Shown: positions 1-64,000 of the stretch, one piece after another
Numbering within the stretch: position 1 is the stretch's first letter
Layout: each line of letters starts with the position of its first letter
Assembly (NCBI GenBank): GCA_041749075.1
Contig: JBGTBY010000035.1
Coordinates: 350,268 to 414,267 of the forward strand
Direction: 5' to 3'
From: Balneolales bacterium
GTDB taxonomy: Bacteria > Bacteroidota > Rhodothermia > Balneolales > HLUCCA01
Length of the DNA stretch: 64,000 bases
Made by a program: the position numbers and the translations under genes
The notes under the pieces: generated by a model
Told to the model about the DNA's origin: nothing
Databases searched by the model: none
Seen by the model: the letters and a program-made list of their open reading frames with translations, nothing else

Positions 1-183
1 AGTCAGGATGTCGGCCATGGTCAACGTTCCGGCACTCATCCCATCACTGACCAAGAAAATCACGTTCTTCGTCTTACCGGATGAAGCCTTCACCGCTTTC
101 GCAGCCGGACGCATGCCGATGGTTGTGAGTGCCGCGCCACCCAATAGGGCGCCGGTTTTGAGGAAATCTTTTCTGGAAATCAT
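1..183 (-). CDS. alkaline phosphatase family protein, N-terminal fragment (gene continues off the window start)
   Basis: Not in the ORF track because it is edge-truncated. Reverse complement from the ATG at 183..181 reads MISRKDFLKTGALLGGAALTTIGMRPAAKAVKASSGKTKNVIFLVSDGMSAGTLTMADILT. This is a Tat-like/secretory leader followed by the NVIFxVxDGM metal-site motif of PhoA-type phosphatases. Confidence 0.55.
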   Translation of the reverse strand, partial: MISRKDFLKTGALLGGAALTTIGMRPAAKAVKASSGKTKNVIFLVSDGMSAGTLTMADILT

Positions 184-265
184 TTTTAGAAGCTTTATGC
201 GGGATGCTAGATGCGGGATGAAAGACCCAAGAAATTAGCCTTGAGATGTTAAATCAAGATGATGT

Positions 266-1216
266 TCAGGGTCTGCGGAGGTATTTGAAGACCTCGCTAT
301 CTGTGCTCAGCACGACGGTAGACGTGCTATCCAGTGATTTTTGCAAGGTTTCCAAGGATTTTAGGAAGGAATACAACTCACGGGTCTGTGATGAGCGGTT
401 GTAAGCCGCAGCATAGATGGATGTGGCTTGAGCATCGGCCCGACCACGGATTTCTTCCGCCTGGCGCTGCGCCTCCGATTGGATCGCCGCCAATTCACGC
501 TCCTTGTCCCCTTCAATCACCCTGGCTTCGCCTTGTCCCTCGGATCTGAAGAGTTCCGCGATCTGATTCCGCTCGGAAATCATCCGCTCATACACACGCT
601 GGCGCACTTCATTCACATAATTCATGCGTTTGATGCGGAAATCCAGAATACGAATTCCCAAATCGCCCGTGCGTTCATTGGCCCGCTTCAACACCAAATC
701 TTCAATGGATTCGCGACCGACATTGATGCGCTCCAGCACTTCCAGATCTTCCAAATAATCTTCGGTCAATTCCGGTTCGCGGTTGGTAGAACGAACCAGT
801 TCAAGTAGATCATGGCTGGCCACCGCATTTCGGGTTTCCCCGTCCAGGATGTCATCCAAGCGGGATTTCGCGCCACGCTCATCGCGCAAACGCACGAAAA
901 ACTGCAGCGGATCGGTGATTTCCCAGCGGGCATACGAATCCACGAAAATGAATTTTTTGTCTTTGGTCGGAATCTGATTCGCATCCCCATCCCATTCCAG
1001 ATAGCGCTTGTCGAAGAAGCTGGCTTTGTGGATGAATGGGACTTTGAAACTGAGTCCGGGCGAGGTACGCGGCGCGCCGATCGGCTTGCCGAATTGGGTG
1101 ATGATCACTTGCTCGGTCTCTCGGATGATGAACACACCGTCAAGGACGGTGATCAGCAATATAACGGCTGTGACGCCGATCAGGATGGATTTGATGCTCA
1201 TATCAGTTGCCTCCAC
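266..1216 (-). CDS. hflC: protease modulator HflC (SPFH/band-7)
   Basis: 316 aa with an N-terminal TM helix and an SPFH core (VIITQFGKP...GLSFKVPFI...LEWDG). The start overlaps the stop of the upstream hflK-like gene. Confidence 0.85.
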   Translation of the reverse strand: MEATDMSIKSILIGVTAVILLITVLDGVFIIRETEQVIITQFGKPIGAPRTSPGLSFKVPFIHKASFFDKRYLEWDGDANQIPTKDKKFIFVDSYARWEITDPLQFFVRLRDERGAKSRLDDILDGETRNAVASHDLLELVRSTNREPELTEDYLEDLEVLERINVGRESIEDLVLKRANERTGDLGIRILDFRIKRMNYVNEVRQRVYERMISERNQIAELFRSEGQGEARVIEGDKERELAAIQSEAQRQAEEIRGRADAQATSIYAAAYNRSSQTRELYSFLKSLETLQKSLDSTSTVVLSTDSEVFKYLRRP

Positions 1217-2186
1217 GGTTGGAATTCAGATTGAGCAAGGGCAGCAAATTGGCTCCCTTTTCATCCACAATCACTTTGTCTTTGATGCGCGGCATGATTT
1301 CAGCCATGGTTTCGAGATAGATGCGTTGCTTGGTCACTTCCGGCGCTTTCGCATACTCGGTGTACAGCGCATTGAAGCGTTGCGCCTCGCCTCGGGCCAG
1401 GTTCACACGGGTAAGCGAATAGGCCTCGGCCTGTTGCAGAATTTGCTGAGCTTCGCCTCTGGCACGCGGGATGACGCGGTTGTATTCGGATTGTCCTTGG
1501 TTGATGAGGGTTTCGCGCTGTTGTTGCGCCTCATTCACCGCATTGAACGATTGCTTGACCGGCTCCGGTGGATTCACATCCTGCAAAACCACCTGATCGA
1601 TCTTGATTCCGTTCTCATATTCGTTGCACAAGGCCTGAAGCGCCTGCTCCACACTGAGTGCGATTTCCATCCGTCCGACCGTCAACACTTCATTCACGGT
1701 GCGATCGCCAACCACCATTCGAACCACAGATTCCGACATGTCACGTAAGGTTTTCTCCGCATTTCGGACTTTGAACAAATACTTGTATGGATCGCTGATG
1801 CGGTATTGAACCACCCATTCCACGTCGGCCAGGTTCAGATCTCCGGTCAACATCAACGATTCATCCCCGAAATCTCCTTTCGAATACTGGGTGCGTTCGC
1901 CGATGCTCGTCGTGCGGAACCCAAACTCTTGTTTGAGCTGACGTTCAACCGGAATCTTATACACCTTTTCGACCCAGAAAGGAATTTTGAAATTCAATCC
2001 TGGAGTAACCGTACGCTCATATTTTCCGAAACGGACGATCACGCCAACTTCTTCGGGTCCAACGGTATAGATGGTTGTAAATAATAGAATGACTCCGATG
2101 AATCCGGCGACAATCAGGTTCACATATTTGCGAAGCCGCTGGATTTCAGGAGGCACTTGAAACGAAAAATCGTCTTGAATGGCCAT
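1203..2186 (-). CDS. hflK: protease modulator HflK (SPFH/band-7)
   Basis: 327 aa with a TM helix then the SPFH domain (GVIVRFGKYERTVTPGLNFKIPF) and a coiled-coil tail. Paired with hflC. Confidence 0.85.
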   Translation of the reverse strand: MAIQDDFSFQVPPEIQRLRKYVNLIVAGFIGVILLFTTIYTVGPEEVGVIVRFGKYERTVTPGLNFKIPFWVEKVYKIPVERQLKQEFGFRTTSIGERTQYSKGDFGDESLMLTGDLNLADVEWVVQYRISDPYKYLFKVRNAEKTLRDMSESVVRMVVGDRTVNEVLTVGRMEIALSVEQALQALCNEYENGIKIDQVVLQDVNPPEPVKQSFNAVNEAQQQRETLINQGQSEYNRVIPRARGEAQQILQQAEAYSLTRVNLARGEAQRFNALYTEYAKAPEVTKQRIYLETMAEIMPRIKDKVIVDEKGANLLPLLNLNSNRGGN

Positions 2187-2242
2187 GTGTTCTGAGGATG
2201 AATGAGATGAATTTTGTGCTGGATTAAGCTACAAAAAAGGAT

Positions 2243-3388
2243 TCAGGGGAACGAGATTTTCCCGAGCGATAAGAAATCACCCGCCACTTGTTCATTTGCC
2301 AATGCCGCGAAAAGCAGCGCTTCTTTCGCATCCGGGTTTCCTCCGATGTCTTCGAACCGGGCGATTTTCATGGGATGTAATTTCTTCGCCAATCTCGACA
2401 TCAGCGCCTTGTTATGGATGCCACCACCGCTTCCATATAACACGGTTGAATCAGTTGCCGCTGTATATGTTTTTATGGCATGGGCGATGGATTCGGCCGT
2501 GAAGGCGGTGAGAGTGGCAAGAAGATCTTTGGGATGGATGTTCTCCGGAATCCGGTCCGAGAACGCATCCAAACTGAAATATTCCGGACCTGTCGTTTTC
2601 GGAGGCTTCGCAGCGAAGTAGGGATCTTGCATCAAAACGAATAGCAGGTTTTCATCAATGATTCCGGTCAGTGCGATCTCTCCGCCCTCATCCCATTTCA
2701 TGTCGAAGTGCGTTCGGCAAACGGCGTCTATGAGTGTGTTTCCCGGACCGGTATCAAATGTGAGGATGTTAGCCGTGCGCTCAGTAGGAAGCCAGGTGAT
2801 GTTTCCGATGCCGCCGATATTGAGAAGGATGCGGGATTCGGATGAACTTCGATACAACAAATCATCCCCATATCCCGCCAAAGGAGCTCCTTCCCCGCCT
2901 TGGGCGACATGCTTCTGACGGAAATCATGAATGGTGATGATGCCGGTTAGCGCGGCGAGATGGTCCCCATCCCCGATCTGCAGGGTCGCGTTCGGCATGT
3001 CCACTTGATTGTGGATGCGTTTGGGCGCATGTCTTATCGTCTGACCGTGACTCGCGATCAAGTCCACTTCCCGCTTCTCGATCTTCCAAGATGCGAGTGT
3101 TTCATTGATCATCCGCGCATGCAAACGGGCCAACCAAGCATTGGCGATGGCCAGATCTTCGACTCGAACGGATTCTTGCGTCGCAAACTGTCTTATATAG
3201 TGTGCCTCATCCATTGTGTAAGGAACACTTGAGTACTTGAGTACGTGAGCCCCAGATTCAATTCCTGTCCCGGTAAACCGACACAACGCAATATCAAGCC
3301 CATCAATGGACGTTCCGGACATGAGTCCGAGTATGGTGCGCACGGGTTTGGTCGCAATCTCGTGCAAGAGTTGTACATTTGCTTTCAT
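2243..3388 (-). CDS. anmK: anhydro-N-acetylmuramic acid kinase
   Basis: The N-terminal GLMSGTSIDGLDIA motif and overall length fit AnmK. The start is taken at the MKANVQ Met; the ORF is open up to 3424. Confidence 0.8.
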   Translation of the reverse strand: MKANVQLLHEIATKPVRTILGLMSGTSIDGLDIALCRFTGTGIESGAHVLKYSSVPYTMDEAHYIRQFATQESVRVEDLAIANAWLARLHARMINETLASWKIEKREVDLIASHGQTIRHAPKRIHNQVDMPNATLQIGDGDHLAALTGIITIHDFRQKHVAQGGEGAPLAGYGDDLLYRSSSESRILLNIGGIGNITWLPTERTANILTFDTGPGNTLIDAVCRTHFDMKWDEGGEIALTGIIDENLLFVLMQDPYFAAKPPKTTGPEYFSLDAFSDRIPENIHPKDLLATLTAFTAESIAHAIKTYTAATDSTVLYGSGGGIHNKALMSRLAKKLHPMKIARFEDIGGNPDAKEALLFAALANEQVAGDFLSLGKISFP

Positions 3389-3417
3389 AATCCAAAGGTA
3401 CAATAAGGAGCCACGCC

Positions 3418-3657
3418 ATGACACCCGATGATCTGGATCGATTTGATGAGGATGTGAAAAAATTGGTCGAGAATCTGGCCGGAGCGTTCAAGGCCGCTGA
3501 ATACCGACATTTCATTCAGGAAACGACCGATACCTTGTATGTCTCGCTGAAAGGACTCGAAGCCTTCACTGAAGAGGAAATCCAAGCTCTTGCGATACCG
3601 ATCCTGGACGACATCGACCTGGATTTCGACGAAATCATCCTATTGCCGATCGACTGA
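3418..3657 (+). CDS. small acidic hypothetical protein (79 aa)
   Basis: Open frame with a coding-like, Asp/Glu-rich composition. Its stop lies 1 nt before the ATG of the downstream ThrC-like gene, suggesting translational coupling. No motif recognised. Confidence 0.4.
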   Translation: MTPDDLDRFDEDVKKLVENLAGAFKAAEYRHFIQETTDTLYVSLKGLEAFTEEEIQALAIPILDDIDLDFDEIILLPID

Positions 3658-3658
3658 T

Positions 3659-5344
3659 ATGCATTACGAGCTACGTTGTTTTGTCTGCGACGCGCTCAAC
3701 GACGAGCGCGAAACCTCCACCTACTGCACCACCTGCGGCAATGTGCTGACGGTAAAATATGTTGCCCCCATCACCGGAAATCATGTCCCGTTGAGCGAAA
3801 CGGTAGCCGATCCGTTGCGGACGCGTCCGACCGAGCTCAAACGCCTCAACACCCTTTCCGAGCGATATGATGTCGATATCTGGGCGAAACTGGAGTTCCA
3901 GAACCCATCCGGCTGCTTCAAAGACCGAGGAAGTTTTGTGGAAGTGCGCAAAGCATTGGAACTGAAGGCTGATGCGATTTGCTTGGCTTCCACCGGTAAC
4001 ATGGCGGCATCCGTGGCCATGTTCGCGGGATATTACAATCTGCCCTGCTTCGTGTTCGTGCCCGAAACCACATCCGAAGCGAAACTCGCGCAAGCCACGA
4101 TTTATGGCGCAAGCATCATGCGCATCAAAGGCGATTTTTCGGCTTGTGAGAATTTGTGCAAGGCCTTCGCCAAGTCCGGGAACTACTATCTGGCCGGAGA
4201 TTATGTCTTCCGTGAAGAGGGACAAAAATCCTTTTCCTTTGAAACGATCGAACAAGGCGGGATGGATTTCGATCATGTGATGATTCCTGTCGGATGCGGG
4301 ACGAACTACGCCGCCATCCATAAAGGATTTCAGGAAGCAAAGGCCGCAGGACTTATCACCCGCATCCCAAAACTCGATGCCGTTCAGCCGGAACATGCAT
4401 CCCCCGTTGTTGAAGGCATCTTCAAGCGCGAAAAAATCATCAAGAAGTCGGTCAGCACCATGGCGACGGCCGTGGCCGCTTCCGACCCGATCGACTTTTA
4501 TAAGGTTCTTAGTGGCATCGAGAAAACCGGTGGCGACGCGATGACTGTCACCGAAGCGGAAATCCTCGTCTCCCTTCGTGAAATGGCGCAAACCGAAGGA
4601 TATTATACCGAAGCCGCCTGCGCCCTGCCGCTTGCCTGCCTCAAAAATCATCCGGAGCGATACCGCGGAAAAAAAGTATTGCTCGTGCTAACAGGCACCG
4701 GACTCAAAGACGCTCATGTGGTGGCCAAACACGCGCTTCCGTCGCCGGCGCTGGATGCGGATCTCACCCAAGTACTGGATTTCATCGCGTCGGGCTACAT
4801 CACCATCCAAAAAGATTCGTTCGGGAAATCGCGCGACACCTTGATCGCGAATCTCAAGCTCGCGCCGCGCCAAGACAAAATCTTGCATGATTATCTGAAC
4901 CGCATCAACCGCAAAGGAAAAACACTGTCGTCGAACGAGCTCGAAGTGCTGCAATCGCTGGTGTTCAACGAAGTCGACAATCTGGATTATCCGGTGATTG
5001 TGGACGATTACGACGTGAACATGCGCAAGAATGGCTTGGTCCATGCTTTGGTCACCCTGAAAGTGAATGGCGTGGAAGTGAGGACCTCGAATCATGGGGT
5101 TGGTCCGGTGGACGCCGTGCTGGGCGCCATCAAGAAAGAAACCGATAAGCTGATGGTGGTCGAGGTAAAAGGACATCAGATCGACATCCTGTCCCCCGAC
5201 ACGAATTCCCTCGTTGTGGCCACACTAACACTTGGATATATGGATCAAACCATCACCGTAAAAGCCGCAAGTCCCGATGTGATCGAAGCCGCCGTGAATG
5301 CGTTCGTGAAGGGGGTGGCGATGCTGGGAAGCGTGAAAGCGTGA
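3659..5344 (+). CDS. threonine-synthase-like PLP enzyme with an N-terminal Zn-ribbon and a C-terminal LeuA-type allosteric domain
   Basis: CxxC...CxxC at the N-terminus. Short-form ThrC fold-type II PLP core (NPSGCFKDRGS, ASTGNMAAS, EEGQKSFSFE, PVGCGTNY). The last ~110 aa carry GVGPVDAVLGAI ... SPDVIEAAVNAFVKGV, the signature pattern of the LeuA/CimA C-terminal regulatory domain. Start taken at the internal Met at 3659. Confidence 0.75.
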   Translation: MHYELRCFVCDALNDERETSTYCTTCGNVLTVKYVAPITGNHVPLSETVADPLRTRPTELKRLNTLSERYDVDIWAKLEFQNPSGCFKDRGSFVEVRKALELKADAICLASTGNMAASVAMFAGYYNLPCFVFVPETTSEAKLAQATIYGASIMRIKGDFSACENLCKAFAKSGNYYLAGDYVFREEGQKSFSFETIEQGGMDFDHVMIPVGCGTNYAAIHKGFQEAKAAGLITRIPKLDAVQPEHASPVVEGIFKREKIIKKSVSTMATAVAASDPIDFYKVLSGIEKTGGDAMTVTEAEILVSLREMAQTEGYYTEAACALPLACLKNHPERYRGKKVLLVLTGTGLKDAHVVAKHALPSPALDADLTQVLDFIASGYITIQKDSFGKSRDTLIANLKLAPRQDKILHDYLNRINRKGKTLSSNELEVLQSLVFNEVDNLDYPVIVDDYDVNMRKNGLVHALVTLKVNGVEVRTSNHGVGPVDAVLGAIKKETDKLMVVEVKGHQIDILSPDTNSLVVATLTLGYMDQTITVKAASPDVIEAAVNAFVKGVAMLGSVKA

Positions 5345-5600
5345 AAGCGTAGGAATGTTAAAGCGTCAAAACGTTAAAATGTAAAAGCGGTACCTAAACA
5401 AGACTATGAAATTGAACCGAAAATCTACTATGGCCTCCTCTTCACGTTTTTACGCTTTAACGTTTTTACGTTTTCACAATCGTCTCATTTTTACGTTTTC
5501 ACGCTTTAACGCTTTCACCATGACGCTTTCACGAATCCTGGCACTTAGTCTATTCTTCACATTTTCACACTTTCACGTTTTTACGCTTTCACAATTATAT
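5331..5600. repeat. inverted arrays of 8-bp units (GTNAAAGC on the left, GYTTTNAC on the right) around an AT-rich core
   Basis: The left array, 5331-5390 (GCGTGAAA GCGTGAAA GCGTAGGAATGTTAAA GCGTCAAAA CGTTAAAATGTAAAA GCGG), starts inside the last codons and stop of the ThrC-like gene. The right side has about 14 units of GTTTTTAC/GCTTTAAC/GCTTTCAC/GTTTTCAC between 5444 and 5595 and is the reverse complement of the left units. Confidence 0.8.
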
Positions 5601-7085
5601 GCCCAAATGCCCGACGCCCCGCTCCGTACCGAAGGCGAGGGTCCCTTTCCGCGCTTGATCATCCGCGCTGCGATATTGATCGATGGCTCCGGAGCTCCGC
5701 CAACGGGTCCGGTGGATGTCGTGATCGAAGGAAACCGCATCACCCAAATCGCGACGGTGGGTTATCCGGGAGTTCCGATCACGGGTCGGCGCCCTGAGCT
5801 TCGCGCCGGCGACCGTGAAATCGACGCCACGGGAATGTATCTGTTGCCGGGCTTCGTGGACATGCATGGCCATATCGGCGGCGTATCTCAAGGAACCACG
5901 CCCGAGTATGTGTTCAAACTCTGGATGGCGCATGGCGTCACCACGGTCCGCGATCCGGGCTCCGGAAACGGCATGGAGTGGACCCTTCGTCATCGCCAAC
6001 TCAGCGCGGAGAATAAGATCACGGCACCAAGGATCAAGGCCTATGTGAATTTTGGTCAGGGCTACGGACAAACCATCTCCACTCCCGCCATGGCCCGCGA
6101 ATGGGTGACCAACATTTCAAGAAGCGGTGCGGATGGCATCAAATTCTTCGGGGCGCGTCCTGATATCATGGCCGCCGCGCTGGATGAGGCCGAGAAACGG
6201 AACCTGCGATCCGCCGCGCATCACGCCCAATTGAATGTCGCTCGTTTGAATGTGCTGAACACCGCCCGACTCGGACTCACCACCATGGAGCATTGGTATG
6301 GTCTGCCCGAAGCCATGCTCAAAGACGGAACCGTGCAGAATTACCGGCTCGACTACAATTACATGAACGAGCAGCATCGTTTCGAGGAAGCCGGGAAACT
6401 ATGGGAGCAAGCGGCCGAGCCCTATTCCGAGAAATGGAATGCCGTGATGGACGAGCTCATCGGGCTGGATTTCACCATCAATCCCACATTCAACATCTAC
6501 GACGCCAACCGCGACCTCATGCGGGCCATGCGCGCCGAGTGGCACGACGACTACACCCTTCCCTCCCTATGGCAGTTTTATCAGCCGAACCGTCGGGCGC
6601 ACGGGTCCTACTGGTTCAACTGGGGCACCGAGCAGGAAGTACAGTGGAAAAAGAACTATGTGTTGTGGATGATCTTCGTCAACGAGTACAAAAACCGAGG
6701 CGGACGCGTCGCCGCCGGCTCCGATTCCGGATTCATCTTCCAGTTGTATGGATTCGGATTCATTCGCGAGCTGGAACTGCTGCGCGAAGCGGGCTTCCAT
6801 CCGCTTGAAGTGATTTCCGCGGCCACCATCAAAGGCGCCGAAGCCTTAGGCATGGCCGATCAGATCGGAAGCGTGGAAGTCGGCAAACTGGCGGATTTGG
6901 TCTTGGTCGAAGCCAACCCTCTCGAAAACCTGAAAGTGCTGTACGGAACTGGCGCTTTGGTGCTGAATGAGAACAACGAACCCACAAGAATCGGTGGGGT
7001 GAGATACACCATCAAGGACGGGATTGTGTATGATGCGAAGAAGCTGTTGGAGGATGTACGAACAATGGTTGAAGCCCAAAAGTGA
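5520..7085 (+). CDS. secreted amidohydrolase family protein
   Basis: Metal-dependent hydrolase motifs (LLPGFVDMHGHIGG; C-terminal GSDSG and GSVEVGKLADLVLV). Start placed at Met39 of the tracked ORF, giving a signal-peptide-like MTLSRILALSLFFTF... The upstream 38 codons are just a translation of the 8-bp repeats. Confidence 0.8.
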   Translation: MTLSRILALSLFFTFSHFHVFTLSQLYAQMPDAPLRTEGEGPFPRLIIRAAILIDGSGAPPTGPVDVVIEGNRITQIATVGYPGVPITGRRPELRAGDREIDATGMYLLPGFVDMHGHIGGVSQGTTPEYVFKLWMAHGVTTVRDPGSGNGMEWTLRHRQLSAENKITAPRIKAYVNFGQGYGQTISTPAMAREWVTNISRSGADGIKFFGARPDIMAAALDEAEKRNLRSAAHHAQLNVARLNVLNTARLGLTTMEHWYGLPEAMLKDGTVQNYRLDYNYMNEQHRFEEAGKLWEQAAEPYSEKWNAVMDELIGLDFTINPTFNIYDANRDLMRAMRAEWHDDYTLPSLWQFYQPNRRAHGSYWFNWGTEQEVQWKKNYVLWMIFVNEYKNRGGRVAAGSDSGFIFQLYGFGFIRELELLREAGFHPLEVISAATIKGAEALGMADQIGSVEVGKLADLVLVEANPLENLKVLYGTGALVLNENNEPTRIGGVRYTIKDGIVYDAKKLLEDVRTMVEAQK

Positions 7086-7107
7086 GTTCGACGGTTTCTG
7101 TCATTCA

Positions 7108-7584
7108 CTATTTCCTTGGAATCAGGATCATATGTCCTTTTCCCTCTGTTGCTGTTTCAAAAAACAAGTTCATTTTACCATGGGTAAATGAATACTGAAA
7201 AGTTGTGGCAACTGACGAAGCAAATTCAGTCGCCATCCCACATATCAAGCGATTGCAAACAAATGCAATTTTTATATCCTGAGTTTCTTGGTCGAGGTCA
7301 TAGTATCCAAAACAGTAATTACAGTTACTCTGACCTTCGAGCGAATATTGGTACTCTTTTTCAGCCAACACAGTGTCTTCTTTCAATTCAAACCAATACG
7401 ATTCATTAAAATCTGGTTTTAGGGTTTCTCCATTATCATATCTGATTTCAACCAGTTCCCATGTTCCGAAAATGGAATCCGGAATCAAGGGTTTCTGCTC
7501 ATTCTCAAACAAATCGCATCCGCTCATCAGCAGAGCGGCTACGACAGTCAGGTATATGAAAACATGTTGGCGATTGAAGAACAT
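7108..7584 (-). CDS. lipoprotein, possibly META/HslJ-like domain
   Basis: Lipobox LLMSGC. GTWELVEI...CNYCFGYY...CNRLICG resembles the META domain pattern. The gene is visibly more AT-rich than its neighbours. Confidence 0.45.
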   Translation of the reverse strand: MFFNRQHVFIYLTVVAALLMSGCDLFENEQKPLIPDSIFGTWELVEIRYDNGETLKPDFNESYWFELKEDTVLAEKEYQYSLEGQSNCNYCFGYYDLDQETQDIKIAFVCNRLICGMATEFASSVATTFQYSFTHGKMNLFFETATEGKGHMILIPRK

Positions 7585-7714
7585 CTTATATGATTCGGGT
7601 TTGCGGCTATTCCTAAAGTAGAATGTGCGGCAATCCGACCTCAATCCCAAGTTATGCTATCGTTACCTAATCTTAGGCGACAGGATACCGGACGCGGGAC
7701 CTCTTCTCTCCCCG

Positions 7715-7761
7715 AGGTGGGGGTTCATCCCCACCTATGAACGGGCGGATGCGATCCGCCC
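7715..7761 (-). terminator. two stem-loops immediately downstream of the response-regulator stop
   Basis: GGGCGGAT-GCG-ATCCGCCC (7743-7761) abuts the stop codon at 7762-7764. A second 8-bp stem, AGGTGGGG/CCCCACCT, lies at 7715-7736. No clear U-tract. Confidence 0.35.
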
Positions 7762-8460
7762 CTACTCTTCAACCAACACATCCGGATTACTCGTCAAGAT
7801 GAACCCTCTCTTGCGGACTGTCTGGATGTATTCTTTCGGGGTGATTTCGTTGATTTTCTTGCGAAGGTAGCTCACGTACACGTTGATGAAGTTCGTCTGG
7901 GTGTCGAAGGTGATGCCCCACACTTTGTCGGCCAGCTCTTCTTTATCGATCACACGGTCGATGTTGTGCATGAAATAGGCCATGAGATTGAACTCGTTGT
8001 TCGTGAGCCAGACCACTTTTCCGCCAACCGTGAATTCGCGTTTGATCAGATTGATGTGCAAATCGCCGCAACTCAGATGCTCATTCGATTCGCTGCTTTG
8101 TTGTGAGCGACGCGTGATGGCTTCGATCCGCGCCAACAGTTCTTTGTTATCGAAGGGTTTTGTTAAGTAATCATCCGCCCCGAAATGCAAACCGGATACT
8201 TTTGTATCGATGTTCTTGCGGGCGGAAAGGATCAGGATAGGCGTCTTGTTTCCACGGTCGCGGAGGTCTTTGCAGACTTCGAGTCCGTTCTTATCGGGCA
8301 AGGCCAAATCCAAGATGATGCAATCGAACGGCTGGGTATCGGCTAAACGCTCTCCTTCCTCTGCTTCTGCGGCGACAGATACGGTATAGTTGTTTTTCTG
8401 AAGCACCCGCTGAACCAAGGTGCGCACCACTTCGTCGTCTTCAATAACTAATATGTTCAT
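7762..8460 (-). CDS. OmpR/PhoB-family response regulator
   Basis: Receiver domain (ILVIEDD...DCIILDLALPD...KP) plus a winged-helix Trans_reg_C domain (LTNNEFNLMAYF...VYVSYLRKK). No histidine kinase is adjacent. Confidence 0.9.
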   Translation of the reverse strand: MNILVIEDDEVVRTLVQRVLQKNNYTVSVAAEAEEGERLADTQPFDCIILDLALPDKNGLEVCKDLRDRGNKTPILILSARKNIDTKVSGLHFGADDYLTKPFDNKELLARIEAITRRSQQSSESNEHLSCGDLHINLIKREFTVGGKVVWLTNNEFNLMAYFMHNIDRVIDKEELADKVWGITFDTQTNFINVYVSYLRKKINEITPKEYIQTVRKRGFILTSNPDVLVEE

Positions 8461-8540
8461 GCGGATGCAAGAGGAATAGGATACTCTGAATGCGTAGTTT
8501 AATAAATTCTAATGTATGGTAAAACAGCCAAAATGCCACG

Positions 8541-9221
8541 TCAATAGCCATTTTTTTTCAACCACGACACTCCGGACTTCAACATTGGAGAACTTAACGA
8601 ATGGTCGTGGTCGAATCCTACAAATTCAGCGTCGATGTGATGTTTTTTTAGGATAGCGATCTGCTCCTGCTGCTTCTCCGGACTCACATCGGTATCCTTC
8701 AGACCATGCAAGGCCAACACCTTGATATGGCGCAATTGATCCCATTTCGAGTCCAATAGTTCGGTTTTGATGCGTCCGCCAATGATGATCATCTCATTGG
8801 TGTGCTTCCACCGGCTCAATCCGAAATACGCCGCTTGATACCCTCCCATCGAATAGCCAACCAGGCACAACCGCGTGATCTTTAGAAACGGCCTCACGCC
8901 ATCGATGATCTCCTGAATGAATTCAGCGGTGTACTCAAGCGATTTCACGAACGATCCCTGCTTTCCATTGTACAGATACCAGGAATACCCGATTTTCTCC
9001 CGCTCTTTAGCGTGCGTGAGTTCGGGATACGGCCCTTGCAGATACAAGTGGTAGGCATCCAATTCTTTGAACGCCTCCGTTTTCTTCTCGAACAGATCCA
9101 AATACTGACCGCGTCCATGCAAATAGACGATCAGCGGTTTCGGTCCTTTCGGACCCGTTTCAACCAACTTATAGGGCACTTCAATCTTGAAGCTGGTTTT
9201 GCCCGATACCAACACATCCAT
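8541..9221 (-). CDS. alpha/beta hydrolase (phospholipase/carboxylesterase-like)
   Basis: 226 aa with the nucleophile elbow GYSMGG and a C-terminal HxxxH/D region typical of small esterases. Confidence 0.7.
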   Translation of the reverse strand: MDVLVSGKTSFKIEVPYKLVETGPKGPKPLIVYLHGRGQYLDLFEKKTEAFKELDAYHLYLQGPYPELTHAKEREKIGYSWYLYNGKQGSFVKSLEYTAEFIQEIIDGVRPFLKITRLCLVGYSMGGYQAAYFGLSRWKHTNEMIIIGGRIKTELLDSKWDQLRHIKVLALHGLKDTDVSPEKQQEQIAILKKHHIDAEFVGFDHDHSLSSPMLKSGVSWLKKNGY

Positions 9222-9309
9222 CGGATAGCCTGAATTTTTGCTCTAAAATACACAGATGGTTCTTTGTAAATTGACCCGAAATCACAAAAAAACCACAAAT
9301 TCAGCCGTT

Positions 9310-10287
9310 ATGTCCGATATTCGCACCGACTGGACCGCTCACGAAGTCAGTTCCATCTACCACAGTCCGATTCTGGAATTGGTGTATCGCGCCGCAAATA
9401 TGCATCGCAAGTACCATGCGATCGGCGAAGTGCAAGTGAACACCTTGTTGTCGATCAAGACGGGTGGATGTCCCGAAGACTGCGCTTATTGTCCACAAGC
9501 CGCGCGTTACAGCACCGACATCGACGCGCATAAATTATTATGTGTGGATGATGTCCTTCAATCGGCCCAAGCCGCCAAAGAATCTGGAAGCACCCGTTTT
9601 TGCATGGGTGCCGCCTGGCGGAAAGTGAAAGACAATGCCGAATTCGACCAGGTGATCGACATGGTGAAAGGCGTGAATTCGATGGGGATGGAAGTCTGTT
9701 GCACATTGGGGATGCTCACCGCCGACCAAGCCCGTCGCCTCAAAGAAGCCGGATTGTATGCCTACAATCACAACATCGACACCAGCTCGGACTACTACGA
9801 GCAGATCATCACCACTCGTACCTATGGCGATCGCCTCGATACGATTTCGCATGTGCGTGAAGCGGGATTGTCGGTCTGCAGCGGTGGCATCATCGGACTT
9901 GGCGAAGACGACACCGATCGTATCGACATGCTTCACACCTTAGCCACGCTCCCAGAACATCCGGAATCCGTTCCAGTGAATGCCTTGGTCGCCGTGAAGG
10001 GAACTCCGCTCGAAAATCAGGAACGTGTATCGGTTTGGGACATGATCCGGATGATCGCGACTGCACGAATCATCATGCCACGGGCAATGGTCCGCTTATC
10101 TGCTGGTCGACTCGAAATGCCGATCGTCGAACAAGCGTTCTGTTTCATGGCGGGTGCGAATTCCATCTTCGCGGGCGATAAACTACTGACGACCCCGAAT
10201 CCTGGCGTAGATCAAGACAAAGCGATGTTCGAATTGCTTGGCCTGCATCCGCGCGAAGCGTTCAAAGAGCAGCCAGCCGTCGTCTGA
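9310..10287 (+). CDS. bioB: biotin synthase
   Basis: Radical-SAM [10 protein letters not shown] motif and YNHNIDT. Length fits BioB. Start taken at MSDIRTDW. Confidence 0.9.
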
Positions 10288-11539
10288 TGCTCTCGAAAAT
10301 ACGGTCGTATTGCTCGATGGTGGTCGTATACGGCGCCATCACATAGACCGTATTTCCCAGCGGACGTAGCAGGATGCCGTCTTCCAAGAATTCCGATTTC
10401 AACCGCTGCCCCACCCCGCTGAAATAACCCCGATTTGCGGATACGGGGACGTCCATTGCGACGATGGTACCGCAAACTCGGATTCGCTCAGCTTTGAAGT
10501 CGTGAGTGGTGAGTCGTGAGTGGTGGGACGCTTCAATGGATTGGATGACAGGTAATGCTTGGATGGTCAGTTCCAATGAAGCCAGTGCCGCGGTGCAACC
10601 GAGCGGATTGGCGGTGTACGAATGACCGTGCCAGAACGTGTGCGTGGGTTGCGGATCCCGAAACGCGTCTTGGATGTGAGATCCTGTGACCGTGAGCGAC
10701 ATGGGCAGAAATCCACCCGTCAATCCTTTCGACATACAAATGAAATCGGGCACAAATCCGGTCTTCTGAAACGCGAACAGCGATCCTGTCCGTCCGAAGC
10801 CCGTCATCACTTCATCAAAAATCACCAGAACCCCGAATTCCCTCGCCAATTCGCATGCGGCAGTAACAAAACCTGGGCGACACATCCGCATCCCTCCCGC
10901 CCCTTGCACCAACGGTTCGAGGATGATGGCGGCGTAGGCCTCGGGCGCCCTCGCTAACGTATCCCTGAGCGCTTGCAGGGCATTGGATTCGTTAAGGTCG
11001 ACATCCGCGTCAGCGGTCCACGTTTCCGGAAATGGAAGGCGGTCCACAGCAAATAGTAATGGTTCGAAGGCATCGGAAAAGACGGATCGGGCTCCGGCTG
11101 ACATCGCGCCGAAGGTATCGCCATGATAGGCTCCATCAAATGCCAGAATGCGGTTTCTTGCTATTTCATTTTGATTGCGCCAGTACTGCCAGGCCATTTT
11201 AAGGGCCACTTCAACGGCCGTAGAGCCATTATCGCTGAAAAACACGGTATTCAGAGAGGGCGGCAGATGGGATGTGAGCTTCGCGGCGAGTTCTTCGGCA
11301 GGCGGATGTGTGAATCCGGCGAATATCACATGTTCAAGAGTTTCGGCTTGTTTGGCGATCGCGGCAGAAATGACGCGATTCGAATGTCCGTGCAAATTGA
11401 CCCACCAAGAGGAAATGGCGTCGATGAATTCGCGTCCGTCTTCCAACGTGAGCACTGAACCCTGACCTTTCACGACCTTCAGAGGCTCAATGGCGGAATG
11501 AAGCGGCGTGAACGGATGCCAGATGCGATGATCAGCCAA
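10262..11539 (-). CDS. bioA: adenosylmethionine-8-amino-7-oxononanoate aminotransferase
   Basis: Class III aminotransferase pattern ([29 protein letters not shown]) in bio-operon context. Confidence 0.9.
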
Positions 11540-12143
11540 TGGTGATGGTGCTTATGTCGAGCGGATCCATCCAAGGGATTTCAGCCAGTACGCGGACTTT
11601 CCCTATTTCCTGGATGTCGCGAGTGTTCAGCGGATGGGGTTCGCCGATCAAGACCACCCCCAGCACCGGAAGCCGTTTTTCGCGCAACAAATGCAAGGAC
11701 AAAAAGGTGTGATTCAGCGTTCCGAGCGTCGTTCGAGCCACCAGAACAAGCGGCGAGGCGTAATAGCGCATCAGATCGAGCATGGTGCGATGATTGTTGA
11801 GTGGGACCAAGAGTCCGCCAGCGGCCTCCATCACCAACGTCCCATGGTAATCTGGCAATTTAATCGATCGCATGGATATAGACATCCCCTCTTTTTCGGC
11901 GGCTTGGTTCGGGGATAGCGGCGCCTTCAAACGAAGCGCTGGTTTGAGGATCCGATCTTCTGGCATGCCGGTGAGCTGGCGCACAGTCTCGGAATCGTCA
12001 TCTTCCGGAAACCCGCTCTGCACCGGTTTCCAATAGCTGGCATGCAGTTGGTTGACCAATATGGCGGACACGACCGTCTTTCCCACATTCGTATCCGTTC
12101 CCGCGACCCAGATCCGCTCAGGCCAATCGCTGAATGAGCGCAT
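11532..12143 (-). CDS. bioD: dethiobiotin synthase
   Basis: P-loop GTDTNVGKT and a BioD-like length. Start chosen at MRSFSDWPERIW; the longer ORF would overlap bioC extensively. Confidence 0.8.
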   Translation of the reverse strand: MRSFSDWPERIWVAGTDTNVGKTVVSAILVNQLHASYWKPVQSGFPEDDDSETVRQLTGMPEDRILKPALRLKAPLSPNQAAEKEGMSISMRSIKLPDYHGTLVMEAAGGLLVPLNNHRTMLDLMRYYASPLVLVARTTLGTLNHTFLSLHLLREKRLPVLGVVLIGEPHPLNTRDIQEIGKVRVLAEIPWMDPLDISTITIG

Positions 12144-12885
12144 AGGTGATGCCATAAGTGATGGTGAAACTCCGGCGGCGTTTGGACAACCACACCTCTT
12201 GGATCTTGCGGACCGTACCCGGCGCCGGACGATCATTGTGTGGTTTCACATCCGCTCCAATCCGCTTCAAATGCGTGAAAAAGTCCAAGGGTGATTCATA
12301 GGTCTCCTTACATATCTCATTCAGCACCAATGTCTTGTATTTCAAACCCATGTGCGTGGCCACATCCGGTTTCGGAAGGGAATTTCCGGTGAATGGCACC
12401 TGCGCTTCGCGGCATAAGGATTTCCACTGCGGAAAACTCTTGCTGTTGAAATACGAAATCGCAATGAGTCCCCCGGGCTTGAGTGATTTTCCCAAGGTGT
12501 TCAACGTTGCTGGGAGATCATCCACCCATTGAACGGTAAGGCCAGATAAGAGCAAGCCATATTCCGAATCGGCCTTGAAATCCTGGATGTCCAATTGTCG
12601 GAATACCGTCGTATCCGGAAGCTTATGGCTGAGTTTTGTGCGACAAACATCCAGCATGTCCGCGCTCAAATCGGTCACTTCCCGCGAATGTGGCGCGAAC
12701 CATTTGGCTGTGCGTTCGGTGATGAAACCTGTGCCGCATCCGAATTCGAGAACGGGACCGTTCACATATTTCGTGAAGGGTTTGAGGAATTCCACCAGCC
12801 GGTCGGCGGCTTTGCGCTGAACCAAGGCATAGGTATCGTACTGATGCGATGCGGAACCGAAGGATCCGGCCACTGACGATTTCAT
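12118..12885 (-). CDS. bioC: malonyl-ACP O-methyltransferase
   Basis: SAM-MTase motif I (VLEFGCGTGF), a YDxxAxxQ start and bio-operon context. ATGA overlap with the upstream esterase gene. Confidence 0.8.
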   Translation of the reverse strand: MKSSVAGSFGSASHQYDTYALVQRKAADRLVEFLKPFTKYVNGPVLEFGCGTGFITERTAKWFAPHSREVTDLSADMLDVCRTKLSHKLPDTTVFRQLDIQDFKADSEYGLLLSGLTVQWVDDLPATLNTLGKSLKPGGLIAISYFNSKSFPQWKSLCREAQVPFTGNSLPKPDVATHMGLKYKTLVLNEICKETYESPLDFFTHLKRIGADVKPHNDRPAPGTVRKIQEVWLSKRRRSFTITYGITYALIQRLA

Positions 12886-13502
12886 CCCAACATGTTCTTC
12901 AACGAGTTCCAACACCAATCCGGTTCTGTGTAAGGTAGCGCATGACTGTCGCCCGGATGGATCGTTAGGGGAAAACCCAAGCGCTGGGCTTTGTCCAACG
13001 CAACGATCCGATCATGGCGGGCATGAAGGATAATCATTTTTCCACATCGGCGCATCACAGAACTTGCGGTTTCACTCTCTTCCAGAAGGATCAGATCGTC
13101 GCTGAGTTTGGTGACATCCTGGAAGCTCGAAATTCCTCTCTCCTTGTCTCCTGAGTTCTCATAGAAGGCTTGAAGCACCGGCACGGCTCCCATCCGCAAA
13201 CGGTCTCTCATGCGGCGCGTGGTGCGTTTCTCAATGTCTGAATCACAAAATTGATCGAAGCCGCTGATCACGATCCAGATATCGGGCATGCCCATGGTAT
13301 CGGGATCGAAAAACACACATCCTAGGCTATGAGTTACTAAAATTCTGCGTCGGTCTGTCGTGAAGCTCGGTTCGTTCGGCGCGCCGAAATAGCCCCGGTC
13401 GTACACGTGAAGGATGTCCGTTTCTGGAAGGAGTTTGCGCCACGGCTCCCAGGCCGATGCATCATATCCCCATCCGTGGATAAACATCCATTCCGAACTC
13501 AT
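12882..13502 (-). CDS. short alpha/beta hydrolase, candidate pimeloyl-ACP methyl ester esterase (BioH/BioG-like)
   Basis: 206 aa. FIHGWGYDASAW start, nucleophile region VTHSLGC, and a late DxH. Sits between bioF and bioC with 4-nt overlaps. Confidence 0.6.
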   Translation of the reverse strand: MSSEWMFIHGWGYDASAWEPWRKLLPETDILHVYDRGYFGAPNEPSFTTDRRRILVTHSLGCVFFDPDTMGMPDIWIVISGFDQFCDSDIEKRTTRRMRDRLRMGAVPVLQAFYENSGDKERGISSFQDVTKLSDDLILLEESETASSVMRRCGKMIILHARHDRIVALDKAQRLGFPLTIHPGDSHALPYTEPDWCWNSLKNMLG

Positions 13503-14623
13503 GAGCGGGCCATCTGCTCGATCAGAGCGTCGATGTGCTCTTGGGTGTGGCTGGCGGATACGGTGAAGCGGATGCGGGCGGTGCCTTCTTCCACGGTCGG
13601 CGGACGAATCGCTTGCGCGATGAACCCGGCTTGATGCAATTGTTCAGCCACCTTCATCGCATCCTCATCCGAACCGATCACAGCTGGAACGATGGCGCTT
13701 TCGGAGTTTCGGGTCGGATATCCGTGGGATGTGAGTCCGTTGCGAAGCGCATGGGCCATCGCGAAGACATGAGAGCGCTCGGCATTGAGTGAGGGCATCA
13801 GATTCAGAGCCCCTAGGCTCGCCCCTAACACCGCTGGAGGAAGAGATGTGGAATAGATGAATCCCGCGCTGAAATTGACCAGATATTCGCGGATGTCGGG
13901 TTCGCACGCCACGAACGCCCCGAACGAGCCGAACGCTTTCCCGAAGGTACCCACGACGATATCCACGCCCGGTTTTCCGAAGCACATGCCGCGTCCTTGC
14001 GGACCCATCAGACCGATTGAATGGGCTTCATCCACCATCAGAATCGCATCATATTTGTCGGACAGTTCGATGATGGAATCGATGTCGGCCAAATCCCCAT
14101 CCATGCTGAACACGGATTCCGTGACAATGATTTTTCTCGAAGACGACTCGGCATCATTCTTCAACAATGTTTCGAGATGTCTGACATCATTGTGCCGATA
14201 TCGCCTCAATGTGGCGCGGGATAATAATGCGCCTTGGTATAAGCTGTTGTGATTGAGCTTGTCGAAATACAAAATGCTGTCGCGATTGGCCAGTGCCGGC
14301 AGGACCGATGTGTTCATCTGGAAGCCGGAATTGAACAACAGTGCGGATGGGCGATCTGCGAAAGCCGCCATCCCCTGCTCCAATTGTTCATGGAGCAACA
14401 ACGTGCCGGAAACCAATCTCGACGCGCCTGAGCCGGCGCCATGGCGTTCCAGTGCGACGCGAGCGCCTTCTTTGACGGCCGGATGCGTTTTCAGGCCGAG
14501 ATAATCGTTCGAGCAGACATTCACCCGAAGGCCGTCATCCGGATGGCGATGCGCCGTGCGCAAGCGATGAGAGGCCTTGCGGTCGTCCAAGGCCTGCCGG
14601 ATGAACTCGAAACGCGGTTTCAC
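13499..14623 (-). CDS. bioF: 8-amino-7-oxononanoate synthase
   Basis: Alpha-oxoamine synthase pattern (SNDYLGL, DEAHS, GTFGKAFG with the PLP lysine). Confidence 0.9.
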   Translation of the reverse strand: MKPRFEFIRQALDDRKASHRLRTAHRHPDDGLRVNVCSNDYLGLKTHPAVKEGARVALERHGAGSGASRLVSGTLLLHEQLEQGMAAFADRPSALLFNSGFQMNTSVLPALANRDSILYFDKLNHNSLYQGALLSRATLRRYRHNDVRHLETLLKNDAESSSRKIIVTESVFSMDGDLADIDSIIELSDKYDAILMVDEAHSIGLMGPQGRGMCFGKPGVDIVVGTFGKAFGSFGAFVACEPDIREYLVNFSAGFIYSTSLPPAVLGASLGALNLMPSLNAERSHVFAMAHALRNGLTSHGYPTRNSESAIVPAVIGSDEDAMKVAEQLHQAGFIAQAIRPPTVEEGTARIRFTVSASHTQEHIDALIEQMARS

Positions 14624-15693
14624 AAAATGGGTGTGGTTCTGAAGGTGCGGGCGATGGCTTCGAACTGATACACATAGCGCCGTTGCTTGTATTTGGGAGA
14701 AAACTGTCCGTATTCGATGAAATAAAGACGGCGCTGCACATCATCATACATCACATATGACATGAACGGTCCGCCCATCGATTGATCCGACATCACCCAG
14801 ATGCCACGGGTTTCATAAGAGTTGCGTCCGTTGATGGTCATGAAACGGGTTTCGTGGGCACGACGGTAATCGGTGGTCACATACGCGTCTTCGCGGGATC
14901 CGCGCATGTAGAGTTGGTTGAGGCTGTCGCGACGGGCATTGATCCAGTCTTTGTTCACAAATTCGATGTTGTCGACATCCTCTATCCAATGAAACCAGAT
15001 CCAACGGTCGTTATCCGGAAGAAAGCGCCTCATCGTGAGGAAATCGGTGGTATCGATGCCCACTCGGTAATCATGTTGGATGCGGATACTGAACCCATGA
15101 TCCTGAAAGATGGAATCGGCCAGCAAGACCTGCTCGCCACGACGATACACATCATACTCATGGCGAGGCAGCTCCACCTCATGCAGGCTTTTGACGATGA
15201 ATTCACTGTTCGAATTGATTTTTTCAATCAATTCCGCTTGGTTGTTCGCGACGATGATGAGCACGAATTGATCGCGATACCAGCGGTCGCGCAATGGAAA
15301 CACAAATTGTTGCCCGCTCCGGATGCGGTCTTTCACGCCTTCACTGAGCAAGGAACTCACATAGCGTCCCACATTGGAACTGTCTTGCAAATGGGAAATG
15401 AGAACGAGATTCTTATGCTTCTGATGCTGGTCCACGTCCTTATTGGTCTTGATCGTACGGAATTGGATATCAAAAAAAGGTTCCGGGCGAGGAATCGTGC
15501 GGATGTAGCGACCGATGCTGTTTCGAACCGCATCCCCAACGGCATCATCCACATGGGAACTATCCATCACAACCAAGACTTCCGACACCGCTCCGATCGC
15601 GGCTTCGCGGTAATCACCACCGCATCCTTGCACATTTACCATTGCCGCAACCACAAGCACGGCAAGCGCTAACGTATTCAAAAAACGATACAT
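14620..15693 (-). CDS. lipoprotein, DUF4837-like
   Basis: Signal plus the Cys of VQGCGG. The overall pattern, including the C-terminal GGPF...YFIEY...KYKQRRY, recalls the Bacteroidota DUF4837 family from memory only. Overlaps bioF by 4 nt and lies 10 nt after trpA. Confidence 0.45.
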   Translation of the reverse strand: MYRFLNTLALAVLVVAAMVNVQGCGGDYREAAIGAVSEVLVVMDSSHVDDAVGDAVRNSIGRYIRTIPRPEPFFDIQFRTIKTNKDVDQHQKHKNLVLISHLQDSSNVGRYVSSLLSEGVKDRIRSGQQFVFPLRDRWYRDQFVLIIVANNQAELIEKINSNSEFIVKSLHEVELPRHEYDVYRRGEQVLLADSIFQDHGFSIRIQHDYRVGIDTTDFLTMRRFLPDNDRWIWFHWIEDVDNIEFVNKDWINARRDSLNQLYMRGSREDAYVTTDYRRAHETRFMTINGRNSYETRGIWVMSDQSMGGPFMSYVMYDDVQRRLYFIEYGQFSPKYKQRRYVYQFEAIARTFRTTPIL

Positions 15694-15703
15694 GACCTAA
15701 GGT

Positions 15704-16498
15704 TTAAGCTCCGGTTTTGATGGAGCGTACGAATTGAGCCACCCGTTCCGTCCAGTCCGGGTTGGGGTAATGCGCGCGGATGGTTTCGATCAACGCACTC
15801 CCAATGATAAAGCCTTGCAAGCCGGAAGCAATGCGTTTCGCATCCTCATGCGATTTGATGCCGAATCCCACCAAAACCGGATTTTGGGTGATGTTGGCTC
15901 GCACCCGATCTTTGAACCGGTCGACCGATTTCTGAACATCTCCCCCATCCCGCGCTCCGGTCACGCCGGTCACGGAAACGCAGTACACAAAACCGGTCGA
16001 TAACGAATCGATTAGCCTCATCCGCTCGTCCGTGGTGTTCGGCGCGACAAGGAAGATGAAATCCAACCCATTCGCGTCGCATAAGCGCTTCACGCGGGCG
16101 GATTCCTCCACTGGCACGTCCGGCAAAATCACGCCATCGGCACCGGCTTCCGCCGCATCCTTGAAAAAGGCATCGAATCCATATCGGATCACCGGGTTCA
16201 CATACCCCATCAGGATAATCGGGATGGTGGATGTGGCTCGGATCTGGCGCACCATCTCCAATATCTGAGGGATGCCGACACCATTTTTGATCGCCACGTC
16301 TGACGCATACTGGATCGTCGGACCATCCGCCAGCGGATCGCTGAATGGCATGCCAAGCTCAATCAGATCCGCGCCGGCTTGTTCGAGTTTGTGAACCAGA
16401 TCGACGGTGGAATTCGCTTCTGGATAACCAGCCGTCAGAAACAGGCTGAAAACAGGCTCGTCTTTCTTGTTGGAAAACAGATGTTGGATGCGGCTCAT
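15704..16498 (-). CDS. trpA: tryptophan synthase alpha chain
   Basis: FLTAGYP...[17 protein letters not shown] motif. ATGA overlap with trpB. Start taken at MSRIQHLF. Confidence 0.9.
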
Positions 16499-17691
16499 GA
16501 AAAGAAGTACTTGGAGATGGTGCCCATGTCTTTGTCGCCACGACCGGAGCAATTCACAACGATGATATCACCGACGGATGTGGTCGGCATCAGGGTTTCG
16601 AGATAGGCAAAAGCATGACCGGTTTCAATGGCGGGGATGATGCCTTCAAGACGACTGGCTCGCTGCACGCCGGCCATCGCTTCGTCGTCAGTAACCGGAA
16701 CGTAGGTCACACGATGGATGTCGTGCAAATAGGAATGCTCCGGACCCACACCGGGATAATCGAGTCCTGCGCTGATGGAATGGGCCAGCGCGATTTGTCC
16801 GTCGTCGGTTTGAAGCAGATAACTCAGCGAGCCATGCAGCACACCAGGTGATCCTTTTGCGAATGTCGCGGCGGTTTGTCCGCTGTCCACGCCATGTCCG
16901 CCGGCTTCCGTGCCGATCAATCGAACCGATGCATCTTCGATGAACGGATAGAAGATGCCCATCGCGTTCGATCCACCTCCCACACATGCGACCACCACAT
17001 CCGGCAACTTGCCTTCGATCTGCATGAGTTGGCGCTTGGTCTCATCACCGATGATGCGATGGAAATTGCGGACCATCATCGGGTACGGATGCGGCCCGAC
17101 AACCGATCCGATGATATAAAATGTAGTGTCCACGTTCGTCACCCAGTCGCGGATAGCCTCGTTCGTGGCGTCTTTCAAGGTTTTGGAACCGCTATGCACA
17201 GGAACGACTGTCGCGCCGAGAAGGCGCATGCGGTCGACATTCAGCTTTTGGCGTTCGGTATCTTCGGCGCCCATGTAGACAATGCATTCCAGCCCGAATT
17301 TGGCGCAAACCGTTGCTGTGGCCACGCCATGCTGACCGGCTCCGGTCTCTGCGATGATGCGCTTCTTGCCCATGCGTCGGGCAAGCAAGACCTGACCGAT
17401 CGTGTTATTGATCTTATGAGCGCCGGTATGGCAGAGATCTTCGCGCTTGAGATAGATGTTGCCTTTGCCGTAATGCTCAGTGAGTCGATGAGCGAGGGTG
17501 AGCGGCGTGGGTCGGCCGACGTATTCACGCAGCAGGGCAAGGTATTCGGCGTCAAACGAGGGATCTCGTTGTGCCTGGGCATACGCTTCTTCCAACTCGA
17601 CGAGTGCGGGTATGAGGATTTCCGGAACGAATTTGCCCCCATAATCGCCGAAATAACCGGTTTCAGAGGGGACGTTGTACGATGGATTCAT
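16495..17691 (-). CDS. trpB: tryptophan synthase beta chain
   Basis: [12 protein letters not shown]-lysine motif and GGGSNAMG. Confidence 0.95.
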
Positions 17692-18341
17692 GAATTCAAG
17701 GATTCGATGGTGTCAAAAAAGTCGGATAATTTGGACGCGTCTTTCACGCCTGGAGAGGATTCGAGCCGACTAGACGCATCCACCCCGAACGGGTAAACCG
17801 TCTCAACCAAGTCGGACACGTTTCCGGCATGCAAGCCGCCCGAGACAAAAAACGGCACACCCGGATCGAAATCAATCAGGATGTCCCATGCAAACGTAGA
17901 ACCCGTTCCACCGGACTGACCGTTCGTCTTCGTATCGAATAAGAAATAAGCCACACTGTCTGTAAATGGCGCGGTGAGCTTCATCAGATCGTCGGCAGTT
18001 GTATTCTCATCCACACCAAACGCTTTGATCACCGGTTTATCGAGCATCGCGATGTATTCGGGCGATTCATCGCCATGAAGCTGGATCATCGACACACCCG
18101 ATACCTTCACATACTCGATCACATCATCCAATGGCTGATTCACAAACACAGCCACGGTTTTCGGTCCGTGAACCCAGTTGATGATGTCCTTCACCTTTTC
18201 AGCGGTGATATGCCTCGGACTTCCTGGATAAGCGATAAATCCAAGGAAATCGGCCATCGCACCAGATGCGAAACGGGCGTCTTCAAGACGTGTGAGTCCG
18301 CAGATCTTGGTCTGCACGTGGTAATCGGGGTCAATGATCAT
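17688..18341 (-). CDS. trpF: phosphoribosylanthranilate isomerase
   Basis: KICGLT start, 217 aa, and position between trpC and trpB. Confidence 0.85.
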
Positions 18342-19111
18342 GAAAGAATGTTGGTTAAAGCCTCACCCGGATGGGCTTGGCGCATGAAATGTTCGCCGAT
18401 CAATGCGGCGTTGATGTTGTGTTCGCGAAGATATCGGATGTCAGCGGGTGTCGTCAAGGCGCTTTCTGAAACAGTCACCACATTCTCAGGCGCAGTATTG
18501 AGCAACGCGACGCCTCGATGCACATCCACTTCAAACGTGCGGAGATCGCGGTTATTCACTCCGAAAATGCGGACCTGGTTGAAATCGATGTTCGCCACAT
18601 CCGCCGAATCATAGGCTTCGACAAGACATTCGAGTCCGGCTTCGGTCGCGGCATGATGCAGCTCGGACAACTGGGTTCCACTAAGTACTGTCGCGATGAG
18701 CAAGATCGCATCCGCACCCCATCCTTTCGCTTCTTCGATCTGATACTCATCCACAATGAAATCCTTCCGCAGTACAGGGATGCTCACTTCGTGCGAAACC
18801 GTGGTCAAATACTCGCCTTTCCCTTGGAAAAAGGGTTCGTCCGTTAGCACGCTGATGGCGGCCGCACCGGCTTCCTGATATTGCGCGGCGATGCGTTGAG
18901 GATCGAAATCCTTCCGTATCAATCCTTTGGATGGGGATGCTTTCTTGATTTCGGCCAGAATCTTCACATCGTCCCCTTTCAAGGCATCATACAAAGATCG
19001 ACGCGGACGATGATAGTCTTCCAAATCACAAAAATCGGCCTTACCCACCTTCCGCTTGCGAGAAATCAGATCTTCTTTGGTTTGGGCGATGATGCGGTCG
19101 AGGATGGTCAT
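18338..19111 (-). CDS. trpC: indole-3-glycerol phosphate synthase
   Basis: EIKKASPSKG and LRKDFI motifs. Confidence 0.9.
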   Translation of the reverse strand: MTILDRIIAQTKEDLISRKRKVGKADFCDLEDYHRPRRSLYDALKGDDVKILAEIKKASPSKGLIRKDFDPQRIAAQYQEAGAAAISVLTDEPFFQGKGEYLTTVSHEVSIPVLRKDFIVDEYQIEEAKGWGADAILLIATVLSGTQLSELHHAATEAGLECLVEAYDSADVANIDFNQVRIFGVNNRDLRTFEVDVHRGVALLNTAPENVVTVSESALTTPADIRYLREHNINAALIGEHFMRQAHPGEALTNILS

Positions 19112-20124
19112 GCGCTGGCGCGGATGTAGGTGGTTAGTACTTTTTTCGCCGTGCCGGACATCACGCTTTCGCGCGCCATCTCAATGCCTTCCGCCAAACT
19201 CGAGGCTTTCCCCGAAAGTTCGATCGCTTTTCCGGCGTTCAGAAAAACCACCTCATTTTGCGCACGGGTGCCGTTTCCAGCCAGTATCGCACGGAGGATG
19301 GATGCGTTCTCGGTGGCATCCCCACCTTTCAGATCATCGGGTTCGGCTTTTGCGAGTCCATGAGCGGACGAATCGAGGCGATATGGAGCGCGAAGTAAGC
19401 GTCCGTGGATTTCATACACATCTGAAAGGGATGTGGTGCTGAGTTCATCGAGTCCGTCGTGCGAATAGACGGTTGCTGCGGCTTCTGAATCCAGATGGAC
19501 CAGAATATTGGCCATGGTTTCGGCGGTTTCTCTGCTATATGCACCGATCAGTTGGCGTTTGACGCCGGCAGGATTCAGTAACGGACCCAGAATGTTGAAG
19601 AAGGTCCGCATCCCTAATGATTTCCTCACCGTACCCACATGCTTCATCGCCGGATGAAACAGCGGAGCAAATAAAAATGTGATGCCCGCTTCCTGAAACA
19701 CCTGTTCCGCTTTTTCTTTACCGAGCATGGCATTTCCACCTAAGGCTTCCAGTACATCCGCGCTTCCACTGCGGCTCGAAATGCTTCTGTTTCCATGCTT
19801 GATGACCGGAACACCGGCTCCAGCCACCACAAAGGCGACCGTAGTCGAGATGTTAAAGCTTCCGGAGTGGTCGCCGCCGGTTCCGCACACATCCACCGCG
19901 CCTGTCACATCAACTTCCACCGGAATGGCGGCATAGCGCATCACATTCACAAACGCAGTGAGTTCATGGATCCGCTCGCCTTTCGCCCGCATCCCGAACA
20001 GGAAGGCTGCGATCTGGCTTTCGGGCACATCCCCAGAAATAATCATCGTCAGCGCGGATGAGGCTTCTTCAGCGGTCAGATCTTCGCGATTCGCCAGTTT
20101 ATGCAGAATGTCGTTCATGCTCAT
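19108..20124 (-). CDS. trpD: anthranilate phosphoribosyltransferase
   Basis: CGTGGDHSGSFNISTT and HGNRSISS motifs. Confidence 0.9.
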   Translation of the reverse strand: MSMNDILHKLANREDLTAEEASSALTMIISGDVPESQIAAFLFGMRAKGERIHELTAFVNVMRYAAIPVEVDVTGAVDVCGTGGDHSGSFNISTTVAFVVAGAGVPVIKHGNRSISSRSGSADVLEALGGNAMLGKEKAEQVFQEAGITFLFAPLFHPAMKHVGTVRKSLGMRTFFNILGPLLNPAGVKRQLIGAYSRETAETMANILVHLDSEAAATVYSHDGLDELSTTSLSDVYEIHGRLLRAPYRLDSSAHGLAKAEPDDLKGGDATENASILRAILAGNGTRAQNEVVFLNAGKAIELSGKASSLAEGIEMARESVMSGTAKKVLTTYIRASA

Positions 20125-20684
20125 GAGGTCAACCAGTTGCGCACCAGCTTCGGTCCTTCGACCGTCAGAATACTTTCAGGATGGAATTGGATGCCCTGAA
20201 CAGGATGTTCCGCATGCCGGAGTCCCATGATCACACCATCGTTCGTTTCGGCGGTGATGGTCAGGGATGCGGGCAGATCCTCCCTCCTTACCACCAACGA
20301 ATGATAGCGGGTGGCTGTGAATCCTTGGGGGATGTCGGCGAAAATGCGCTCACTATCATGAAAAATATCGGATGTTTTTCCATGCATGAGGGATGGCGCA
20401 TGCACGACCGCGCCACCATAAACCAGGCCGATGGCCTGATGTCCCAAGCACACGCCCAACATCGGAATCTTGTGTCCGAGCCGACGAATCAGCTCCACCA
20501 TGATGCCCGCATCCTCGGGTCGACCCGGACCCGGAGACAGCAGAATCTTCTCCGGATTCCAGTCTTCCACCTGATCCACCGTCACCACATCATTGCGTTC
20601 CACGCGATAGTCATCCGTATGCTGGGCAACAAGATGAACCAAGTTGTATGTGAAACTATCGTAATTATCGAGAATCAATATCAT
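20121..20684 (-). CDS. trpG: anthranilate synthase component II (glutamine amidotransferase)
   Basis: ILILDNYDSFTYNL, GVCLGHQ and QFHPES triad motifs. Confidence 0.9.
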   Translation of the reverse strand: MILILDNYDSFTYNLVHLVAQHTDDYRVERNDVVTVDQVEDWNPEKILLSPGPGRPEDAGIMVELIRRLGHKIPMLGVCLGHQAIGLVYGGAVVHAPSLMHGKTSDIFHDSERIFADIPQGFTATRYHSLVVRREDLPASLTITAETNDGVIMGLRHAEHPVQGIQFHPESILTVEGPKLVRNWLTS

Positions 20685-21661
20685 AGAGAAAATTGTCTAA
20701 GAATTCCGGTCGCTTCGCGGATGGGTTTCATGACGGATTCCGCCTTGGCTCGAGCCGCATCGCCTCCGGATTTGAGCACATCCAACACATGAGCTTCGTC
20801 GTTCTGTAATGCTTTTCTTTTTTCGCGAGCATCGTGAAAGTAATCTTCTAACAATCCCAATAAGTCCTTCTTCGCATGACCGTACCCATAACCACCTGCA
20901 CGGTATTTTCGTGCGATGTCGGCCGAAACGGATGCATCCGCAATAAGTCTGATCAGCGCGAACACATTGCAGGTCTCCGGATCCTTAGGTGATTCCAACG
21001 GCGTGGAATCGGTTTGAATCGACATCACTTTATCTTTCAGAACTTTTCCCTCATCGAAGATGCCAATCGTGTTGTCATAGGACTTGGACATTTTGCGACC
21101 GTCCACACCCGGCACCGTGGCCACTTCCTTCACAATATGGGCTTCTGGGAGCCGTAGTAGGTCCTCACCATACGTGTTGTTGAATTTGATGGCCAGGTCG
21201 CGTGTGATTTCAATATGCTGCTTCTGGTCCGCCCCTACAGGCACGAGGTCGGAATGATAGATCAATATATCCGCCGCTTGCAGGATGGGATAGGTGAACA
21301 AGCCCACATTCGCGCCGAGTCCTTGAGCGACTTTATCCTTATAGGACACGGCCTTTTCCATCAGGCTGACCGGACACATGGTTCCCAGAATCCAAGCCAG
21401 TTCGGTGACTTGCGGCACATCGCTTTGTACGAAAAACGTGCATTTGGATGGATCCAAGCCCAACGCCATATAATCGATGGCGATGTCGAGCGTATGGCGA
21501 CGCATCAGGGCGCCATCATGCCGCGAGGTCATCGCGTGATAATTCGCAATGAAATAATACGCCTCACCTTGGTTCTGAAGCGCGATATGCTGCTTCATGG
21601 CACCGAAATAGTTGCCGATGTGTAAACGTCCCGAAGGCGTAATGCCAGATAAGATGGTCAT
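20681..21661 (-). CDS. trpS: tryptophan--tRNA ligase
   Basis: Class I HIGH-type motif (GRLHIGNY) and KMSKS. 326 aa. 4-nt overlaps with trpE upstream and trpG downstream. Confidence 0.9.
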   Translation of the reverse strand: MTILSGITPSGRLHIGNYFGAMKQHIALQNQGEAYYFIANYHAMTSRHDGALMRRHTLDIAIDYMALGLDPSKCTFFVQSDVPQVTELAWILGTMCPVSLMEKAVSYKDKVAQGLGANVGLFTYPILQAADILIYHSDLVPVGADQKQHIEITRDLAIKFNNTYGEDLLRLPEAHIVKEVATVPGVDGRKMSKSYDNTIGIFDEGKVLKDKVMSIQTDSTPLESPKDPETCNVFALIRLIADASVSADIARKYRAGGYGYGHAKKDLLGLLEDYFHDAREKRKALQNDEAHVLDVLKSGGDAARAKAESVMKPIREATGILRQFSL

Positions 21662-23124
21662 GATGTCATGTTCAGTGCCAGGCTCAAGGCTTCCACCAAG
21701 GCTCCGGCTTTGTTCACGGTTTCGTCATATTCGTTTTGTGGCACTGAATCGGCCACGATTCCGGCTCCCGCTTGTATATAAACGGTATCGCGTGTGGCCA
21801 CCATCGTGCGGATCGCGATGCAGGTGTCCATATTCCCGCTGAAATCGAAATAACCTACGGCGCCGGCATACGGTCCGCGCTTGGTCGATTCCAAAGCATC
21901 AATGATTTGCATCGCCCTCACTTTCGGCGCGCCACTCACGGTACCGGCGGGGAAACACCATTTCAGAGCATCCACGGCTGATTTATCAGGCGCCAGGTCT
22001 CCCCTCACATCACTCACAATGTGCATCACATGGGAATAGCGGACCACGATTCGATCTCGAACCATATGAACACTCCCAGCTGTGGAAATTCTACTGAGAT
22101 CATTCCGACCCAGATCCACCAACATGATGTGTTCGGATAATTCTTTCGGGTCGGCCATCAGATCGGCTTCCAACGCCGCGTCTTCCTCATCACTTTTCCC
22201 GCGCTTGCGGGTTCCGGCGATCGGCAACACTTCGGCTTTCCCATCCTGTACGCGAACCAATACTTCTGGGGATGATCCCACTAACGCAAATCCATCAAAA
22301 TCCAGATAGAACAAGTACGGGGATGGATTCACCATTCGAAGCGCCCGATACAACATGAATCGATCGCCTGTGAATCCTTTGCTGAATCGCTGACTCAGCA
22401 CCACCTGGAAAATATCACCCTCATAAATATGGTTCTTTGCGGTTTCCACCATCTCGGTGAACCGCTCCGGACTCGTATTGCTTTTCAGAGGCTCCGGCGA
22501 CAAAGAAAATGGTGTGGAACCGGATTGGTCCCCCATCGCCACTTCCTGCATGCGATTCAATGATTCTTGCGCGGCATCATACGCGGCTTGAATGTCATCA
22601 TCCCCATTCAATCGAACCGTTTTGATCAGGATGATGCGGTGTTTCACATGGTCGAAGGCATACACTTCATCATAAAAGCCCCAAATGGCATCCGGCAGAC
22701 CCAGATCATCGTTCGGAACATCCGGAAGATGTTCGGTGAAGCGGACGGTATCATAACTCGAAAACCCGACCGCACCCGCTGTGAACCGAGGCAGATCATT
22801 GATTTTCGGCTCGCTGTATTCGTTCGTCAACTCATGAAGAACATCATAATAGTCGGATGCGGGATGGTCAGATGTCGCTCCATCGCGCTCGACACTGAGT
22901 TTTGCTTGGTTCAGACGAAGGGTCTGGTAGGGATTTCGACCGATGAACGAATACCGAGCCAGGTGCTCGCCCCCTTCCACCGATTCGAGCAAAAAAGGGA
23001 ACGTGGCGCCGTTCCGGATCCTCAAAAACAAAGACACCGGCGTAAGCATATCGGCCAGCAACATCCGGTGGACCGGAATGGCCGTGTGTGTTTTCGCATA
23101 CTTTTGGAAGGTCTCGAACGTCAT
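21658..23124 (-). CDS. trpE: anthranilate synthase component I
   Basis: Chorismate-binding domain (GDIFQVVLSQRF, GAPKVRAMQII, YAGAVGYF). Confidence 0.9.
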   Translation of the reverse strand: MTFETFQKYAKTHTAIPVHRMLLADMLTPVSLFLRIRNGATFPFLLESVEGGEHLARYSFIGRNPYQTLRLNQAKLSVERDGATSDHPASDYYDVLHELTNEYSEPKINDLPRFTAGAVGFSSYDTVRFTEHLPDVPNDDLGLPDAIWGFYDEVYAFDHVKHRIILIKTVRLNGDDDIQAAYDAAQESLNRMQEVAMGDQSGSTPFSLSPEPLKSNTSPERFTEMVETAKNHIYEGDIFQVVLSQRFSKGFTGDRFMLYRALRMVNPSPYLFYLDFDGFALVGSSPEVLVRVQDGKAEVLPIAGTRKRGKSDEEDAALEADLMADPKELSEHIMLVDLGRNDLSRISTAGSVHMVRDRIVVRYSHVMHIVSDVRGDLAPDKSAVDALKWCFPAGTVSGAPKVRAMQIIDALESTKRGPYAGAVGYFDFSGNMDTCIAIRTMVATRDTVYIQAGAGIVADSVPQNEYDETVNKAGALVEALSLALNMTS

Positions 23125-23149
23125 AAAGGTTTACTCAAGCAGAAAAGAC

Positions 23150-23185
23150 AAAAAAAAGCCCGCATCAGCATACTGAAGCGGGCTT
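23150..23185 (-). terminator. intrinsic terminator of the trp attenuator
   Basis: On the minus strand: AAGCCCGC-(loop)-GCGGGCTT followed by an 8-T run, 25 nt upstream of the trpE ATG. Confidence 0.75.
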
Positions 23186-23232
23186 GGGAGAATGTCGGAA
23201 TTTGTTAGATACACACCATCAGCCATACCGCT

Positions 23233-23280
23233 TCACGCGATTGGCCACCACCAAGGATTGTTGGAATGGATGTGTTTCAT
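23233..23280 (-). CDS. trp leader peptide, 15 aa (MKHIHSNNPWWWPIA)
   Basis: Below the ORF-track length cutoff. ATG at 23280, three consecutive TGG codons, TGA at 23235-23233, directly upstream of the terminator hairpin and trpE. Confidence 0.75.
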   Translation of the reverse strand: MKHIHSNNPWWWPIA

Positions 23281-23345
23281 GATGGGTTGAAATTATTGCA
23301 ATAGGCAACGAATTGCAAATTTGGTTATACTTGAAACTCATAAAA

Positions 23346-24155
23346 ATGGTGATTTTGCAACGTATCCGGTTTATTCCCCTGCTTTTTTCACTGGCGTTCC
23401 TATCGTGCGATTCGGAACCCGGTCTACCTACCCAGAGTCCTTCCGATTACCGACTCTCCCAACTGACGATCCAACCGAACCCGATCGTGTTCCTACCCGA
23501 GCAATCGGTCAAAGACACGACTGTGCAGGTGAGGTTCCAAGTTCGGGTGATGGATGGTGTCGCCGTCGGACCAAATCCTACTGTGCTGGTCTTCGATCCA
23601 TCGAACGATGTCGCGGTCGTGGAAACCTTGATGACGCCCGTTACCGGGTCCACCGATTTGTATGAACATGTGATGTCGATCTCCACAACCACTATCTCCT
23701 TCCGATCTTTCAATGTGTCTGTATATATGGTGGATGTGGACGTTCCCGTATCCAACAGCATTAGCGGTCAGGTATCCATCACCGGATTCTCAACCGGCCG
23801 ACCCATTCTTCTTTTCGAGCAAACTCCTGCGACCGTTACCATACCTTCATCCGGACAACAGTCCTTCGATCTTAAAGCAAAAGTGGCCCACCCGAATGGA
23901 TTGAGCGTGATCGAACGGGTTGAAGTGGCCATCCGCGGACAGAACGGGGTCGCGCTAAACGGTTCCCCTTTTCAACTGTTCGATGACGGAAACCTGGGCA
24001 CCAACGGGGATGTCACCCCAGGCGACAGTTTGTTCACACGGCGTTTCGTGATTTCCTCGAGCAACAATCCCGATACCTATACCCTGAAATACGTGGCGAT
24101 CGACCGTTTCGGAGCGGCAAGCGACACCCTTACCGCCACCATGAGGTTCCAGTGA
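23346..24155 (+). CDS. lipoprotein with two Ig-like beta-sandwich-type segments (hypothetical)
   Basis: Lipobox AFLSC. Beta-rich, with an LFDDGN...GDVTPGD motif. Its stop overlaps the GTG start of the next gene. Confidence 0.5.
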   Translation: MVILQRIRFIPLLFSLAFLSCDSEPGLPTQSPSDYRLSQLTIQPNPIVFLPEQSVKDTTVQVRFQVRVMDGVAVGPNPTVLVFDPSNDVAVVETLMTPVTGSTDLYEHVMSISTTTISFRSFNVSVYMVDVDVPVSNSISGQVSITGFSTGRPILLFEQTPATVTIPSSGQQSFDLKAKVAHPNGLSVIERVEVAIRGQNGVALNGSPFQLFDDGNLGTNGDVTPGDSLFTRRFVISSSNNPDTYTLKYVAIDRFGAASDTLTATMRFQ

Positions 24156-25717
24156 TCCGAGTTCTTCTCTTATTTCTTTTGTTGATAGGGCCATCTGTGA
24201 TGAGTGCGCAGATCTATGGTCCTCGTCCGGAGCAAATGGCCCCGTTCATCCAGAACAGCATTTCGAACATGGCGGCATTCGGAGACACCTTATGGGTGGG
24301 TCCGTCGCTGAACCGGAACATCGGGCATGCCAACAGTTGGTATGTGGCTGAAAACGCCGATACCGTGATCAATGGACCAGGCCGATTGTTTTCGATCTCT
24401 CTCGGGCAGGATACGATCGTGGCAGGCCTGGGGTTCTCCAAGGAAGTTGGCGACGCGTCGGTACAGACCGCTCTTGGTTTTTATGTGAGCGTGGACGGAG
24501 GCGACCAATGGCGGTATATAGAGCCACCATTGGATGCACTGGATGCGGATTCGATCTTATATGGTGGTCGCTACCTCGATGCCTTGCCGATCGTGGTGCC
24601 GGAACAATCGCCGCCATACAACGTGGATTTTCGCGGGGATGTGATCTTTTCGGCGTCGTGGGCCTCGGGAATCCGCCGTTCGACGGATTTCGGCTTCACT
24701 TGGGAGCGCATCCTTCTGCCTCCTACCGAGCTGGATTCCTTGGTTCCAGAACAGACGTATGATTTTTACTTCGATCCGCGCGTTCCTCAAAGCGGCTCTC
24801 CCAACCTCCCCATGTTCCGCAACGGCTGGCAGAACTTCCTCGGATTCAGTGTGATGATCGATGGCATCGGGCGTGTTTGGGCCGGAAGCGCAGGCGGCAT
24901 CAACGTATCCGACAATGCGCTGACCGCTCCTGCCGATTCCATCCGCTGGCGTCATTTCCGGGCCGGAACCGGATCCACCAACATGATGGGCAATTGGATC
25001 ATCCGCATCCGCGAACATCCTCTTACTGATGATGTCTGGATGACGAATTGGATCACCGGTGAAGGGGAATCACAAGGAATCGTGGCCACATCCGACGGCG
25101 GACTCACCTTCCGTCGCTATCTGGAAGGCGAGCGAATCAACGACATCGGATTTCATCATGGGAAGATTTTCGCGGCTGGCGAATTCAACCTGTTCATCAG
25201 TTCGGATGATGGTCAGACCTGGGAGCAACGCACCGGTATCCGATCGACGAACGCACGGCTCAAGCCCAATGCATCGTTCCGTACCATCGCCGCGACCACA
25301 TCCCGCATCTATATCGGAACCAGCGACGGACTCATTTCAACCACGGATGGTGGAGAAACTTGGGACATCCAACGCGTCGATTTCCCATTATCTGGAAACA
25401 ATATCCATACCGATGTGAATCGGGAAACAACCCATTATGCCTACCCCAATCCGTACAGCCGCACACAGCATGATGTGGTTCGGATCCGTTTCGAAGCTCA
25501 AGCCGGCGTGCCATCCTCCATCACCTTATATGATTTCGGCATGAACCCCATCCGAACCATTCGAACGAATGGCGCGTCCATCGGCGTTTCGGGTGTGTAT
25601 GAAGCGGAATGGGATGGATTGGATGGTGCTGGACGCAAAGTCGCGAATGGTCCTGTCTTCTATCGGATCGATGCGGGTGGATCCATCTTGAACGGTAAAC
25701 TTCTGGTGCTCGACTGA
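24152..25717 (+). CDS. BNR/Asp-box repeat beta-propeller protein with a T9SS-type C-terminal sorting domain
   Basis: Signal peptide. Five SxDxGxTW-type Asp-boxes (SVDGGDQW, STDFGFTW, TSDGGLTF, SSDDGQTW, TTDGGETW). C-terminal YPNPYS...ITLYDFGMNPIRT...WDGLDGAGRKVANGPVFYRI...GKLLVLD resembles the Por secretion tail. Confidence 0.7.
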   Translation: MIRVLLLFLLLIGPSVMSAQIYGPRPEQMAPFIQNSISNMAAFGDTLWVGPSLNRNIGHANSWYVAENADTVINGPGRLFSISLGQDTIVAGLGFSKEVGDASVQTALGFYVSVDGGDQWRYIEPPLDALDADSILYGGRYLDALPIVVPEQSPPYNVDFRGDVIFSASWASGIRRSTDFGFTWERILLPPTELDSLVPEQTYDFYFDPRVPQSGSPNLPMFRNGWQNFLGFSVMIDGIGRVWAGSAGGINVSDNALTAPADSIRWRHFRAGTGSTNMMGNWIIRIREHPLTDDVWMTNWITGEGESQGIVATSDGGLTFRRYLEGERINDIGFHHGKIFAAGEFNLFISSDDGQTWEQRTGIRSTNARLKPNASFRTIAATTSRIYIGTSDGLISTTDGGETWDIQRVDFPLSGNNIHTDVNRETTHYAYPNPYSRTQHDVVRIRFEAQAGVPSSITLYDFGMNPIRTIRTNGASIGVSGVYEAEWDGLDGAGRKVANGPVFYRIDAGGSILNGKLLVLD

Positions 25718-26718
25718 TGCGTATTCCAATTCTTCTATGCTTTTTTACGATGTCGGCTCCTTTGATGGCTCAATCGGGTCAGTTTGCCGGAGCGCCATTT
25801 CGTGTGGGTCATTCAGCGTATGCGATGTCGTTGGGCAACGCAATGACGGCTTCTGGAAACTCGGCCATGTCGTATTTCAATCCGGCCCTTGCGGCAACAG
25901 CTGGTGCGAAACAGCTTGAAATAAGCACCGCTTTGATGTCGTTCGATCGGAAATTGAGCGGACTCACCTTCACGACGAATCTCCCTCCTAAAGCCGGACT
26001 CACCATCGGCTTGGTCCACAGCGGAGTCAGCCATTTCGATGGACGAACCCTTAGCGGGTATCCGACCGAGCGATTCGGCATCTACGAGGCGCAACTCTTC
26101 ACGCAATTCGGAATTCGTGCGGGTAAAAACACCCAATTGGGAGTCGGTATCAAGATTTCGATGGCGAATTATGGAAACAATGTGGATCCAGCCAGATCCG
26201 TGTCATTGGATTTAGGGCTACGCCGGCAATTGTCTGAGAATGCCGCTTGGGGCATCACCGTTCAGGACATGATCGGGTCCTACACGTGGAACACTCAGGA
26301 TTTGTGGGGAACCGTTGGATCCAACCAGCAGGTCGACAAATTTCCGATGCGGCTGAAAACTGGCTTCGAGTACCAGATCAAGCCACTCAACGTGGTGGCG
26401 TATGGCGAGCTGGAACGGCGTGTATTGTTCGCTTCCTATGAGGACGTCAGCCTGACCACATCCCTTGGTGAACCGTTCTTGATTCGCGAAACAGTCGACA
26501 TCACCAATAAAGAGGATTTCCTCCGACTCGGCGCCGAATGGTTCGCCCATGAACGCCTGCGTGTCCGCGCCGGGTGGCAAAGTGACGACCGTTGGGCGGC
26601 GGGGTTCAGCCTCGTAATCCCGGTCCAACGTTACATCCCGGTGATTGATTACACCGTGGCCAGCGAACCCGGACGCGTGAGCATCCTCCATCAATTCGCA
26701 TTCCGATTCCAATTATGA
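25717..26718 (+). CDS. outer-membrane beta-barrel, PorV/PorQ-like
   Basis: Signal peptide ending in AQS. The N-terminal GHSAYAMSLGNAMTA...YFNPALA pattern is like the PorV/PorQ family. Alternating beta-strand pattern. 1-nt overlap with the upstream gene. Confidence 0.5.
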   Translation: MRIPILLCFFTMSAPLMAQSGQFAGAPFRVGHSAYAMSLGNAMTASGNSAMSYFNPALAATAGAKQLEISTALMSFDRKLSGLTFTTNLPPKAGLTIGLVHSGVSHFDGRTLSGYPTERFGIYEAQLFTQFGIRAGKNTQLGVGIKISMANYGNNVDPARSVSLDLGLRRQLSENAAWGITVQDMIGSYTWNTQDLWGTVGSNQQVDKFPMRLKTGFEYQIKPLNVVAYGELERRVLFASYEDVSLTTSLGEPFLIRETVDITNKEDFLRLGAEWFAHERLRVRAGWQSDDRWAAGFSLVIPVQRYIPVIDYTVASEPGRVSILHQFAFRFQL

Positions 26719-27623
26719 GATCGATCTTATTTCTGTTGATCCTCGGCCTGCCGCTTTCCGTTGCCTCACAATCCGACGGTGGCCTGCGTTTCTTGTCGAT
26801 CGGCACCGACCCGGTTCAACTCGCAAGCGCCGAAACGATGGCCGCATCCACGACCGGTGCAAAGACTCTCTTTGCGAATCCGGCTCTGATGGGATTTGAA
26901 TCGGGCTCGTCTCTCGGTTTGTCGAACACGTTTTGGCTCGATGGTGCCTATAACCGCACCGCTGCCTGGGTTCAACCATCCCGATTCGGCACCTTCGGAT
27001 TCGGTGTGCTTTCGTCATCCGTTTCAAATATCGAAGCGCGGCAAACCCCGGGTCCGCCGGATGGCACGTTCAATGTCACGTATTTGTCGTTCACAGGTGG
27101 CTATGCGAGACAATTTGGAGCGGTATCGGTCGGCGTGAACGCGTCATGGCTGTCAGAGCAGATCTTCGACCGCTCCGCAACAGGTTACAGCGTCGGTGGC
27201 GGTATTGCCGCGAAATTGCTGGACGATCGCATCCGCCTTGGGTCAACGGTTCAGCACATCGGGAAGATGGACCCCTTGATCACTGAATCCTCACCCCTTC
27301 CATCGATCTGGAGAACCGGCGTACGGGCCGATATCATCCAATTCTCCGTGAACGGCTCGTCTGAAATCCCCATCATCATTTCCACCGCCGCCGATGTGCA
27401 CGTGCCATTGGATGATGATGCCGCGTATGTTTCCGCCGCCATGAATGTGACGGTTTCGGACGTGTTGACCTTCTATGGCGGAATTCGCTCGGGCGATACC
27501 CGTCGTCCCTTCGGCACAGGGATGTCCATCCAATGGCAGAAGTTCCGTTTCGCATACGCCTTGGTGCCGTTTGATGCTGGTTTCGGCATGACCCATACCT
27601 TGGGCATCAACATCGGCATTTGA
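26715..27623 (+). CDS. outer-membrane beta-barrel, PorV/PorQ-like (second copy)
   Basis: Signal peptide. FLSIGTDPVQLASAETMAA...FANPALMG pattern. ATGA overlap with the preceding barrel gene. Confidence 0.5.
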   Translation: MRSILFLLILGLPLSVASQSDGGLRFLSIGTDPVQLASAETMAASTTGAKTLFANPALMGFESGSSLGLSNTFWLDGAYNRTAAWVQPSRFGTFGFGVLSSSVSNIEARQTPGPPDGTFNVTYLSFTGGYARQFGAVSVGVNASWLSEQIFDRSATGYSVGGGIAAKLLDDRIRLGSTVQHIGKMDPLITESSPLPSIWRTGVRADIIQFSVNGSSEIPIIISTAADVHVPLDDDAAYVSAAMNVTVSDVLTFYGGIRSGDTRRPFGTGMSIQWQKFRFAYALVPFDAGFGMTHTLGINIGI

Positions 27624-27686
27624 AAAAAAACGCTAAAGAAACGCAGTAACCGAATACGGGCACTGGCTGTTCGCTATTTTGCGTGC

Positions 27687-28199
27687 ATGAAATCAGCTCT
27701 GTTTTCCGCCCTCGTTATTCTGTCGGTCCTTTCGTGCTCCAATGAGGAGTTGGTCTTGCGTCCAGCCCCGGAAATCGAATGGGTATCGATCGAAAAAGGC
27801 TTGAAGGATGCGAAAGACAGTGATAAGAAGATCTTGGTCAACGTGTACACCGACTGGTGCGATTTCTGCAAGAAAATGACGAATACGGTGTACCCCGATT
27901 CGACCGTGCGATCCAGTGTGTATGAACATTTCGTCTCCGTGGGATTGAATGCGGAATCCGAGAAGATGGTGCGATATCAGGGTGAAGATCTCACCGAAAA
28001 ACAACTGGCCCGAAAATTGGGTATCCGCTCCTATCCGACCATGCTCTTCTTGAATTCGGATGGAGAATTGATTCTGCAGTCGAACGGGTACATGCCAGCG
28101 AACGATTTCAACCGGATGTTGATGTACATGGGCTCGAACGCCTATCTGACGATGGAATTCATCGATTACGTGCCCGACAACAGCACGGCGAAACGTTAG
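27687..28199 (+). CDS. secreted thioredoxin-fold protein
   Basis: Signal peptide, then a WCDFCKKM (CxxC) active-site motif in a thioredoxin-like/DUF255-like context. Confidence 0.7.
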   Translation: MKSALFSALVILSVLSCSNEELVLRPAPEIEWVSIEKGLKDAKDSDKKILVNVYTDWCDFCKKMTNTVYPDSTVRSSVYEHFVSVGLNAESEKMVRYQGEDLTEKQLARKLGIRSYPTMLFLNSDGELILQSNGYMPANDFNRMLMYMGSNAYLTMEFIDYVPDNSTAKR

Positions 28200-28999
28200 T
28201 CCGTCGGGGTCGGATCGTCGCTCATGAACTCGGTCCAGAATTGGATGAGCCCAGTGAACAACCCTTTTCCAATGTATGCCACCATCGCAATGATGAGTCC
28301 GTCTTCTCTGAAAAAGACAAGCAAGGCGGTTGATGCCGCAAACCAATACACTTTGAATTTATCGACAGGCTGGCCACGCTGAAATCGAGGAAGTTTGTCG
28401 AACGGCACCGCACTGACCATCAGAACAGAAAGCAAGATGGTCATCGGAATCAGCACTTGGTTCAATCCGTTTTCAAGGAACAGGAACCATTCCGGTACAT
28501 CGCGGAAAAACAAATAGAATGAGACCACCATGCCGGCTTGAACCGGAATCGGCATACCTCTGAAATGAGACGGAGATTCCTCCACTTTCGCTTCCACATT
28601 GAAACGAGCCAACCGGATCGCACCGCACATGGCGGGTAACGCAGCCAAAAGAATGCCAACAGGCTGTGTCAACGCGAACAAACCATACTTATACAAGAGC
28701 AAGCCTGGAGCCACGCCAAACGAAACGACATCACTCAGGGAATCCAATTCGGCGCCGAATTGTCCGGATGAACTGGTTAGGCGGGCCATGAACCCATCCA
28801 AGCCATCGAACACACCAGCGAAAACGATCAACCAAGCACCATTCACCAGTTTTCCTTCTGAAATCATGACGATGGCCATGAATCCGCAGAAAAGGTTCAT
28901 CAAGGTGAAGAAGCTCGGCACCACACCTTTGGGTATCGGCTTCTGAAACCGCGGTTTGATGCGGCTTTGATAACGTTCTCTGACCGTACTGTTGCTCAT
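28196..28999 (-). CDS. pssA: CDP-diacylglycerol--serine O-phosphatidyltransferase
   Basis: CDP-alcohol phosphatidyltransferase motif DGLDGFMAR...G...D...D. Multi-TM. Immediately downstream of psd. Confidence 0.8.
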   Translation of the reverse strand: MSNSTVRERYQSRIKPRFQKPIPKGVVPSFFTLMNLFCGFMAIVMISEGKLVNGAWLIVFAGVFDGLDGFMARLTSSSGQFGAELDSLSDVVSFGVAPGLLLYKYGLFALTQPVGILLAALPAMCGAIRLARFNVEAKVEESPSHFRGMPIPVQAGMVVSFYLFFRDVPEWFLFLENGLNQVLIPMTILLSVLMVSAVPFDKLPRFQRGQPVDKFKVYWFAASTALLVFFREDGLIIAMVAYIGKGLFTGLIQFWTEFMSDDPTPTD

Positions 29000-29688
29000 C
29001 GGATACGTCCCAATATGGTTTCTCCAGCGACCGTGATATCGCCGATGTTCACATTCAGTTGGATCGAGTCGGGAATCAACAGATCCATTCTCGATCCGAA
29101 TTTCATAATACCGAAGCGATCACCAGCGGTAACGGCATCCCCTTCATTGATATGAAAGGTGATGCGGCGGGCGATGAACCCGGTGATCTGTTTGAAATAC
29201 ATTTTTGCGCCGGACGCATGACGCACACCGAATTCGGCGCGTTCATTCAACAAAGAGGCCTTCTCGTGCCAGGCCACTAAATATTCACCGGGATGGTACA
29301 TGCTGTATTCCACCATGCCGCTCATCGGAATGCGGTTCACATGCACATTCATCGGCGAAAGGAAGATGCTCACTTGGGTGACTTCTTCTTTCAAGTAATT
29401 CGGTTCGACCACCCGTTGGATGAGGATCACTTTCCCATCTGCTGGAGAAATCAACAGATTCGGATCTTGAGGAATCACTCGATCCGGATCACGGAAAAAG
29501 TACACGGTAAAACCGGAGATGAATACAGCCAGACCGAAAAACAACCATTGTGGCCACGATCCCAACCACCATCCGATAGCGATTAAGACGAGTGAAATGG
29601 CGACTGCGATCCAGATTGTGGAATATCCGTCAGGTGCGAACTTCAAATCAGCCTCCGAAAAAGCGAAGAATATCGTTGAATGTGACAA
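28996..29688 (-). CDS. psd: phosphatidylserine decarboxylase (short form)
   Basis: TM anchor plus a Psd core ending with the FGS(R) self-cleavage-type motif (MKFGSRMDL). Overlaps pssA by 4 nt. Confidence 0.8.
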   Translation of the reverse strand: MSHSTIFFAFSEADLKFAPDGYSTIWIAVAISLVLIAIGWWLGSWPQWLFFGLAVFISGFTVYFFRDPDRVIPQDPNLLISPADGKVILIQRVVEPNYLKEEVTQVSIFLSPMNVHVNRIPMSGMVEYSMYHPGEYLVAWHEKASLLNERAEFGVRHASGAKMYFKQITGFIARRITFHINEGDAVTAGDRFGIMKFGSRMDLLIPDSIQLNVNIGDITVAGETILGRIR

Positions 29689-31003
29689 AGATCATCAATC
29701 CGAGAACCAACACCATCCCCACCTGCTGCATCACCATGCGGAAACGGACGGAAGGTTCTTTGCGGACGATGGCCTCATACACAAGAAATACAAAGTGACC
29801 ACCATCTAAAACAGGAATCGGCAACATGTTCATGATGGCCAGGGTGATGCTTAAGAACGCGGTGATGGTCCAGAAGCCGACCCATCCACTGCGGTCCGTG
29901 GCTTGACGCGTCACAGATGCGATGGCCAAAGGTCCACCCAGATTTTCGCGAAGGGACACATCCCCTGAAAAGAGAAGTCCGAAGCCGCTCAGAATTCCGT
30001 TCGTCGATTCCCAGGTATTCGCAACACCGGCGCCAATGCCTCCAAAGAAACCGTAGTCGACAGACACCACTCCGAATTCATCAATCGGATTCACCGGATA
30101 AATTCCAACGGTTTTGGAAACCGATTCTGGCGTCACACTGACGTTCAATGTATCGGACTGACGCACCAGGGTGAGATTCATCGAACCTTCGCTGCTTTTG
30201 ATGAGCGTCGTGAGGTGGGTCCACCAATGGACGTCTTGACCATCCACCGCGATAATGCGGTCGCCGCCTTGGATACCGGCTTTTTCTGCGGCAGAACCCA
30301 TCACAGTCGATGAAATGATGCTAGGAAGTGCGTTTTCGATGGAAATGAAATTCGGACTGCTGTTAAGGCGGTCGATGAATCCGACAGGCGCAGGTAAATC
30401 AACTACCGCTTGATCACGCTCCACTTGGAAGACGATGTTCGATGACGTGAGATCGGCGATCGAAAACAGGTTTCCACCTTTATAGGTCTCGGGGCGGTTT
30501 CCGTTCACTGAAATCAACCGGTCGCCGGACCGGAAACCGACCTCATGAGCAAGCGATTCTTGCGGGATGTACAAACTTCCGACATTCTCAGATGGCACTT
30601 CTTGCGAGCCATAGGTCCAGAACATGCCCGTGTAGATGATGACGGCCAAAATCATATTGAAGATCACACCTGCGGTGATCACGATCATCCGCTGCCAGAC
30701 GGGCTTGCTGCGGTATTCCCAAGGCTGAGGCTCGGATTCGATGAACGACTCATCCATGCTTTCATCGATCATCCCTGAGATTTTCACATATCCGCCAAGT
30801 GGCGTTGCCGAAATGCAATAATCCGTATCGCCCTTCTGAAATCCGAATAGACGTGGCGGAAATCCGATGGAAAATCGTTCCACACGCATGCCGAACCATT
30901 TGGCGGCGAGGAAGTGACCCAACTCATGAATTAACACAAGAATGAAGATGGCACCAATGAAGATGCCGATAGTAGTGAGAACGGATAGAAGGGATTCCAT
31001 CAA
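29648..31003 (-). CDS. rseP: RIP metalloprotease RseP (site-2 protease, M50)
   Basis: HELGHF zinc motif, PDZ-like middle region and a C-terminal NxxPxxxLDG motif (NMLPIPVLDGG). Confidence 0.9.
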   Translation of the reverse strand: MMESLLSVLTTIGIFIGAIFILVLIHELGHFLAAKWFGMRVERFSIGFPPRLFGFQKGDTDYCISATPLGGYVKISGMIDESMDESFIESEPQPWEYRSKPVWQRMIVITAGVIFNMILAVIIYTGMFWTYGSQEVPSENVGSLYIPQESLAHEVGFRSGDRLISVNGNRPETYKGGNLFSIADLTSSNIVFQVERDQAVVDLPAPVGFIDRLNSSPNFISIENALPSIISSTVMGSAAEKAGIQGGDRIIAVDGQDVHWWTHLTTLIKSSEGSMNLTLVRQSDTLNVSVTPESVSKTVGIYPVNPIDEFGVVSVDYGFFGGIGAGVANTWESTNGILSGFGLLFSGDVSLRENLGGPLAIASVTRQATDRSGWVGFWTITAFLSITLAIMNMLPIPVLDGGHFVFLVYEAIVRKEPSVRFRMVMQQVGMVLVLGLMIFVTFNDILRFFGG

Positions 31004-31015
31004 AGAAAAGATTGG

Positions 31016-32164
31016 TTATATGGACGATGCCCGCGCGCGGGTCTCTTGATTCACAAACGGTAAATCACTCAGTTGGATGGAACCCTTGCTTGGCATGTGC
31101 GCCAAACAATCTTCCACCAAAGAAGCGATTCGAATATACGGAATTTCATGGTTGAGGAACCTTTGCACCGCCACCTCATTGGCCGCATTCAGTACGGCTG
31201 GAGCATATCCACCGGCCACCATCGCTTCCATCGCCAATCGGAAACAGGGAAAACGTTGCGTGTCCACCGTCGAGAAGCTCAGATCTGTGGTTCGGGTCCA
31301 ATCCACCCTCGGAGCGTCCAATTCCCATCGATCCGGATAGGTGATCGCGTATTGGATCGGAACTTTCATATCAGGCATTCCCAACTGCGCTTTGATGGAT
31401 CCATCGGTGAACTGTACCATCGAATGGATGATGCTTTGCGGATGGATGAGGGCCTCGATCTGGTCGAACCTCAACTGAAACAACCAATACGCTTCGATCA
31501 CTTCGAGTCCTTTGTTCATCAGCGTGGAAGAATCGATCGTGATTTTCGACCCCATCGACCAATTCGGATGCGCCAACGCATCCTTTACCGTCACGTTTGC
31601 CAGTTGATCGATCGTGTGATTTCGGAAAGGCCCACCGCTCGCCGTGATGATCAGTTTGTCGACCCGCTCCATCGATTCGCCCGCAAGGCATTGCAGGATG
31701 GCAGAATGTTCCGAATCCACAGGCAAGACCATCATCTTATCCAAGCCAAGCCAAGGCTTCAGCAATTCGCCACCCACCACCAACGATTCCTTGTTGGCGA
31801 GGGCCACGCGCTTTCCGCTGGTCAAGGCCACATAGGTCGGAAAAAAACCGGCAAAACCGACCAAACTGTTTAAAACAGTGTCGGCATCAGTGGCTCGAAC
31901 CGCATCCAACAGCGCGTTTTCACCCTGAACGATCTCGGTGCCATCCAAACCGGATTCGGCTTTTAAATTCGTGTATCCGTCTTCAGTACCGATGACCGCC
32001 ATTACAGGCTTGAATTCGCGGATCTGTGCCGCAAGCAATTCCCAATTCTGATTGGCTGTGAGCAGGGAGACGGATAGCCGCTGCGGATGCTGGCGCACGA
32101 TATCCAATGTTTGGGTGCCGATGGAACCGGTCGAGCCGAGAATGGCAAGAGAATGAAGCGTCAT
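31016..32164 (-). CDS. dxr: 1-deoxy-D-xylulose 5-phosphate reductoisomerase
   Basis: ILGSTGSIGTQTL NADPH motif, LANKESLV and PVDSEHSA. Start taken at MTLHSLAILG, which forms an ATGA overlap with pgeF. Confidence 0.9.
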   Translation of the reverse strand: MTLHSLAILGSTGSIGTQTLDIVRQHPQRLSVSLLTANQNWELLAAQIREFKPVMAVIGTEDGYTNLKAESGLDGTEIVQGENALLDAVRATDADTVLNSLVGFAGFFPTYVALTSGKRVALANKESLVVGGELLKPWLGLDKMMVLPVDSEHSAILQCLAGESMERVDKLIITASGGPFRNHTIDQLANVTVKDALAHPNWSMGSKITIDSSTLMNKGLEVIEAYWLFQLRFDQIEALIHPQSIIHSMVQFTDGSIKAQLGMPDMKVPIQYAITYPDRWELDAPRVDWTRTTDLSFSTVDTQRFPCFRLAMEAMVAGGYAPAVLNAANEVAVQRFLNHEIPYIRIASLVEDCLAHMPSKGSIQLSDLPFVNQETRARASSI

Positions 32165-32805
32165 GGACGGAGTATAGGTGTTTGATTGGTGATCATCGCC
32201 AACATGCGTCCTGCCGATTCCTTTTCTCGTCGAAAACTCCAGAATAAATCGGCATGCTCTACGGTGCATCGCCCATCCATTGAGATATTGGGCTCGTTCA
32301 GTCCCGCCGAAATCAAGTCCGATTCCAGAAACCCGCTCAGGTCCACATGCGGTTTCTCAAACCCGTCGCGATGCACGAATCGTTCCGGAAACCGAACCGC
32401 GACTTCCTCTCCCACTTCAAACGCCTGGATGCCGATGCACGGACTGATCCAGGCCTCGATATCCTGCGGATTGGCGCCCGCCTCCACCATCATTTTGATC
32501 GCGTTGTGATGGATTCCTCCAACCGCGCCTCTCCATCCGGCATGAACGGCCGCCACGATTCCATTTATAGGGTCTGAAAACAGGATTGCGGCGCAATCGG
32601 CCACTTTGATTCCGATGGTGAGTCCGGCTGTGCGAGTGATCAAGCCATCTGTGGCAGGGTACAAACCGTTCGTCTCTACCCACGTCACCTTCGTTCCATG
32701 AACCTGCACAGCTACAGCCATGATGTCCGGATCCGGGGTTTCGTCGCTGTCTCGAAGTGTGAACCGGGCCTTAACAGGTAATTTCAGCTTAAGAAAGGAC
32801 ATCAA
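32161..32805 (-). CDS. pgeF: YfiH/PgeF-family (DUF152) purine nucleoside phosphorylase/peptidoglycan editing factor
   Basis: VADCAAILF and HAGWRG motifs of the DUF152 family. Confidence 0.75.
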   Translation of the reverse strand: MMSFLKLKLPVKARFTLRDSDETPDPDIMAVAVQVHGTKVTWVETNGLYPATDGLITRTAGLTIGIKVADCAAILFSDPINGIVAAVHAGWRGAVGGIHHNAIKMMVEAGANPQDIEAWISPCIGIQAFEVGEEVAVRFPERFVHRDGFEKPHVDLSGFLESDLISAGLNEPNISMDGRCTVEHADLFWSFRREKESAGRMLAMITNQTPILRP

Positions 32806-33607
32806 CAGCCTCCTCGGGCATATCCATACCGGTCCATAATCCGAAACTTAGCGCGGCCTGACCTACGAACATCTCCATCCCCCCGATCACATCCCCTTGT
32901 TTGTCTGAAATCTGAGACATAAAGGGTGTGACTCGCGGAATGTAGATCAGATCGTATCCGATCCTTTCGGGATCCGGCGGAATGTCGAATCCATCCAATG
33001 GTGATTTACCTTCATGACTGGGCAAACCCAGTGGTGTGGCGTTCACCCAAAGTTTGGCATCCAATGCGTACTCCATCCAATTCGAATAACTTAATTGATC
33101 TTGATCTGCAGGATCCGGTGTTCTCGAAACCGTGAACACCTGCTTCAATCCCATCCATTTTAATGCGTGGATGACGGCCTTTGCCGCGCCACCCGACCCA
33201 AACACAACCGCCGAGCCGTCGCGCAGTCGTTCCGCGGCAGACTGCAAGGGAAGCAGGAATCCGGCCAGATCGGTGTTGTAGCCGATGAGCTTGCCATCAC
33301 GGGGAACGACGGCGTTCACAGCCCCGATGGACTCAGCCAACGAATCGAGCTCATCCATAAAGGGGATGATGGATTGCTTATGAGGAACGGTGACGTTCGC
33401 ACCTCGGAACCAGGGCGACCGAAACACATCCCTCACCAAATCCAGATCTTCATCCGGAACTTGGGTGCGGAGATAGGACCAGTTCAGGCCTGCGAGCCGG
33501 AACGCCTCGTTATGGAGCTTGGGCGACAAGCTGTGTGAAACCGGATTGCCGATGATCGTGCAAAACGGGGAAGTCGGTAGCGATTTAAGGACGTCTCGAA
33601 TGAGCAT
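32789..33607 (-). CDS. aroE: shikimate dehydrogenase
   Basis: GNPVSHSLSPKLHN start, VTVPHK and GSGGAAKA Rossmann motifs. Confidence 0.9.
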   Translation of the reverse strand: MLIRDVLKSLPTSPFCTIIGNPVSHSLSPKLHNEAFRLAGLNWSYLRTQVPDEDLDLVRDVFRSPWFRGANVTVPHKQSIIPFMDELDSLAESIGAVNAVVPRDGKLIGYNTDLAGFLLPLQSAAERLRDGSAVVFGSGGAAKAVIHALKWMGLKQVFTVSRTPDPADQDQLSYSNWMEYALDAKLWVNATPLGLPSHEGKSPLDGFDIPPDPERIGYDLIYIPRVTPFMSQISDKQGDVIGGMEMFVGQAALSFGLWTGMDMPEEAVDVLS

Positions 33608-33616
33608 GGGATTCCT

Positions 33617-33646
33617 AAAAAAAAAGGAAGCCTTGTGAGCTTCCTT
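33617..33646 (-). terminator. intrinsic terminator downstream of the SRPBCC gene
   Basis: On the minus strand: AAGGAAGC-7 nt loop-GCTTCCTT followed by a 9-T run (poly-A on the plus strand at 33617-33625). Confidence 0.7.
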
Positions 33647-33673
33647 GAAATCATCGTCAGTAAGACAACGCGA

Positions 33674-34147
33674 TCAGACGGTTTCTTCAGCTTTGACTTT
33701 GCCTTTAGGGGCTTTCTCATCGTTGAAGGTGCCTGCTTCAGCCTGTTCACGGAAATTTTCCAAATTGGAACGGAGTTCGGTGGACAGATTTTCGATGAAG
33801 GCGGTCACTTCGTCGGTGGATTCGCCGAAGAACATGCGGTAATCCAAGCTGAAATCCACTTTGGTACGGGTACCGTTATCCAGAGGAGTGAACCGAATGG
33901 TTCCGGTCTGGTTCATGTTACCGTTGATGGTGATCCAAGCAAAACGGGTGTTGCGAAGGTCGTCAATGATGTTGGTCGTCCATTGGAAATCTTCTTTACC
34001 GATTGCCGTCTTGTATTCGAAGGTCTGGGAATTGATCTTATTAACCTGATCAATGTGCTTGAGGAATTTTGGAAAATCCGTCGGGGAGCTCATTAATTCG
34101 TAAACCTTGGCCAGGGGCAGGTTAATATCTATCGTTTCGTGCGCCAT
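33674..34147 (-). CDS. SRPBCC-superfamily (cyclase/dehydrase-like) ligand-binding protein
   Basis: About 157 aa from MAHETIDINLPLAKVYELM. The alpha/beta pattern with a long acidic/lysine tail is typical of the START/Bet v1-like fold. Confidence 0.55.
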   Translation of the reverse strand: MAHETIDINLPLAKVYELMSSPTDFPKFLKHIDQVNKINSQTFEYKTAIGKEDFQWTTNIIDDLRNTRFAWITINGNMNQTGTIRFTPLDNGTRTKVDFSLDYRMFFGESTDEVTAFIENLSTELRSNLENFREQAEAGTFNDEKAPKGKVKAEETV

Positions 34148-34284
34148 ATGATACCGTTTAGCTTCGTGAGTGTGGGTTGATTTGTGGTCGATGAAAACAT
34201 CGGCGGCAGAAGGAAGAATTACAGGGAAGTCTTGTCCGCATTTACATAATTTACGGCTTTTAGAGTTAAACGGCAACAAACTAC

Positions 34285-35556
34285 ATGATTCTGAGACAGC
34301 TCGCCTTTGTATTTATTACGTTAGTTGGAACGTCATCAGCGTTTTCCCAGACCACTTTCTCCGGTTTCGCCCGTTCGTATGTCGGATATACCCCTACCAG
34401 CCCCCCAAAAGGCATCGTCAAACGAAATTCATTGCGACTGGAATCGGATGTCCGACTCACCCATATTCGGGCATACACGTCCGTTCAAGCCGATCATGAG
34501 TTCAACACGTCCCCCAACTCGTTCAGCTTGATTGTGCGGGAAACGTATCTGGATGTGCGCACCGGTCCGTTCGATATTCGCGCCGGACGTTTCATGCATC
34601 ATTTCGGTCGGTCGGAAGGCTTCATCCTCACAAATGTGTTTTCGTCATATGATTTGTCGGAATTTCTGACACAAGACATCACGGATTTGACTCGCGGCTT
34701 GGATGGGATCCGCGTTTCGGGTTTCCTGGGCTCGAACGCCGTTCATCTGCTCGCATCCCCGTTTCAGCCGGAATCATCGCTGCCGACAGGCATTTGGTCG
34801 GTCACGAACGATTCCATCAACGGCATCCCCATCCGTTCCACGCAACGGAAGAACCAAGCGCTTGAGACGGGTCCACTGCGCATGGCGGCGATCATCGCGC
34901 TGCGTCCGAGGTTGAACATCGATCTGGATCTGGCGGTCGGACATTGGAGTTTACCCGTCGATGCCTATGAGAAAACCATCAGCCCGTTTCCGCTGCAAAT
35001 CGACATCCGCAACAAAACATCGTACAGTTGGATGGCGATGATGAGTAGTGAACTCCGTGCCACCCCGATTCTGGCGTTCACCACGGAACTCGCTTACTGG
35101 AATGCGAAACCCGTGGATATCCTCCCGCAAAACCCGGCTTTGCTGTTTTCCGAATCCAAGGGATTTCTTCGCAATGCACCCTATTTGGGCGCATTAGTTG
35201 GTGTGAAAACGGTTTGGTGGAATGTGAATGTGAGTCAGCAGGTCTTCATGGAGCACATCATCCATCCACCCGCCGACATGTTGGCTGATCAGACCGTCTT
35301 CGGAACCACGCTCACCTTCTGGCGCCGCTTCTTCTATGATGATTTGACGGTTCGGATGATGACCCGCTATCAATTTGATCCGGGCGGTTACTGGATGAAC
35401 CCTGAAGGGATGTACCGCATCAACGATTCCATCCACCTTCGGCTGGGGGCACATTTGTTCGGCGGATCCAAGCCTAGCGACGAAAATCCGACGTTTTCGT
35501 TCGGACAGTATAGGTCGAACCAGTTTTTATATGGTAAATTTGCTCTCTTCTTTTGA
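34285..35556 (+). CDS. putative outer-membrane beta-barrel protein
   Basis: Signal peptide (SSAFSQ). Beta-strand-rich, with a C-terminal aromatic beta-signal (YGKFALFF). Immediately upstream of the MMPL/RND gene. Confidence 0.5.
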   Translation: MILRQLAFVFITLVGTSSAFSQTTFSGFARSYVGYTPTSPPKGIVKRNSLRLESDVRLTHIRAYTSVQADHEFNTSPNSFSLIVRETYLDVRTGPFDIRAGRFMHHFGRSEGFILTNVFSSYDLSEFLTQDITDLTRGLDGIRVSGFLGSNAVHLLASPFQPESSLPTGIWSVTNDSINGIPIRSTQRKNQALETGPLRMAAIIALRPRLNIDLDLAVGHWSLPVDAYEKTISPFPLQIDIRNKTSYSWMAMMSSELRATPILAFTTELAYWNAKPVDILPQNPALLFSESKGFLRNAPYLGALVGVKTVWWNVNVSQQVFMEHIIHPPADMLADQTVFGTTLTFWRRFFYDDLTVRMMTRYQFDPGGYWMNPEGMYRINDSIHLRLGAHLFGGSKPSDENPTFSFGQYRSNQFLYGKFALFF

Positions 35557-35562
35557 GCCCCA

Positions 35563-37845
35563 TTGAAACGTTTCGCCACATTCGTCCTGTCATTTCCCAA
35601 ATCCATCCTCATGGGTATGGGTGTGCTGATGCTGGCGAGCTTGTACCCGGCATCGCAAATCCGCACGGATTTCAATATCGAAGCGTTTTTTCCGGATGAC
35701 GACCGCACCATCCTTGAATACCGTGAAGTGTCGGAAGAATTTGGCCGCGACGACAATGTGATCGCGGTGATGCTTGAACATCCTGAGATCCTCACAATTG
35801 AGCATCTGACACGGATCGATAGTCTAACGACCGCTCTTGGCAGGATGCAGTACGTGACGGAGATCCAAAGCCTGACCAACGCCCGTCGCCTGCAGAATGA
35901 AGAGGATAATCTGGTGATTCGTGACATCTGGAGTCCGGGTGAACAGGCTCCCTTGCTGCAAGACGTCCAAGACAATCCCTTTGTCAGTGGGATCATTATA
36001 AGTGCGGATGGACGCACCACGGCGATCTACATCACCATCGATGCAGAAGCGGATCCATACCGCATCCGAAGCGAAATCATCGCCGAGATGAACCGCATTA
36101 TCGAGCCGTATCGGTCGACCTACACCATCGGCATCACCGGCATCCCCTATTTCCGGAACACGTATGTGAACATGTTGAATGGCGAGATCCGGTTCTACAT
36201 CACGTTATCCACGTTCTTGGTGATGTTGCTACTTGGAGCGTTGTTTCAGAGCATCCGAGGTATCGTACTGCCACTTGGTGTGGTTTGGATTACGATTTTA
36301 TTCACACTCTCGTTCATGGTGATGACGGGCGGCTATTTCGAAATCCTGAGTTCCACCATTGCTCCAATACTTCTATGTGTGGGAATCAGTGATTCTGTGC
36401 ATCTGATGTCGAAATACAATGATGGTCGCATTGCCGGACTCTCGCGTCGCTCCTCCATGAAGGAAACCGTGATTGTGATGGGAAGCGCGACGTTTCTGAC
36501 GAGCGTCACCACGTTCATCGGCTTCATCACCCTGTATACCAGCAGTGTGGTGCCAATCCAGCGATTCGGATTGTATACCGCATTTGGAGTTCTGTTCGCC
36601 TTTGCGATCACCATGTTCGTCATTCCGGCTGCCTTGCCGTTTTTCAAGGACACGGTGAAGAAAGATCTCTCCCATCACAAAGTGCATCATCTCATTGGTG
36701 TGATGCTGCAAAAGCTGAATGTCTGGATCGAGCGGCATTACAAAGGTATCGTGATCGTGACATCTATCGTCGTGATACTGGTTGGAATCGGTGCCACCCG
36801 CCTGAAAGTGAACAGTTTCATTTTTGATGATGTGGGACCAGAAAACATCCTTGTGAAAGATGCAGACCGGTTTTCCGAGAAGCTGAGTCCGCCATTTCCA
36901 TTAGAACTGATCCTGAACACCGAAGAGGATAACGGGATCCTTCAGCCCGATTACATCCGTCGTTTGCTAGCGTTTGAAGCCTTTCTGGATTCCATCCCCG
37001 AAATCGCGCGCACGACATCCATCACAACCCTGCTTGCTGAAACACATCGGGTGATGCAGCCCGACGCCCCGCTGTCCGACCTTACGTTACCCGATGCCGC
37101 GCCGCGGATCGCGCAGTACATGCTCTTACTCGAAATCGCCGACCCCGACCTGCTTCCCTCCTTCACGGATTTCACCTATTCGAAGGTCCGCATCGCCGCA
37201 CAAATCGAAGACGCCGGGTCGTACCGCGTCAACGGCATCCGCCGCACCATCCGCCTGTACCTGACGGAGCATTTTCCGGAAAGTCGTCTTCAGCAATCCG
37301 GGACTAGTATCTTGGTGGCGGACCTTACAGGTAATATGGTCCGTTCGCTCACTTCCAGCATCTTGCTTGCGGTTCTGTTCATCGCGATCATCATGGCTTG
37401 GATGTTCCGAAACGGGAAACTCATTGCCTTGTCGCTCATCCCGAATCTGGTTCCGTTGCTCATCACCGCCGGTGTGATGGGTTATTTCGGCATCGACCTG
37501 AAACCATCCACGGCAGTCATTTTCACGATCGCGTTCGGAATCGCGGTGGATGACACCATCCATTATCTCGCCCGACTTCGCCTCGAGAGCTGGAAAAACA
37601 CAGATCTGCGAACGGCAGTGAGAATCACGACGGAGAAAACAGGTCGACCTATCGTGCTCACAAGTTTAATTCTTCTGATCGGGTTTGGCACGCTCATGAC
37701 GAGTGATTTCACATCCACGGTCTGGATGGGCAGCTTGGTGAGCATGACGGTCTTGGTGGCTCTGATCGCCGACGTCGTCTTCTTGCCCGCTTTGCTCTAT
37801 TGGATGAAACCCGATTTGACGACCGCATCCCAAACATCGGCGTGA
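35563..37845 (+). CDS. RND-superfamily exporter, MMPL/SSD type
   Basis: 760 aa with two 6-TM bundles, each preceded by a large periplasmic loop. GxSDSVHL-like and AVDDTIHY motifs are typical of MMPL/HpnN-like transporters. TTG start. Confidence 0.8.
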   Translation: MKRFATFVLSFPKSILMGMGVLMLASLYPASQIRTDFNIEAFFPDDDRTILEYREVSEEFGRDDNVIAVMLEHPEILTIEHLTRIDSLTTALGRMQYVTEIQSLTNARRLQNEEDNLVIRDIWSPGEQAPLLQDVQDNPFVSGIIISADGRTTAIYITIDAEADPYRIRSEIIAEMNRIIEPYRSTYTIGITGIPYFRNTYVNMLNGEIRFYITLSTFLVMLLLGALFQSIRGIVLPLGVVWITILFTLSFMVMTGGYFEILSSTIAPILLCVGISDSVHLMSKYNDGRIAGLSRRSSMKETVIVMGSATFLTSVTTFIGFITLYTSSVVPIQRFGLYTAFGVLFAFAITMFVIPAALPFFKDTVKKDLSHHKVHHLIGVMLQKLNVWIERHYKGIVIVTSIVVILVGIGATRLKVNSFIFDDVGPENILVKDADRFSEKLSPPFPLELILNTEEDNGILQPDYIRRLLAFEAFLDSIPEIARTTSITTLLAETHRVMQPDAPLSDLTLPDAAPRIAQYMLLLEIADPDLLPSFTDFTYSKVRIAAQIEDAGSYRVNGIRRTIRLYLTEHFPESRLQQSGTSILVADLTGNMVRSLTSSILLAVLFIAIIMAWMFRNGKLIALSLIPNLVPLLITAGVMGYFGIDLKPSTAVIFTIAFGIAVDDTIHYLARLRLESWKNTDLRTAVRITTEKTGRPIVLTSLILLIGFGTLMTSDFTSTVWMGSLVSMTVLVALIADVVFLPALLYWMKPDLTTASQTSA

Positions 37846-38408
37846 ATCTGCTCGGGTGTGCGATCGGCATCGATGGTGCGGAAACGATTGTTTGATGCGG
37901 CTAGTGTATCAAAGCCCTGTATCACACGGTCGTAGAAGTCATCACCCGCTTGTTCCATGCGGTCACGATGTCGGTTCTTGATGCGGGCTTGCGCCTGTTG
38001 CCGACTCAGTCGCAAATAAAAGGTGATATCCGGAATCACGCCATGCGAGGCGATCGTGTTGATCGAATGGATGTGCTCGATGGGTAGCGATTGACGTCCG
38101 TAACCCTGATAGGCCACAGTCGAATCATAAAACCTATCCAATATCACCCATTCGCCGTTTTTCATCTTGGGAATGACGTGCTCGGCGATCAATTGTGAGC
38201 GGGCGGATGAAAAGAGTAGTACTTCTGTGACCGGATTGATCGGGAATTCTGGATTCAGCAACAATCCGCGAATGACTTCCGACACTTCGGTGCCACCTGG
38301 TTCGCGATATAAGTTCGCATCGATACCTTGAAATTCGAGTCGCTGACGCAGCTGATGTATCTGCGTGGTTTTGCCACTCCCGTCAATTCCTTCGAAAGAA
38401 ATCAGCAT
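37797..38408 (-). CDS. tmk: thymidylate kinase
   Basis: FEGIDGSGKTTQ P-loop and DRF/YDS motifs. Start at MLISFEG, sharing 1 nt with the stop of the upstream gene. Confidence 0.9.
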   Translation of the reverse strand: MLISFEGIDGSGKTTQIHQLRQRLEFQGIDANLYREPGGTEVSEVIRGLLLNPEFPINPVTEVLLFSSARSQLIAEHVIPKMKNGEWVILDRFYDSTVAYQGYGRQSLPIEHIHSINTIASHGVIPDITFYLRLSRQQAQARIKNRHRDRMEQAGDDFYDRVIQGFDTLAASNNRFRTIDADRTPEQIHADVWDAVVKSGFIQ

Positions 38409-38989
38409 CAGAGACCTAATTGTTTGGGTTCTTTCGGCAAGATCATCGATAGAACGATGTATGCCAAAACCGGGCTTCCCGATCCGATGAAGGTGAACAC
38501 CACGAACAGGATACGGACAATGGTCGGGTCCATTCCCAGATATTGGGCCATGCCACCACAAACACCGGCAAGCTTGCGATTCGTGCGCGATTTGAAGAGT
38601 CTTTTTTTCTTGAGCAAGCCGTATTCATCCAACTTGCCATCTTCGATCGAAATCGTTTTGGGAGTCTTTTTCTTCTTGCGTTTCGGACGCGAAAAGGTGC
38701 CCAAACCGACCAATAAGACGAGGAACGATCCGAAAACACTGATTAAGACCAGCAATTCACTGAAATCCGTATCGAATGGCATGAAAATCTGCATCACTGA
38801 AATCGCGCAGACTGCCAACACGCCCAATCCGATCATGGTGACGGGATTCATCAGGGTGTTCGGTTTCTTCGTCTCTACCGCATCTTCCTCGATGTACTGT
38901 TGCAGCGTCGATTCCAGATCGCGCGAACTCACATCATACACCGATTCGGATTCGCTGGAGTAGTCGTTAGGTCGTGTTTTTTCAGCCAT
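38408..38989 (-). CDS. PspC-domain membrane protein
   Basis: C-terminal KLAGVCGGMAQYLGMDPTIVRILFVV...LAYIVLSMILP is the PspC domain. Two TM helices lie upstream. Confidence 0.75.
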   Translation of the reverse strand: MAEKTRPNDYSSESESVYDVSSRDLESTLQQYIEEDAVETKKPNTLMNPVTMIGLGVLAVCAISVMQIFMPFDTDFSELLVLISVFGSFLVLLVGLGTFSRPKRKKKKTPKTISIEDGKLDEYGLLKKKRLFKSRTNRKLAGVCGGMAQYLGMDPTIVRILFVVFTFIGSGSPVLAYIVLSMILPKEPKQLGL

Positions 38990-39197
38990 TCAGCAAATAT
39001 AGGGAGTTGCGGGATGCGAAATGCGTGAAGTTCCTTCGCAAAAACTTAGTATGCAAAGCTTTTAGTGACTATTTGCTCATAGTATTCACATAAACGCTAC
39101 ATCATTCGATTAGCAAGAGTGTGACCAACCAAATTTAGGTTTTTGAAATAGGCATCAATATTTTAATACACCTTGCATAATCCCTATTTCATTATAT

Positions 39198-39872
39198 ATG
39201 AACCGAATAATTGCACTTACCCTGTTATTTGTTTTGACGTTTATTTTCGGATGCTCGACTGGAGGGTTAACCGATATTGATGGAAACAGATATAAAACAG
39301 TTCAGATTGGCAATCAGCTATGGATGGCGGAAAATCTTAAGACGACCCGTTACAGCAATGGTGATGAAATCCCAAATGTGATGGGTACTGGCGAGTGGGG
39401 TAGATTAAAAACAGCAGCATGGGCGAATTACAATAGAAACTCTTCACACAACAGGGTGTACGGCAAATTATATAACTGGTATGCTGTGGAAGACAGCCGA
39501 GGTTTGTGCCCATCAGGATGGCATGTGCCAACTGATGAAGAGTGGACTGCTTTGACTGATTTCCTAGGCGTAGGTGCCGGAGGGCAGATGAAAATCGTCG
39601 GTACGAAATATTGGGAATTACCACATGTAGGAGCTACAAATGAAAGCGGCTTCTCAGCCCTCCCAGGAGGATACCGTTATAAGGACGGTTCTTTTAACCT
39701 AATGGGTAATAATGGATTCTGGTGGAGTTCCACCGAAAGTAGTATTAATGGTGCCAAATACCGGTTCCTGAGTACCCACTTTGATTATATACTTCAAAAT
39801 TACTTATTTGATTTACATACCATTGGCGCAAATAAAGGAAATGGCTTCTCCGTTCGTTGCCTTCTGGATTGA
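39198..39872 (+). CDS. FISUMP-domain lipoprotein (Fibrobacter succinogenes major paralogous domain)
   Basis: Lipobox FIFGC. DIDGNRYKTVQIGNQLWMAENL, GKLYNWYA, CPSGWHVPTDEEW, GFSALPGGYR, FWWSST and GFSVRCL match the TIGR02145-type pattern. Confidence 0.8.
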   Translation: MNRIIALTLLFVLTFIFGCSTGGLTDIDGNRYKTVQIGNQLWMAENLKTTRYSNGDEIPNVMGTGEWGRLKTAAWANYNRNSSHNRVYGKLYNWYAVEDSRGLCPSGWHVPTDEEWTALTDFLGVGAGGQMKIVGTKYWELPHVGATNESGFSALPGGYRYKDGSFNLMGNNGFWWSSTESSINGAKYRFLSTHFDYILQNYLFDLHTIGANKGNGFSVRCLLD

Positions 39873-39995
39873 CATGAGGTCGCTTTGTCTTCAGCCCGCG
39901 TTCGAGTAGGCGGGCGCGGGAAAACGGTTGAGCCATGTTGTGCACGTCATACTGTTTTGTGGTTGCAGTTATAGATGAATTTCAATACAGCCAGA

Positions 39996-40661
39996 TCATA
40001 TGATTTTCCTAGTGCAATCTTCATTATAGCCAGTGATCCAAATCTCCATAAATCTAGTGTCAAATAATTGGGTGTGATGCTCTGCGATTAGCTTCTCTAT
40101 TACATCCGCAAAGGATAATCCATGAGTTCTATTTGCATCAAGCAGTAATATTAGGTTGCCTTTTCTATGCAACGGTATTGAGCTAGCCTTATTATCAATT
40201 GATGTCATTAATAACTTACAAGCATCGTCAATAGATAATTGAAGTGACAAATACTTATTATAAGCAAGTTCTTTCATCTTTTGGGAATCAGAAAAAGCGC
40301 GAGTTACCTGAATATATAACTCCTCATCTCCATCTACTGCAATACAATCAACGTTCTCAATTAAGTTCCCAACTTTATCAATACATCTATCAAACTGATT
40401 TAAATCATAATTTAGTTGGTGTTCTCTATTGTATGCATTTATAAAATTTTGGCAGGTTCTTTTTGTATCGCTTTCTCCTGGCCGGGTACCACCCCTAATC
40501 GTTATGCATAATTCACGCTTTACTATTTTGGATTCGTTCGCAATACCATCTCTTGGAGTTTCAGATTGGGATATTTCTTTGTTGTATTTATCAGTATGTT
40601 TAAACATACTATGTTCTCTTGCCTCAATAGATTCCGTGAACTTTAATAAGATTTTTTTCAT
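39996..40661 (-). CDS. hypothetical protein (221 aa), island orphan
   Basis: Long open frame in AT-rich DNA. No confident motif. VDCIAVDGDEELYIQVTR is only vaguely PD-(D/E)xK-like. Confidence 0.5.
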   Translation of the reverse strand: MKKILLKFTESIEAREHSMFKHTDKYNKEISQSETPRDGIANESKIVKRELCITIRGGTRPGESDTKRTCQNFINAYNREHQLNYDLNQFDRCIDKVGNLIENVDCIAVDGDEELYIQVTRAFSDSQKMKELAYNKYLSLQLSIDDACKLLMTSIDNKASSIPLHRKGNLILLLDANRTHGLSFADVIEKLIAEHHTQLFDTRFMEIWITGYNEDCTRKII

Positions 40662-41025
40662 TTATTTATTGTTAGGTCAAGACAAATTAAGAGGCTTTGA
40701 ACGGATAAGTTTGAGCAAGATATGATAATTATCAACCTTCCAATGATTGAACTGAAACTCTCACTCTTTCTGGTGCAGGTTGTACGTGTTCGGGTGCATG
40801 CCCCTGAATTTGATAAGCCGTGTTTTTCATAACCTCAGAACAATTCGATCCCGTTAATGTGGCTGGCAGCTCGAACAAATTCATCGACTCCTTTATCGAC
40901 TTGCAGATGTTCAACGTAACACAAGTCGACAAGTCCTTTGAAGGAGTGGCATCCTTCGCTGTAGATGACGCTATTCAGTCTGATTTTGCCTCAAATAACG
41001 CAATGGAGCATATTTCTGGGTACAG

Positions 41026-41295
41026 TTAAACAAACAAATATTGAATTGGGATATCCTTTTCGACAACTCCATTATGTAGTAATCGAACATCAGCGATATC
41101 ATTGTTAGAACTCAATGAAATTACTTCACCATGAATGTCGATTTCATACACATTCACAAAGTCATCAAACTCAGTAAATGGTTCAACACGGAATGTTTTA
41201 TAATAAACATTGTCACCAAGAGATAGCTTGGGCGAGTTACTTTTAGTACTCTTTGAAGCGAGATAATTAAATAGATCAACTTTCTTTATTCTCAT
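41026..41295 (-). CDS. hypothetical protein (89 aa), island orphan
   Basis: Open frame starting 2 nt after the stop of the upstream 133-aa gene. No motif recognised. Confidence 0.45.
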   Translation of the reverse strand: MRIKKVDLFNYLASKSTKSNSPKLSLGDNVYYKTFRVEPFTEFDDFVNVYEIDIHGEVISLSSNNDIADVRLLHNGVVEKDIPIQYLFV

Positions 41296-41297
41296 AT

Positions 41298-41699
41298 TTA
41301 CTCCTTAATAACTTTTGCGCTTACAAGTCTGTTTGGAATATCATCAATCCAATGTTCTCCGTCTTTGACAGGTCCGATTAAATATAGAGTGTCGGCATTC
41401 GTATCATCTTTGATAACTCGATACCAGTCTTTATTTAAAGAAATACCATCACTCTCTTCAGCATAGCGATAGACATCGATTCCACCGACTTGATTTGGAA
41501 TTGTCATATTACCATCTGCTCTTGGGTTTGTTACTGCCGCTGAACCACTAGCGACAACAATACATAGTTTATCCTTTGGTATGCTTCTTAAGATATTGGG
41601 AAGTGCTTTATTTTCGAGAATAACTGGTTTCCAATCTAAGGGTGCAAACTTTTGAAATTCTTGAAGTGAAATTCTCTTTTTTTTTAGTGTCATGTGCAA
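41298..41699 (-). CDS. hypothetical protein (133 aa), island orphan
   Basis: Open frame 48 nt downstream of the 307-aa gene. No motif recognised. Confidence 0.5.
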   Translation of the reverse strand: MHMTLKKKRISLQEFQKFAPLDWKPVILENKALPNILRSIPKDKLCIVVASGSAAVTNPRADGNMTIPNQVGGIDVYRYAEESDGISLNKDWYRVIKDDTNADTLYLIGPVKDGEHWIDDIPNRLVSAKVIKE

Positions 41700-41747
41700 C
41701 TAATATTATATATTATCACTATGCGCATTAGCAAATTAATAACATCA

Positions 41748-42671
41748 TTATCTATCAAGCTGAGGCAGAGTAGCTGCAATACGATTTGTGAGTTTTATTT
41801 TTAGATCTTCCGGTGTGTCCCAAATAATGTGATTGTATTGACGAGTATCAAAATGAAGTTTTTTGGCGTGATTTTTTCGACATGTCCATATTACCGGAAT
41901 TCCTAATCCCATTGCGAATCCCGCCTCAAAATATACCCCACCACGATGTCCGGTAAAATCCGCTACAAGTAGGCCTGAACGCCTTATTTCTGCAATGATA
42001 CGATCATCAATCTTATCGTTGTGTTCTTGAAAATCTATTCTATGAGGTTTGAATCTACTTTGTTCTAATGCAGGAATAATGCCTTCTCTATACGCGTCGA
42101 GTAGACTCGCATCAAACCACATTGCAACAAATGCTTGATTGGATTTTATTATTGATTTACCTAGCTCCAACACCCTTTCCCAACCCTTCAAGCCCAATAA
42201 ATAATCCGTTTCGTTCCCTTTCCATTCAATTAGACCTAATTCCCGTGCCTTATCTATATAGTATTTAAACTCTCTTTGATCACGGGCATATACAATTGGG
42301 AAATCATTATTTATGTCTAAATGAACTGCCTCACCTGGAATCTTTGTTTTTCTATGTATATGCTCCAATAGTAGGTTAATTGATTCGAAAGGATCACTTG
42401 GAACACGAGCTAGTTTTATCAATAATTCAACAGTATTGGTCAGAAGTAGTGAATTATCTCCTTGCTCGTACCGATTGCGAATTACTGCAGAAATTAGCCA
42501 ACGGGGGCCATATTGTTCGATATTTCTATCTACTATAGCCCCTAATGTGCGGCTGAGTTGGAAATTGCCGCATCGAGGACACTTGATAGTAATGACATCT
42601 TTTCCATCGCTACTAAAGTGCTTGGCAATATTCTCTAAATGGCATATGGGACAGTTGTTTTTTTCCATCAA
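41748..42671 (-). CDS. Zn-ribbon / winged-helix-like / NDT-like (nucleoside 2-deoxyribosyltransferase-superfamily) Rossmann protein
   Basis: CPICH...CPRCG at the N-terminus. Mid-region ELGLIEW...YLLGLKGWERVLEL. The C-terminal domain QAFVAMWFD...IIAEIRRSGLLVADFTGHRGGVYFEAGFAMGLGIPVIW follows the beta1-(A/P)F ... D/E-x-G-(F/Y)-A-x-G-x-G-x-P-V pattern of the NDT/TIR-like flavodoxin-fold superfamily. Confidence 0.6.
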   Translation of the reverse strand: MMEKNNCPICHLENIAKHFSSDGKDVITIKCPRCGNFQLSRTLGAIVDRNIEQYGPRWLISAVIRNRYEQGDNSLLLTNTVELLIKLARVPSDPFESINLLLEHIHRKTKIPGEAVHLDINNDFPIVYARDQREFKYYIDKARELGLIEWKGNETDYLLGLKGWERVLELGKSIIKSNQAFVAMWFDASLLDAYREGIIPALEQSRFKPHRIDFQEHNDKIDDRIIAEIRRSGLLVADFTGHRGGVYFEAGFAMGLGIPVIWTCRKNHAKKLHFDTRQYNHIIWDTPEDLKIKLTNRIAATLPQLDR

Positions 42672-42754
42672 TGCACTAGGTAAATGGAACTATTAATCTG
42701 TTCAAAGGGCAAAGATAAAAAGATCAATTTGGTACGACTCAGCTGTTTTCGACA

Positions 42755-43066
42755 TTAGGGTTTGCATCGAATCATAATGCTTTTTGTATTGAATGCGCCG
42801 TAGGTAACAAAAGCCCCTTGATTATTAGCGGTTCCGGTACCAAAAGGTACAATTTGTCCCTCACGGTTAAGCAAATCATATCCTTTAGCACCACAAATTT
42901 CGCCTGCCTTTTCAAAACAAACATTAATACCCACGGCAGCGCCATCACAACTTATACTATGCCCCAGGCTACCATCAGGTAGATATGTCTGTTTACTTGT
43001 GGCACATCCAAAAAGAATCGCGAGAAGGAGAATGGAGAATGATATTTGCTGTCTAATAGTGTGCAT
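42755..43066 (-). CDS. small Cys-containing lipoprotein (hypothetical)
   Basis: Start at MHTIRQQ. Lipobox ILFGC. Four further Cys residues. About 100 aa. Confidence 0.5.
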   Translation of the reverse strand: MHTIRQQISFSILLLAILFGCATSKQTYLPDGSLGHSISCDGAAVGINVCFEKAGEICGAKGYDLLNREGQIVPFGTGTANNQGAFVTYGAFNTKSIMIRCKP

Positions 43067-43178
43067 TTCATATCCTTGTTTCTTGTTTAAGCTTAACAAC
43101 TACTCAACCTATAGTACTGCGGTGTGTAGAGAATGTACTCCGTTCAAAACTAACTCGCAATTTCTGAGCCTAATCTTC

Positions 43179-43225
43179 AGTACTTGTTCTTCCTTGAGTA
43201 CTTGTTCTTCCCCGAGTACTAGTTC
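43179..43225. repeat. 18-bp tandem repeat, about 2.6 copies (AGTACTTGTTCTTCCYYG)
   Basis: Units at 43179-43196 and 43197-43214, plus a partial third that runs into the stop codon of the MTHFS gene. Marks the right edge of the AT-rich island. Confidence 0.8.
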
Positions 43226-43787
43226 ACAAATACGGATTAAACACCCCACTTTCCGTAATCAGCACATCCATGGGCACATCGTGCGGATCATGGGGAAGCT
43301 GGTCGACCCAACACGCATCCGGCAGCAGTCCGACTTTGATTCCCGGTGTGCCTTGCAGCATCCGGTCATAGAATCCGGCGCCATACCCCAGCCGGAAGCC
43401 TTGTTTGTCGGCCCCTAGCAAGGGCACGATCCAATGATCGACATCGGACGACGACACAATTGCCCCTCCGATCGGTTCTTCGATGCCGAACCTGTTCACT
43501 TGCATCGGCATGTCCGGATTCCAGACCACCAATTCCATCGAACCAAGATGAGAGTCCACGATCCGAGGCACAACTACCTTCACACCCGAGCTCACAAAAA
43601 ATTCCAACAAATCGCGGGTTTCGATTTCTCCGACGGCCGTTTTCGCTAAATATCCATGCACGCATAGCGGACGACGTTCCAACAGCCAATCGCGTGTGTT
43701 CGCGAGAATGCGCTTGGTCACATCCGCATCCACAGAGTTTCTTATGATTTTTAATTCATTGCGCCAGTGTGATTTATCCATCATCAA
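43224..43787 (-). CDS. 5-formyltetrahydrofolate cyclo-ligase
   Basis: 187 aa with VVPRI and GYGAGFYDR motifs of the MTHFS family. Confidence 0.8.
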   Translation of the reverse strand: MMMDKSHWRNELKIIRNSVDADVTKRILANTRDWLLERRPLCVHGYLAKTAVGEIETRDLLEFFVSSGVKVVVPRIVDSHLGSMELVVWNPDMPMQVNRFGIEEPIGGAIVSSSDVDHWIVPLLGADKQGFRLGYGAGFYDRMLQGTPGIKVGLLPDACWVDQLPHDPHDVPMDVLITESGVFNPYL

Positions 43788-45358
43788 TTGCCGATGTCAA
43801 ATAGGTGATGTTCTGTTAAATCTGCTTTGGCGAAGACCTCAATCAGCCGGTCCCACACATCCAAGCCATGCCGATTCATCACATGGATCATCGCCCATTC
43901 GCGCTCTTGCAGATTTCCGTTCGGGAACAAGGCTTCGCGGATCTGATGCGCCCGGCGGAGTTTCGTTTCCTCTTTCTGTTTCGTGGCGCGAACCAGCTTC
44001 TGCTTCAATTTCTCCAAGGCATTCTGCTGTTCTTTGAGAACACTTTCTGCGGATGCGACCAAGGTCGGATCGATGTCCACCACAAACGCTCCTTTCGAGG
44101 CATGAATCGCTTCCAGTTCATCCTTCCAGGTCTGCACGAACGCATCCACATCGGGGGCGTCGGATGAGCGCATCACGGCCGCTTCCACATCTTCGCTACG
44201 TCCGTGATAGTCACGGATTGCCAATGTCGATTCATCCAGATATCGACGGATGTTCGGCTCGATCAACGTTGCCGACACCCGAGGCAAAATCACCGGCATC
44301 GACCGACCCATCGCCTCATACAACGTTTTCATTTGGGCGTAGTAGGCCACTTCTCCAGGTCCACCCACATACGCGAGTGTCGGCAGCAAGGCATCTTGCA
44401 GAATCGGACGCAGAAACACATTCGGGGAAAACCGCTCCGGATTCGTTCGGATGCGGGAAATGACGTCATCCGTGATCGCATCAATGCGCACGCGCCCTTT
44501 CAGCGGATCATGTTCGAACAACAAGGTCTCCCCCACCAAAGCCTGCTGATGAAACACCTTCCCGATCGCCTCACTCTGCGTCTGAAGCACATCCCTTACC
44601 TCATTCCATCGCTCGGCATACTGCAGCAATGTGGGCTGAAGCAAGGTCTTGAAAGATTTTGGCGTGGATGCGGCCAATACTAGGCCATGTTTCGAAAACA
44701 ATTTGGTCACCAACTCCCCAAACGCTTGCGGATGCATTGTATCTGGCGGTTTCGAGCCATACGCTTGGCGCAGCAGTCCCATCACATCGTCATGATGCAG
44801 CGACGGTGTCAGCGCTTCATCCACCGCATCTAGCAATCGAGACACATCCGCACCGATAGGCATATATCCGGCCGCATGAGGCGCATTCGACCCGGGTTTG
44901 AGGGTATCCGAAAACCATTGTCCTTTGGATGGAAATCCGATCGAAGAAATCTCATCGACATCACTGTCCTCATCCCCCATCCAAAACACCGGAATCACCG
45001 GTTTTCCGGTCGTGGCTTCGGTTTTTCGGGCTTGCACGATCGCTGTCATGATCTTATACATCGTGAACAAGGGTCCGCCGAGAACGGTCAACTGCTGACC
45101 CGTCACAATCACCATCGCATCCTTATCGTGCAATCGATCGATGTTCCGAACCGCTTCGGGATGTGGCTCAAACGGTGAATTGTATTCTTCAAGGGCGGAT
45201 GCGAGAGCGTCACGGTTCCCATCCCATTCAAAGTGGGATGCGGCCTTGGTCAAAGTATCCGGCGCAAGAGGAAAATGAGGATAAAAGGGCGCGAGGGATG
45301 CATCACCCGATGTGAACGCGGTAAACAGGCGACTGAACGGTAGCTCTGAAAACACCAC
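43784..45358 (-). CDS. bshC: bacillithiol biosynthesis cysteine-adding enzyme
   Basis: 524 aa. FLRPILQDALLPTLAYVGGPGEVAYYAQ and the overall layout match the BshC (DUF2317) family as I recall it. Confidence 0.7.
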   Translation of the reverse strand: MVFSELPFSRLFTAFTSGDASLAPFYPHFPLAPDTLTKAASHFEWDGNRDALASALEEYNSPFEPHPEAVRNIDRLHDKDAMVIVTGQQLTVLGGPLFTMYKIMTAIVQARKTEATTGKPVIPVFWMGDEDSDVDEISSIGFPSKGQWFSDTLKPGSNAPHAAGYMPIGADVSRLLDAVDEALTPSLHHDDVMGLLRQAYGSKPPDTMHPQAFGELVTKLFSKHGLVLAASTPKSFKTLLQPTLLQYAERWNEVRDVLQTQSEAIGKVFHQQALVGETLLFEHDPLKGRVRIDAITDDVISRIRTNPERFSPNVFLRPILQDALLPTLAYVGGPGEVAYYAQMKTLYEAMGRSMPVILPRVSATLIEPNIRRYLDESTLAIRDYHGRSEDVEAAVMRSSDAPDVDAFVQTWKDELEAIHASKGAFVVDIDPTLVASAESVLKEQQNALEKLKQKLVRATKQKEETKLRRAHQIREALFPNGNLQEREWAMIHVMNRHGLDVWDRLIEVFAKADLTEHHLFDIGN

Positions 45359-45942
45359 TACCCTTTCAATTTGTTCAGCTCATCGCGAATTTTGGCGGCA
45401 CGCTCGTAATCTTCCGCTGCGATGGCCGATTGCAATTGTTTCTCCAAAGTAGACACCCGGGAATCCCCTTCCGGCGTTTCTTTTACTGTGGTGGACATCT
45501 CCACAGAATGCTCCGGCGCACCTTCGATTTTGGCTTCGGACGTGATGCCGGCTTCATCCAAAATAACCGATGAGACAAAAATAGATGCATCAAAACGGAT
45601 CGCTAGGGCGATCGCATCGCTCGGACGAGCGTCGAGTTCCATGTCTTGTCCGTCGGCTTCGAGAGTCACTTGTGCGAAAAAGGTGCCGTCACGAAGTTCA
45701 TTGATCAAAATGGATTTCACATAGGAACCGAAACCTTGGATCACGCTGCGAAGCAGATCGTGGGTCATGGGTCGGGGCGGCTTGATGCGCTCGAGCTCCA
45801 AGGCGATGGCTTGGGCCTCAAAGGTTCCGATGATGATGGGCAGCCGCCGACTTCCGTCGATCTCATTGAGAATGAGGGCGTAAGCGCCACCACTGCTGGG
45901 GCTCGTGGAGAGCCCTAAAATGTCCATCTGAATGCGTTCCAA
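45358..45942 (-). CDS. bifunctional nuclease (DUF151) with a C-terminal UVR motif
   Basis: LPIIIG..EA.AI...L......RPMTHDL pattern of BFN/DUF151, and a C-terminal EDYERAAKIRDEL UvrB/C-type motif. Confidence 0.75.
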   Translation of the reverse strand: MERIQMDILGLSTSPSSGGAYALILNEIDGSRRLPIIIGTFEAQAIALELERIKPPRPMTHDLLRSVIQGFGSYVKSILINELRDGTFFAQVTLEADGQDMELDARPSDAIALAIRFDASIFVSSVILDEAGITSEAKIEGAPEHSVEMSTTVKETPEGDSRVSTLEKQLQSAIAAEDYERAAKIRDELNKLKG

Positions 45943-46025
45943 AACGATAGCTGACGGGATAAGTGAAGCGGATAAAGGAACTTGAATCTAACCTTTTTTT
46001 CAGAGCCTTTAAACTGTTTCCTTGT

Positions 46026-46054
46026 TTGACATTCTAGGGGGTTCCCCCTAATTT
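46026..46054 (+). promoter_or_regulatory. sigma70-like promoter of nuoA with a palindrome in the spacer
   Basis: TTGACA (46026-46031), a 17-nt spacer, then TAATTT (46049-46054), 25 nt before the nuoA ATG. The perfect palindrome TAGGGGGTTCCCCCTA (46035-46050) fills the spacer. Confidence 0.4.
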
Positions 46055-46078
46055 TAGGCTTCTTTTTAAAGCGAACAC

Positions 46079-46453
46079 ATGTTTGAATTATACTTCCCCA
46101 TTGCCGTTCTCGCGGTCGTTGCTTTTGTGTTGAGTTTGTTGCTGATGTTCCTGTCCGAAATCATCGGTCCGAAACGTCCCAACAAGATCAAACTCTCTCC
46201 TTACGAAAGCGGGATGGATCCTTATGGGCAAGCCCGGGACCGCTATTCTGTATCATTTTATCTCGTCGCCGTCGAGTTCATCGTGTTCGATTTGGAAGTG
46301 GTTTTCATCTACCCCTGGGCTGTCCGTTATTTGGAGCTGCCTGTTGAAACGTTTTGGGCGATGGCGGTATTCATAGCCGTATTGCTGCTCGGTTTGGTCT
46401 ACACCTTGAAGAAAGGTACCCTCGAATGGGATTCACAAACTTCTTTATCCTGA
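46079..46453 (+). CDS. nuoA: NADH-quinone oxidoreductase subunit A
   Basis: 124 aa, 3 TM, with PYESG and FDLE motifs. Confidence 0.9.
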
Positions 46454-46457
46454 TTTC

Positions 46458-46943
46458 ATGTCCTATCAACAACAATTGAACGACCAGGGCTTCCTCACCA
46501 CCAGTGTGGACGCCTTGGTGAACTGGAGCCGTTCGAACGCCGTTTGGCCGATGCCGATGGGCCTAGCCTGTTGCGCCATCGAAATGATGGCCTTCGCCGG
46601 ACCCAAGTACGACGCCTCCCGTTTCGGCTCCGAAGTGTTCCGCTTCTCCCCTCGCCAAAGCGATCTGATGATCGTGGCCGGATGGTGCACCTATAAGATG
46701 TCGCATGCCATCCGCCGTATCTGGGATCAGATGCCGGATCCGAAGTGGTGCATCGCCATGGGCGCGTGCGCATCTACTGGCGGTATGCACCGCTGTTATG
46801 GCGTGGTTCAGGGCATCGATAACTTCTTACCTGTGGATATCTATGTGAGCGGATGTCCGCCACGTCCGGAGACTTTGATCAACGCATTGATCCAGATTCA
46901 AGGCAAAATCAAGGAATATCCTACAACCGCACTCGACGCATGA
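46458..46943 (+). CDS. nuoB: NADH-quinone oxidoreductase subunit B
   Basis: [10 protein letters not shown] and GACASTGG / SGCPPRPE Fe-S motifs. Confidence 0.95.
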
Positions 46944-47437
46944 GCACCTTCCTTCCCCTATTGGATGAATTGACCGGCACGTTCGGCAGCGCCATCGAAG
47001 AGATTTCGGTTCATTCCGGCGACACGTTCGTCCGCGTGCATCGCGATTCGGTCCATAAGATTTTGAGTCACCTCAAAACGAAGCACAAATTCAGTTACTT
47101 GTCGGATCTGCTCGGAATCGACCGATTCACCTCTGAAGACCGATTCGAAGTGGCCTATAACTTGGTTTCCTTGGCCGAGCAAACTCGGATCTTCATCAAG
47201 ACCCGCGTCACAGAAGAGCATCCGGTGCTTCCTACGGCAACGAATATCTGGGAAGGCGCCAACTGGAACGAGCGCGAAGTCTATGATATGTTCGGCATCC
47301 GGTTCGAGGGACATCCCGACCTTCGCCGCATCTACATGCCTGAAGATTTCAAGCATTTCCCGCTTCGCAAAGAATTTCCCCTTCTCGGCATTCCCGGTTC
47401 GATCGAGCTGCCAAACACCACTCCCGATCCGGATTAA
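46940..47437 (+). CDS. nuoC: NADH-quinone oxidoreductase subunit C
   Basis: [25 protein letters not shown] motif. Start at MSTFLPL, in an ATGA overlap with nuoB. Confidence 0.9.
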
Positions 47438-47446
47438 TTCCCGCAT

Positions 47447-48736
47447 ATGTCACATTCCGAATTAGAAACCAAACTCAAGCCGAAGTTCTTCAAAGAACAT
47501 CAGTATGCCTATTACAAGGCGCTTGAGGACAAGCATACGACGATCGAAGTCACCGACGACGATCCGCTTGCCACAAGGATGATCTTGAACATGGGTCCGC
47601 AGCACCCTGCCACCCACGGCGTGTTGCGTGTACTCACCGAGCTCAAAGGCGAGCGCATCGTCAGAAACAAATTGGACATCGGCTATCTGCACCGCGGTGT
47701 GGAGAAAATCGCAGAGAACAAGACCTACCAGGAATTCATGCCCTATACGGACCGCATGGATTACCTGTCTCCGTATTCCAACAACGTGGCCTTGTGCACG
47801 GCGGTGGAAAAACTGGCCGATATTGAATTGCCCGATCGTGCCCAGTGGATCCGCATGATCAACTGTGAATTGGCCCGTATTTCGGCACACCTGCTCTGGT
47901 TGGGAACCATGGTGATGGATGCCGGCGCGATTTCCTTCTTCATCTGGACGTTCCGCGAGCGCGAAAAGATCTATGACTTGTTTGATGAGATCGCTGGTCA
48001 CCGCTTCACGGTTTCCCATTCCCGCATCGGCGGCGTTGCAAGTGATTTCACACCAGAAGCTCTCGCCGCAGTCAAACAGTACATCGCCGATTTTCCGAAA
48101 GAATTGCGCGAATGGAACACCTTCCTCAATAAGAACCGCATTTTCCTGGATCGGAACGCCGATGTCGGAAACGTGACCTATGAAAAAGCGATCGCGTTGG
48201 GCATGTCGGGTGCGAACATCCGCGCCACCGGCATCGCATACGACATCCGCAAGTTCGAACCCTACCTGCGCTATGCGGATGTGGACTTTGAAGTGCCTAC
48301 CCGCTTGGAAGGCGACAACCTCGCCCGCTACTATGTGCGCATGGAAGAAATGTCGCAATCGGTCCGCATCATCGAACAGTGTTTCGGTCGCCTCAAACCC
48401 GGCCCGATCCGCATCGACAATGCCAAAAAAAGTTACCCGTCCAAAGACGAAGTCTATTATTCGATGGAAGGACTCATTCATGATTTCATGATGACCGACA
48501 CCGGCGTATGTCCCCCTCCCGGCAAGGAAATCTATCATGCCATCGAAGCGCCAAAAGGCGAATTGGGGTATTACATCCAAAGCGACGGCACGGGACATCC
48601 GTGGAGAATGAAAATCAAAACCCCATCCTTCAACAACCTTCAAGGGTTGGAGTACATGTTGGATGGATGCATGCTGGCCGATACCGTAGTGGTGATTGGT
48701 GGTGTGGATCCGGTGATGGGCGAGGCAGACAAATAG
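47447..48736 (+). CDS. nuoD: NADH-quinone oxidoreductase subunit D
   Basis: NMGPQHPATHGVLR and HRGVEK motifs, and a C-terminal GGVDPVMGEADK. Confidence 0.95.
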   Translation: MSHSELETKLKPKFFKEHQYAYYKALEDKHTTIEVTDDDPLATRMILNMGPQHPATHGVLRVLTELKGERIVRNKLDIGYLHRGVEKIAENKTYQEFMPYTDRMDYLSPYSNNVALCTAVEKLADIELPDRAQWIRMINCELARISAHLLWLGTMVMDAGAISFFIWTFREREKIYDLFDEIAGHRFTVSHSRIGGVASDFTPEALAAVKQYIADFPKELREWNTFLNKNRIFLDRNADVGNVTYEKAIALGMSGANIRATGIAYDIRKFEPYLRYADVDFEVPTRLEGDNLARYYVRMEEMSQSVRIIEQCFGRLKPGPIRIDNAKKSYPSKDEVYYSMEGLIHDFMMTDTGVCPPPGKEIYHAIEAPKGELGYYIQSDGTGHPWRMKIKTPSFNNLQGLEYMLDGCMLADTVVVIGGVDPVMGEADK

Positions 48737-48739
48737 ATT

Positions 48740-49270
48740 ATGGCGAACTACGAATTCTCGAAAGAGGAACTCACCGAGATCGATCGCATCAAAGCGAACT
48801 ATCCGCAACATCAAGCGGCTGTGATGCCGGTCTTATGGATGGCTCAAGACAAATTCGGTCATGTGGATATGGATGTGCAGCGCTTGGTCGCCGCCACCCT
48901 CGATCTGCCTGAAGCGCATGTCTATGGTGTGGCCACCTTCTACACCCAGTATTTCAAGGAAAAACACGGCACCTACGTGCTGGATGTGTGCACCTGTCTG
49001 AGCTGCCATATCGGCGGCGGATACGAGATGCTGCATTACCTCGAGGAAAAACTGGGCATCAAGGAAGGCGAAACCACGCCCGATGGCAAATTCACAGTGA
49101 AAAGCGCGGAATGCCTCGGCGCGTGCGGTTATGCCCCGATGATGCAGATCACGAACGATGTGTTTGTGAACCATCTAACCAAGGATAAACTGGATCAGGT
49201 GATCGATTCCTTGAAGAAAGACATTGTACCCGAGTTCGAACCCATCCCATTAGTCCAGAACCGCCCATGA
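48740..49270 (+). CDS. nuoE: NADH-quinone oxidoreductase subunit E
   Basis: 2Fe-2S thioredoxin-like pattern VCTCLSC ... ECLGACGYAP. Confidence 0.9.
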   Translation: MANYEFSKEELTEIDRIKANYPQHQAAVMPVLWMAQDKFGHVDMDVQRLVAATLDLPEAHVYGVATFYTQYFKEKHGTYVLDVCTCLSCHIGGGYEMLHYLEEKLGIKEGETTPDGKFTVKSAECLGACGYAPMMQITNDVFVNHLTKDKLDQVIDSLKKDIVPEFEPIPLVQNRP

Positions 49271-50556
49271 GTTTCGACTGGAAATCCTATCAGCCTGTCT
49301 TGATCCCCAACATCCCGGATTATCATAAGCTGTCGGTGTATGAGAAAAACGGCGGATATGAGCAATTCAAGAAGGTGCTCGCCAAACAAGACGAGTTCAC
49401 TCCCGAAGGTGTCGCCACCATCGTGAAGAATTCAGGTCTCCGCGGACGCGGTGGCGCCGGGTTCAACACCGGACTCAAATGGTCGTTCATGCCCAAACCG
49501 GATGGTGGTCCACGCTATATCGCCGCAAATGGTGACGAATCCGAGCCAGGCACGTTCAAAGACCGGGTCATTTTCGAATACAATCCGCATTCGTTCATCG
49601 AAGGCGCGCTCATCGCGGCCTATGCCATGCGCATCACGGCTGTTTATGTGTACATCCGTGGTGAATACCGCAGTTGGATCCGAATGATGGAAGCCGCTAT
49701 CGCGGATGCGTATAAAGCAGGTCACATCGGCGAGAACATCCATGGAAGCGGATTCACGACCCATATGTATGTGCATTCGGGTGCCGGAGCGTATATCTGC
49801 GGCGAAGAATCGTCCTTGATGGAATCGTTGGAAGGAAAACGTGGCTATCCGCGTGTGAAACCTCCATTCCCGGCTCAAAAAGGCTTATGGGGACGTCCGA
49901 CCACCATCAACAACATCGAAACCCTCGCCAACGTCCCTTATATCCTGAAAATCGGTGCCGAGGCTTATGCCGCGATCGGTGCGAAAAACCATCCGGGTCC
50001 GCTCTTGTATGGTATTTCCGGACACGTGAACAAGCCTGGTGTGTATGAATTTCCATCGGGGATGTCGATCGAAACGTTGATTTATGATGTCTGCGGCGGG
50101 ATGCGGAACGGCAAGAAACTCAAAGCCCTGATCCCAGGTGGCTCATCCACTCCTCCCCTCACCGCCGATATGATTGTTGGAACCACGATGGATTCCGATT
50201 CTCTACGCACCGCCGGATCCATGCTCGGTACGGCCGGCATGGTGGTGATGGATGAAGACACCGACATGGTGGACATGCTCACCCGCATATCGCACTTCTA
50301 TCATCATGAATCATGCGGACAATGCACACCTTGCCGCGACGGCACAGGCTGGCTCGAAAAAACATTGAAGAAAATCAACCGCGGGGATGGTGAAATGCGC
50401 GACTTAGATCTTCTTCTCGACATCTGCACTCAGATGGAAGGCCGCACCATCTGCGCCTTGGCCGATGCCGCCGCTTGGCCCGTCCGATTCACCATCACAC
50501 GTTTCAAAGAAGACTTTGAAGCCCGCTGCAAGCAAACCGTTTACGCAACCGCATAA
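49267..50556 (+). CDS. nuoF: NADH-quinone oxidoreductase subunit F
   Basis: GLRGRGGAGFNTGLKW, ANGDESEPGTFKDR and ESCGQCTPCR motifs. Confidence 0.95.
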   Translation: MSFDWKSYQPVLIPNIPDYHKLSVYEKNGGYEQFKKVLAKQDEFTPEGVATIVKNSGLRGRGGAGFNTGLKWSFMPKPDGGPRYIAANGDESEPGTFKDRVIFEYNPHSFIEGALIAAYAMRITAVYVYIRGEYRSWIRMMEAAIADAYKAGHIGENIHGSGFTTHMYVHSGAGAYICGEESSLMESLEGKRGYPRVKPPFPAQKGLWGRPTTINNIETLANVPYILKIGAEAYAAIGAKNHPGPLLYGISGHVNKPGVYEFPSGMSIETLIYDVCGGMRNGKKLKALIPGGSSTPPLTADMIVGTTMDSDSLRTAGSMLGTAGMVVMDEDTDMVDMLTRISHFYHHESCGQCTPCRDGTGWLEKTLKKINRGDGEMRDLDLLLDICTQMEGRTICALADAAAWPVRFTITRFKEDFEARCKQTVYATA

Positions 50557-52280
50557 TGGCTGAAATTTTCATCGACAACCAACGCTTCGAGTTCACCGGC
50601 ACGGTAAAAGTGCTGCAATTCATCCTCGACAAAGGACTCGATCTTCCGCACTTCTGCTACCATCCAGCATTGTCCATTCCGGCGAACTGCCGCCAATGTT
50701 ATGTGGAAGCGGGCATGCCGGTGTTCAACAAAGAAACGAACGCCTACGATTTGGATGAGAACGGTCAGCGTGTGATCCGTTGGTTTCCAAAACTGATGAC
50801 GGCTTGTAACACCGATGCCTCCGATGGCATGGTCGTTAAAACTCATGTGACATCCGAGCTTGTCCGCCGCGGACAAAAAGACGTTCTCGAATTCATCCTC
50901 ATCAACCATCCGCTGGATTGTCCTATATGCGACCAAGCCGGCGAATGTCCGCTTCAGATCCAGACGTACAAATATGGTCCGGAAGGAAGTCGCTTCGAGC
51001 ACAAAAAAGTTCATAAGCCGAAACGCATCCAACTCGGACCTCGTGTGGTTCTGGATGCCGAGCGCTGCATCAACTGCACCCGTTGCGTGCGCTTCACCGA
51101 CGAAATCAGCAAATCGCACCAGTTGACGATCATCTCCCGTGGCGACAAGAATTACCCCGCTGTCGCACCCGGACGTGAATTCGACGACGCCTACTCTCTG
51201 AATACGGTCGATATTTGTCCGGTCGGCGCGCTAACATCCGCCGATTTCCGCTTCAAAGCCCGAGTTTGGGATATGGTGTCCACACCGTCGATCGACATCA
51301 CCAACGGAAAAGGCTGCAGCGTCGATATCTGGACACGCGACAACCTTGTGCTCCGCATCACCCCTCGCGAAAACAAGAATGTGAACGATGTCTGGATGCC
51401 GGATGCGGGTCGCACGGCGTACACCATCTACAACGAAAACCGGGTGAATAAGCCCCAATTGATGTTGGATGGCGCTCAGGTGCCGACATCATGGACGAAC
51501 GCGGTTCTCACCGTTCACGAAAAGATCGCTGAAACCCCATCCGATCAGATTCTTGTCATCGCCAGCGCATTTTCCTCATTGGAAGACAACTTCGCTTTGT
51601 CCAGCTTCTTCTCGAAGCTCGGCAAAGGCTCGGTCGGTTTCACACCACACATCGTTCCTGGTTTTGGGGATGGATTCCTCATCACCGATGACCAAGCGCC
51701 GAATACCTCTGGTGTTCGGATGTTGGATGTGGCTGAACACTCCGCCTCTTCCCTATCCGATGCGGCCAAGAACGCCAAACTCGTGATCATCCTGAATGAT
51801 GACCTGGTTGGACGTGGCGTATTAACTGCCGCTGACCTGAAAGGTGCTTTCGTCGTGGCTTTGTCCTCGAATCTTACTGCGACAACCGCCGCCGCGGATT
51901 TGGTGGTGCCAATCACGACGGCTGCTGAGCACGTGGGAACCTATGTGAATGTGGATGGTCGCGCGCAACGCACCCGCGCCGCCAAAGAAACGGCGCATCG
52001 CGGCCGCAATGTGAACATGGACATGTCGAAAGGCCGTCTGGATCATTTCGGAACGCATTTCGACAACTGGGTGAGCGACAAGAACCGCATCGACTGCGTT
52101 CCGGTTTGGGAATTTCTCACAAATGTGGCTACAGAAGCCGGAATCGGATTCTCTTATTCCGAATCGGGCGATGTCTTGCGCGATATGACCGCGACTCTCC
52201 CTACCCTATCTGAGCTCACTTACGAGCGAATGGATGCCGAAAACGGCATTTCCCTTATCACCGAATCGAATCATGCCTGA
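50556..52280 (+). CDS. nuoG: NADH-quinone oxidoreductase subunit G
   Basis: N-terminal 2Fe-2S (CYHPALSIPANCRQC), HPLDCPICDQAGEC, CINCTRCVRF and a molybdopterin-like remainder. Confidence 0.9.
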   Translation: MAEIFIDNQRFEFTGTVKVLQFILDKGLDLPHFCYHPALSIPANCRQCYVEAGMPVFNKETNAYDLDENGQRVIRWFPKLMTACNTDASDGMVVKTHVTSELVRRGQKDVLEFILINHPLDCPICDQAGECPLQIQTYKYGPEGSRFEHKKVHKPKRIQLGPRVVLDAERCINCTRCVRFTDEISKSHQLTIISRGDKNYPAVAPGREFDDAYSLNTVDICPVGALTSADFRFKARVWDMVSTPSIDITNGKGCSVDIWTRDNLVLRITPRENKNVNDVWMPDAGRTAYTIYNENRVNKPQLMLDGAQVPTSWTNAVLTVHEKIAETPSDQILVIASAFSSLEDNFALSSFFSKLGKGSVGFTPHIVPGFGDGFLITDDQAPNTSGVRMLDVAEHSASSLSDAAKNAKLVIILNDDLVGRGVLTAADLKGAFVVALSSNLTATTAAADLVVPITTAAEHVGTYVNVDGRAQRTRAAKETAHRGRNVNMDMSKGRLDHFGTHFDNWVSDKNRIDCVPVWEFLTNVATEAGIGFSYSESGDVLRDMTATLPTLSELTYERMDAENGISLITESNHA

Positions 52281-53283
52281 TTTCTTGACACCTCAAATCC
52301 TGCTGTCACTCGCTGTGATCGGTGCGGGAGCCTTTTTCTTGCTCAACTCTGCGGCCATCGCGGTTTATGCCGAGCGCCGGATCGCGGCCTTCATCCAGAA
52401 CCGCGTGGGACCGAACCGCGTGGGTCCTGCTGGATTGCTGCAACCGATCGCCGACGTACTCAAACTGATTCTGAAAGAAGACATCACGCCGAGTCAGGGC
52501 AACAAGACGATTCACGCGATCGCGCCGATGATTCCGGTGGCTACGGCCTTGATGACCGTCGCTGTCATTCCCTTTGGCGATGGATTAGTTGGTTCGAACT
52601 TGGATGCGGGCGTTCTTTACCTTCTGGCCATCACATCTTTAGGTGTGTACGGTGTGACCTTGGCGGGTTGGGCATCGAACTCGAAATACGCGCTACTCGG
52701 AGGCTTGCGTTCCGCGGCGCAGATGCTGTCGTACGAATTGCCGATGGGCATGGCTGTGGCAAGTTGTATCCTCTTCGCCGGCTCATTGAGCATGGTGGAT
52801 GTGGTCAATTCGCAGGATATGATCTGGAACATCTTCCGCAACCCGCTTGGATTCCTCATCTTTTTTGTGGCCGCACTGGCTGAAGCCAACCGCACACCGT
52901 TCGATTTGGTTGAAGCCGAGCAAGAACTCGTCGGCGGATTTCATACCGAATACAGCTCCATGAAATTCGGGATGTTCTTTTTGGCCGAATACATGCACGT
53001 GACGATCGGCTCGATGTTGGTCACAAGTTTCTTCCTAGGTGGCTACCACCTTCCATTCGCACCGCTCTGGTTGCCGGAATTGTCACCGTTATGGAAAGGT
53101 GTGTTGGATGTGCTTGTGTTCTTGGGCAAAACCTTGTTCATCGCATTCACCTACATCTGGATCCGTTGGACAATCCCACGCTTCAAATATGATCAACTGA
53201 TGCGTTTGGGCTGGAGCAAGTTGCTCCCGTTATCGATCATCAATTTCTTGGTGATCGCTTCCGTCCTCTACTTCTTTCGGTAG
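52273..53283 (+). CDS. nuoH: NADH-quinone oxidoreductase subunit H
   Basis: AERRIAAFIQNRVGPNRVGP, EAEQELVGGFHTEYS, multi-TM. Start at MPDFLTPQ, an 8-nt overlap with nuoG. Confidence 0.9.
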   Translation: MPDFLTPQILLSLAVIGAGAFFLLNSAAIAVYAERRIAAFIQNRVGPNRVGPAGLLQPIADVLKLILKEDITPSQGNKTIHAIAPMIPVATALMTVAVIPFGDGLVGSNLDAGVLYLLAITSLGVYGVTLAGWASNSKYALLGGLRSAAQMLSYELPMGMAVASCILFAGSLSMVDVVNSQDMIWNIFRNPLGFLIFFVAALAEANRTPFDLVEAEQELVGGFHTEYSSMKFGMFFLAEYMHVTIGSMLVTSFFLGGYHLPFAPLWLPELSPLWKGVLDVLVFLGKTLFIAFTYIWIRWTIPRFKYDQLMRLGWSKLLPLSIINFLVIASVLYFFR

Positions 53284-53423
53284 GATTCTTTTCCAATCTA
53301 GGTACTTGTACCTAGGGATTTGAGCAGTCTTGCCTATAGAATTCACATGTGCATTGCCTAAAATGTGTGGTAGTCAGTTTAACTACTGAGACACCATTCA
53401 TCAGTTTTGCAAGGAGAAATCAC

Positions 53424-55520
53424 ATGTATCGTTATCTAACCACGCTTATCGTCGTTTTGACACTCGCCGCCTGCTCTAAGGATCCGGTGAGACCGTCTAT
53501 GGACTCGGATTCAAGCAATCCGAATCTGTCAACTAGTTCATCACCCTCCTCATCTTCGTCTTCGTCATCCACTACCTCATCCACTTCATCGTCTTCAAAC
53601 TCTGAAGTTGTATGGGTCGATGCAAGACTGGTCGGTAATCCTGCCGGTCCCAAACTGAGTACAACGGTCCTTGAGGCTGGAGTCGACTATCGAATTACTG
53701 TTGAAGGGAACTGGAGTGCTTGGCTTCCGAGCTGGTGGGAGTGTGTGTCGCCGTCCCCTACCGTTCACATATCACCCACCGTTCCTGATGGTATCTATGC
53801 AGGTATGGACCCCGAGTGGCGCTACGCTGACCCCGGGAATTGCAATCGGACTCTCTCGCAATATGCGGGAATTATGTTTAGTCTCGACGCAGGAGCAACT
53901 GCCTTTAATCCGACGCCGGTCGACGGAACTTACAATACCGATCACACTTACGAGTACATCGTAACCGGCACTGGAAATCGTATTGGATTCCACATCCCTG
54001 ACACCAACGAGGACAATCATGGCGTCATGAAAGTCACTATTGAAGAGATTGTGCCTCCTACAGTGAACGTGTTCACCAGTGATCCAGCTACTGTTCAAGC
54101 TTGGGGACCCATCCTCGAACTGCCGATCAATAGCGCATGGGTTTCCCAGTATTGCACCGTGAATCCAAACGTCGGTTTGGACGACCCACGGTGGGGATCG
54201 CCCCACGCCGCTTACGAGGTAGGACCAGCAGCATTTGAGACGTACACGTCATGGTCCAATTTCAATGCTCCGTGGATCAATGCATGGAACAGCTTGCAGG
54301 CATCTGCCGCACCTAGCGCCCAAAACGGCAACAACACGCAGAGCTGGTCGAAGTTCGAGTCCACAGTCTCGGGCGATGGAACATTTGTCGTCCAATTCTT
54401 GGCTGACAATTGCTCCTGGATCTATTTGGATGGCAACCTCATCGGGGTACAGGCAATCGACTGGAACACGAATCCTGCCGTGAACGGCCGGTACTCTTTG
54501 AACCTCTCCGGAACTCACACCTTGTCGTTCATCGTCTTCGACGGTGGTGGCCAGGCCGGTGGTAAGTTCCGCCTTGAGACCCTTTCGTCCTTTGTTGGTG
54601 GCGGCGGAAATGCCGGCGATGTCAACCCGCCTCTGCCAAGCGACAACACAGCACCTGTCATCACGCCAAATGTAACTGGAAATCTCAATGGCGACTGGTA
54701 CACCTCAGATGTGAACATCTCGTGGACCGTAACCGACGATGAATCGGATGTGACCAACACCACCGGATGCGATGCGACGACGGTAACCAGTGATACAAAC
54801 GGAGTGACCTACACCTGTGAAGCCACATCAACGGGTGGCACAGCCAGTGAGTCAGTTACTGTAAAGCGCGATGCTACTCCACCTGTTGTCACGGCCTCGG
54901 AATCTGGCACGATGGGGAACAACGGATGGTACACATCCAACGTCTCCGTCTCCTTCAATGTTAGCGAGCCTACTTCGCCATTGTCCTCAACCGGTTGTGA
55001 TGCGGTAACCGTCTCCACAGACACCAATGGTGTGACCTACACCTGCGAAGCATCGTCGGCGGGTGGCACAGCTAGCGCATCCGTGACGGTGAAACGTGAT
55101 GCCACGAAACCCATCATCGCCTTCTCCGGAAACGCAGGTTCGTACACCGTAGCTCAAAGCGTGAGCATCGGATGCTCAGCCACCGATAGCATGTCCGGCA
55201 TCGCGTCCAGCGACTGTCCTGGTGCGTCGGGCGATGCCTACACGTTTGGGGTCGGTACAACCACATTGAATGCGTCGGCGCTCGACTTGGCTGGAAACAG
55301 CAACTCCGCGGCCACCTCGTTCAACGTGACGGTGACATCGGGCAGCGTTTGTGAATTGGTAAAACGCTGGGTAAGTCAGCGTGGCGTGGCCAACTCACTC
55401 TGCCAGCAACTGAATAACGGAGCGTATGGTGCCTTCATCAAACATGCGCGCGCTCAGAGTGGGAAGCATGTGCCGGCTGACAAAGCGGCCATCCTTATCG
55501 CTTTGGTCGAACAGCTGTAA
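53424..55520 (+). CDS. cell-surface lipoprotein: Ser-rich linker, beta-sandwich region, three Ig-like repeats and a FIMAH-like C-terminal helix bundle
   Basis: AAGGAG lies 7 nt upstream of the ATG. Lipobox TLAAC. The Ser-rich tract is SSSPSSSSSSSSTTSSTSSSS. Repeats of about 85 aa contain NGDWYTSDVNISW / NNGWYTSNVSVSF ... GVTYTCEA.S.GGTAS.SVTVKRDAT.P. The tail NSLCQQLNNGAYGAFIKHARAQSGKHVPADKAAILIALVEQL has the FIMAH-type pattern. Confidence 0.7.
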   Translation: MYRYLTTLIVVLTLAACSKDPVRPSMDSDSSNPNLSTSSSPSSSSSSSSTTSSTSSSSNSEVVWVDARLVGNPAGPKLSTTVLEAGVDYRITVEGNWSAWLPSWWECVSPSPTVHISPTVPDGIYAGMDPEWRYADPGNCNRTLSQYAGIMFSLDAGATAFNPTPVDGTYNTDHTYEYIVTGTGNRIGFHIPDTNEDNHGVMKVTIEEIVPPTVNVFTSDPATVQAWGPILELPINSAWVSQYCTVNPNVGLDDPRWGSPHAAYEVGPAAFETYTSWSNFNAPWINAWNSLQASAAPSAQNGNNTQSWSKFESTVSGDGTFVVQFLADNCSWIYLDGNLIGVQAIDWNTNPAVNGRYSLNLSGTHTLSFIVFDGGGQAGGKFRLETLSSFVGGGGNAGDVNPPLPSDNTAPVITPNVTGNLNGDWYTSDVNISWTVTDDESDVTNTTGCDATTVTSDTNGVTYTCEATSTGGTASESVTVKRDATPPVVTASESGTMGNNGWYTSNVSVSFNVSEPTSPLSSTGCDAVTVSTDTNGVTYTCEASSAGGTASASVTVKRDATKPIIAFSGNAGSYTVAQSVSIGCSATDSMSGIASSDCPGASGDAYTFGVGTTTLNASALDLAGNSNSAATSFNVTVTSGSVCELVKRWVSQRGVANSLCQQLNNGAYGAFIKHARAQSGKHVPADKAAILIALVEQL

Positions 55521-55546
55521 GATTCAGCTTACATAGCTTGTAAAGA

Positions 55547-55577
55547 GCCCCTCGGTCTAGGATCGGGGGGCTTTTTT
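55547..55577 (+). terminator. intrinsic terminator after the Ig-repeat lipoprotein gene
   Basis: GC-rich hairpin GCCCCTCG...CGGGGGGC followed by TTTTTTATT. Confidence 0.7.
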
Positions 55578-55583
55578 ATTTAT

Positions 55584-55674
55584 GGTAGGATGGTAGGATG
55601 GTAGGATGGTAGGAATTTGAGGAACTTAAAGTATATTTTGGGAGACGTATAAAAGTACCATCCTACTATCCTAC
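55584..55674. repeat. composite element: (GGTAGGAT)x4, a 42-nt AT-rich core, then an inverted (ATCCTAC) array
   Basis: The left array at 55584-55615 has three perfect units and one variant. The core contains AGGAACTT and TATATT. The right array ACCATCCTACTATCCTAC (55657-55674) ends 5 nt before the ATG of paralog 1. Confidence 0.85.
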
Positions 55675-55679
55675 AGCAG

Positions 55680-57809
55680 ATGCCCCGCCACCTATTCCTG
55701 CTCCTCGCTCTATTTCTTTCCCATTGCAGCCAGCCGGTCGAGTTCAAGCGGGATAGTCCGACGGATCCTCAATCCGATACCTATTCTCCGGATAAGCCAA
55801 GAAATCTTGCATTGTCGTTCAACACGGCCAAGCTGAATCGCTTGGCTTGGCAAATCAGTGAACTATCGTTCGACAGCATACTCATCGAGCGCAAGACAAC
55901 CCTTGATGATGACTTCGTGCGCATCGCATCCATCGCGAAGAACGTTACGCAATTCGTGGATACGACGGGCTTCATGACCTCTCCGATGTCCTATCGTGTG
56001 GCGAGCGTATATCGGCGCGACGGAAAGGAATTCATCACCTACAGTGATAGCGTGGATGTTGAGTTTGGTGCCATCGGTAAACCGAATGTAACCTACAACA
56101 CGGCGAATTATCAGATCACAACGATTGTAGCAAGCGCATGGAAATCCAATTTTAAGGCTGAATACTGGGTCAAATCCCATCCCGATTCGAGTTTTCGACT
56201 TCTATCGGTTCAACCCGGCAGTGCAAGTGTGTACACGCAGACAGTACCCTTCAAGCAAGATGTCCTTCACATGGATGTCGCGGTCGTCTATGTGTTGGGC
56301 GATGACACGTACCGAATGGTAATCGACAGCACCGTTCGTACCGTTGCTGTTCACACACCCGCATCTGTGTCCATCGACCCGATGACCGAAGCCTCTGGTC
56401 GATTGAATTGGACCAATCCGTTCGATTTTCATGAAGAGATCTTGGTTCGAATCAATGATACGGAATGGGTGCTACCGAAATCCGCCACATCGCTCACCTT
56501 GCCACGATATTTCAGAAGCGGAATAGTGTACTCGGTATCGGTTCGATATCGCCGAGGGGCTGAGTTCGGAGCTGAAACCTTTTTCTCGAAAGGATTCACC
56601 ATCCAACCGCCGACTTTGACATATGACGGTCCCACTTATCCGAATGTCACCTTTCGAACAGTGAGCACGACGGCAGCGAACTCATCCTATGTACTCGGTG
56701 AATATGTTGTCTTGGAAGCGAGCCGAGACATGGGACCGTTTATCCCTCTCGACTCGGTTAAGATCACATCCACAAGTCATTCGTTCGATGTGGCGGGGAT
56801 GCTGGATTCATTGTCTACCTACTGTTTCCGTGCTCGGACTTTGACATCTGCTCCATCAGCCGTTATTTCGATTCGAAATAAACTGATGTATGGAACCCGA
56901 TCTGAGTCGCTGGTTCCGATGTTTAACAGGGTGGTTCGTTTTTCCCCATATGATGATCGATATCAAGGTTATAACGCACAGGACCAGGCCGGCATATATG
57001 ACCTTTTGAGCGGTAATCAGTTGCTCACCGTTCCAGAACCGTCTGATGAAAATAATGGATTTACAAAAAATGGACATTTCATAGCTCGTATAGGCGTGAC
57101 AGGAACGTCATCTGTTTATACGACTCTTCGCCGCTACGATGGCACAGGTTCCATACTTGGTGAATTCACAATACCAGCATACAGATATCATCTGGGACAC
57201 TATGATGATGTCATATATGTAAACACTATCAACTGGAACATTGAACGATATCACATGCCCACTGGCACAACATCAGTGCTTTCAACGGGCATGCCTCAAT
57301 ACGAAATTGCAAGTTATGCCAAGGATAACGAGCATTTGGTGGTTCAATCGGGTACACGAGTTGTCACATTCACTCATTCAGAGACTGGCAACTATGAGCT
57401 CAAATCCAATCGTATTCATGGCGAACTTTATAGAGAAGTACATGCCATTTACCTGTCAGACAATCACATCCAGTTTAAGGATGATCGCTCAAACATACAT
57501 GTCATTGAAATCGAGTCCGGTTCAGTGATGGCTTATCCTAAATACCCTTTAACTCATGCAACGCACCTATCTGGATTCGAATGGATCTTTTTTAACGATA
57601 CCTATGCGGTAATCAAAGATATCCGAATGACTGATTTTACTTTGGTATACTTCCCAGCGGTAACAGTCGAATATCGGGCTCAGGCTGCAAAAATTCGATT
57701 TAGCGATGGTAACATGGATATGTTCATCTTTAGATACTCCCGTCAACAAGAAACACATTCACACCGTCTCCTGTGGCTGATCAGACGGAATTTCTGGGTA
57801 GCTGAGTAG
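55680..57809 (+). CDS. tandem-paralog lipoprotein 1 (FN3-like repeats plus an uncharacterised C-terminal module)
   Basis: Leader MPRHLFLLLALFLSHC, then SQPVEFKRDSPTDPQSD. FN3-like segments (P.NL...N.LAW...FDSILIERK...YRVASVY). About 300 aa of beta-rich C-terminal module ending in FWVAE. Confidence 0.75.
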   Translation: MPRHLFLLLALFLSHCSQPVEFKRDSPTDPQSDTYSPDKPRNLALSFNTAKLNRLAWQISELSFDSILIERKTTLDDDFVRIASIAKNVTQFVDTTGFMTSPMSYRVASVYRRDGKEFITYSDSVDVEFGAIGKPNVTYNTANYQITTIVASAWKSNFKAEYWVKSHPDSSFRLLSVQPGSASVYTQTVPFKQDVLHMDVAVVYVLGDDTYRMVIDSTVRTVAVHTPASVSIDPMTEASGRLNWTNPFDFHEEILVRINDTEWVLPKSATSLTLPRYFRSGIVYSVSVRYRRGAEFGAETFFSKGFTIQPPTLTYDGPTYPNVTFRTVSTTAANSSYVLGEYVVLEASRDMGPFIPLDSVKITSTSHSFDVAGMLDSLSTYCFRARTLTSAPSAVISIRNKLMYGTRSESLVPMFNRVVRFSPYDDRYQGYNAQDQAGIYDLLSGNQLLTVPEPSDENNGFTKNGHFIARIGVTGTSSVYTTLRRYDGTGSILGEFTIPAYRYHLGHYDDVIYVNTINWNIERYHMPTGTTSVLSTGMPQYEIASYAKDNEHLVVQSGTRVVTFTHSETGNYELKSNRIHGELYREVHAIYLSDNHIQFKDDRSNIHVIEIESGSVMAYPKYPLTHATHLSGFEWIFFNDTYAVIKDIRMTDFTLVYFPAVTVEYRAQAAKIRFSDGNMDMFIFRYSRQQETHSHRLLWLIRRNFWVAE

Positions 57810-57810
57810 T

Positions 57811-59916
57811 ATGATGCCCCGCCACCTATTCCTGCTCCTCGCACTACTTCTTACCCAATGCAGCCAGCCCGTCGAGTTCAAGCGGGATAGTCCGACGGAT
57901 CCTCAATCCGACAAGTATGCTCCTTCAAAGCCACGCAATTTCGTTTTATCGTTCGATACCAACAAGAGGAACAGGCTTGCTTGGCGGGTGAACGAGTTCA
58001 CGTTCGACAGCATTCTCATCGAGCGGAAAACCACCCGTGAGAATGAGTTCATCCGGTTGGCCACCATCCCGAAGAATCTTGCTTCGTATGTGGACACGTC
58101 CGGTTTCATGACCTATCCCATGTCGTATCGTGTAGGAAGTCTGTACCGTCGTGATGGGAAGGATTTCATCACGTACAGCGATACGCTCAGTGTCGATTTC
58201 GGGACCATCGGAAAACCGGAGGTGTTTTACCACCTGACCAATTTCGCGCTGACATCACGAGTCTTCAGCACGTGGAAAGCGAATTTCAAGACGGAGTACT
58301 GGGTCAAATCCCATCCCGATTCGAGTTTTCGTCGCATATCCATTCAAAACGGAACCACAGGTTTCTATTCGCAGAGCATCCCTTTCCGTCAGGGTTTATA
58401 TGGCATAGACGTAGCGGTGGTGTATTTGATGGGGAATGATGATTTCAGAGCGATCATCGACAGCACCGTAACCCCATTGACCATCGCCTATCCGCTTGCG
58501 TTGGGTGTGGATCCGATGAATGAGGCCTCCGGTCAAGTGAATTGGGTGAATCCTGTAGATTCGTACGACGACATTTTGGTTCGGATCAACAACGATGAAT
58601 GGGTGATGCCGCCATCCGCCACATCGCTCACCTTGCCACGCTATTTCAAAAGCGGGATTCCCTATGAGATTACGGTGCGATACCGTGTGGGTAGCACGCT
58701 TTTTTCGGGATCTACCATCATCAAAGAATACATCATCCCACCACCAACGCTCAGCTACGGATTGCCGGCCGAATCAACGATCCGATTAGAAGCGAACAGC
58801 ATCAGCGATTTGGGGGAATTCATCGTGTTGGAAGAGAGTCAGAACATGGGTCCGTTCACGACTGTTGATTCGGTCCTCATCGAATCGTCAACACACTCGT
58901 TTGATGTGACCGATCTCGACACGTTGTCCACGTATCGGTTCCGCGCACGGACGTCGACCTCCCAACCCTCCGCGGTCATCGATGTGAGTCGTGGGGTGTC
59001 GTACGCATTGAGACCATGGGATAGTGGAACCCAATCAAACCGTTTGGCTGTTTTTTCGGATATCGACGACCGATACCTCGGCTACGATGCGAGCAATTCC
59101 ATGGGAATGTATGATTTGGCCACATCCGCGCGATTGTTCACCATCCCCACCATCCCGAACACGGCCCCATCCGGATTCAGCAACGATGGACACTTCATCG
59201 CCCGACTCAGTCAAACCAGCACCACCGCCACGTTCCGCAGATACGATGCGGCGGGAACACCACTTGGTGATTTCACGATTCCTGGGTATCGGTATCATAT
59301 CGGTCGGCATGAGGATGTGATTTATATCGATCCTTTAAAAAGCACCATCGAGCGGTACCATATGCCTACGGGCGCAACGACGGTCATCATGACTGGAATT
59401 CCCGCAGGTCAGATAGGCTACTTCGGCGCGGATGAGGCCCATCTCGTGGTCAAAATCGGCACGCGGTTCATTTTGTTTTCTTATTCCGAGACGGAAGGAT
59501 ATCAGCTCGAATCGAATCGGATATTGAATGAGCTGTCGGGCATCCCCTATTCATTGCAGCTGACGTCATCACATATCATCATGGCGATCCGGAGCCAAGT
59601 TATCCATTACATCGATATGGCAAGCGGATCGGTTCAGTCATTTGACATCAGCGCGCTTCCGATGTCGTTGAATCATATTTCCGAGTATGAATGGGTCTTC
59701 TTCAATGGAGATCTGACCGTGATCAAAGATATCCGGATGTCGACCGATATCCGGATACCGTTCACACCTACATCCGGCGTTTTCAGTGCGCAAATGTCCA
59801 AAGTCCGGCATCGGAACGGGTTTGTGGACATCTTCATGTACCGGCAGTCGAACAACTCGAGCAATCCGAACCAGATCATCTGGGTACGGAAGAAAGAGTA
59901 TTGGGTGGCTGAGTAG
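57811..59916 (+). CDS. tandem-paralog lipoprotein 2
   Basis: The ATGATG start lies 1 nt after the stop of paralog 1. Same architecture, with leader MMPRHLFLLLALLLTQC. Ends in YWVAE. Confidence 0.75.
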   Translation: MMPRHLFLLLALLLTQCSQPVEFKRDSPTDPQSDKYAPSKPRNFVLSFDTNKRNRLAWRVNEFTFDSILIERKTTRENEFIRLATIPKNLASYVDTSGFMTYPMSYRVGSLYRRDGKDFITYSDTLSVDFGTIGKPEVFYHLTNFALTSRVFSTWKANFKTEYWVKSHPDSSFRRISIQNGTTGFYSQSIPFRQGLYGIDVAVVYLMGNDDFRAIIDSTVTPLTIAYPLALGVDPMNEASGQVNWVNPVDSYDDILVRINNDEWVMPPSATSLTLPRYFKSGIPYEITVRYRVGSTLFSGSTIIKEYIIPPPTLSYGLPAESTIRLEANSISDLGEFIVLEESQNMGPFTTVDSVLIESSTHSFDVTDLDTLSTYRFRARTSTSQPSAVIDVSRGVSYALRPWDSGTQSNRLAVFSDIDDRYLGYDASNSMGMYDLATSARLFTIPTIPNTAPSGFSNDGHFIARLSQTSTTATFRRYDAAGTPLGDFTIPGYRYHIGRHEDVIYIDPLKSTIERYHMPTGATTVIMTGIPAGQIGYFGADEAHLVVKIGTRFILFSYSETEGYQLESNRILNELSGIPYSLQLTSSHIIMAIRSQVIHYIDMASGSVQSFDISALPMSLNHISEYEWVFFNGDLTVIKDIRMSTDIRIPFTPTSGVFSAQMSKVRHRNGFVDIFMYRQSNNSSNPNQIIWVRKKEYWVAE

Positions 59917-59917
59917 T

Positions 59918-62050
59918 ATGATGCCCCGCCTCCTCCTTCCAATTCTGATCTTATTCGGCAGCTGCAGCCAGCCGGTCGAGTTCAAACGGGATAATCCGAC
60001 GGATCCTCAATCCAACACCTATTCGCCCGTCCAGCCCTCAAAACCGTTACTCTCGTTCGATAACGACAAGCGGAACAGGCTGGCTTGGCAGGTCAAAGAT
60101 GTCTCCTTCGACAGTTTTCTCATCGAACGAAAGACCACTCTCGATACCGGATTTGTGAGGTTGGCCGCCGTTCCGAAAAACATCACCGCATATGTGGATA
60201 CCACCGGATTTCTCACCTATCCGATGTCGTATCGAGTGGCGAGTGTGCTCCATCGTGATGGAAAGGAATTCAAGACCTATAGCTTATCAACAGATGTCCA
60301 GTTTGGCACCATCGACAAGCCGCTCATTTCATACAATGCCACCACCCGAGAGATGGGTGTGATCTTCGCAAACACCTTCAAAATTCCATTTATCGTCGAT
60401 TATTGGGTGCGTCGACCGGGACAACAAACCTACGAAAAACTGGCATCCCTACCCGGTCCCGCGACCAACGTCTTGCGCACCTTCCCCGTCGATCATGATG
60501 TGTTTCGGTTGGATGTGGCCGTTGTGTACTCATTCACTTCGAACACCCATCGAAGTCTGGTCGATAGCGTTCCGTTTGTGATGCCCCTGCATTTTCCGCG
60601 AAACGTGAATGTGACTCCGATGACTGAGGCACGTGGACGAATCGTGTGGACAAATCCATTCACTTTTCATGACGATATCATTCTGAGAGTGAACGATGAT
60701 GAATGGATCCTGCCCGACACTACGACGTCCTTGGATCTGACGCGGTATTTCAGAGCATCGATCCCTTATTCCATACGGGTGCAATACCGACATAACGGAG
60801 ATTTCAGCCAACAAACGGCGATCAGCAAAACGATGCAGATCACCGCCCCATCCATTTCCTATCTAGGCCCAGCTAATCCCGATCCCGTCATTCAAGTTTC
60901 AAGTTCCAACAGTGGTACCAGTGTTTTTAATTTTGGAGAATATTATGTGCTCGAAATGAGCCGCGATTTGGCGCCTTATATCCCTATTGATTCAGTGAAA
61001 GTAACGGCCACATCGCATCTGTTCACCGTCACCGGACTCGATACCACCTCCTCTTACATGTTCCGAGCTCGGTCGCTCACTTCCGGTCCATCTACCGCGA
61101 TTCGACTCCGATATCGATTATCCGCGAAAAATCAGACCTGGGGTGGGATTTCGAATGCGCTCAACATCCGGCACTTTTCTCCATATGATGATCTCTATAT
61201 GATGGATGGAACGAGCACGACGACGGGCATTTACAATTTTGATACCAGACAGAAAGTGTTTGATGTACCGACTCAAGGAACAGGAAAACCCAACGGTTTC
61301 ACAAACAAAGGTGGGTATGTCGCGCACATCCTTGAGGAATCTGGTCAAACCACCCTTCGGCATTACTCATCGGACGGATCCCATTCAGACGATTTCGTAA
61401 TACCAAGTACGAGCTACATGATCGGACAATTTGATGATGTGCTTTATTTGAATCCATCGCGCCGAACGATGGAACGGGTTCATCTGCCCACACAACAAAC
61501 AACCGAAGTGCAAGCTGTACCGACAGCGCCTTCTGCCCAATTTGCCCAGTCAGGAAATGACATCGTCATGTACATACAGACCCAGTTGCGGATCTACCGT
61601 TTCTCGGAGTCAGTAGGTTATGTGTTTGTCAATTCGTTCAATCTACCGGTGCATGACAGCGATTTTAGCGAACTGAGGATAACAGACACGCATATCATCC
61701 TCAGAACCAGAAAAAACTCAACCAATTACTTCCGTTATATCAATCGCAACACGGGTGGGGTGGAGCAGTTTGACCGGGTCCTTTCCAGCACCTATTACTT
61801 CGTATTTCTCAACGACTATGATTGGATGATATACTATGGCCGGGATGCCTATTTCGTCGATCTGAAAAAGAATACTCAAACTCAATTGGTCTTCACTCCT
61901 GTAGTGAACGCTACTCTAGCACATCCCCTTCATTGGGTACGATCTAGGGATGGGGAACACGATATCTATCTGTTACGAACAGTGGGTTTCAGCAATTCAA
62001 ACCCGCAATTGCTCTGGCTGACCAGGCAAAAGCTTTGGGTACAAGAATAG
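59918..62050 (+). CDS. tandem-paralog lipoprotein 3
   Basis: The ATGATG start lies 1 nt after the stop of paralog 2. The tracked ORF extends 44 codons upstream into paralog 2, which I treat as spurious. Leader MMPRLLLPILILFGSC. Ends in LWVQE. Confidence 0.75.
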   Translation: MMPRLLLPILILFGSCSQPVEFKRDNPTDPQSNTYSPVQPSKPLLSFDNDKRNRLAWQVKDVSFDSFLIERKTTLDTGFVRLAAVPKNITAYVDTTGFLTYPMSYRVASVLHRDGKEFKTYSLSTDVQFGTIDKPLISYNATTREMGVIFANTFKIPFIVDYWVRRPGQQTYEKLASLPGPATNVLRTFPVDHDVFRLDVAVVYSFTSNTHRSLVDSVPFVMPLHFPRNVNVTPMTEARGRIVWTNPFTFHDDIILRVNDDEWILPDTTTSLDLTRYFRASIPYSIRVQYRHNGDFSQQTAISKTMQITAPSISYLGPANPDPVIQVSSSNSGTSVFNFGEYYVLEMSRDLAPYIPIDSVKVTATSHLFTVTGLDTTSSYMFRARSLTSGPSTAIRLRYRLSAKNQTWGGISNALNIRHFSPYDDLYMMDGTSTTTGIYNFDTRQKVFDVPTQGTGKPNGFTNKGGYVAHILEESGQTTLRHYSSDGSHSDDFVIPSTSYMIGQFDDVLYLNPSRRTMERVHLPTQQTTEVQAVPTAPSAQFAQSGNDIVMYIQTQLRIYRFSESVGYVFVNSFNLPVHDSDFSELRITDTHIILRTRKNSTNYFRYINRNTGGVEQFDRVLSSTYYFVFLNDYDWMIYYGRDAYFVDLKKNTQTQLVFTPVVNATLAHPLHWVRSRDGEHDIYLLRTVGFSNSNPQLLWLTRQKLWVQE

Positions 62051-62052
62051 AT

Positions 62053-63354
62053 ATGATGCACCTTCACCTCCTACTCCCGTTCCTTGCAATCCTGCTTTCC
62101 CAATGCAGCCAGCCGGTTGATTTCAAGCGAGATAACCCGTTGGACCCCCAATCCGATTCCTATTCGCCAGCCCAACCGAAAAACCTCCGAATGTCGTTCA
62201 GCACCGACAATCATATCGGGTTGGCTTGGCAAGTGGTGGATTCCGTGTTCGACAGCATCCTCATTGAGAAGAAAACCATTCTCGATACTGATTTTGTGCG
62301 ATTGGCCGCGGTCGCCAAGAATGTGACACACTATGTGGATACTGCCGGTATGGTGACAGATTCGGTATCGTACCGAGTGGCAAGTCTGTACCGGCGGGAC
62401 AGAAAGGAATTCAAAAGTTATTCAAACACAGTAAAAATCTTTCCAGATTTGGCGTGGAGCAACCATGAGTGGGACGGAATTCCAATGTCGCTCAACATTA
62501 GGCACTTCTCTGAATACGATGATCTGTATCTGATGGATGATGGAGTCTACGATTACAATACCCATCAGAAATTGTTTGATGTACCGCGTCTGGTGTCGGG
62601 CAGCCCCAACGGCTTCACAAACAAAGGTGGTTTAGTAGCCCAGATCGGTGCACCGAATACCACCCTTCGGCACTATACATCGGATGGCAACCATTCCGGC
62701 GATATCATCATACCTGCAACCAGCCACATCATTGGACAGGTTGATGATGTTCTGTATTTCAATCCAACGCGGCGCACACTCGAACGGATTCATCTGCCTA
62801 CAAAAACAACAACCGTTATCGAAGCTGGACTCCCAAATGTTACTTCAGCAAGTTTCGCAATTTTTGAAAACAACATCGCCATGAAGATTCAAAATCAAAT
62901 GCACATCTACCGTTTCTCGGAAACAGAGGGATATGCATTACTGAATTCATTCGCCATCCCGTCACACATTAGTGAACAAAGAGAAATGAGGATGACGGAT
63001 ACCCACGTCATCATCCGATTAAGAAATGGTCTTTGGAATTACTTTTGGTACATCGATCGGGAATCCGGCTCCCTTGAATCGTTGAGTCAGCATTGGACCA
63101 CAATCTCTCAATATGCCTATCTCGACGGGTATGAATGGTTGGTTTACTTTGGTCGGGATGCTTATTTCGTAGATCTCAATAAATCCACCCAATTTCGAGT
63201 GGTTTTCTATCCGGAATCCACTGCGTTTAGCGCACTAAACCTGCATCGAGTGCGCTTTCATAGTGACCAACCGGAAATACTCATTTTGAGATCATCTAGT
63301 ACAAGTTCTCAGCTTGTCAAACTGACGAAGCAGTATGTGTGGGTAACGGAGTAG
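62053..63354 (+). CDS. tandem-paralog lipoprotein 4 (short form lacking the central FN3-like repeats)
   Basis: The ATGATG start lies 2 nt after the stop of paralog 3. Leader MMHLHLLLPFLAILLSQC. One FN3-like domain is joined directly to the C-terminal module, which is most similar to that of paralog 3. Ends in VWVTE. Confidence 0.75.
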   Translation: MMHLHLLLPFLAILLSQCSQPVDFKRDNPLDPQSDSYSPAQPKNLRMSFSTDNHIGLAWQVVDSVFDSILIEKKTILDTDFVRLAAVAKNVTHYVDTAGMVTDSVSYRVASLYRRDRKEFKSYSNTVKIFPDLAWSNHEWDGIPMSLNIRHFSEYDDLYLMDDGVYDYNTHQKLFDVPRLVSGSPNGFTNKGGLVAQIGAPNTTLRHYTSDGNHSGDIIIPATSHIIGQVDDVLYFNPTRRTLERIHLPTKTTTVIEAGLPNVTSASFAIFENNIAMKIQNQMHIYRFSETEGYALLNSFAIPSHISEQREMRMTDTHVIIRLRNGLWNYFWYIDRESGSLESLSQHWTTISQYAYLDGYEWLVYFGRDAYFVDLNKSTQFRVVFYPESTAFSALNLHRVRFHSDQPEILILRSSSTSSQLVKLTKQYVWVTE

Positions 63355-63458
63355 GTAGGCTGGTAGGATGGTAGGATGGTAGGAACTTGCGACACTCGAT
63401 TTATATTCCCAACTTCGCGCAAGCAGCATCATACCATCTTACTATCCTACCATCCTAC
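63354..63458. repeat. composite element, second copy: (GGTAGGMT)x4, an AT-rich core, then an inverted (ATCYTAC) array
   Basis: The left array at 63354-63385 begins within the TAG stop of paralog 4. The core again contains AGGAACTT (63381-63388) and TATATT. The right array TACCATCTTACTATCCTACCATCCTAC (63432-63458) ends exactly at the ATG at 63459. Confidence 0.85.
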
Positions 63459-64000
63459 ATGAATCTTCTCCTATCTCTATTCCTGCTTATAAGTCCAGCC
63501 GCATCCGACACGACTGCCACGGCCGATTCTTCCAAAACCGTCAAAGCCACGAAAGATCTGCCGCTTGAGCCGGGTCGCACCGTTGAATTCACTGCCACGG
63601 AAGGAACATGGATGTCGATCGACATCAGCCCTGATGGCAAAACCGTCGTGTTTGATCTGATGGGGGATTTGTACACGGTTCCTTTCACAGGCGGAACCGC
63701 GACCCGCATCACCGAAGGATTGGCGATGGATACCCATCCGCGCTACAGTCCGGATGGAAAACGCATCCTGTTCACATCCGACCGCAGCGGCAATGAAAAC
63801 CTGTGGATCAAGGATCTGGATAGTGATGAGTACACGCAGCTCACAAAGAGCACGAATGAGAATTTCCCATCGGCGGAATGGACACCCGATGGCGAGTATG
63901 TGATCGGCGCGAAAGGCCGTCGCATCCCTAAATTATGGCTCTACCACCGCACAGGTGGCGCTGGCGCACAGCTCACCAAAGGTGCCGATAGTTGGAAGAC
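63459..64000 (+). CDS. secreted TolB-like beta-propeller (PD40 repeat) protein, probably the N-terminal part of a propeller-amidohydrolase fusion (runs off the window end)
   Basis: Not in the ORF track because it is edge-truncated. Translation reads MNLLLSLFLLISPAAS...ISPDGKTVVFDLMGDLY...HPRYSPDGKRILFTSDRSGNENLW. These are PD40/WD40-like repeats of the kind seen at the N-terminus of large amidohydrolases. Confidence 0.6.
   Translation, partial: MNLLLSLFLLISPAASDTTATADSSKTVKATKDLPLEPGRTVEFTATEGTWMSIDISPDGKTVVFDLMGDLYTVPFTGGTATRITEGLAMDTHPRYSPDGKRILFTSDRSGNENLWIKDLDSDEYTQLTKSTNENFPSAEWTPDGEYVIGAKGRRIPKLWLYHRTGGAGAQLTKGADSWK

Follow-up and report, generated by a model that had tools for sequence, protein, structure and literature searches.

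A low-GC island in which p307 is probably a one-gene candidate defence module and its co-directional neighbours p133, p89 and p221 appear to be passengers

In the 64,000-nucleotide stretch of DNA analysed here (the window), the genes encoding PspC and a 5-FTHF cyclo-ligase are separated by an island of low GC content. The locus comprises the following features.

38408-38989, PspC gene, bordering the island
38990-43223, low-GC inserted island, 4,234 bp with six genes, between the PspC and 5-FTHF cyclo-ligase genes
39198-39872, plus strand, FISUMP (Fib_succ_major) lipoprotein gene at the left island end (Pfam PF09603, 5e-46; GC 0.43)
39996-40661, minus strand, p221, 221 aa, a strict orphan ORF
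40662-41025, non-coding gap of 364 nt, setting p221 apart from the three upstream genes
41026-41295, minus strand, p89, 89 aa, 2 nt downstream of p133, member of a tiny family
41298-41699, minus strand, p133, 133 aa (131 aa if, as is probable, it starts at the ATG at 41693), a rare small protein
41748-42671, minus strand, p307, 307 aa (306 aa if, as is probable, it starts at the ATG at 42668)
42755-43099, minus strand, p114, a lipoprotein-like gene, 114 aa, 83 nt upstream of p307 and fifth co-directional gene of the island
43224-43787, 5-FTHF cyclo-ligase gene, bordering the island

The 4.2-kb island is an insertion, most likely acquired horizontally. In at least 14 related metagenomic contigs, drawn from a single metagenome scan, the 5-FTHF cyclo-ligase and PspC genes are adjacent, in the order nuoB-nuoA-p194-BshC-FTHF ligase-PspC-Tmk-RND; the gap between them measures 6 nt in one relative (L131) and 54 nt in another (L113), versus 4,234 bp here. 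GC content is 34-39% for the patch and 0.36-0.39 across 40-43 kb against approximately 0.52 in the flanks, with values of 0.32-0.39 for p307, p133, p89 and p221 individually. No att-like direct repeats, tRNA or integrase were found at the island borders. The ORF listing contains the minus-strand ORFs of 307, 133, 89 and 221 aa in one direction, with spacers of 48 nt (p307/p133), 2 nt (p133/p89) and 364 nt (p89/p221), confirming the sizes, spacing and AT-rich setting reported in a first-pass annotation of this DNA.

Scans of the island for promoters and terminators did not exceed what shuffled sequence yields, and promoters of a non-sigma-70 type may be in use in this host; between p307, p133 and p89 no terminator was predicted. 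The 221-codon ORF is longer than any ORF in 500 composition-matched simulations (maximum 193), while length alone is not significant for the 133-codon ORF (reached in 31/500) or the 89-codon ORF (319/500). By codon position, GC1>GC2>=GC3 holds in all four genes and the profile is flat in the 364-nt gap, for which neither an Rfam family nor a stable structure was found (RNA folding z-score -0.45). Public gene calls use internal ATGs, shortening p307 to 306 aa and p133 to 131 aa. The p114 product matches phrog_5685 (6e-15), has a lipobox (LFGC) in its translation and is 41% identical to small lipoproteins of P22-like Salmonella phages; judged by these matches, it appears to be a phage-type lipoprotein of the phage-moron type.

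The p307 protein is composed, in this order, of a Zn-ribbon, a helical region, a winged helix-turn-helix (wHTH) and an NDT/DNPH1-fold domain (AF2 model, pLDDT 86.8).

42552-42671, minus strand, Zn-ribbon, residues 1-40, with four Cys (C7, C10, C31, C34)
42156-42302, minus strand, wHTH, residues 124-172
41763-42146, minus strand, NDT/DNPH1-fold domain, residues 176-303
41925-41927, minus strand, codon for Glu249 (FEAG motif), a residue predicted to act as catalytic nucleophile, sequence DFTGHRGGVYFEAGFAMG

In the model the N-terminus forms a three-stranded ribbon. Its matches to Zn_ribbon Pfam models are weak; in the family alignment (A1) C31 and C34 are invariant, and conservation is at least 90% for C7 and C10. 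The wHTH consists of elements H124-127, H132-144, E148-151, E153-159 and H161-172, with G163 and W164 invariant in the same alignment, and JGI labels one homologue a PadR-family regulator. The NDT-like domain carries the motifs QAFVAMWF, HN(E/D)KI, ADFTGxRGGVYFEAGFA and HFDTRQYNHIxW, and D238, E249 and G251 are invariant in 28/28 sequences of the p307 alignment. The third of these motifs lines up with what we take to be the nucleophile-Glu motif of DNPH1 and NDT, and Glu249 is the predicted nucleophile of the domain. In LlNDT, E98 has been named as catalytic (bioRxiv 10.1101/2023.08.16.553469). The invariant Glu is equally compatible with any NDT-fold enzyme, salvage and modification enzymes included, and the combination of Zn-ribbon and wHTH could as well mark a transcription factor. 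The Zn-ribbon and NDT-like Rossmannoid domain recognised in the first pass are thus both found, together with the wHTH and with an invariant Glu in the FEAG motif.

The best Foldseek matches of the p307 model in the PDB are DNPH1, NDT and the CMP N-glycosidase BcmB (TMt 0.6-0.73), the top entries being 4kxl, 8pqt, 4jen and 4fyh (probability 1.00, TMt <=0.73), and the model has both the fold of the NDT/DNPH1 superfamily and its conserved nucleophile Glu. Pfam PF05014 scores 25.6 bits on p307, below the gathering cut-off of 28.8, and the protein is a divergent branch rather than a canonical NDT; precomputed PF05014 matches exist for many homologues. The PADLOC model PDLC00733 (CBASS 'Effector TIR') matches residues 211-289 (1e-10). 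For the canonical TIR models PF13676, PF08937 and PF10137 there is no match at E<=1, and the top Foldseek matches are of NDT type, not TIR. Among phage families, phrog_16139 (1e-48) and PHROG family 3634 match p307, and its best viral structural matches are annotated as CMP/hydroxymethyl-CMP hydrolase and NDT. A PDB sequence search with the p307 profile returned chance Zn-ribbon matches only, and neither PADLOC 2.0 nor NCBIfam 20.0 includes a model dedicated to the family. With hhalign, the C-terminal domain of p307 proved homologous to a ThsI-like domain alignment (A6; 96.6%, E 5e-10), which comprises the N-terminal domains of NDT-like+TPR-S proteins encoded next to ThsB-type TIR genes. Such proteins with ThsB-type TIR neighbours were found on Pediococcus and Pseudomonas plasmids, and an NDT-like+TPR-S protein beside a TIR protein is the reported configuration of type VIII Thoeris (bioRxiv 10.64898/2025.12.03.692087).

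Full-length relatives of p307 number in the thousands and fall into thousands of 90%-identity clusters. The distribution of the family is patchy: of 185,579 species genomes, at least 583 contain it, spanning many bacterial phyla as well as archaea, and by these homology searches p307 appears to be the only widely conserved element of the island. Megaplasmids of Bacillus mycoides carry relatives next to genes for integrases and recombinases, and further relatives are found in IMG/VR contigs, where some adjoin portal and terminase genes; Streptococcus prophage 315.2 has a distant relative in its lysogeny module, with int/repressor orientation. Compared with DNA 3 kb or more away, GC content is lower in the homologue at 57/58 loci (median difference -8.4 points; Wilcoxon 5e-11). 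The dip is strong at 38 loci, and at 20 of these the low-GC patch holds the p307 homologue and nothing else. Most loci from genome assemblies show a solitary gene amid host genes, not within phages. Schlafen/AlbA_2, Eco57I MTase, SMC_N/AAA_15/AAA_21, HsdS or AAA ATPase domains are carried by five of ten tightly linked neighbours, and the closest homologue (63% identity) adjoins an AAA_15/AAA_21 ATPase. HsdR, HsdM and HsdS domains occur among the flanking genes in three distinct IMG/VR locus groups. Several homologues immediately follow HsdS or are surrounded by type I RM genes, a placement that may be analogous to that of PrrC-like genes, which are embedded in type I RM operons; positions directly after RM genes and the lysogeny orientation are typical of host or prophage defence genes. 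Many other neighbours are ordinary housekeeping and metabolic genes, approximately 4 of 37 low-GC island mates match PADLOC models, and clustering around 78 anchors revealed no recurrent neighbour family at any position. The p307 family behaves in genomes like a mobile conflict gene.

Relatives of p133, p89 or p221 were detected near p307 relatives in none of 102 loci (80 genomes and 22 viral contigs), using tblastn and using profile HMMs and phmmer on six-frame translations (run on 112 loci). In the nearest p307 relative with a visible downstream flank (59% identity), a convergent gene begins 1 nt past the stop codon, and the 20 of 38 patches that hold the p307 homologue alone leave no room for partners. 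The four-gene cassette proposed by the first-pass annotation is not supported, given this absence of partners in 102 of 102 loci, the occurrence of p133 elsewhere without p307 or p89 and the uniqueness of p221; according to these comparisons, p133, p89 and p221 are rare or unique passengers and not partners of p307. That annotation had also reckoned with homologues in conserved housekeeping contexts lacking the partner genes. The partners are indeed absent, but the contexts are variable rather than conserved housekeeping ones, so that the idea of a defence-like module survives for p307 alone, in line with its ThsI-like domain homology and mobile conflict-gene behaviour.

Among 5.8 billion proteins, p133 has four homologues (45-63% identity, 41 invariant columns), and no p307 or p89 relatives were found on their contigs. 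An AF2 model of p133 from 5 sequences reached pLDDT 60 and had no Foldseek match at E<0.1; a PDB profile search and viral and plasmid searches were all empty. For p89, phmmer against 1.84 billion representatives identified two real homologues (P0128 and P0130), and viral and plasmid searches were empty. An S1-repeat protein (P0129) is a marginal, unproven match (E 2e-4) and was not accepted as a homologue. A 4-nt overlap joins the gene for P0128 to the stop codon of a gene for a 272-aa protein (locus L085), itself composed of an NDT-like (HMM E 2.5e-13) and a wHTH-like part; P0130, on the other hand, sits in an island with GmrSD and NOV_C (L087/L088), with no NDT-like gene near. Two of three independent p89-family loci consequently have an NDT-like gene immediately upstream, and this coupling to another NDT-like gene suggests that p89, at any rate, may be more than a random passenger and makes a link between p89 and NDT-like proteins possible. 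No p89 homologue comes after any of the p133 homologues, nor does a p133 homologue precede those of p89. A type II toxin-antitoxin pair p133/p89 is not supported by this lack of pairing, and there were no family matches in Pfam, PADLOC, NCBIfam or PHROGs; with their 2-nt spacer, the two genes probably make up a small operon of their own, consisting of rare MGE cargo.

The search of 5.8 billion proteins returned only p221 itself for p221, and there was no match in phage records, no significant PDB sequence match and nothing in Pfam, PADLOC or PHROGs. Its match to the AVAST type 3 protein Avs3b in NCBIfam (E=7.6e-4) scores 19.5 bits against a cut-off of 200 and was not accepted; no STAND gene that could provide the Avs3a STAND NTPase partner is present in the island, and PADLOC gave no match. 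p221 is probably its own transcription unit. The first-pass statement that only p307 has recognisable parts therefore holds, save for this marginal Avs3b match. As for the conservation and coding signal on which that reading had made the small ORFs depend, p133 and p89 have homologues and all show the GC1>GC2>=GC3 pattern, but p221 lacks a homologue.

NDT/TIR-like folds have precedents as NAD+/nucleotide-depleting immune effectors in Retron Ec86 and the DUF4062 proteins (Swarozyc, NIR), and several known systems resemble p307 in part. The ThsI-like plasmid proteins, with the layout of type VIII Thoeris, share with the p307 domain a D...NP/GG..YE.G core including the Glu, at a pairwise identity of only approximately 27%. 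The domain is N-terminal in ThsI-like proteins (the plasmid NDT-like+TPR-S proteins being so called because they match the published layout) and C-terminal in p307, and ThsI carries a TPR-S sensor where p307 has the Zn-ribbon and wHTH instead. Within the island, searches for a Thoeris partner found no gene of the TIR, SIR2, STALD or Macro kind, nor is there a second NDT/TIR-like ORF within the 64-kb window; likewise, no CD-NTase or pyrimidine cyclase of CBASS or Pycsar was found among the island proteins (PADLOC, Pfam). The Retron-Eco1 (Ec86) effector has an NDT fold with a catalytic Glu and a nucleic-acid-binding lobe, and it depletes nucleotides/adenine derivatives in abortive infection (bioRxiv 10.1101/2023.08.16.553469). 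p307 likewise joins an NDT-fold domain with Glu to a nucleic-acid-binding-type part; no RT-like ORF was found in 36-47 kb, no Rfam match at E<=1 in 38-44 kb, and retron effector chains are neither matched by p307 sequence in the PDB nor among the top 50 Foldseek matches. In Swarozyc/NIR (DUF4062), a single polypeptide unites a TIR/NDT-superfamily glycosidase with Glu and an HTH/winged-helix domain, the auxiliary domain sensing a phage protein; the domain order differs, the Zn-ribbon is found only in p307, and PF13271 (DUF4062) does not match p307 at E<=1. The best structural matches, DNPH1/Rcl, NDTs and the CMP N-glycosidases BcmB/MilB, lack the extra 175-residue N-terminal module of p307, and the mobile, patchy distribution of p307 is not a metabolic one. 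Moreover, the β1 motif AFVAMWF of p307 is not glycine-rich, unlike what we take to be the phosphate-binding loop of DNPH1. Finally, an architecture with an N-terminal sensor and a C-terminal toxin, including NDT, has been proposed for Abi proteins from AbiJ-NTD fusions (PMC3710099). p307 has the same plan of a variable recognition module followed by an enzymatic toxin, its N-terminal module being Zn-ribbon/wHTH and not AbiJ-NTD.

At a probability of roughly 55%, we favor the reading that the island genes came together by chance and do not make up one system, and that p307 constitutes a self-contained single-polypeptide conflict module. Were p307, p133 and p89, with or without p221, instead a lineage-specific defence or toxin-antitoxin cassette, p89 could for example inhibit the NDT-like effector or serve as its adaptor, and the partners would evolve too fast for recognition. 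Since p307, p133 and p89 run in one direction, are spaced by 48 and 2 nt and have no terminator predicted between them, they may be co-transcribed; all genes have the low GC and codon-position pattern in common, and a p89 homologue overlaps the independent NDT-like + wHTH-like gene of L085 by 4 nt. We nevertheless consider a cassette unlikely: partners go undetected in all 102 loci even with six-frame profile HMMs, the p307 homologue is the sole occupant of its patch in 20/38 loci, the 59%-identical homologue has its convergent neighbour 1 nt past the stop, p133 homologues are found where both p307 and p89 are missing, no NDT-like gene lies close to the p89 homologue in L087/L088, and p221 is both unique and 364 nt away.

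It is similarly improbable that p307 serves the element itself, whether as a counter-defence enzyme destroying nucleotide immune signals (e.g. cADPR-type or cyclic nucleotides), as a phage/plasmid nucleotide-pool or DNA-modification enzyme, or as an addiction toxin. Family members on plasmids and in viral contigs by portal/terminase genes, the matches to PHROG families 16139 and 3634, the viral structural matches to CMP/hydroxymethyl-CMP hydrolase and NDT and the phage-type lipoprotein p114 in the same island are consistent with such a role, whereas the solitary position among host genes in most genome-assembly loci, the relatives placed directly after RM genes or in the lysogeny orientation of a prophage, and domain homology pointing to an immune effector domain argue against it. 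Still more doubtful is a housekeeping regulator or enzyme that binds DNA and senses or salvages nucleosides through its NDT-like domain, in an island without conflict function. Such a protein would fit the PGAP name 'nucleoside 2-deoxyribosyltransferase' and the JGI names, PF05014 as the lone Pfam domain match beyond weak Zn_ribbon matches, and the frequency of metabolic genes among the neighbours; it agrees poorly with the patchy spread over many phyla and archaea, the systematic GC anomaly, the lack of a conserved neighbour or regulon, the sub-cut-off PF05014 score and a profile closer to CBASS TIR and ThsI-like effector domains.

We infer a defence role for p307, as well as its substrate and sensing via its N-terminal half, and regard it as probably a one-gene candidate defence module. 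As a self-contained conflict module, p307 would sense through its Zn-ribbon, helical region and wHTH, which would recognise a nucleic acid or protein of the invader as a cue and also provide autoinhibition. The C-terminal NDT/DNPH1-fold domain, the putative effector, would then be released, probably via dimerising or oligomerising as NDT-fold enzymes do, and Glu249 would cleave the N-glycosidic bond in an essential nucleotide, with NAD+ as leading candidate and (d)NMP or adenine nucleotides as alternative. Growth of the infected cell would thereby be arrested (abortive infection). A bolder proposal, which we put forward tentatively and would not bet on, is that the p307 family is an unrecognised, widespread single-gene abortive-infection system, in which the effector domain of type VIII Thoeris is coupled directly to a sensor for nucleic acid or protein and needs no TIR signal, and that p89-type proteins are modulators of NDT effectors; modulators of this kind, inhibitors or adaptors, would explain why the p89 family is found downstream of two unrelated NDT-like genes.

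For annotation, co-directional ORFans in a low-GC island need a co-occurrence test before being read as one system, and the name 'nucleoside 2-deoxyribosyltransferase' probably misleads when given to these ~300-aa proteins. Should p307-type proteins prove to be autonomous immune sensors with an NDT-fold effector, they would be a common, compact and phylogenetically broad addition to the nucleotide/NAD+-depleting defences, a ThsI-type effector domain could be triggered without TIR signalling, and p307 would offer a one-protein model for how NDT-fold enzymes get switched on.

ORF listing reproduced exactly the positions, lengths and spacers of the four minus-strand genes reported by the first-pass annotation, with 48, 2 and 364 nt separating p307, p133, p89 and p221, in that order (proteins are named by their length in amino acids). 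The AT-rich island claimed around them was likewise borne out: GC content per kb is 0.36-0.39 over 40-43 kb versus about 0.52 outside, and 0.32-0.39 by island gene. The co-directional genes are as follows.

42755-43099, minus strand: p114, a 114-aa lipoprotein and fifth co-directional gene, 83 nt upstream of p307
41748-42671, minus strand: p307, 307-aa ORF
41298-41699, minus strand: p133, 133-aa ORF
41026-41295, minus strand: p89, 89-aa ORF
39996-40661, minus strand: p221, 221-aa ORF

Public gene calls use internal ATG starts for p307 (306 aa) and p133 (131 aa). ORF lengths were compared with 500 simulations of the island under a first-order Markov model. None of them produced an ORF as long as 221 codons, the maximum being 193; 31 contained one of 133 codons or more, and 319 one of 89 codons or more. 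Because chance ORFs reach both of these lengths, the reality of p133 and p89 rests on their homologues and on a shared GC1>GC2≥GC3 pattern, which is absent from the 364-nt gap. Elsewhere in the window, two lipoprotein-like paralogues, 709 and 701 aa long, are encoded in tandem (55680-59916, plus strand). Their N-termini are near-identical (MPRHLFLLLAL...CSQPVEFKRDSPTDPQSD), and the pair overlaps in part with a dip in GC at 57-58 kb. A 180-aa ORF (7108-7650, minus strand), lipoprotein-like by eye (a Cys comes after a hydrophobic segment at the N-terminus), lies in a local dip (0.445, 7-8 kb) and adjoins a putative response regulator ORF.

A metagenome search that used BshC, encoded nearby, as query retrieved 21 related contigs, at least 14 of which conserve the order nuoB-nuoA-p194-BshC-FTHF ligase-PspC-Tmk-RND (p194 being a 194-aa flanking-gene protein). 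There, FTHF ligase adjoins PspC, with a gap of 6 nt in contig L131 and 54 nt in L113. In the window, the same two genes are separated by 4,234 bp of low-GC DNA (38990-43223) carrying six genes: a FISUMP lipoprotein gene on the plus strand, then p221, p89, p133, p307 and p114, all on the minus strand. This island is an insertion. No tRNA, integrase or border repeats were found at it, and an Rfam scan of 38-44 kb returned no family. Compared with contigs L113-L131, the gene order from nuoB to the RND transporter (35563-47437) is shared by many related metagenomic contigs; the nearest relatives are just 52-90% identical per protein, and the host therefore has no close relative in the scanned metagenome collection. 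At the right island border, the intergenic region between p114 and FTHF ligase holds an 18-nt tandem duplication (43175-43210; CTTCAGTACTTGTTCTTC / CTTGAGTACTTGTTCTTC). p114 itself, with a lipobox LFGC, matches phrog_5685, is 41% identical to small lipoproteins of the P22-like Salmonella phages L, ST64T and SPN9CC, and is a phage-moron-type gene within the p307 island.

According to its AlphaFold2 model (pLDDT 86.8), p307 consists of a Zn-ribbon (residues ~1-40), helices (41-108), a wHTH (124-172) and a Rossmannoid domain (179-301). In profile searches, Pfam gives a sub-threshold Nuc_deoxyrib_tr match (25.6 vs 28.8 bits, residues 196-269) and otherwise weak Zn-ribbon matches alone, NCBIfam gives nothing for the C-terminal domain, PADLOC returns its CBASS 'Effector TIR' model (1e-10), and PHROGs returns two families of unknown function, phrog_16139 (1e-48) and phrog_3634 (1e-15). 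A sequence search of the PDB detected no solved relative of p307. Among PDB structures, Foldseek matches the model best to DNPH1/Rcl, to nucleoside 2'-deoxyribosyltransferase and to BcmB, a CMP N-glycosidase (TMt up to 0.73), rather than to canonical TIR domains. Structural matches in BFVD comprise phage 'CMP/hydroxymethyl CMP hydrolase' and NDT proteins. In an alignment of 28 members, C31, C34, the G163-W164 pair, D238, E249 and G251 are invariant, C7 and C10 are conserved in at least 90%, and the C-terminal half is strongly conserved (QAFVAMWF, HN(E/D)KI, ADFTGxRGGVYFEAGFAxGLG, HFDTRQYNHIxW).

The family is widespread. A protein search gave 7,601 matches among 8,000 candidates scored, the best 120 being mostly full-length (~300 aa, 45-63% identity) and including, where the source names the organism, Bacteroidota, Acidobacteriota, Rhodothermales and Asgard archaea. 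Relatives occur in at least 583 species genomes, and the genome scan provided 80 loci from many phyla and archaea, to which IMG/VR added 22. Compared with DNA 3 kb or more distant, the family gene is poorer in GC at 57 of 58 loci (median difference -8.4 points, Wilcoxon p 5e-11). The dip reaches 5 points or more at 38 loci, and at 20 of these the low-GC patch is confined to the family gene. This pattern fits a self-sufficient, horizontally moving single gene. Upstream neighbours are mixed and include RM components (Methylase_S, Eco57I, MmeI), a STALD/ThsA-like protein, a transposase and also many metabolic enzymes; about 4 of 37 low-GC island mates match PADLOC models. Among ten tightly linked neighbours (overlap or gap ≤12 nt), five carry Schlafen/AlbA_2, Eco57I MTase, SMC_N/AAA_15/AAA_21, HsdS or AAA ATPase domains, the others being a transposase, two housekeeping and two unknown genes. 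The closest homologue (63%) adjoins an AAA_15/AAA_21 ATPase gene. In IMG/VR, HsdR, HsdM and HsdS domains occur in genes flanking relatives in three distinct locus groups, and other contigs with relatives carry portal and terminase genes. Full-length members on Bacillus mycoides megaplasmids, labelled 'nucleoside 2-deoxyribosyltransferase' by PGAP, lie among integrase, recombinase and prophage-remnant genes, and Streptococcus prophage 315.2 has a distant relative between its repressor and cro genes, in int/repressor (lysogeny) orientation. The latter, SpyM3_0974 (L134:3884-4663), is a 259-aa hypothetical protein whose NDT-like domain is 33% identical to p307 over 89 aa; genes like it are present in 14 prophage records from Streptococcus.

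The first-pass annotation had proposed that p307, p133, p89 and p221 form a candidate undescribed conflict/defence cassette. At the 80 + 22 family loci, tblastn with p133, p89, p221 and p114 gave no match, nor did p133 and p89 profile HMMs or phmmer with p221 on six-frame translations, and clustering of all neighbours at positions -4 to +4 revealed no recurring family. Next to the 59%-identical p307 homologue a convergent gene lies 1 nt past the stop, and contigs of the 63%-identical one stop 55 nt after the gene. p221 has no homologue among 5.8 billion proteins and p89 has two real ones among 1.84 billion representatives. p133 has four (45-63% identity), on short contigs holding no p307 or p89 relatives; downstream of one there is a PhdYefM/ParE pair, and downstream of another an unrelated protein of 134 aa with a hydrophobic C-terminal stretch. 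Hence p307, p133, p89 and p221 do not recur together as a cassette, and the proposal of a four-gene system finds only partial support: a defence-like reading is retained for p307, while p133, p89 and p221 are cargo genes, rare or unique, with no known function. On the contig of the closest p133 homologue (L081, ENA ERZ23510489), a short element occurs three times (~208-462, 733-891 and 1653-1808) as ORF fragments sharing '...YLGPLCAGSL'; it may be REP- or MITE-like, because the copies flank the p133-like gene and the PhdYefM/ParE pair.

On contig L085 (Logan SRR21285602, 79-1160) there is a 4-nt overlap between one p89 homologue, P0128 (37% identity), and the stop codon of a gene for a 272-aa protein. 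Over its first 135 residues the 272-aa protein shows homology to the C-terminal domain of p307 (BLASTP 1e-8, domain HMM E 2.5e-13), and the overlap suggests a possible functional link of p89-type proteins with NDT-like effectors. The C-terminus of the 272-aa protein looks wHTH-like by eye only, in which case the domain order is the reverse of that in p307. Plasmid relatives of this NDT-like domain are ~410-aa proteins with TPR-S at the C-terminus, flanked by ThsB-type TIR genes in Pediococcus damnosus pL21533-4 (L136:2884-5351) and Pseudomonas pA7J1 (L137:2896-4542); one of these loci adjoins RM methylases, the other a RelB/YafQ TA pair. This gene layout is the one published as type VIII Thoeris. 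The effector of that system, ThsI, carries the annotation CMP hydrolase plus TPR; its associated TIRs are reported to make cADPR on infection, and activation of ThsI by cADPR is hypothesized (bioRxiv 10.64898/2025.12.03.692087). Profile-profile comparison relates the p307 family to these NDT-like domains with 96.6% probability (E 5e-10, columns 180-279 of the family alignment).

P0130, the second p89 homologue, is encoded within a series of unknown genes that adjoins genes for an HTH_3 protein, a type IV restriction enzyme (GmrSD) and a NOV_C protein (L087:2251-10022, L088). P0130 (65 aa) seems truncated or frameshifted, a second tblastn segment (p89 residues 75-88) lying downstream at L087:4118-4159. 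Tight gene spacing and an NDT-like gene directly upstream in two of three independent p89-family loci, including L085, would favour p307, p133 and p89 as a genuine multi-gene system; the P0130 locus, without an NDT-like gene, speaks against it, and we consider such a system unlikely. It is equally doubtful that p307 is an element-serving counter-defence or nucleotide-modification enzyme. Least probable is a housekeeping regulator or salvage enzyme, given the patchy, GC-anomalous and neighbour-free distribution of the family.

We favour p307 as a one-protein sensor-effector, at a probability of roughly 0.55 for the model as a whole; the analysis shows its fold, conserved residues, homology and genomic contexts, whereas its defence role, trigger and substrate are what we infer. 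Sensing of an invader cue and restraint of the enzyme would both fall to the Zn-ribbon, the helical region and the wHTH. After activation, Glu249 of the NDT-fold domain would serve to break an N-glycosidic bond in NAD+ or some other abundant nucleotide, leading to growth arrest. Related precedents are the NDT-like effector of Retron Ec86 and the DUF4062/NIR/Swarozyc NADases, in which the enzyme is joined to a sensing domain of HTH/winged type and one of which was originally annotated 'CMP hydrolase'. An Abi architecture with an N-terminal recognition domain and a C-terminal toxin, NDT included, has been proposed (PMC3710099). PADLOC 2.0 and NCBIfam 20.0 contain no model of the p307 family's own, and a literature search for the Zn-ribbon-wHTH-NDT-like architecture found no paper describing such proteins. 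p307 is best called an NDT/TIR-superfamily effector wired to a new sensor.

Follow-up and report, generated by a model that had tools for sequence, protein, structure and literature searches.

Two inverted tandem-octamer elements beside a lipoprotein paralog array in a Balneolales bacterium are probably resident members of a genome-wide hairpin class

Gene organization between nuoH and PD40

The window analysed here, a stretch of 64,000 nucleotides from a Balneolales bacterium (genome G000), contains a variable gap bounded by two conserved genes. On the left, nuoH (52234..53283, plus strand; Pfam NADHdh, E 4e-119) is the last conserved gene ahead of the gap, and comparison of stop contexts across congeners places its stop codon inside CGGTAGGAT, that is, within one octamer unit. 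The conserved right flank is a PD40/Tricorn-amidohydrolase gene of 1124 aa (63459..64000, plus strand, extending past the window; Pfam PD40). Between them lies a lipoprotein gene (53424..55520, plus strand), whose translation of about 698 aa shows a lipobox after ATG 53424, while its longest ORF starts at 53349 and encodes 723 aa. The terminator scan found a canonical intrinsic terminator (55542..55576, plus strand; 16-pair stem and T run) behind this gene and directly 5′ of a first repeat element, B. Four back-to-back lipoprotein paralogs follow (55680..63354, plus strand; starts, registered by homology, at 55680, about 57814, about 59918 and about 62059), and a second element, C, stands between the last of them and PD40. 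Among the ORFs from nuoH to the PD40 gene there is no recombinase gene.

No element is found between the four paralogs. The paralog junction GAGTAGTATGATGCCCCGCC is similar to the ends of a lost B′ element, and in two contigs (L069 and L196) a B′ element stands 5′ of paralog genes that B does not serve.

Structure of the two elements

In both elements, (GGTAGGAT)n is followed by a core containing a TATATT box and then by an inverted (ATCCTACC)n; the cores are read on the plus strand and the arms are given without strand. Element B (55584-55674) has a G-rich left arm (55584-55615) of three GGTAGGAT units and GGTAGGAA, a core (55616..55655) in which a TTG (55617-55619) is followed after 12 nt by TATATT (55632-55637), and a C-rich right arm (55656-55674) reading TACCATCCTACTATCCTAC, after which AGCAG leads to the ATG at 55680, 5 nt on. 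Element C (63354-63458) starts on the G of the TAG stop codon of paralog 4 (63352-63354). Its left arm (63354-63385) holds GGTAGGCT, two GGTAGGAT units and GGTAGGAA; its core (63386..63428) has a TTG (63387-63389), 12 nt, TATATT (63402-63407) and then CCCAACTTCGCG; and the last base of its right arm (63429-63458; TCATACCATCTTACTATCCTACCATCCTAC) directly precedes ATG 63459, the conserved start among orthologues. The right arm also ends at the ATG in L069, L070 and L071. Coordinates, TTG-to-TATATT spacing and inverted arms all agree with the initial annotation of this DNA.

The 15-mer GGTAGGATGGTAGGA, allowing at most two mismatches, matched nine times in the window against 0.03 times in shuffles. 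The arms are 95% complementary over 19 nt in B and 87% over 30 nt in C, and the predicted RNA folds reach -38.4 kcal/mol (z -6.95) and -50.7 kcal/mol (z -7.13), respectively; none of 200 shuffles folded as well as B or C. The terminator scan recognized no terminator-like site (GC-rich stem, short loop, T run) within B or C, and the only Rfam matches were to generic miRNA hairpins, all sub-threshold at 19-32 bits against cut-offs of 59-107. The left halves of the two elements share 83% identity across 54 nt, and their cores are barely alike (p ~0.015). These cores, of 40-43 nt, hold neither an ORF nor a PF05635 gene.

Conservation and turnover among congeners

The nuoH-PD40 synteny, with B-like and C-like elements, was found in four congeneric metagenome contigs and in G003. 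Between B and C the congeners carry 0 to 4 paralogs. PD40 orthologues in congeners are 88-96% identical; among the genomes with this synteny, identity is 90-96% for PD40 and only 37-61% for the paralogs. The paralog family occupies the same chromosomal position, with the same flanks, in every genus member having it; the array is not in G001, G002 or G003. A scan of species-representative genomes with paralog 1 gave no relative, and the relatives found in the protein database are all at the nuoH-PD40 locus. Since the family always lies from nuoH to PD40 and gave no relative in the species-representative genomes, an integron-like or otherwise mobile gene cassette was rejected.

The B core is homologous to the B′ cores of congeners that have different arms (alignment score 18, against -5.6 +/- 3.4 for shuffles), and the C core is kept in L069, L070 and L071 (scores of 16-28, against about -8 +/- 3.6). 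An exact 15-mer scan of genome contigs with the C core returned only chance matches, in unrelated phyla. Judged by these alignments, B and C are separate old resident elements, each with its own orthologues at its gene border, which, together with the weak likeness of their cores, contradicts the earlier description of them as two copies of one element.

Unit number ranges from 3 to 7 in the orthologues of B and C (in L069, L070, L071, L195 and G003), which also use other variants of the unit. Arm unit sequence differs between congeners while complementarity is kept, so that the strong hairpin or cruciform proposed for the arms gains support both from the folding energies and from pairing that survives unit replacement. 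In L195, the CCAATTAC flavour appears in the right arms of B and C alike. Comparison among congeners shows that the residence of the two elements at these gene borders predates the diversification of the genus. Their arms gain and lose units, and when the unit sequence changes, it does so jointly in left and right arms and in B and C. Of 12 elements compared at this locus, which are related sequences, 11 fold better as the sense strand and one shows a tie.

Gene-scale indels end at octamer arrays

Three gene-scale indels were recognized at the locus, each with one endpoint in or beside an octamer array. Homology between G003 and G000 ends inside the B left arm, G003 has a single element where G000 has element, array and element, and G002 retains an array after nuoH together with a 73-nt remnant of the 3′ end of PD40. 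In G000, a single GGTAGGAT unit at the stop of nuoH precedes the 723-aa lipoprotein gene, and the remainder of the B left arm follows it. At this locus the gene occurs only in G000 and G003, the latter carrying the sole orthologue (91%) among eight relatives searched; it is not at this position in L069, L071, L195, G001 or G002, and a metagenome scan with the protein gave distant relatives only, with no close populations. The G003 element joins a core and right arm of a C-type variant also present in L195 to a left arm made of an expanded GGTACGCT array. An origin of this element by recombination between B and C was considered and dropped, the fit being only partial.

That the indels end in intergenic DNA is partly trivial, because the elements fill entire gaps; in the 80-kb G003 synteny block there are few arrays other than the elements of this locus. 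The left arms are direct repeats, 7.8 kb from each other, which probably explains why arrays and indel ends coincide. From the comparison, the presence of the paralog array is ancestral and its absences are deletions. In congeners, indels at the arrays would account for paralog numbers from 0 to 4, for the arrival of the 723-aa gene or for the loss of PD40.

A putative promoter in the cores

No hexamer is more enriched 5′ of genes in this genome than TATATT (about 10-fold), and the box has an unchanged position in the orthologous elements, which together make it plausible that the core holds a promoter and that the right arm is the leader, as the initial annotation had suggested. Against this, a sigma-70-type promoter scan found no match in the B or C core, and genome-wide there is no -35 partner of TAT[AC]TT, so that the TTG 12 nt upstream was discarded as a general rule. 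A promoter in the loop was likewise discarded as a rule of the class described below: the box occurs in only 4 of 102 class cores and the arrangement is thus special to this locus. We infer a promoter role for the B and C cores from this one hexamer.

A genome-wide class of tandem-unit hairpins

A genome-wide search for the repeat unit and its inverted arrangement, which had been proposed as a check, revealed 718 arrays of period 7 or 8, about 150 composites and more than 20 unit families, which we call dialects. Composites occur in co-directional (49), convergent (24) and divergent (19) gaps. In 74 elements the G-rich arm lies on the 5′ side, against two with it on the 3′ side, and of 122 arrays adjoining stop codons, 99 have their G-rich sequence on the sense strand. 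The cores are unique, with 14 weak pairs among 51. Sense and antisense folding are balanced genome-wide (25 vs 24, p = 0.75); this lack of asymmetry speaks against selection on the class at the RNA level, and an RNA-level strand bias was not retained as a class property. The counter-possibility raised with the initial annotation, a ubiquitous REP-like terminator with no copy-number variation, holds in its first half, the architecture being ubiquitous and found beside many unrelated genes, but not in its second, as the unit number varies.

Other kinds of element were tried and set aside. The cores lack the common internal sequence of a MITE. A REP or REPIN-RAYT system was rejected because the sole Y1 transposase (C12:71559-71897) is flanked by its own CCGAGGGC-N4-GCCCTCGG REPs and not by tandem units. 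Retro-copying by a reverse transcriptase gained no support, the single RVT_1 match being sub-threshold (27.9 bits).

Dialects and PF05635 cassettes

PF05635 is among the commonest "hypothetical" families of bacteria. All nine PF05635 (S23p/Avd-like) genes of this genome stand beside tandem-unit arrays, each of a different dialect, and inverted arms flank eight of them on both sides, the ninth lying at a contig start. The arms of B and C share their unit dialect with a PF05635 cassette resident on another contig (G000:C20:60401-60930), whose arms are (GGTAGGAT)7 and (ATCCTACC)3. The nine cassette dialects cover 64% of the arrays, against 12% for random units. The orthologous C20 cassette in G002 also has GGTAGGAT arms; relatives of its protein have GGTACGCT/GGTAGGAT arms in G001 and GGTACTAC arms in G005, and a 54-56% relative in G003 and G002 has GGTAATT heptamer arms. 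The abundance of a dialect tracks the presence of its cassette in four genomes, two of them fragmented. B and C themselves are at most gene-less relatives of such cassettes.

Comparison with known repeat systems

Tandem STRR heptamers and TAACTGA repeats were reportedly described before cyanobacterial start codons by Mazel in 1990. Like the repeats studied here, the cyanobacterial STRR heptamers form several tandem families, are intergenic and often end a few bases from a start codon, but they have been described mainly as direct arrays, and the description includes no inverted pairing, compensated arm turnover or cognate gene (PMC4679880). REP/BIME and REPIN-RAYT sequences are likewise abundant extragenic, hairpin-forming palindromes at gene borders; they are near-identical palindromes of 20-40 bp tied to a RAYT gene (PMC3116915, PMC3733652), whereas our tandem-unit elements share their arms only.

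The GGGAATC heptamers of Xanthomonas (Rehm et al. 2015, PMC4692102) are also tandem, G-rich and intergenic, and G000 itself carries a GGGAATC dialect. Each Xanthomonas genome has 70-75 close convergent pairs in which the G-rich strand occurs once per strand, with the same G-then-C polarity as here; in both systems the G-rich strand is the coding one just past stops and the non-coding one just before starts, and positions are kept between species while length and sequence vary (PMC4692102). B and C share three traits with that type, namely convergent tandem arms, a position at ORF ends with a G-rich sense strand, and a conserved position with varying length and sequence. In contrast, Xanthomonas has essentially one unit, with G-quadruplex potential, compared with more than 20 dialects here, including 8-mers without G runs, and its arrays lie in stabler places (PMC4692102), whereas ours coincide with indel ends. 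The unit at B and C is 8 nt, against 7 in Xanthomonas, and no link to PF05635 is reported in PMC4692102 of the kind seen here.

For the gene-carrying elements, the closest likeness is the 23S rRNA intervening sequence of Coxiella burnetii, where the loop of a long inverted-repeat stem contains a small S23p (PF05635) gene for a four-helix bundle, with tandem heptamers on the 5′ side that vary from two to three between strains (PMC4990558). All nine PF05635 genes of G000 share this design. B and C differ from the Coxiella S23p sequence in being gene-less and outside rRNA, with a promoter-like core in the loop and arms made wholly of tandem units.

Origin and possible function of B and C

We consider that B and C probably belong, as members without a gene, to the GGTA-octamer dialect of a hairpin class found throughout the genome. 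They would be resident at their gene borders, with arms that turn over and promoter-like cores, and not the ends of a cassette. The plan of the class would comprise arms of tandem 7-8-nt units, with a G-rich array 5′ and its complement 3′, and the gene-carrying form would enclose a small PF05635 (S23p/Avd-like) gene. At B and C, the TATATT of the core could act as the -10 element of the downstream gene's promoter. A transcript starting in the core would then include the right arm alone, as a leader that is G-poor and unstructured, while read-through transcripts would hold both arms and form a 19-30-bp stem beside the start codon. Such a stem might insulate one transcription unit from the other and would probably serve as a substrate of RNase III, which cuts the Coxiella stem (PMC4990558) and has further precedent on a comparable structure (PMC12721329).

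A further-reaching reading is conceivable, though we hold it only tentatively: the GGTAGGAT arms of B and C may be satellites maintained in trans by one PF05635 cassette. Each S23p/Avd-like four-helix-bundle protein would recognize its own 7-8-nt unit, as DNA or RNA, and drive or guide how that unit spreads and is homogenized across dozens of gene borders, and some nine cognate protein-repeat pairs would write most of the intergenic structure, set the polarity rule and shape the sites of gene gain and loss. Our literature search found no published system of cognate PF05635 protein-repeat pairs.

It is rather unlikely that the arrays are products of neutral slippage alone, in which heptamer and octamer repeats grow under weak selection, local fold-back copying makes the inverted pairs, and PF05635 genes and expression are irrelevant. 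Such a process would readily account for arrays in all types of intergenic gap, for unique cores, for labile unit number and for the balanced sense and antisense folding, and an excess of heptamers has been ascribed to polymerase slippage (Mrazek 2007, as cited in PMC4679880 and PMC4692102). It does not lead one to expect that the same few dialects return at dozens of loci, that the 74:2 polarity holds in every context, that arm replacement is compensated on both sides, or that nine of nine PF05635 genes stand beside arrays of a different dialect each, with dialect abundance following cassette presence.

Slippage-prone contingency repeats, whose unit number would tune or phase-vary the lipoprotein paralogs and PD40 through a 5′-UTR hairpin, appear improbable. 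The model is the hmw1A 5′-UTR of Haemophilus influenzae, where, as here, a short-unit array, (ATCTTTC)n, forms a hairpin arm just 5′ of a surface-protein gene; expression is set by RNase III processing and repeat number, much as had been imagined for B and C (PMC12721329). The position of B and C directly 5′ of genes for exported proteins, their long hairpins and the 3-7 units among congeners agree with such a role. In hmw1A, however, both arms lie in the 5′-UTR, the pyrimidine-rich arm comes first and at least 11 repeats are required (PMC12721329), while the perfect tracts of B and C have only 3-4 units, a length at which high-frequency switching looks unlikely. Moreover, the variable perfect arm lies 5′ of the putative -10 box and outside the leader, the right arm is degenerate and conserved, and the same architecture occurs beside unrelated genes and in convergent gaps, as a genome-wide class and not, like hmw1A, at a single locus.

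Lastly, the proposal that B and C delimit the paralog array as a cassette mobilized by site-specific recombination is very improbable: it would suit the missing arrays of G001, G002 and G003 and the one element of G003, but the family keeps one position and the same flanks throughout the genus, the absences read as deletions from an ancestral state (with the PD40 remnant in G002), the protein-database relatives of paralog 1 are confined to this locus, the ORFs include no recombinase gene, and the genome's only Y1 transposase has classical REPs of its own.

If B and C are indeed resident members of a hairpin class tied to PF05635, most of the non-coding DNA of this lineage would consist of a few repeat dialects, each linked to one tiny PF05635 gene, and the family would acquire a testable role. 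Annotators should be warned that such elements would be neither gene-specific regulators nor cassette ends. The nuoH-PD40 locus would represent a natural experiment, in which the same conserved cores are combined with differing self-complementary arms and with 0 to 4 surface-protein paralogs, in genomes sharing 93-96% identity in the flanking protein, and because of this variation it could be used to ask whether the hairpins insulate transcription units, whether RNase III cuts them and whether they promote deletions.

Two elements at the nuoH-PD40 locus

Four lipoprotein paralogs are bracketed by two hairpin elements with tandem-octamer arms, B (55584-55674) and C (63354-63458), whose composite layout, as described in the initial annotation, agrees with the sequence in every detail. 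The left arm of B (55584-55615) is made of three GGTAGGAT units and GGTAGGAA, and is followed by a 40-nt core, by the right arm TACCATCCTACTATCCTAC (55656-55674) and by AGCAG, which leads to the ATG of paralog 1 at 55680. Element C starts at 63354, the G of the paralog 4 TAG stop codon, with GGTAGGCT, two GGTAGGAT units and GGTAGGAA, and continues through a 43-nt core into a right arm of 30 nt, whose final base (63458) directly precedes the ATG of the next gene (a PD40/Tricorn-amidohydrolase gene, hereafter PD40). In both cores, TTG is followed after 12 nt by TATATT. The octamer repeat was matched nine times in the window against 0.03 expected by chance, TRF and a repeat finder agreed on the arms, and arm complementarity was 95% in B and 87% in C. 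That the arms could form a long hairpin is borne out by the predicted RNA folds, -38.4 kcal/mol for B and -50.7 kcal/mol for C (z ~ -7). A canonical terminator lies directly ahead of B (55542-55576); in scans of B and C themselves, neither was terminator-like, no sigma-70-type promoter was found, and Rfam returned only sub-threshold generic hairpin matches.

The two elements had been taken for copies of one. However, their cores are barely alike (p ~0.015), whereas the C core is conserved in the congeneric metagenome contigs L069, L070 and L071 (alignment scores of 16-28, against about -8 for shuffles) and the B core matches that of B', a B-core element of the congeners, in L069 (18 against -5.6). 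B and C are two elements, and the reading as copies of one is not supported. In all C orthologues the box is found 17 nt past the last GTAGGA, as TATATT, AATATT or TAAATT, and the right arm of every one stops at the ATG. No hexamer is more enriched than TATATT (about 10-fold) in the upstream regions of the genome that carries the window (G000); a G-poor stretch follows it, and no -35 partner was found for it there. Given this enrichment and the conserved position of the box in C orthologues, a putative promoter in the core of B and C is reasonable to propose.

The arms turn over while keeping their pairing. The left arm of C has 4 units in G000 and L069, 7 in L070 and 3 in L071, and homologous cores are surrounded by GGTAGGAT/ATCCTACC arms in G000 versus GTACGCTG/CAGCGTAC-like arms in L069 and L196, a difference of two substitutions per unit, mirrored on the opposite arm. 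In L195, a CCAATTAC flavour (the complement of GTAATTGG) is present in the right arms of B and C alike, and variant units are mixed inside single arrays in the related genome G002. In 11 of 12 elements of this locus, which are related sequences, folding is better for the sense strand than for the antisense, with more G-U pairs; the twelfth is a tie. By eye, without alignment, 31 nt of degenerate right-arm units (ATCCTACCATCATACTATCCTACCATCCGAC) appear identical between a solo array (G000:C10:2541-2575) and the right arm of C in L069 (13510-13541), which may reflect exchange between dispersed arrays.

History of the locus

Relatives of paralog 1 were found only in a few metagenome contigs, always between nuoH and PD40. 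The PD40 protein is 88-96% identical among these contigs and the genomes G003 and G001, compared with 55% in the next genus, and by this protein we would regard them all as congeners. The paralog lipoproteins (window 55680-63354 versus L069, L070, L071, L195 and L196) share 37-61% identity between genomes whose PD40 proteins are 93-96% identical, and between 0 and 4 copies are present at the locus; either the family changes at a very high rate or genomes differ in what they have retained.

Both L071 and L195 read nuoH, B, one paralog, C and PD40. L069 has nuoH, B, a paralog, B', a paralog, a short paralog, C and PD40, and L196 together with L070, from the same sample, gives B', paralog, B', paralog, C and PD40. 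In G000, nuoH is followed by a lipoprotein gene of 723 aa, the terminator, B, the four paralogs, C and PD40; in G003, by the 723-aa gene, the terminator, one element and PD40; and in G001, by an unrelated hairpin and PD40. G002 retains, after nuoH, GGTAGGAT GGTAGGAT AGTACGCTG, about 120 nt and 73 nt left over from the 3' end of PD40. By this series the paralog family is ancestral at the locus and the genomes without paralogs have lost it by deletion; reading the array as an imported cassette is not supported, since relatives carry the family at one and the same locus. Two inter-paralog junctions (57795-57827 and 59902-59934; TGGGT.GCTGAGTAGTATGATGCCCCGCC) resemble B' ends from which the entire hairpin was removed, and paralog genes without an upstream B are preceded by B' in congeners.

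Homology between G003 and G000 runs through the terminator, ends 28 nt inside the B left arm and restarts 44 nt into the PD40 gene, a junction expected from exchange between the left arms of B and C followed by remodelling. The G002 deletion starts about 120 nt beyond the array downstream of nuoH. In G000, the nuoH stop lies within CGGTAGGAT, the remaining array being 3' of the inserted 723-aa gene, and G003 lacks this CGGTAGGAT remnant. Synteny with G000 breaks at three of eight GGTAGGAT loci of G002. Since the elements fill entire intergenic gaps, part of this coincidence between indels and arrays is trivial. The hairpin, core-promoter and recombination-substrate readings of the initial annotation each keep partial support. 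Elsewhere, an extra 1.1-kb gene in G000 (C28:7522-8646, versus G003:C1:29108-29136) adjoins a GCATCCC/GCATCCA heptamer array common to both genomes, a further case of an indel beside an array.

A genome-wide class of composites

G000 comprises 3.32 Mb in 38 contigs at 51% GC (the window being G000:C35:350268-414267). TRF detected 544 period-7 and 219 period-8 arrays, strong ones being far commoner than at neighbouring periods, and the merged set holds 718 arrays. An inverted partner within 1.5 kb was found for 255 of them, giving about 150 composites (an array plus its inverted partner) of more than 20 unit families, some nested one within another. Other GGTAGGAT arrays occur in about seven places beside unrelated genes, and among 40 relatives they are restricted to the genus.

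Most arms are less than 100 nt apart, and the separations peak again at 400-550 nt. Of the 102 short composites, 49 are in co-directional, 24 in convergent and 19 in divergent gaps, so the class as a whole consists neither of promoters nor of terminators. Each short composite has a core of its own, only four of the 102 contain a TAT[AC]TT box, and no folding bias between sense and antisense was found across the class (25 vs 24, p = 0.75). Of 122 arrays beside stop codons, counting both solo and paired ones, 99 have the G-rich sequence on the sense strand. We also observed a strict polarity rule: of 76 skewed elements, 74 carry the G-rich arm on the 5' side and the C-rich arm on the 3' side, and two are the other way round, a rule that holds in every gene context (for example C10:19385-19493 and C22:70982-71185). 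A second composite in the window (5329-5593), (GAAAGCGT)n ... (ACGCTTTC)n, extends with its right-hand arrays into the 5' end of an amidohydrolase gene, whose signal peptide they may encode (MTLSRILALSLFFTFSHFHVFTLSQLYAQ, read from the ATG at 5521).

Similar repeats are known from other bacteria. The GGGAATC heptamers of Xanthomonas (Rehm et al., PMC4692102) form 70-75 convergent inverted pairs, conserved in position and variable in length, and their strand rule at ORF ends matches the G000 arrays. The 5'-UTR hairpin that a heptamer array builds in Haemophilus influenzae is cut by RNase III and controls both adhesin expression and the dynamics of the repeat (PMC12721329), and TAACTGA repeats stop just 5' of start codons in Beggiatoaceae, cyanobacteria and some Bacteroidetes (PMC4679880). 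Our literature search found no paper on such tandem-unit repeats in Balneolales. The class to which B and C belong is a known kind of repeat; its multi-dialect form, a dialect being a unit family of 7-8-nt arms, is new.

Dialects and PF05635 cassettes

Composites with arms 400-550 nt apart mostly enclose a small four-helix-bundle gene. All nine genes of the S23p/Avd-like family PF05635 in G000 adjoin arrays, eight flanked on either side by inverted arms and the ninth at a contig start (C20:60401-60930, C33:5631-6194, C31:118549-119057, C5:30219-30876, C31:158292-158883, C10:116318-116820, C33:27611-28079, C31:69296-69822 and C23:241-670). Each has its own dialect, with the G-rich arm first regardless of gene direction, and the nine dialects cover 64% of the G000 arrays, compared with 12% for random units. 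A single Y1 (RAYT-like) transposase (G000:C12:71300-71900) lies beside four classical REP hairpins (CCGAGGGC-TAAA/TTCA-GCCCTCGG), a system separate from the tandem-unit elements, and a search of G000 for reverse transcriptase gave only a sub-threshold match.

The GGTAGGAT cassette, that is, the PF05635 gene between such arms, is the one at C20:60401-60930. Its G002 orthologue (68%) has the same arms, and relatives of its protein at 53-56% are flanked by GGTACGCT/GGTAGGAT arms in G001, by GGTACTAC arms in the related genome G005 and by GGTAATT heptamer arms in G003 and in a second G002 copy. The GGTAGGAT dialect was counted 28 times in G000, 27 in G002, 4 in G001 and once in G003; the corresponding counts were 8, 54, 0 and 32 for GGTAATT, and 0, 15, 18 and 5 for GGTACGCT. 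That dialect abundance follows cassette presence is suggestive in these four genomes, two of which are fragmented.

The 23S intervening sequence of Coxiella has a stem that RNase III cuts and that holds an S23p ORF, together with heptamers whose number (2-3) varies between strains (PMC4990558); we found no paper tying PF05635 to repeat dialects. Of more interest, PF05635 proteins may be partners of the tandem-unit elements.
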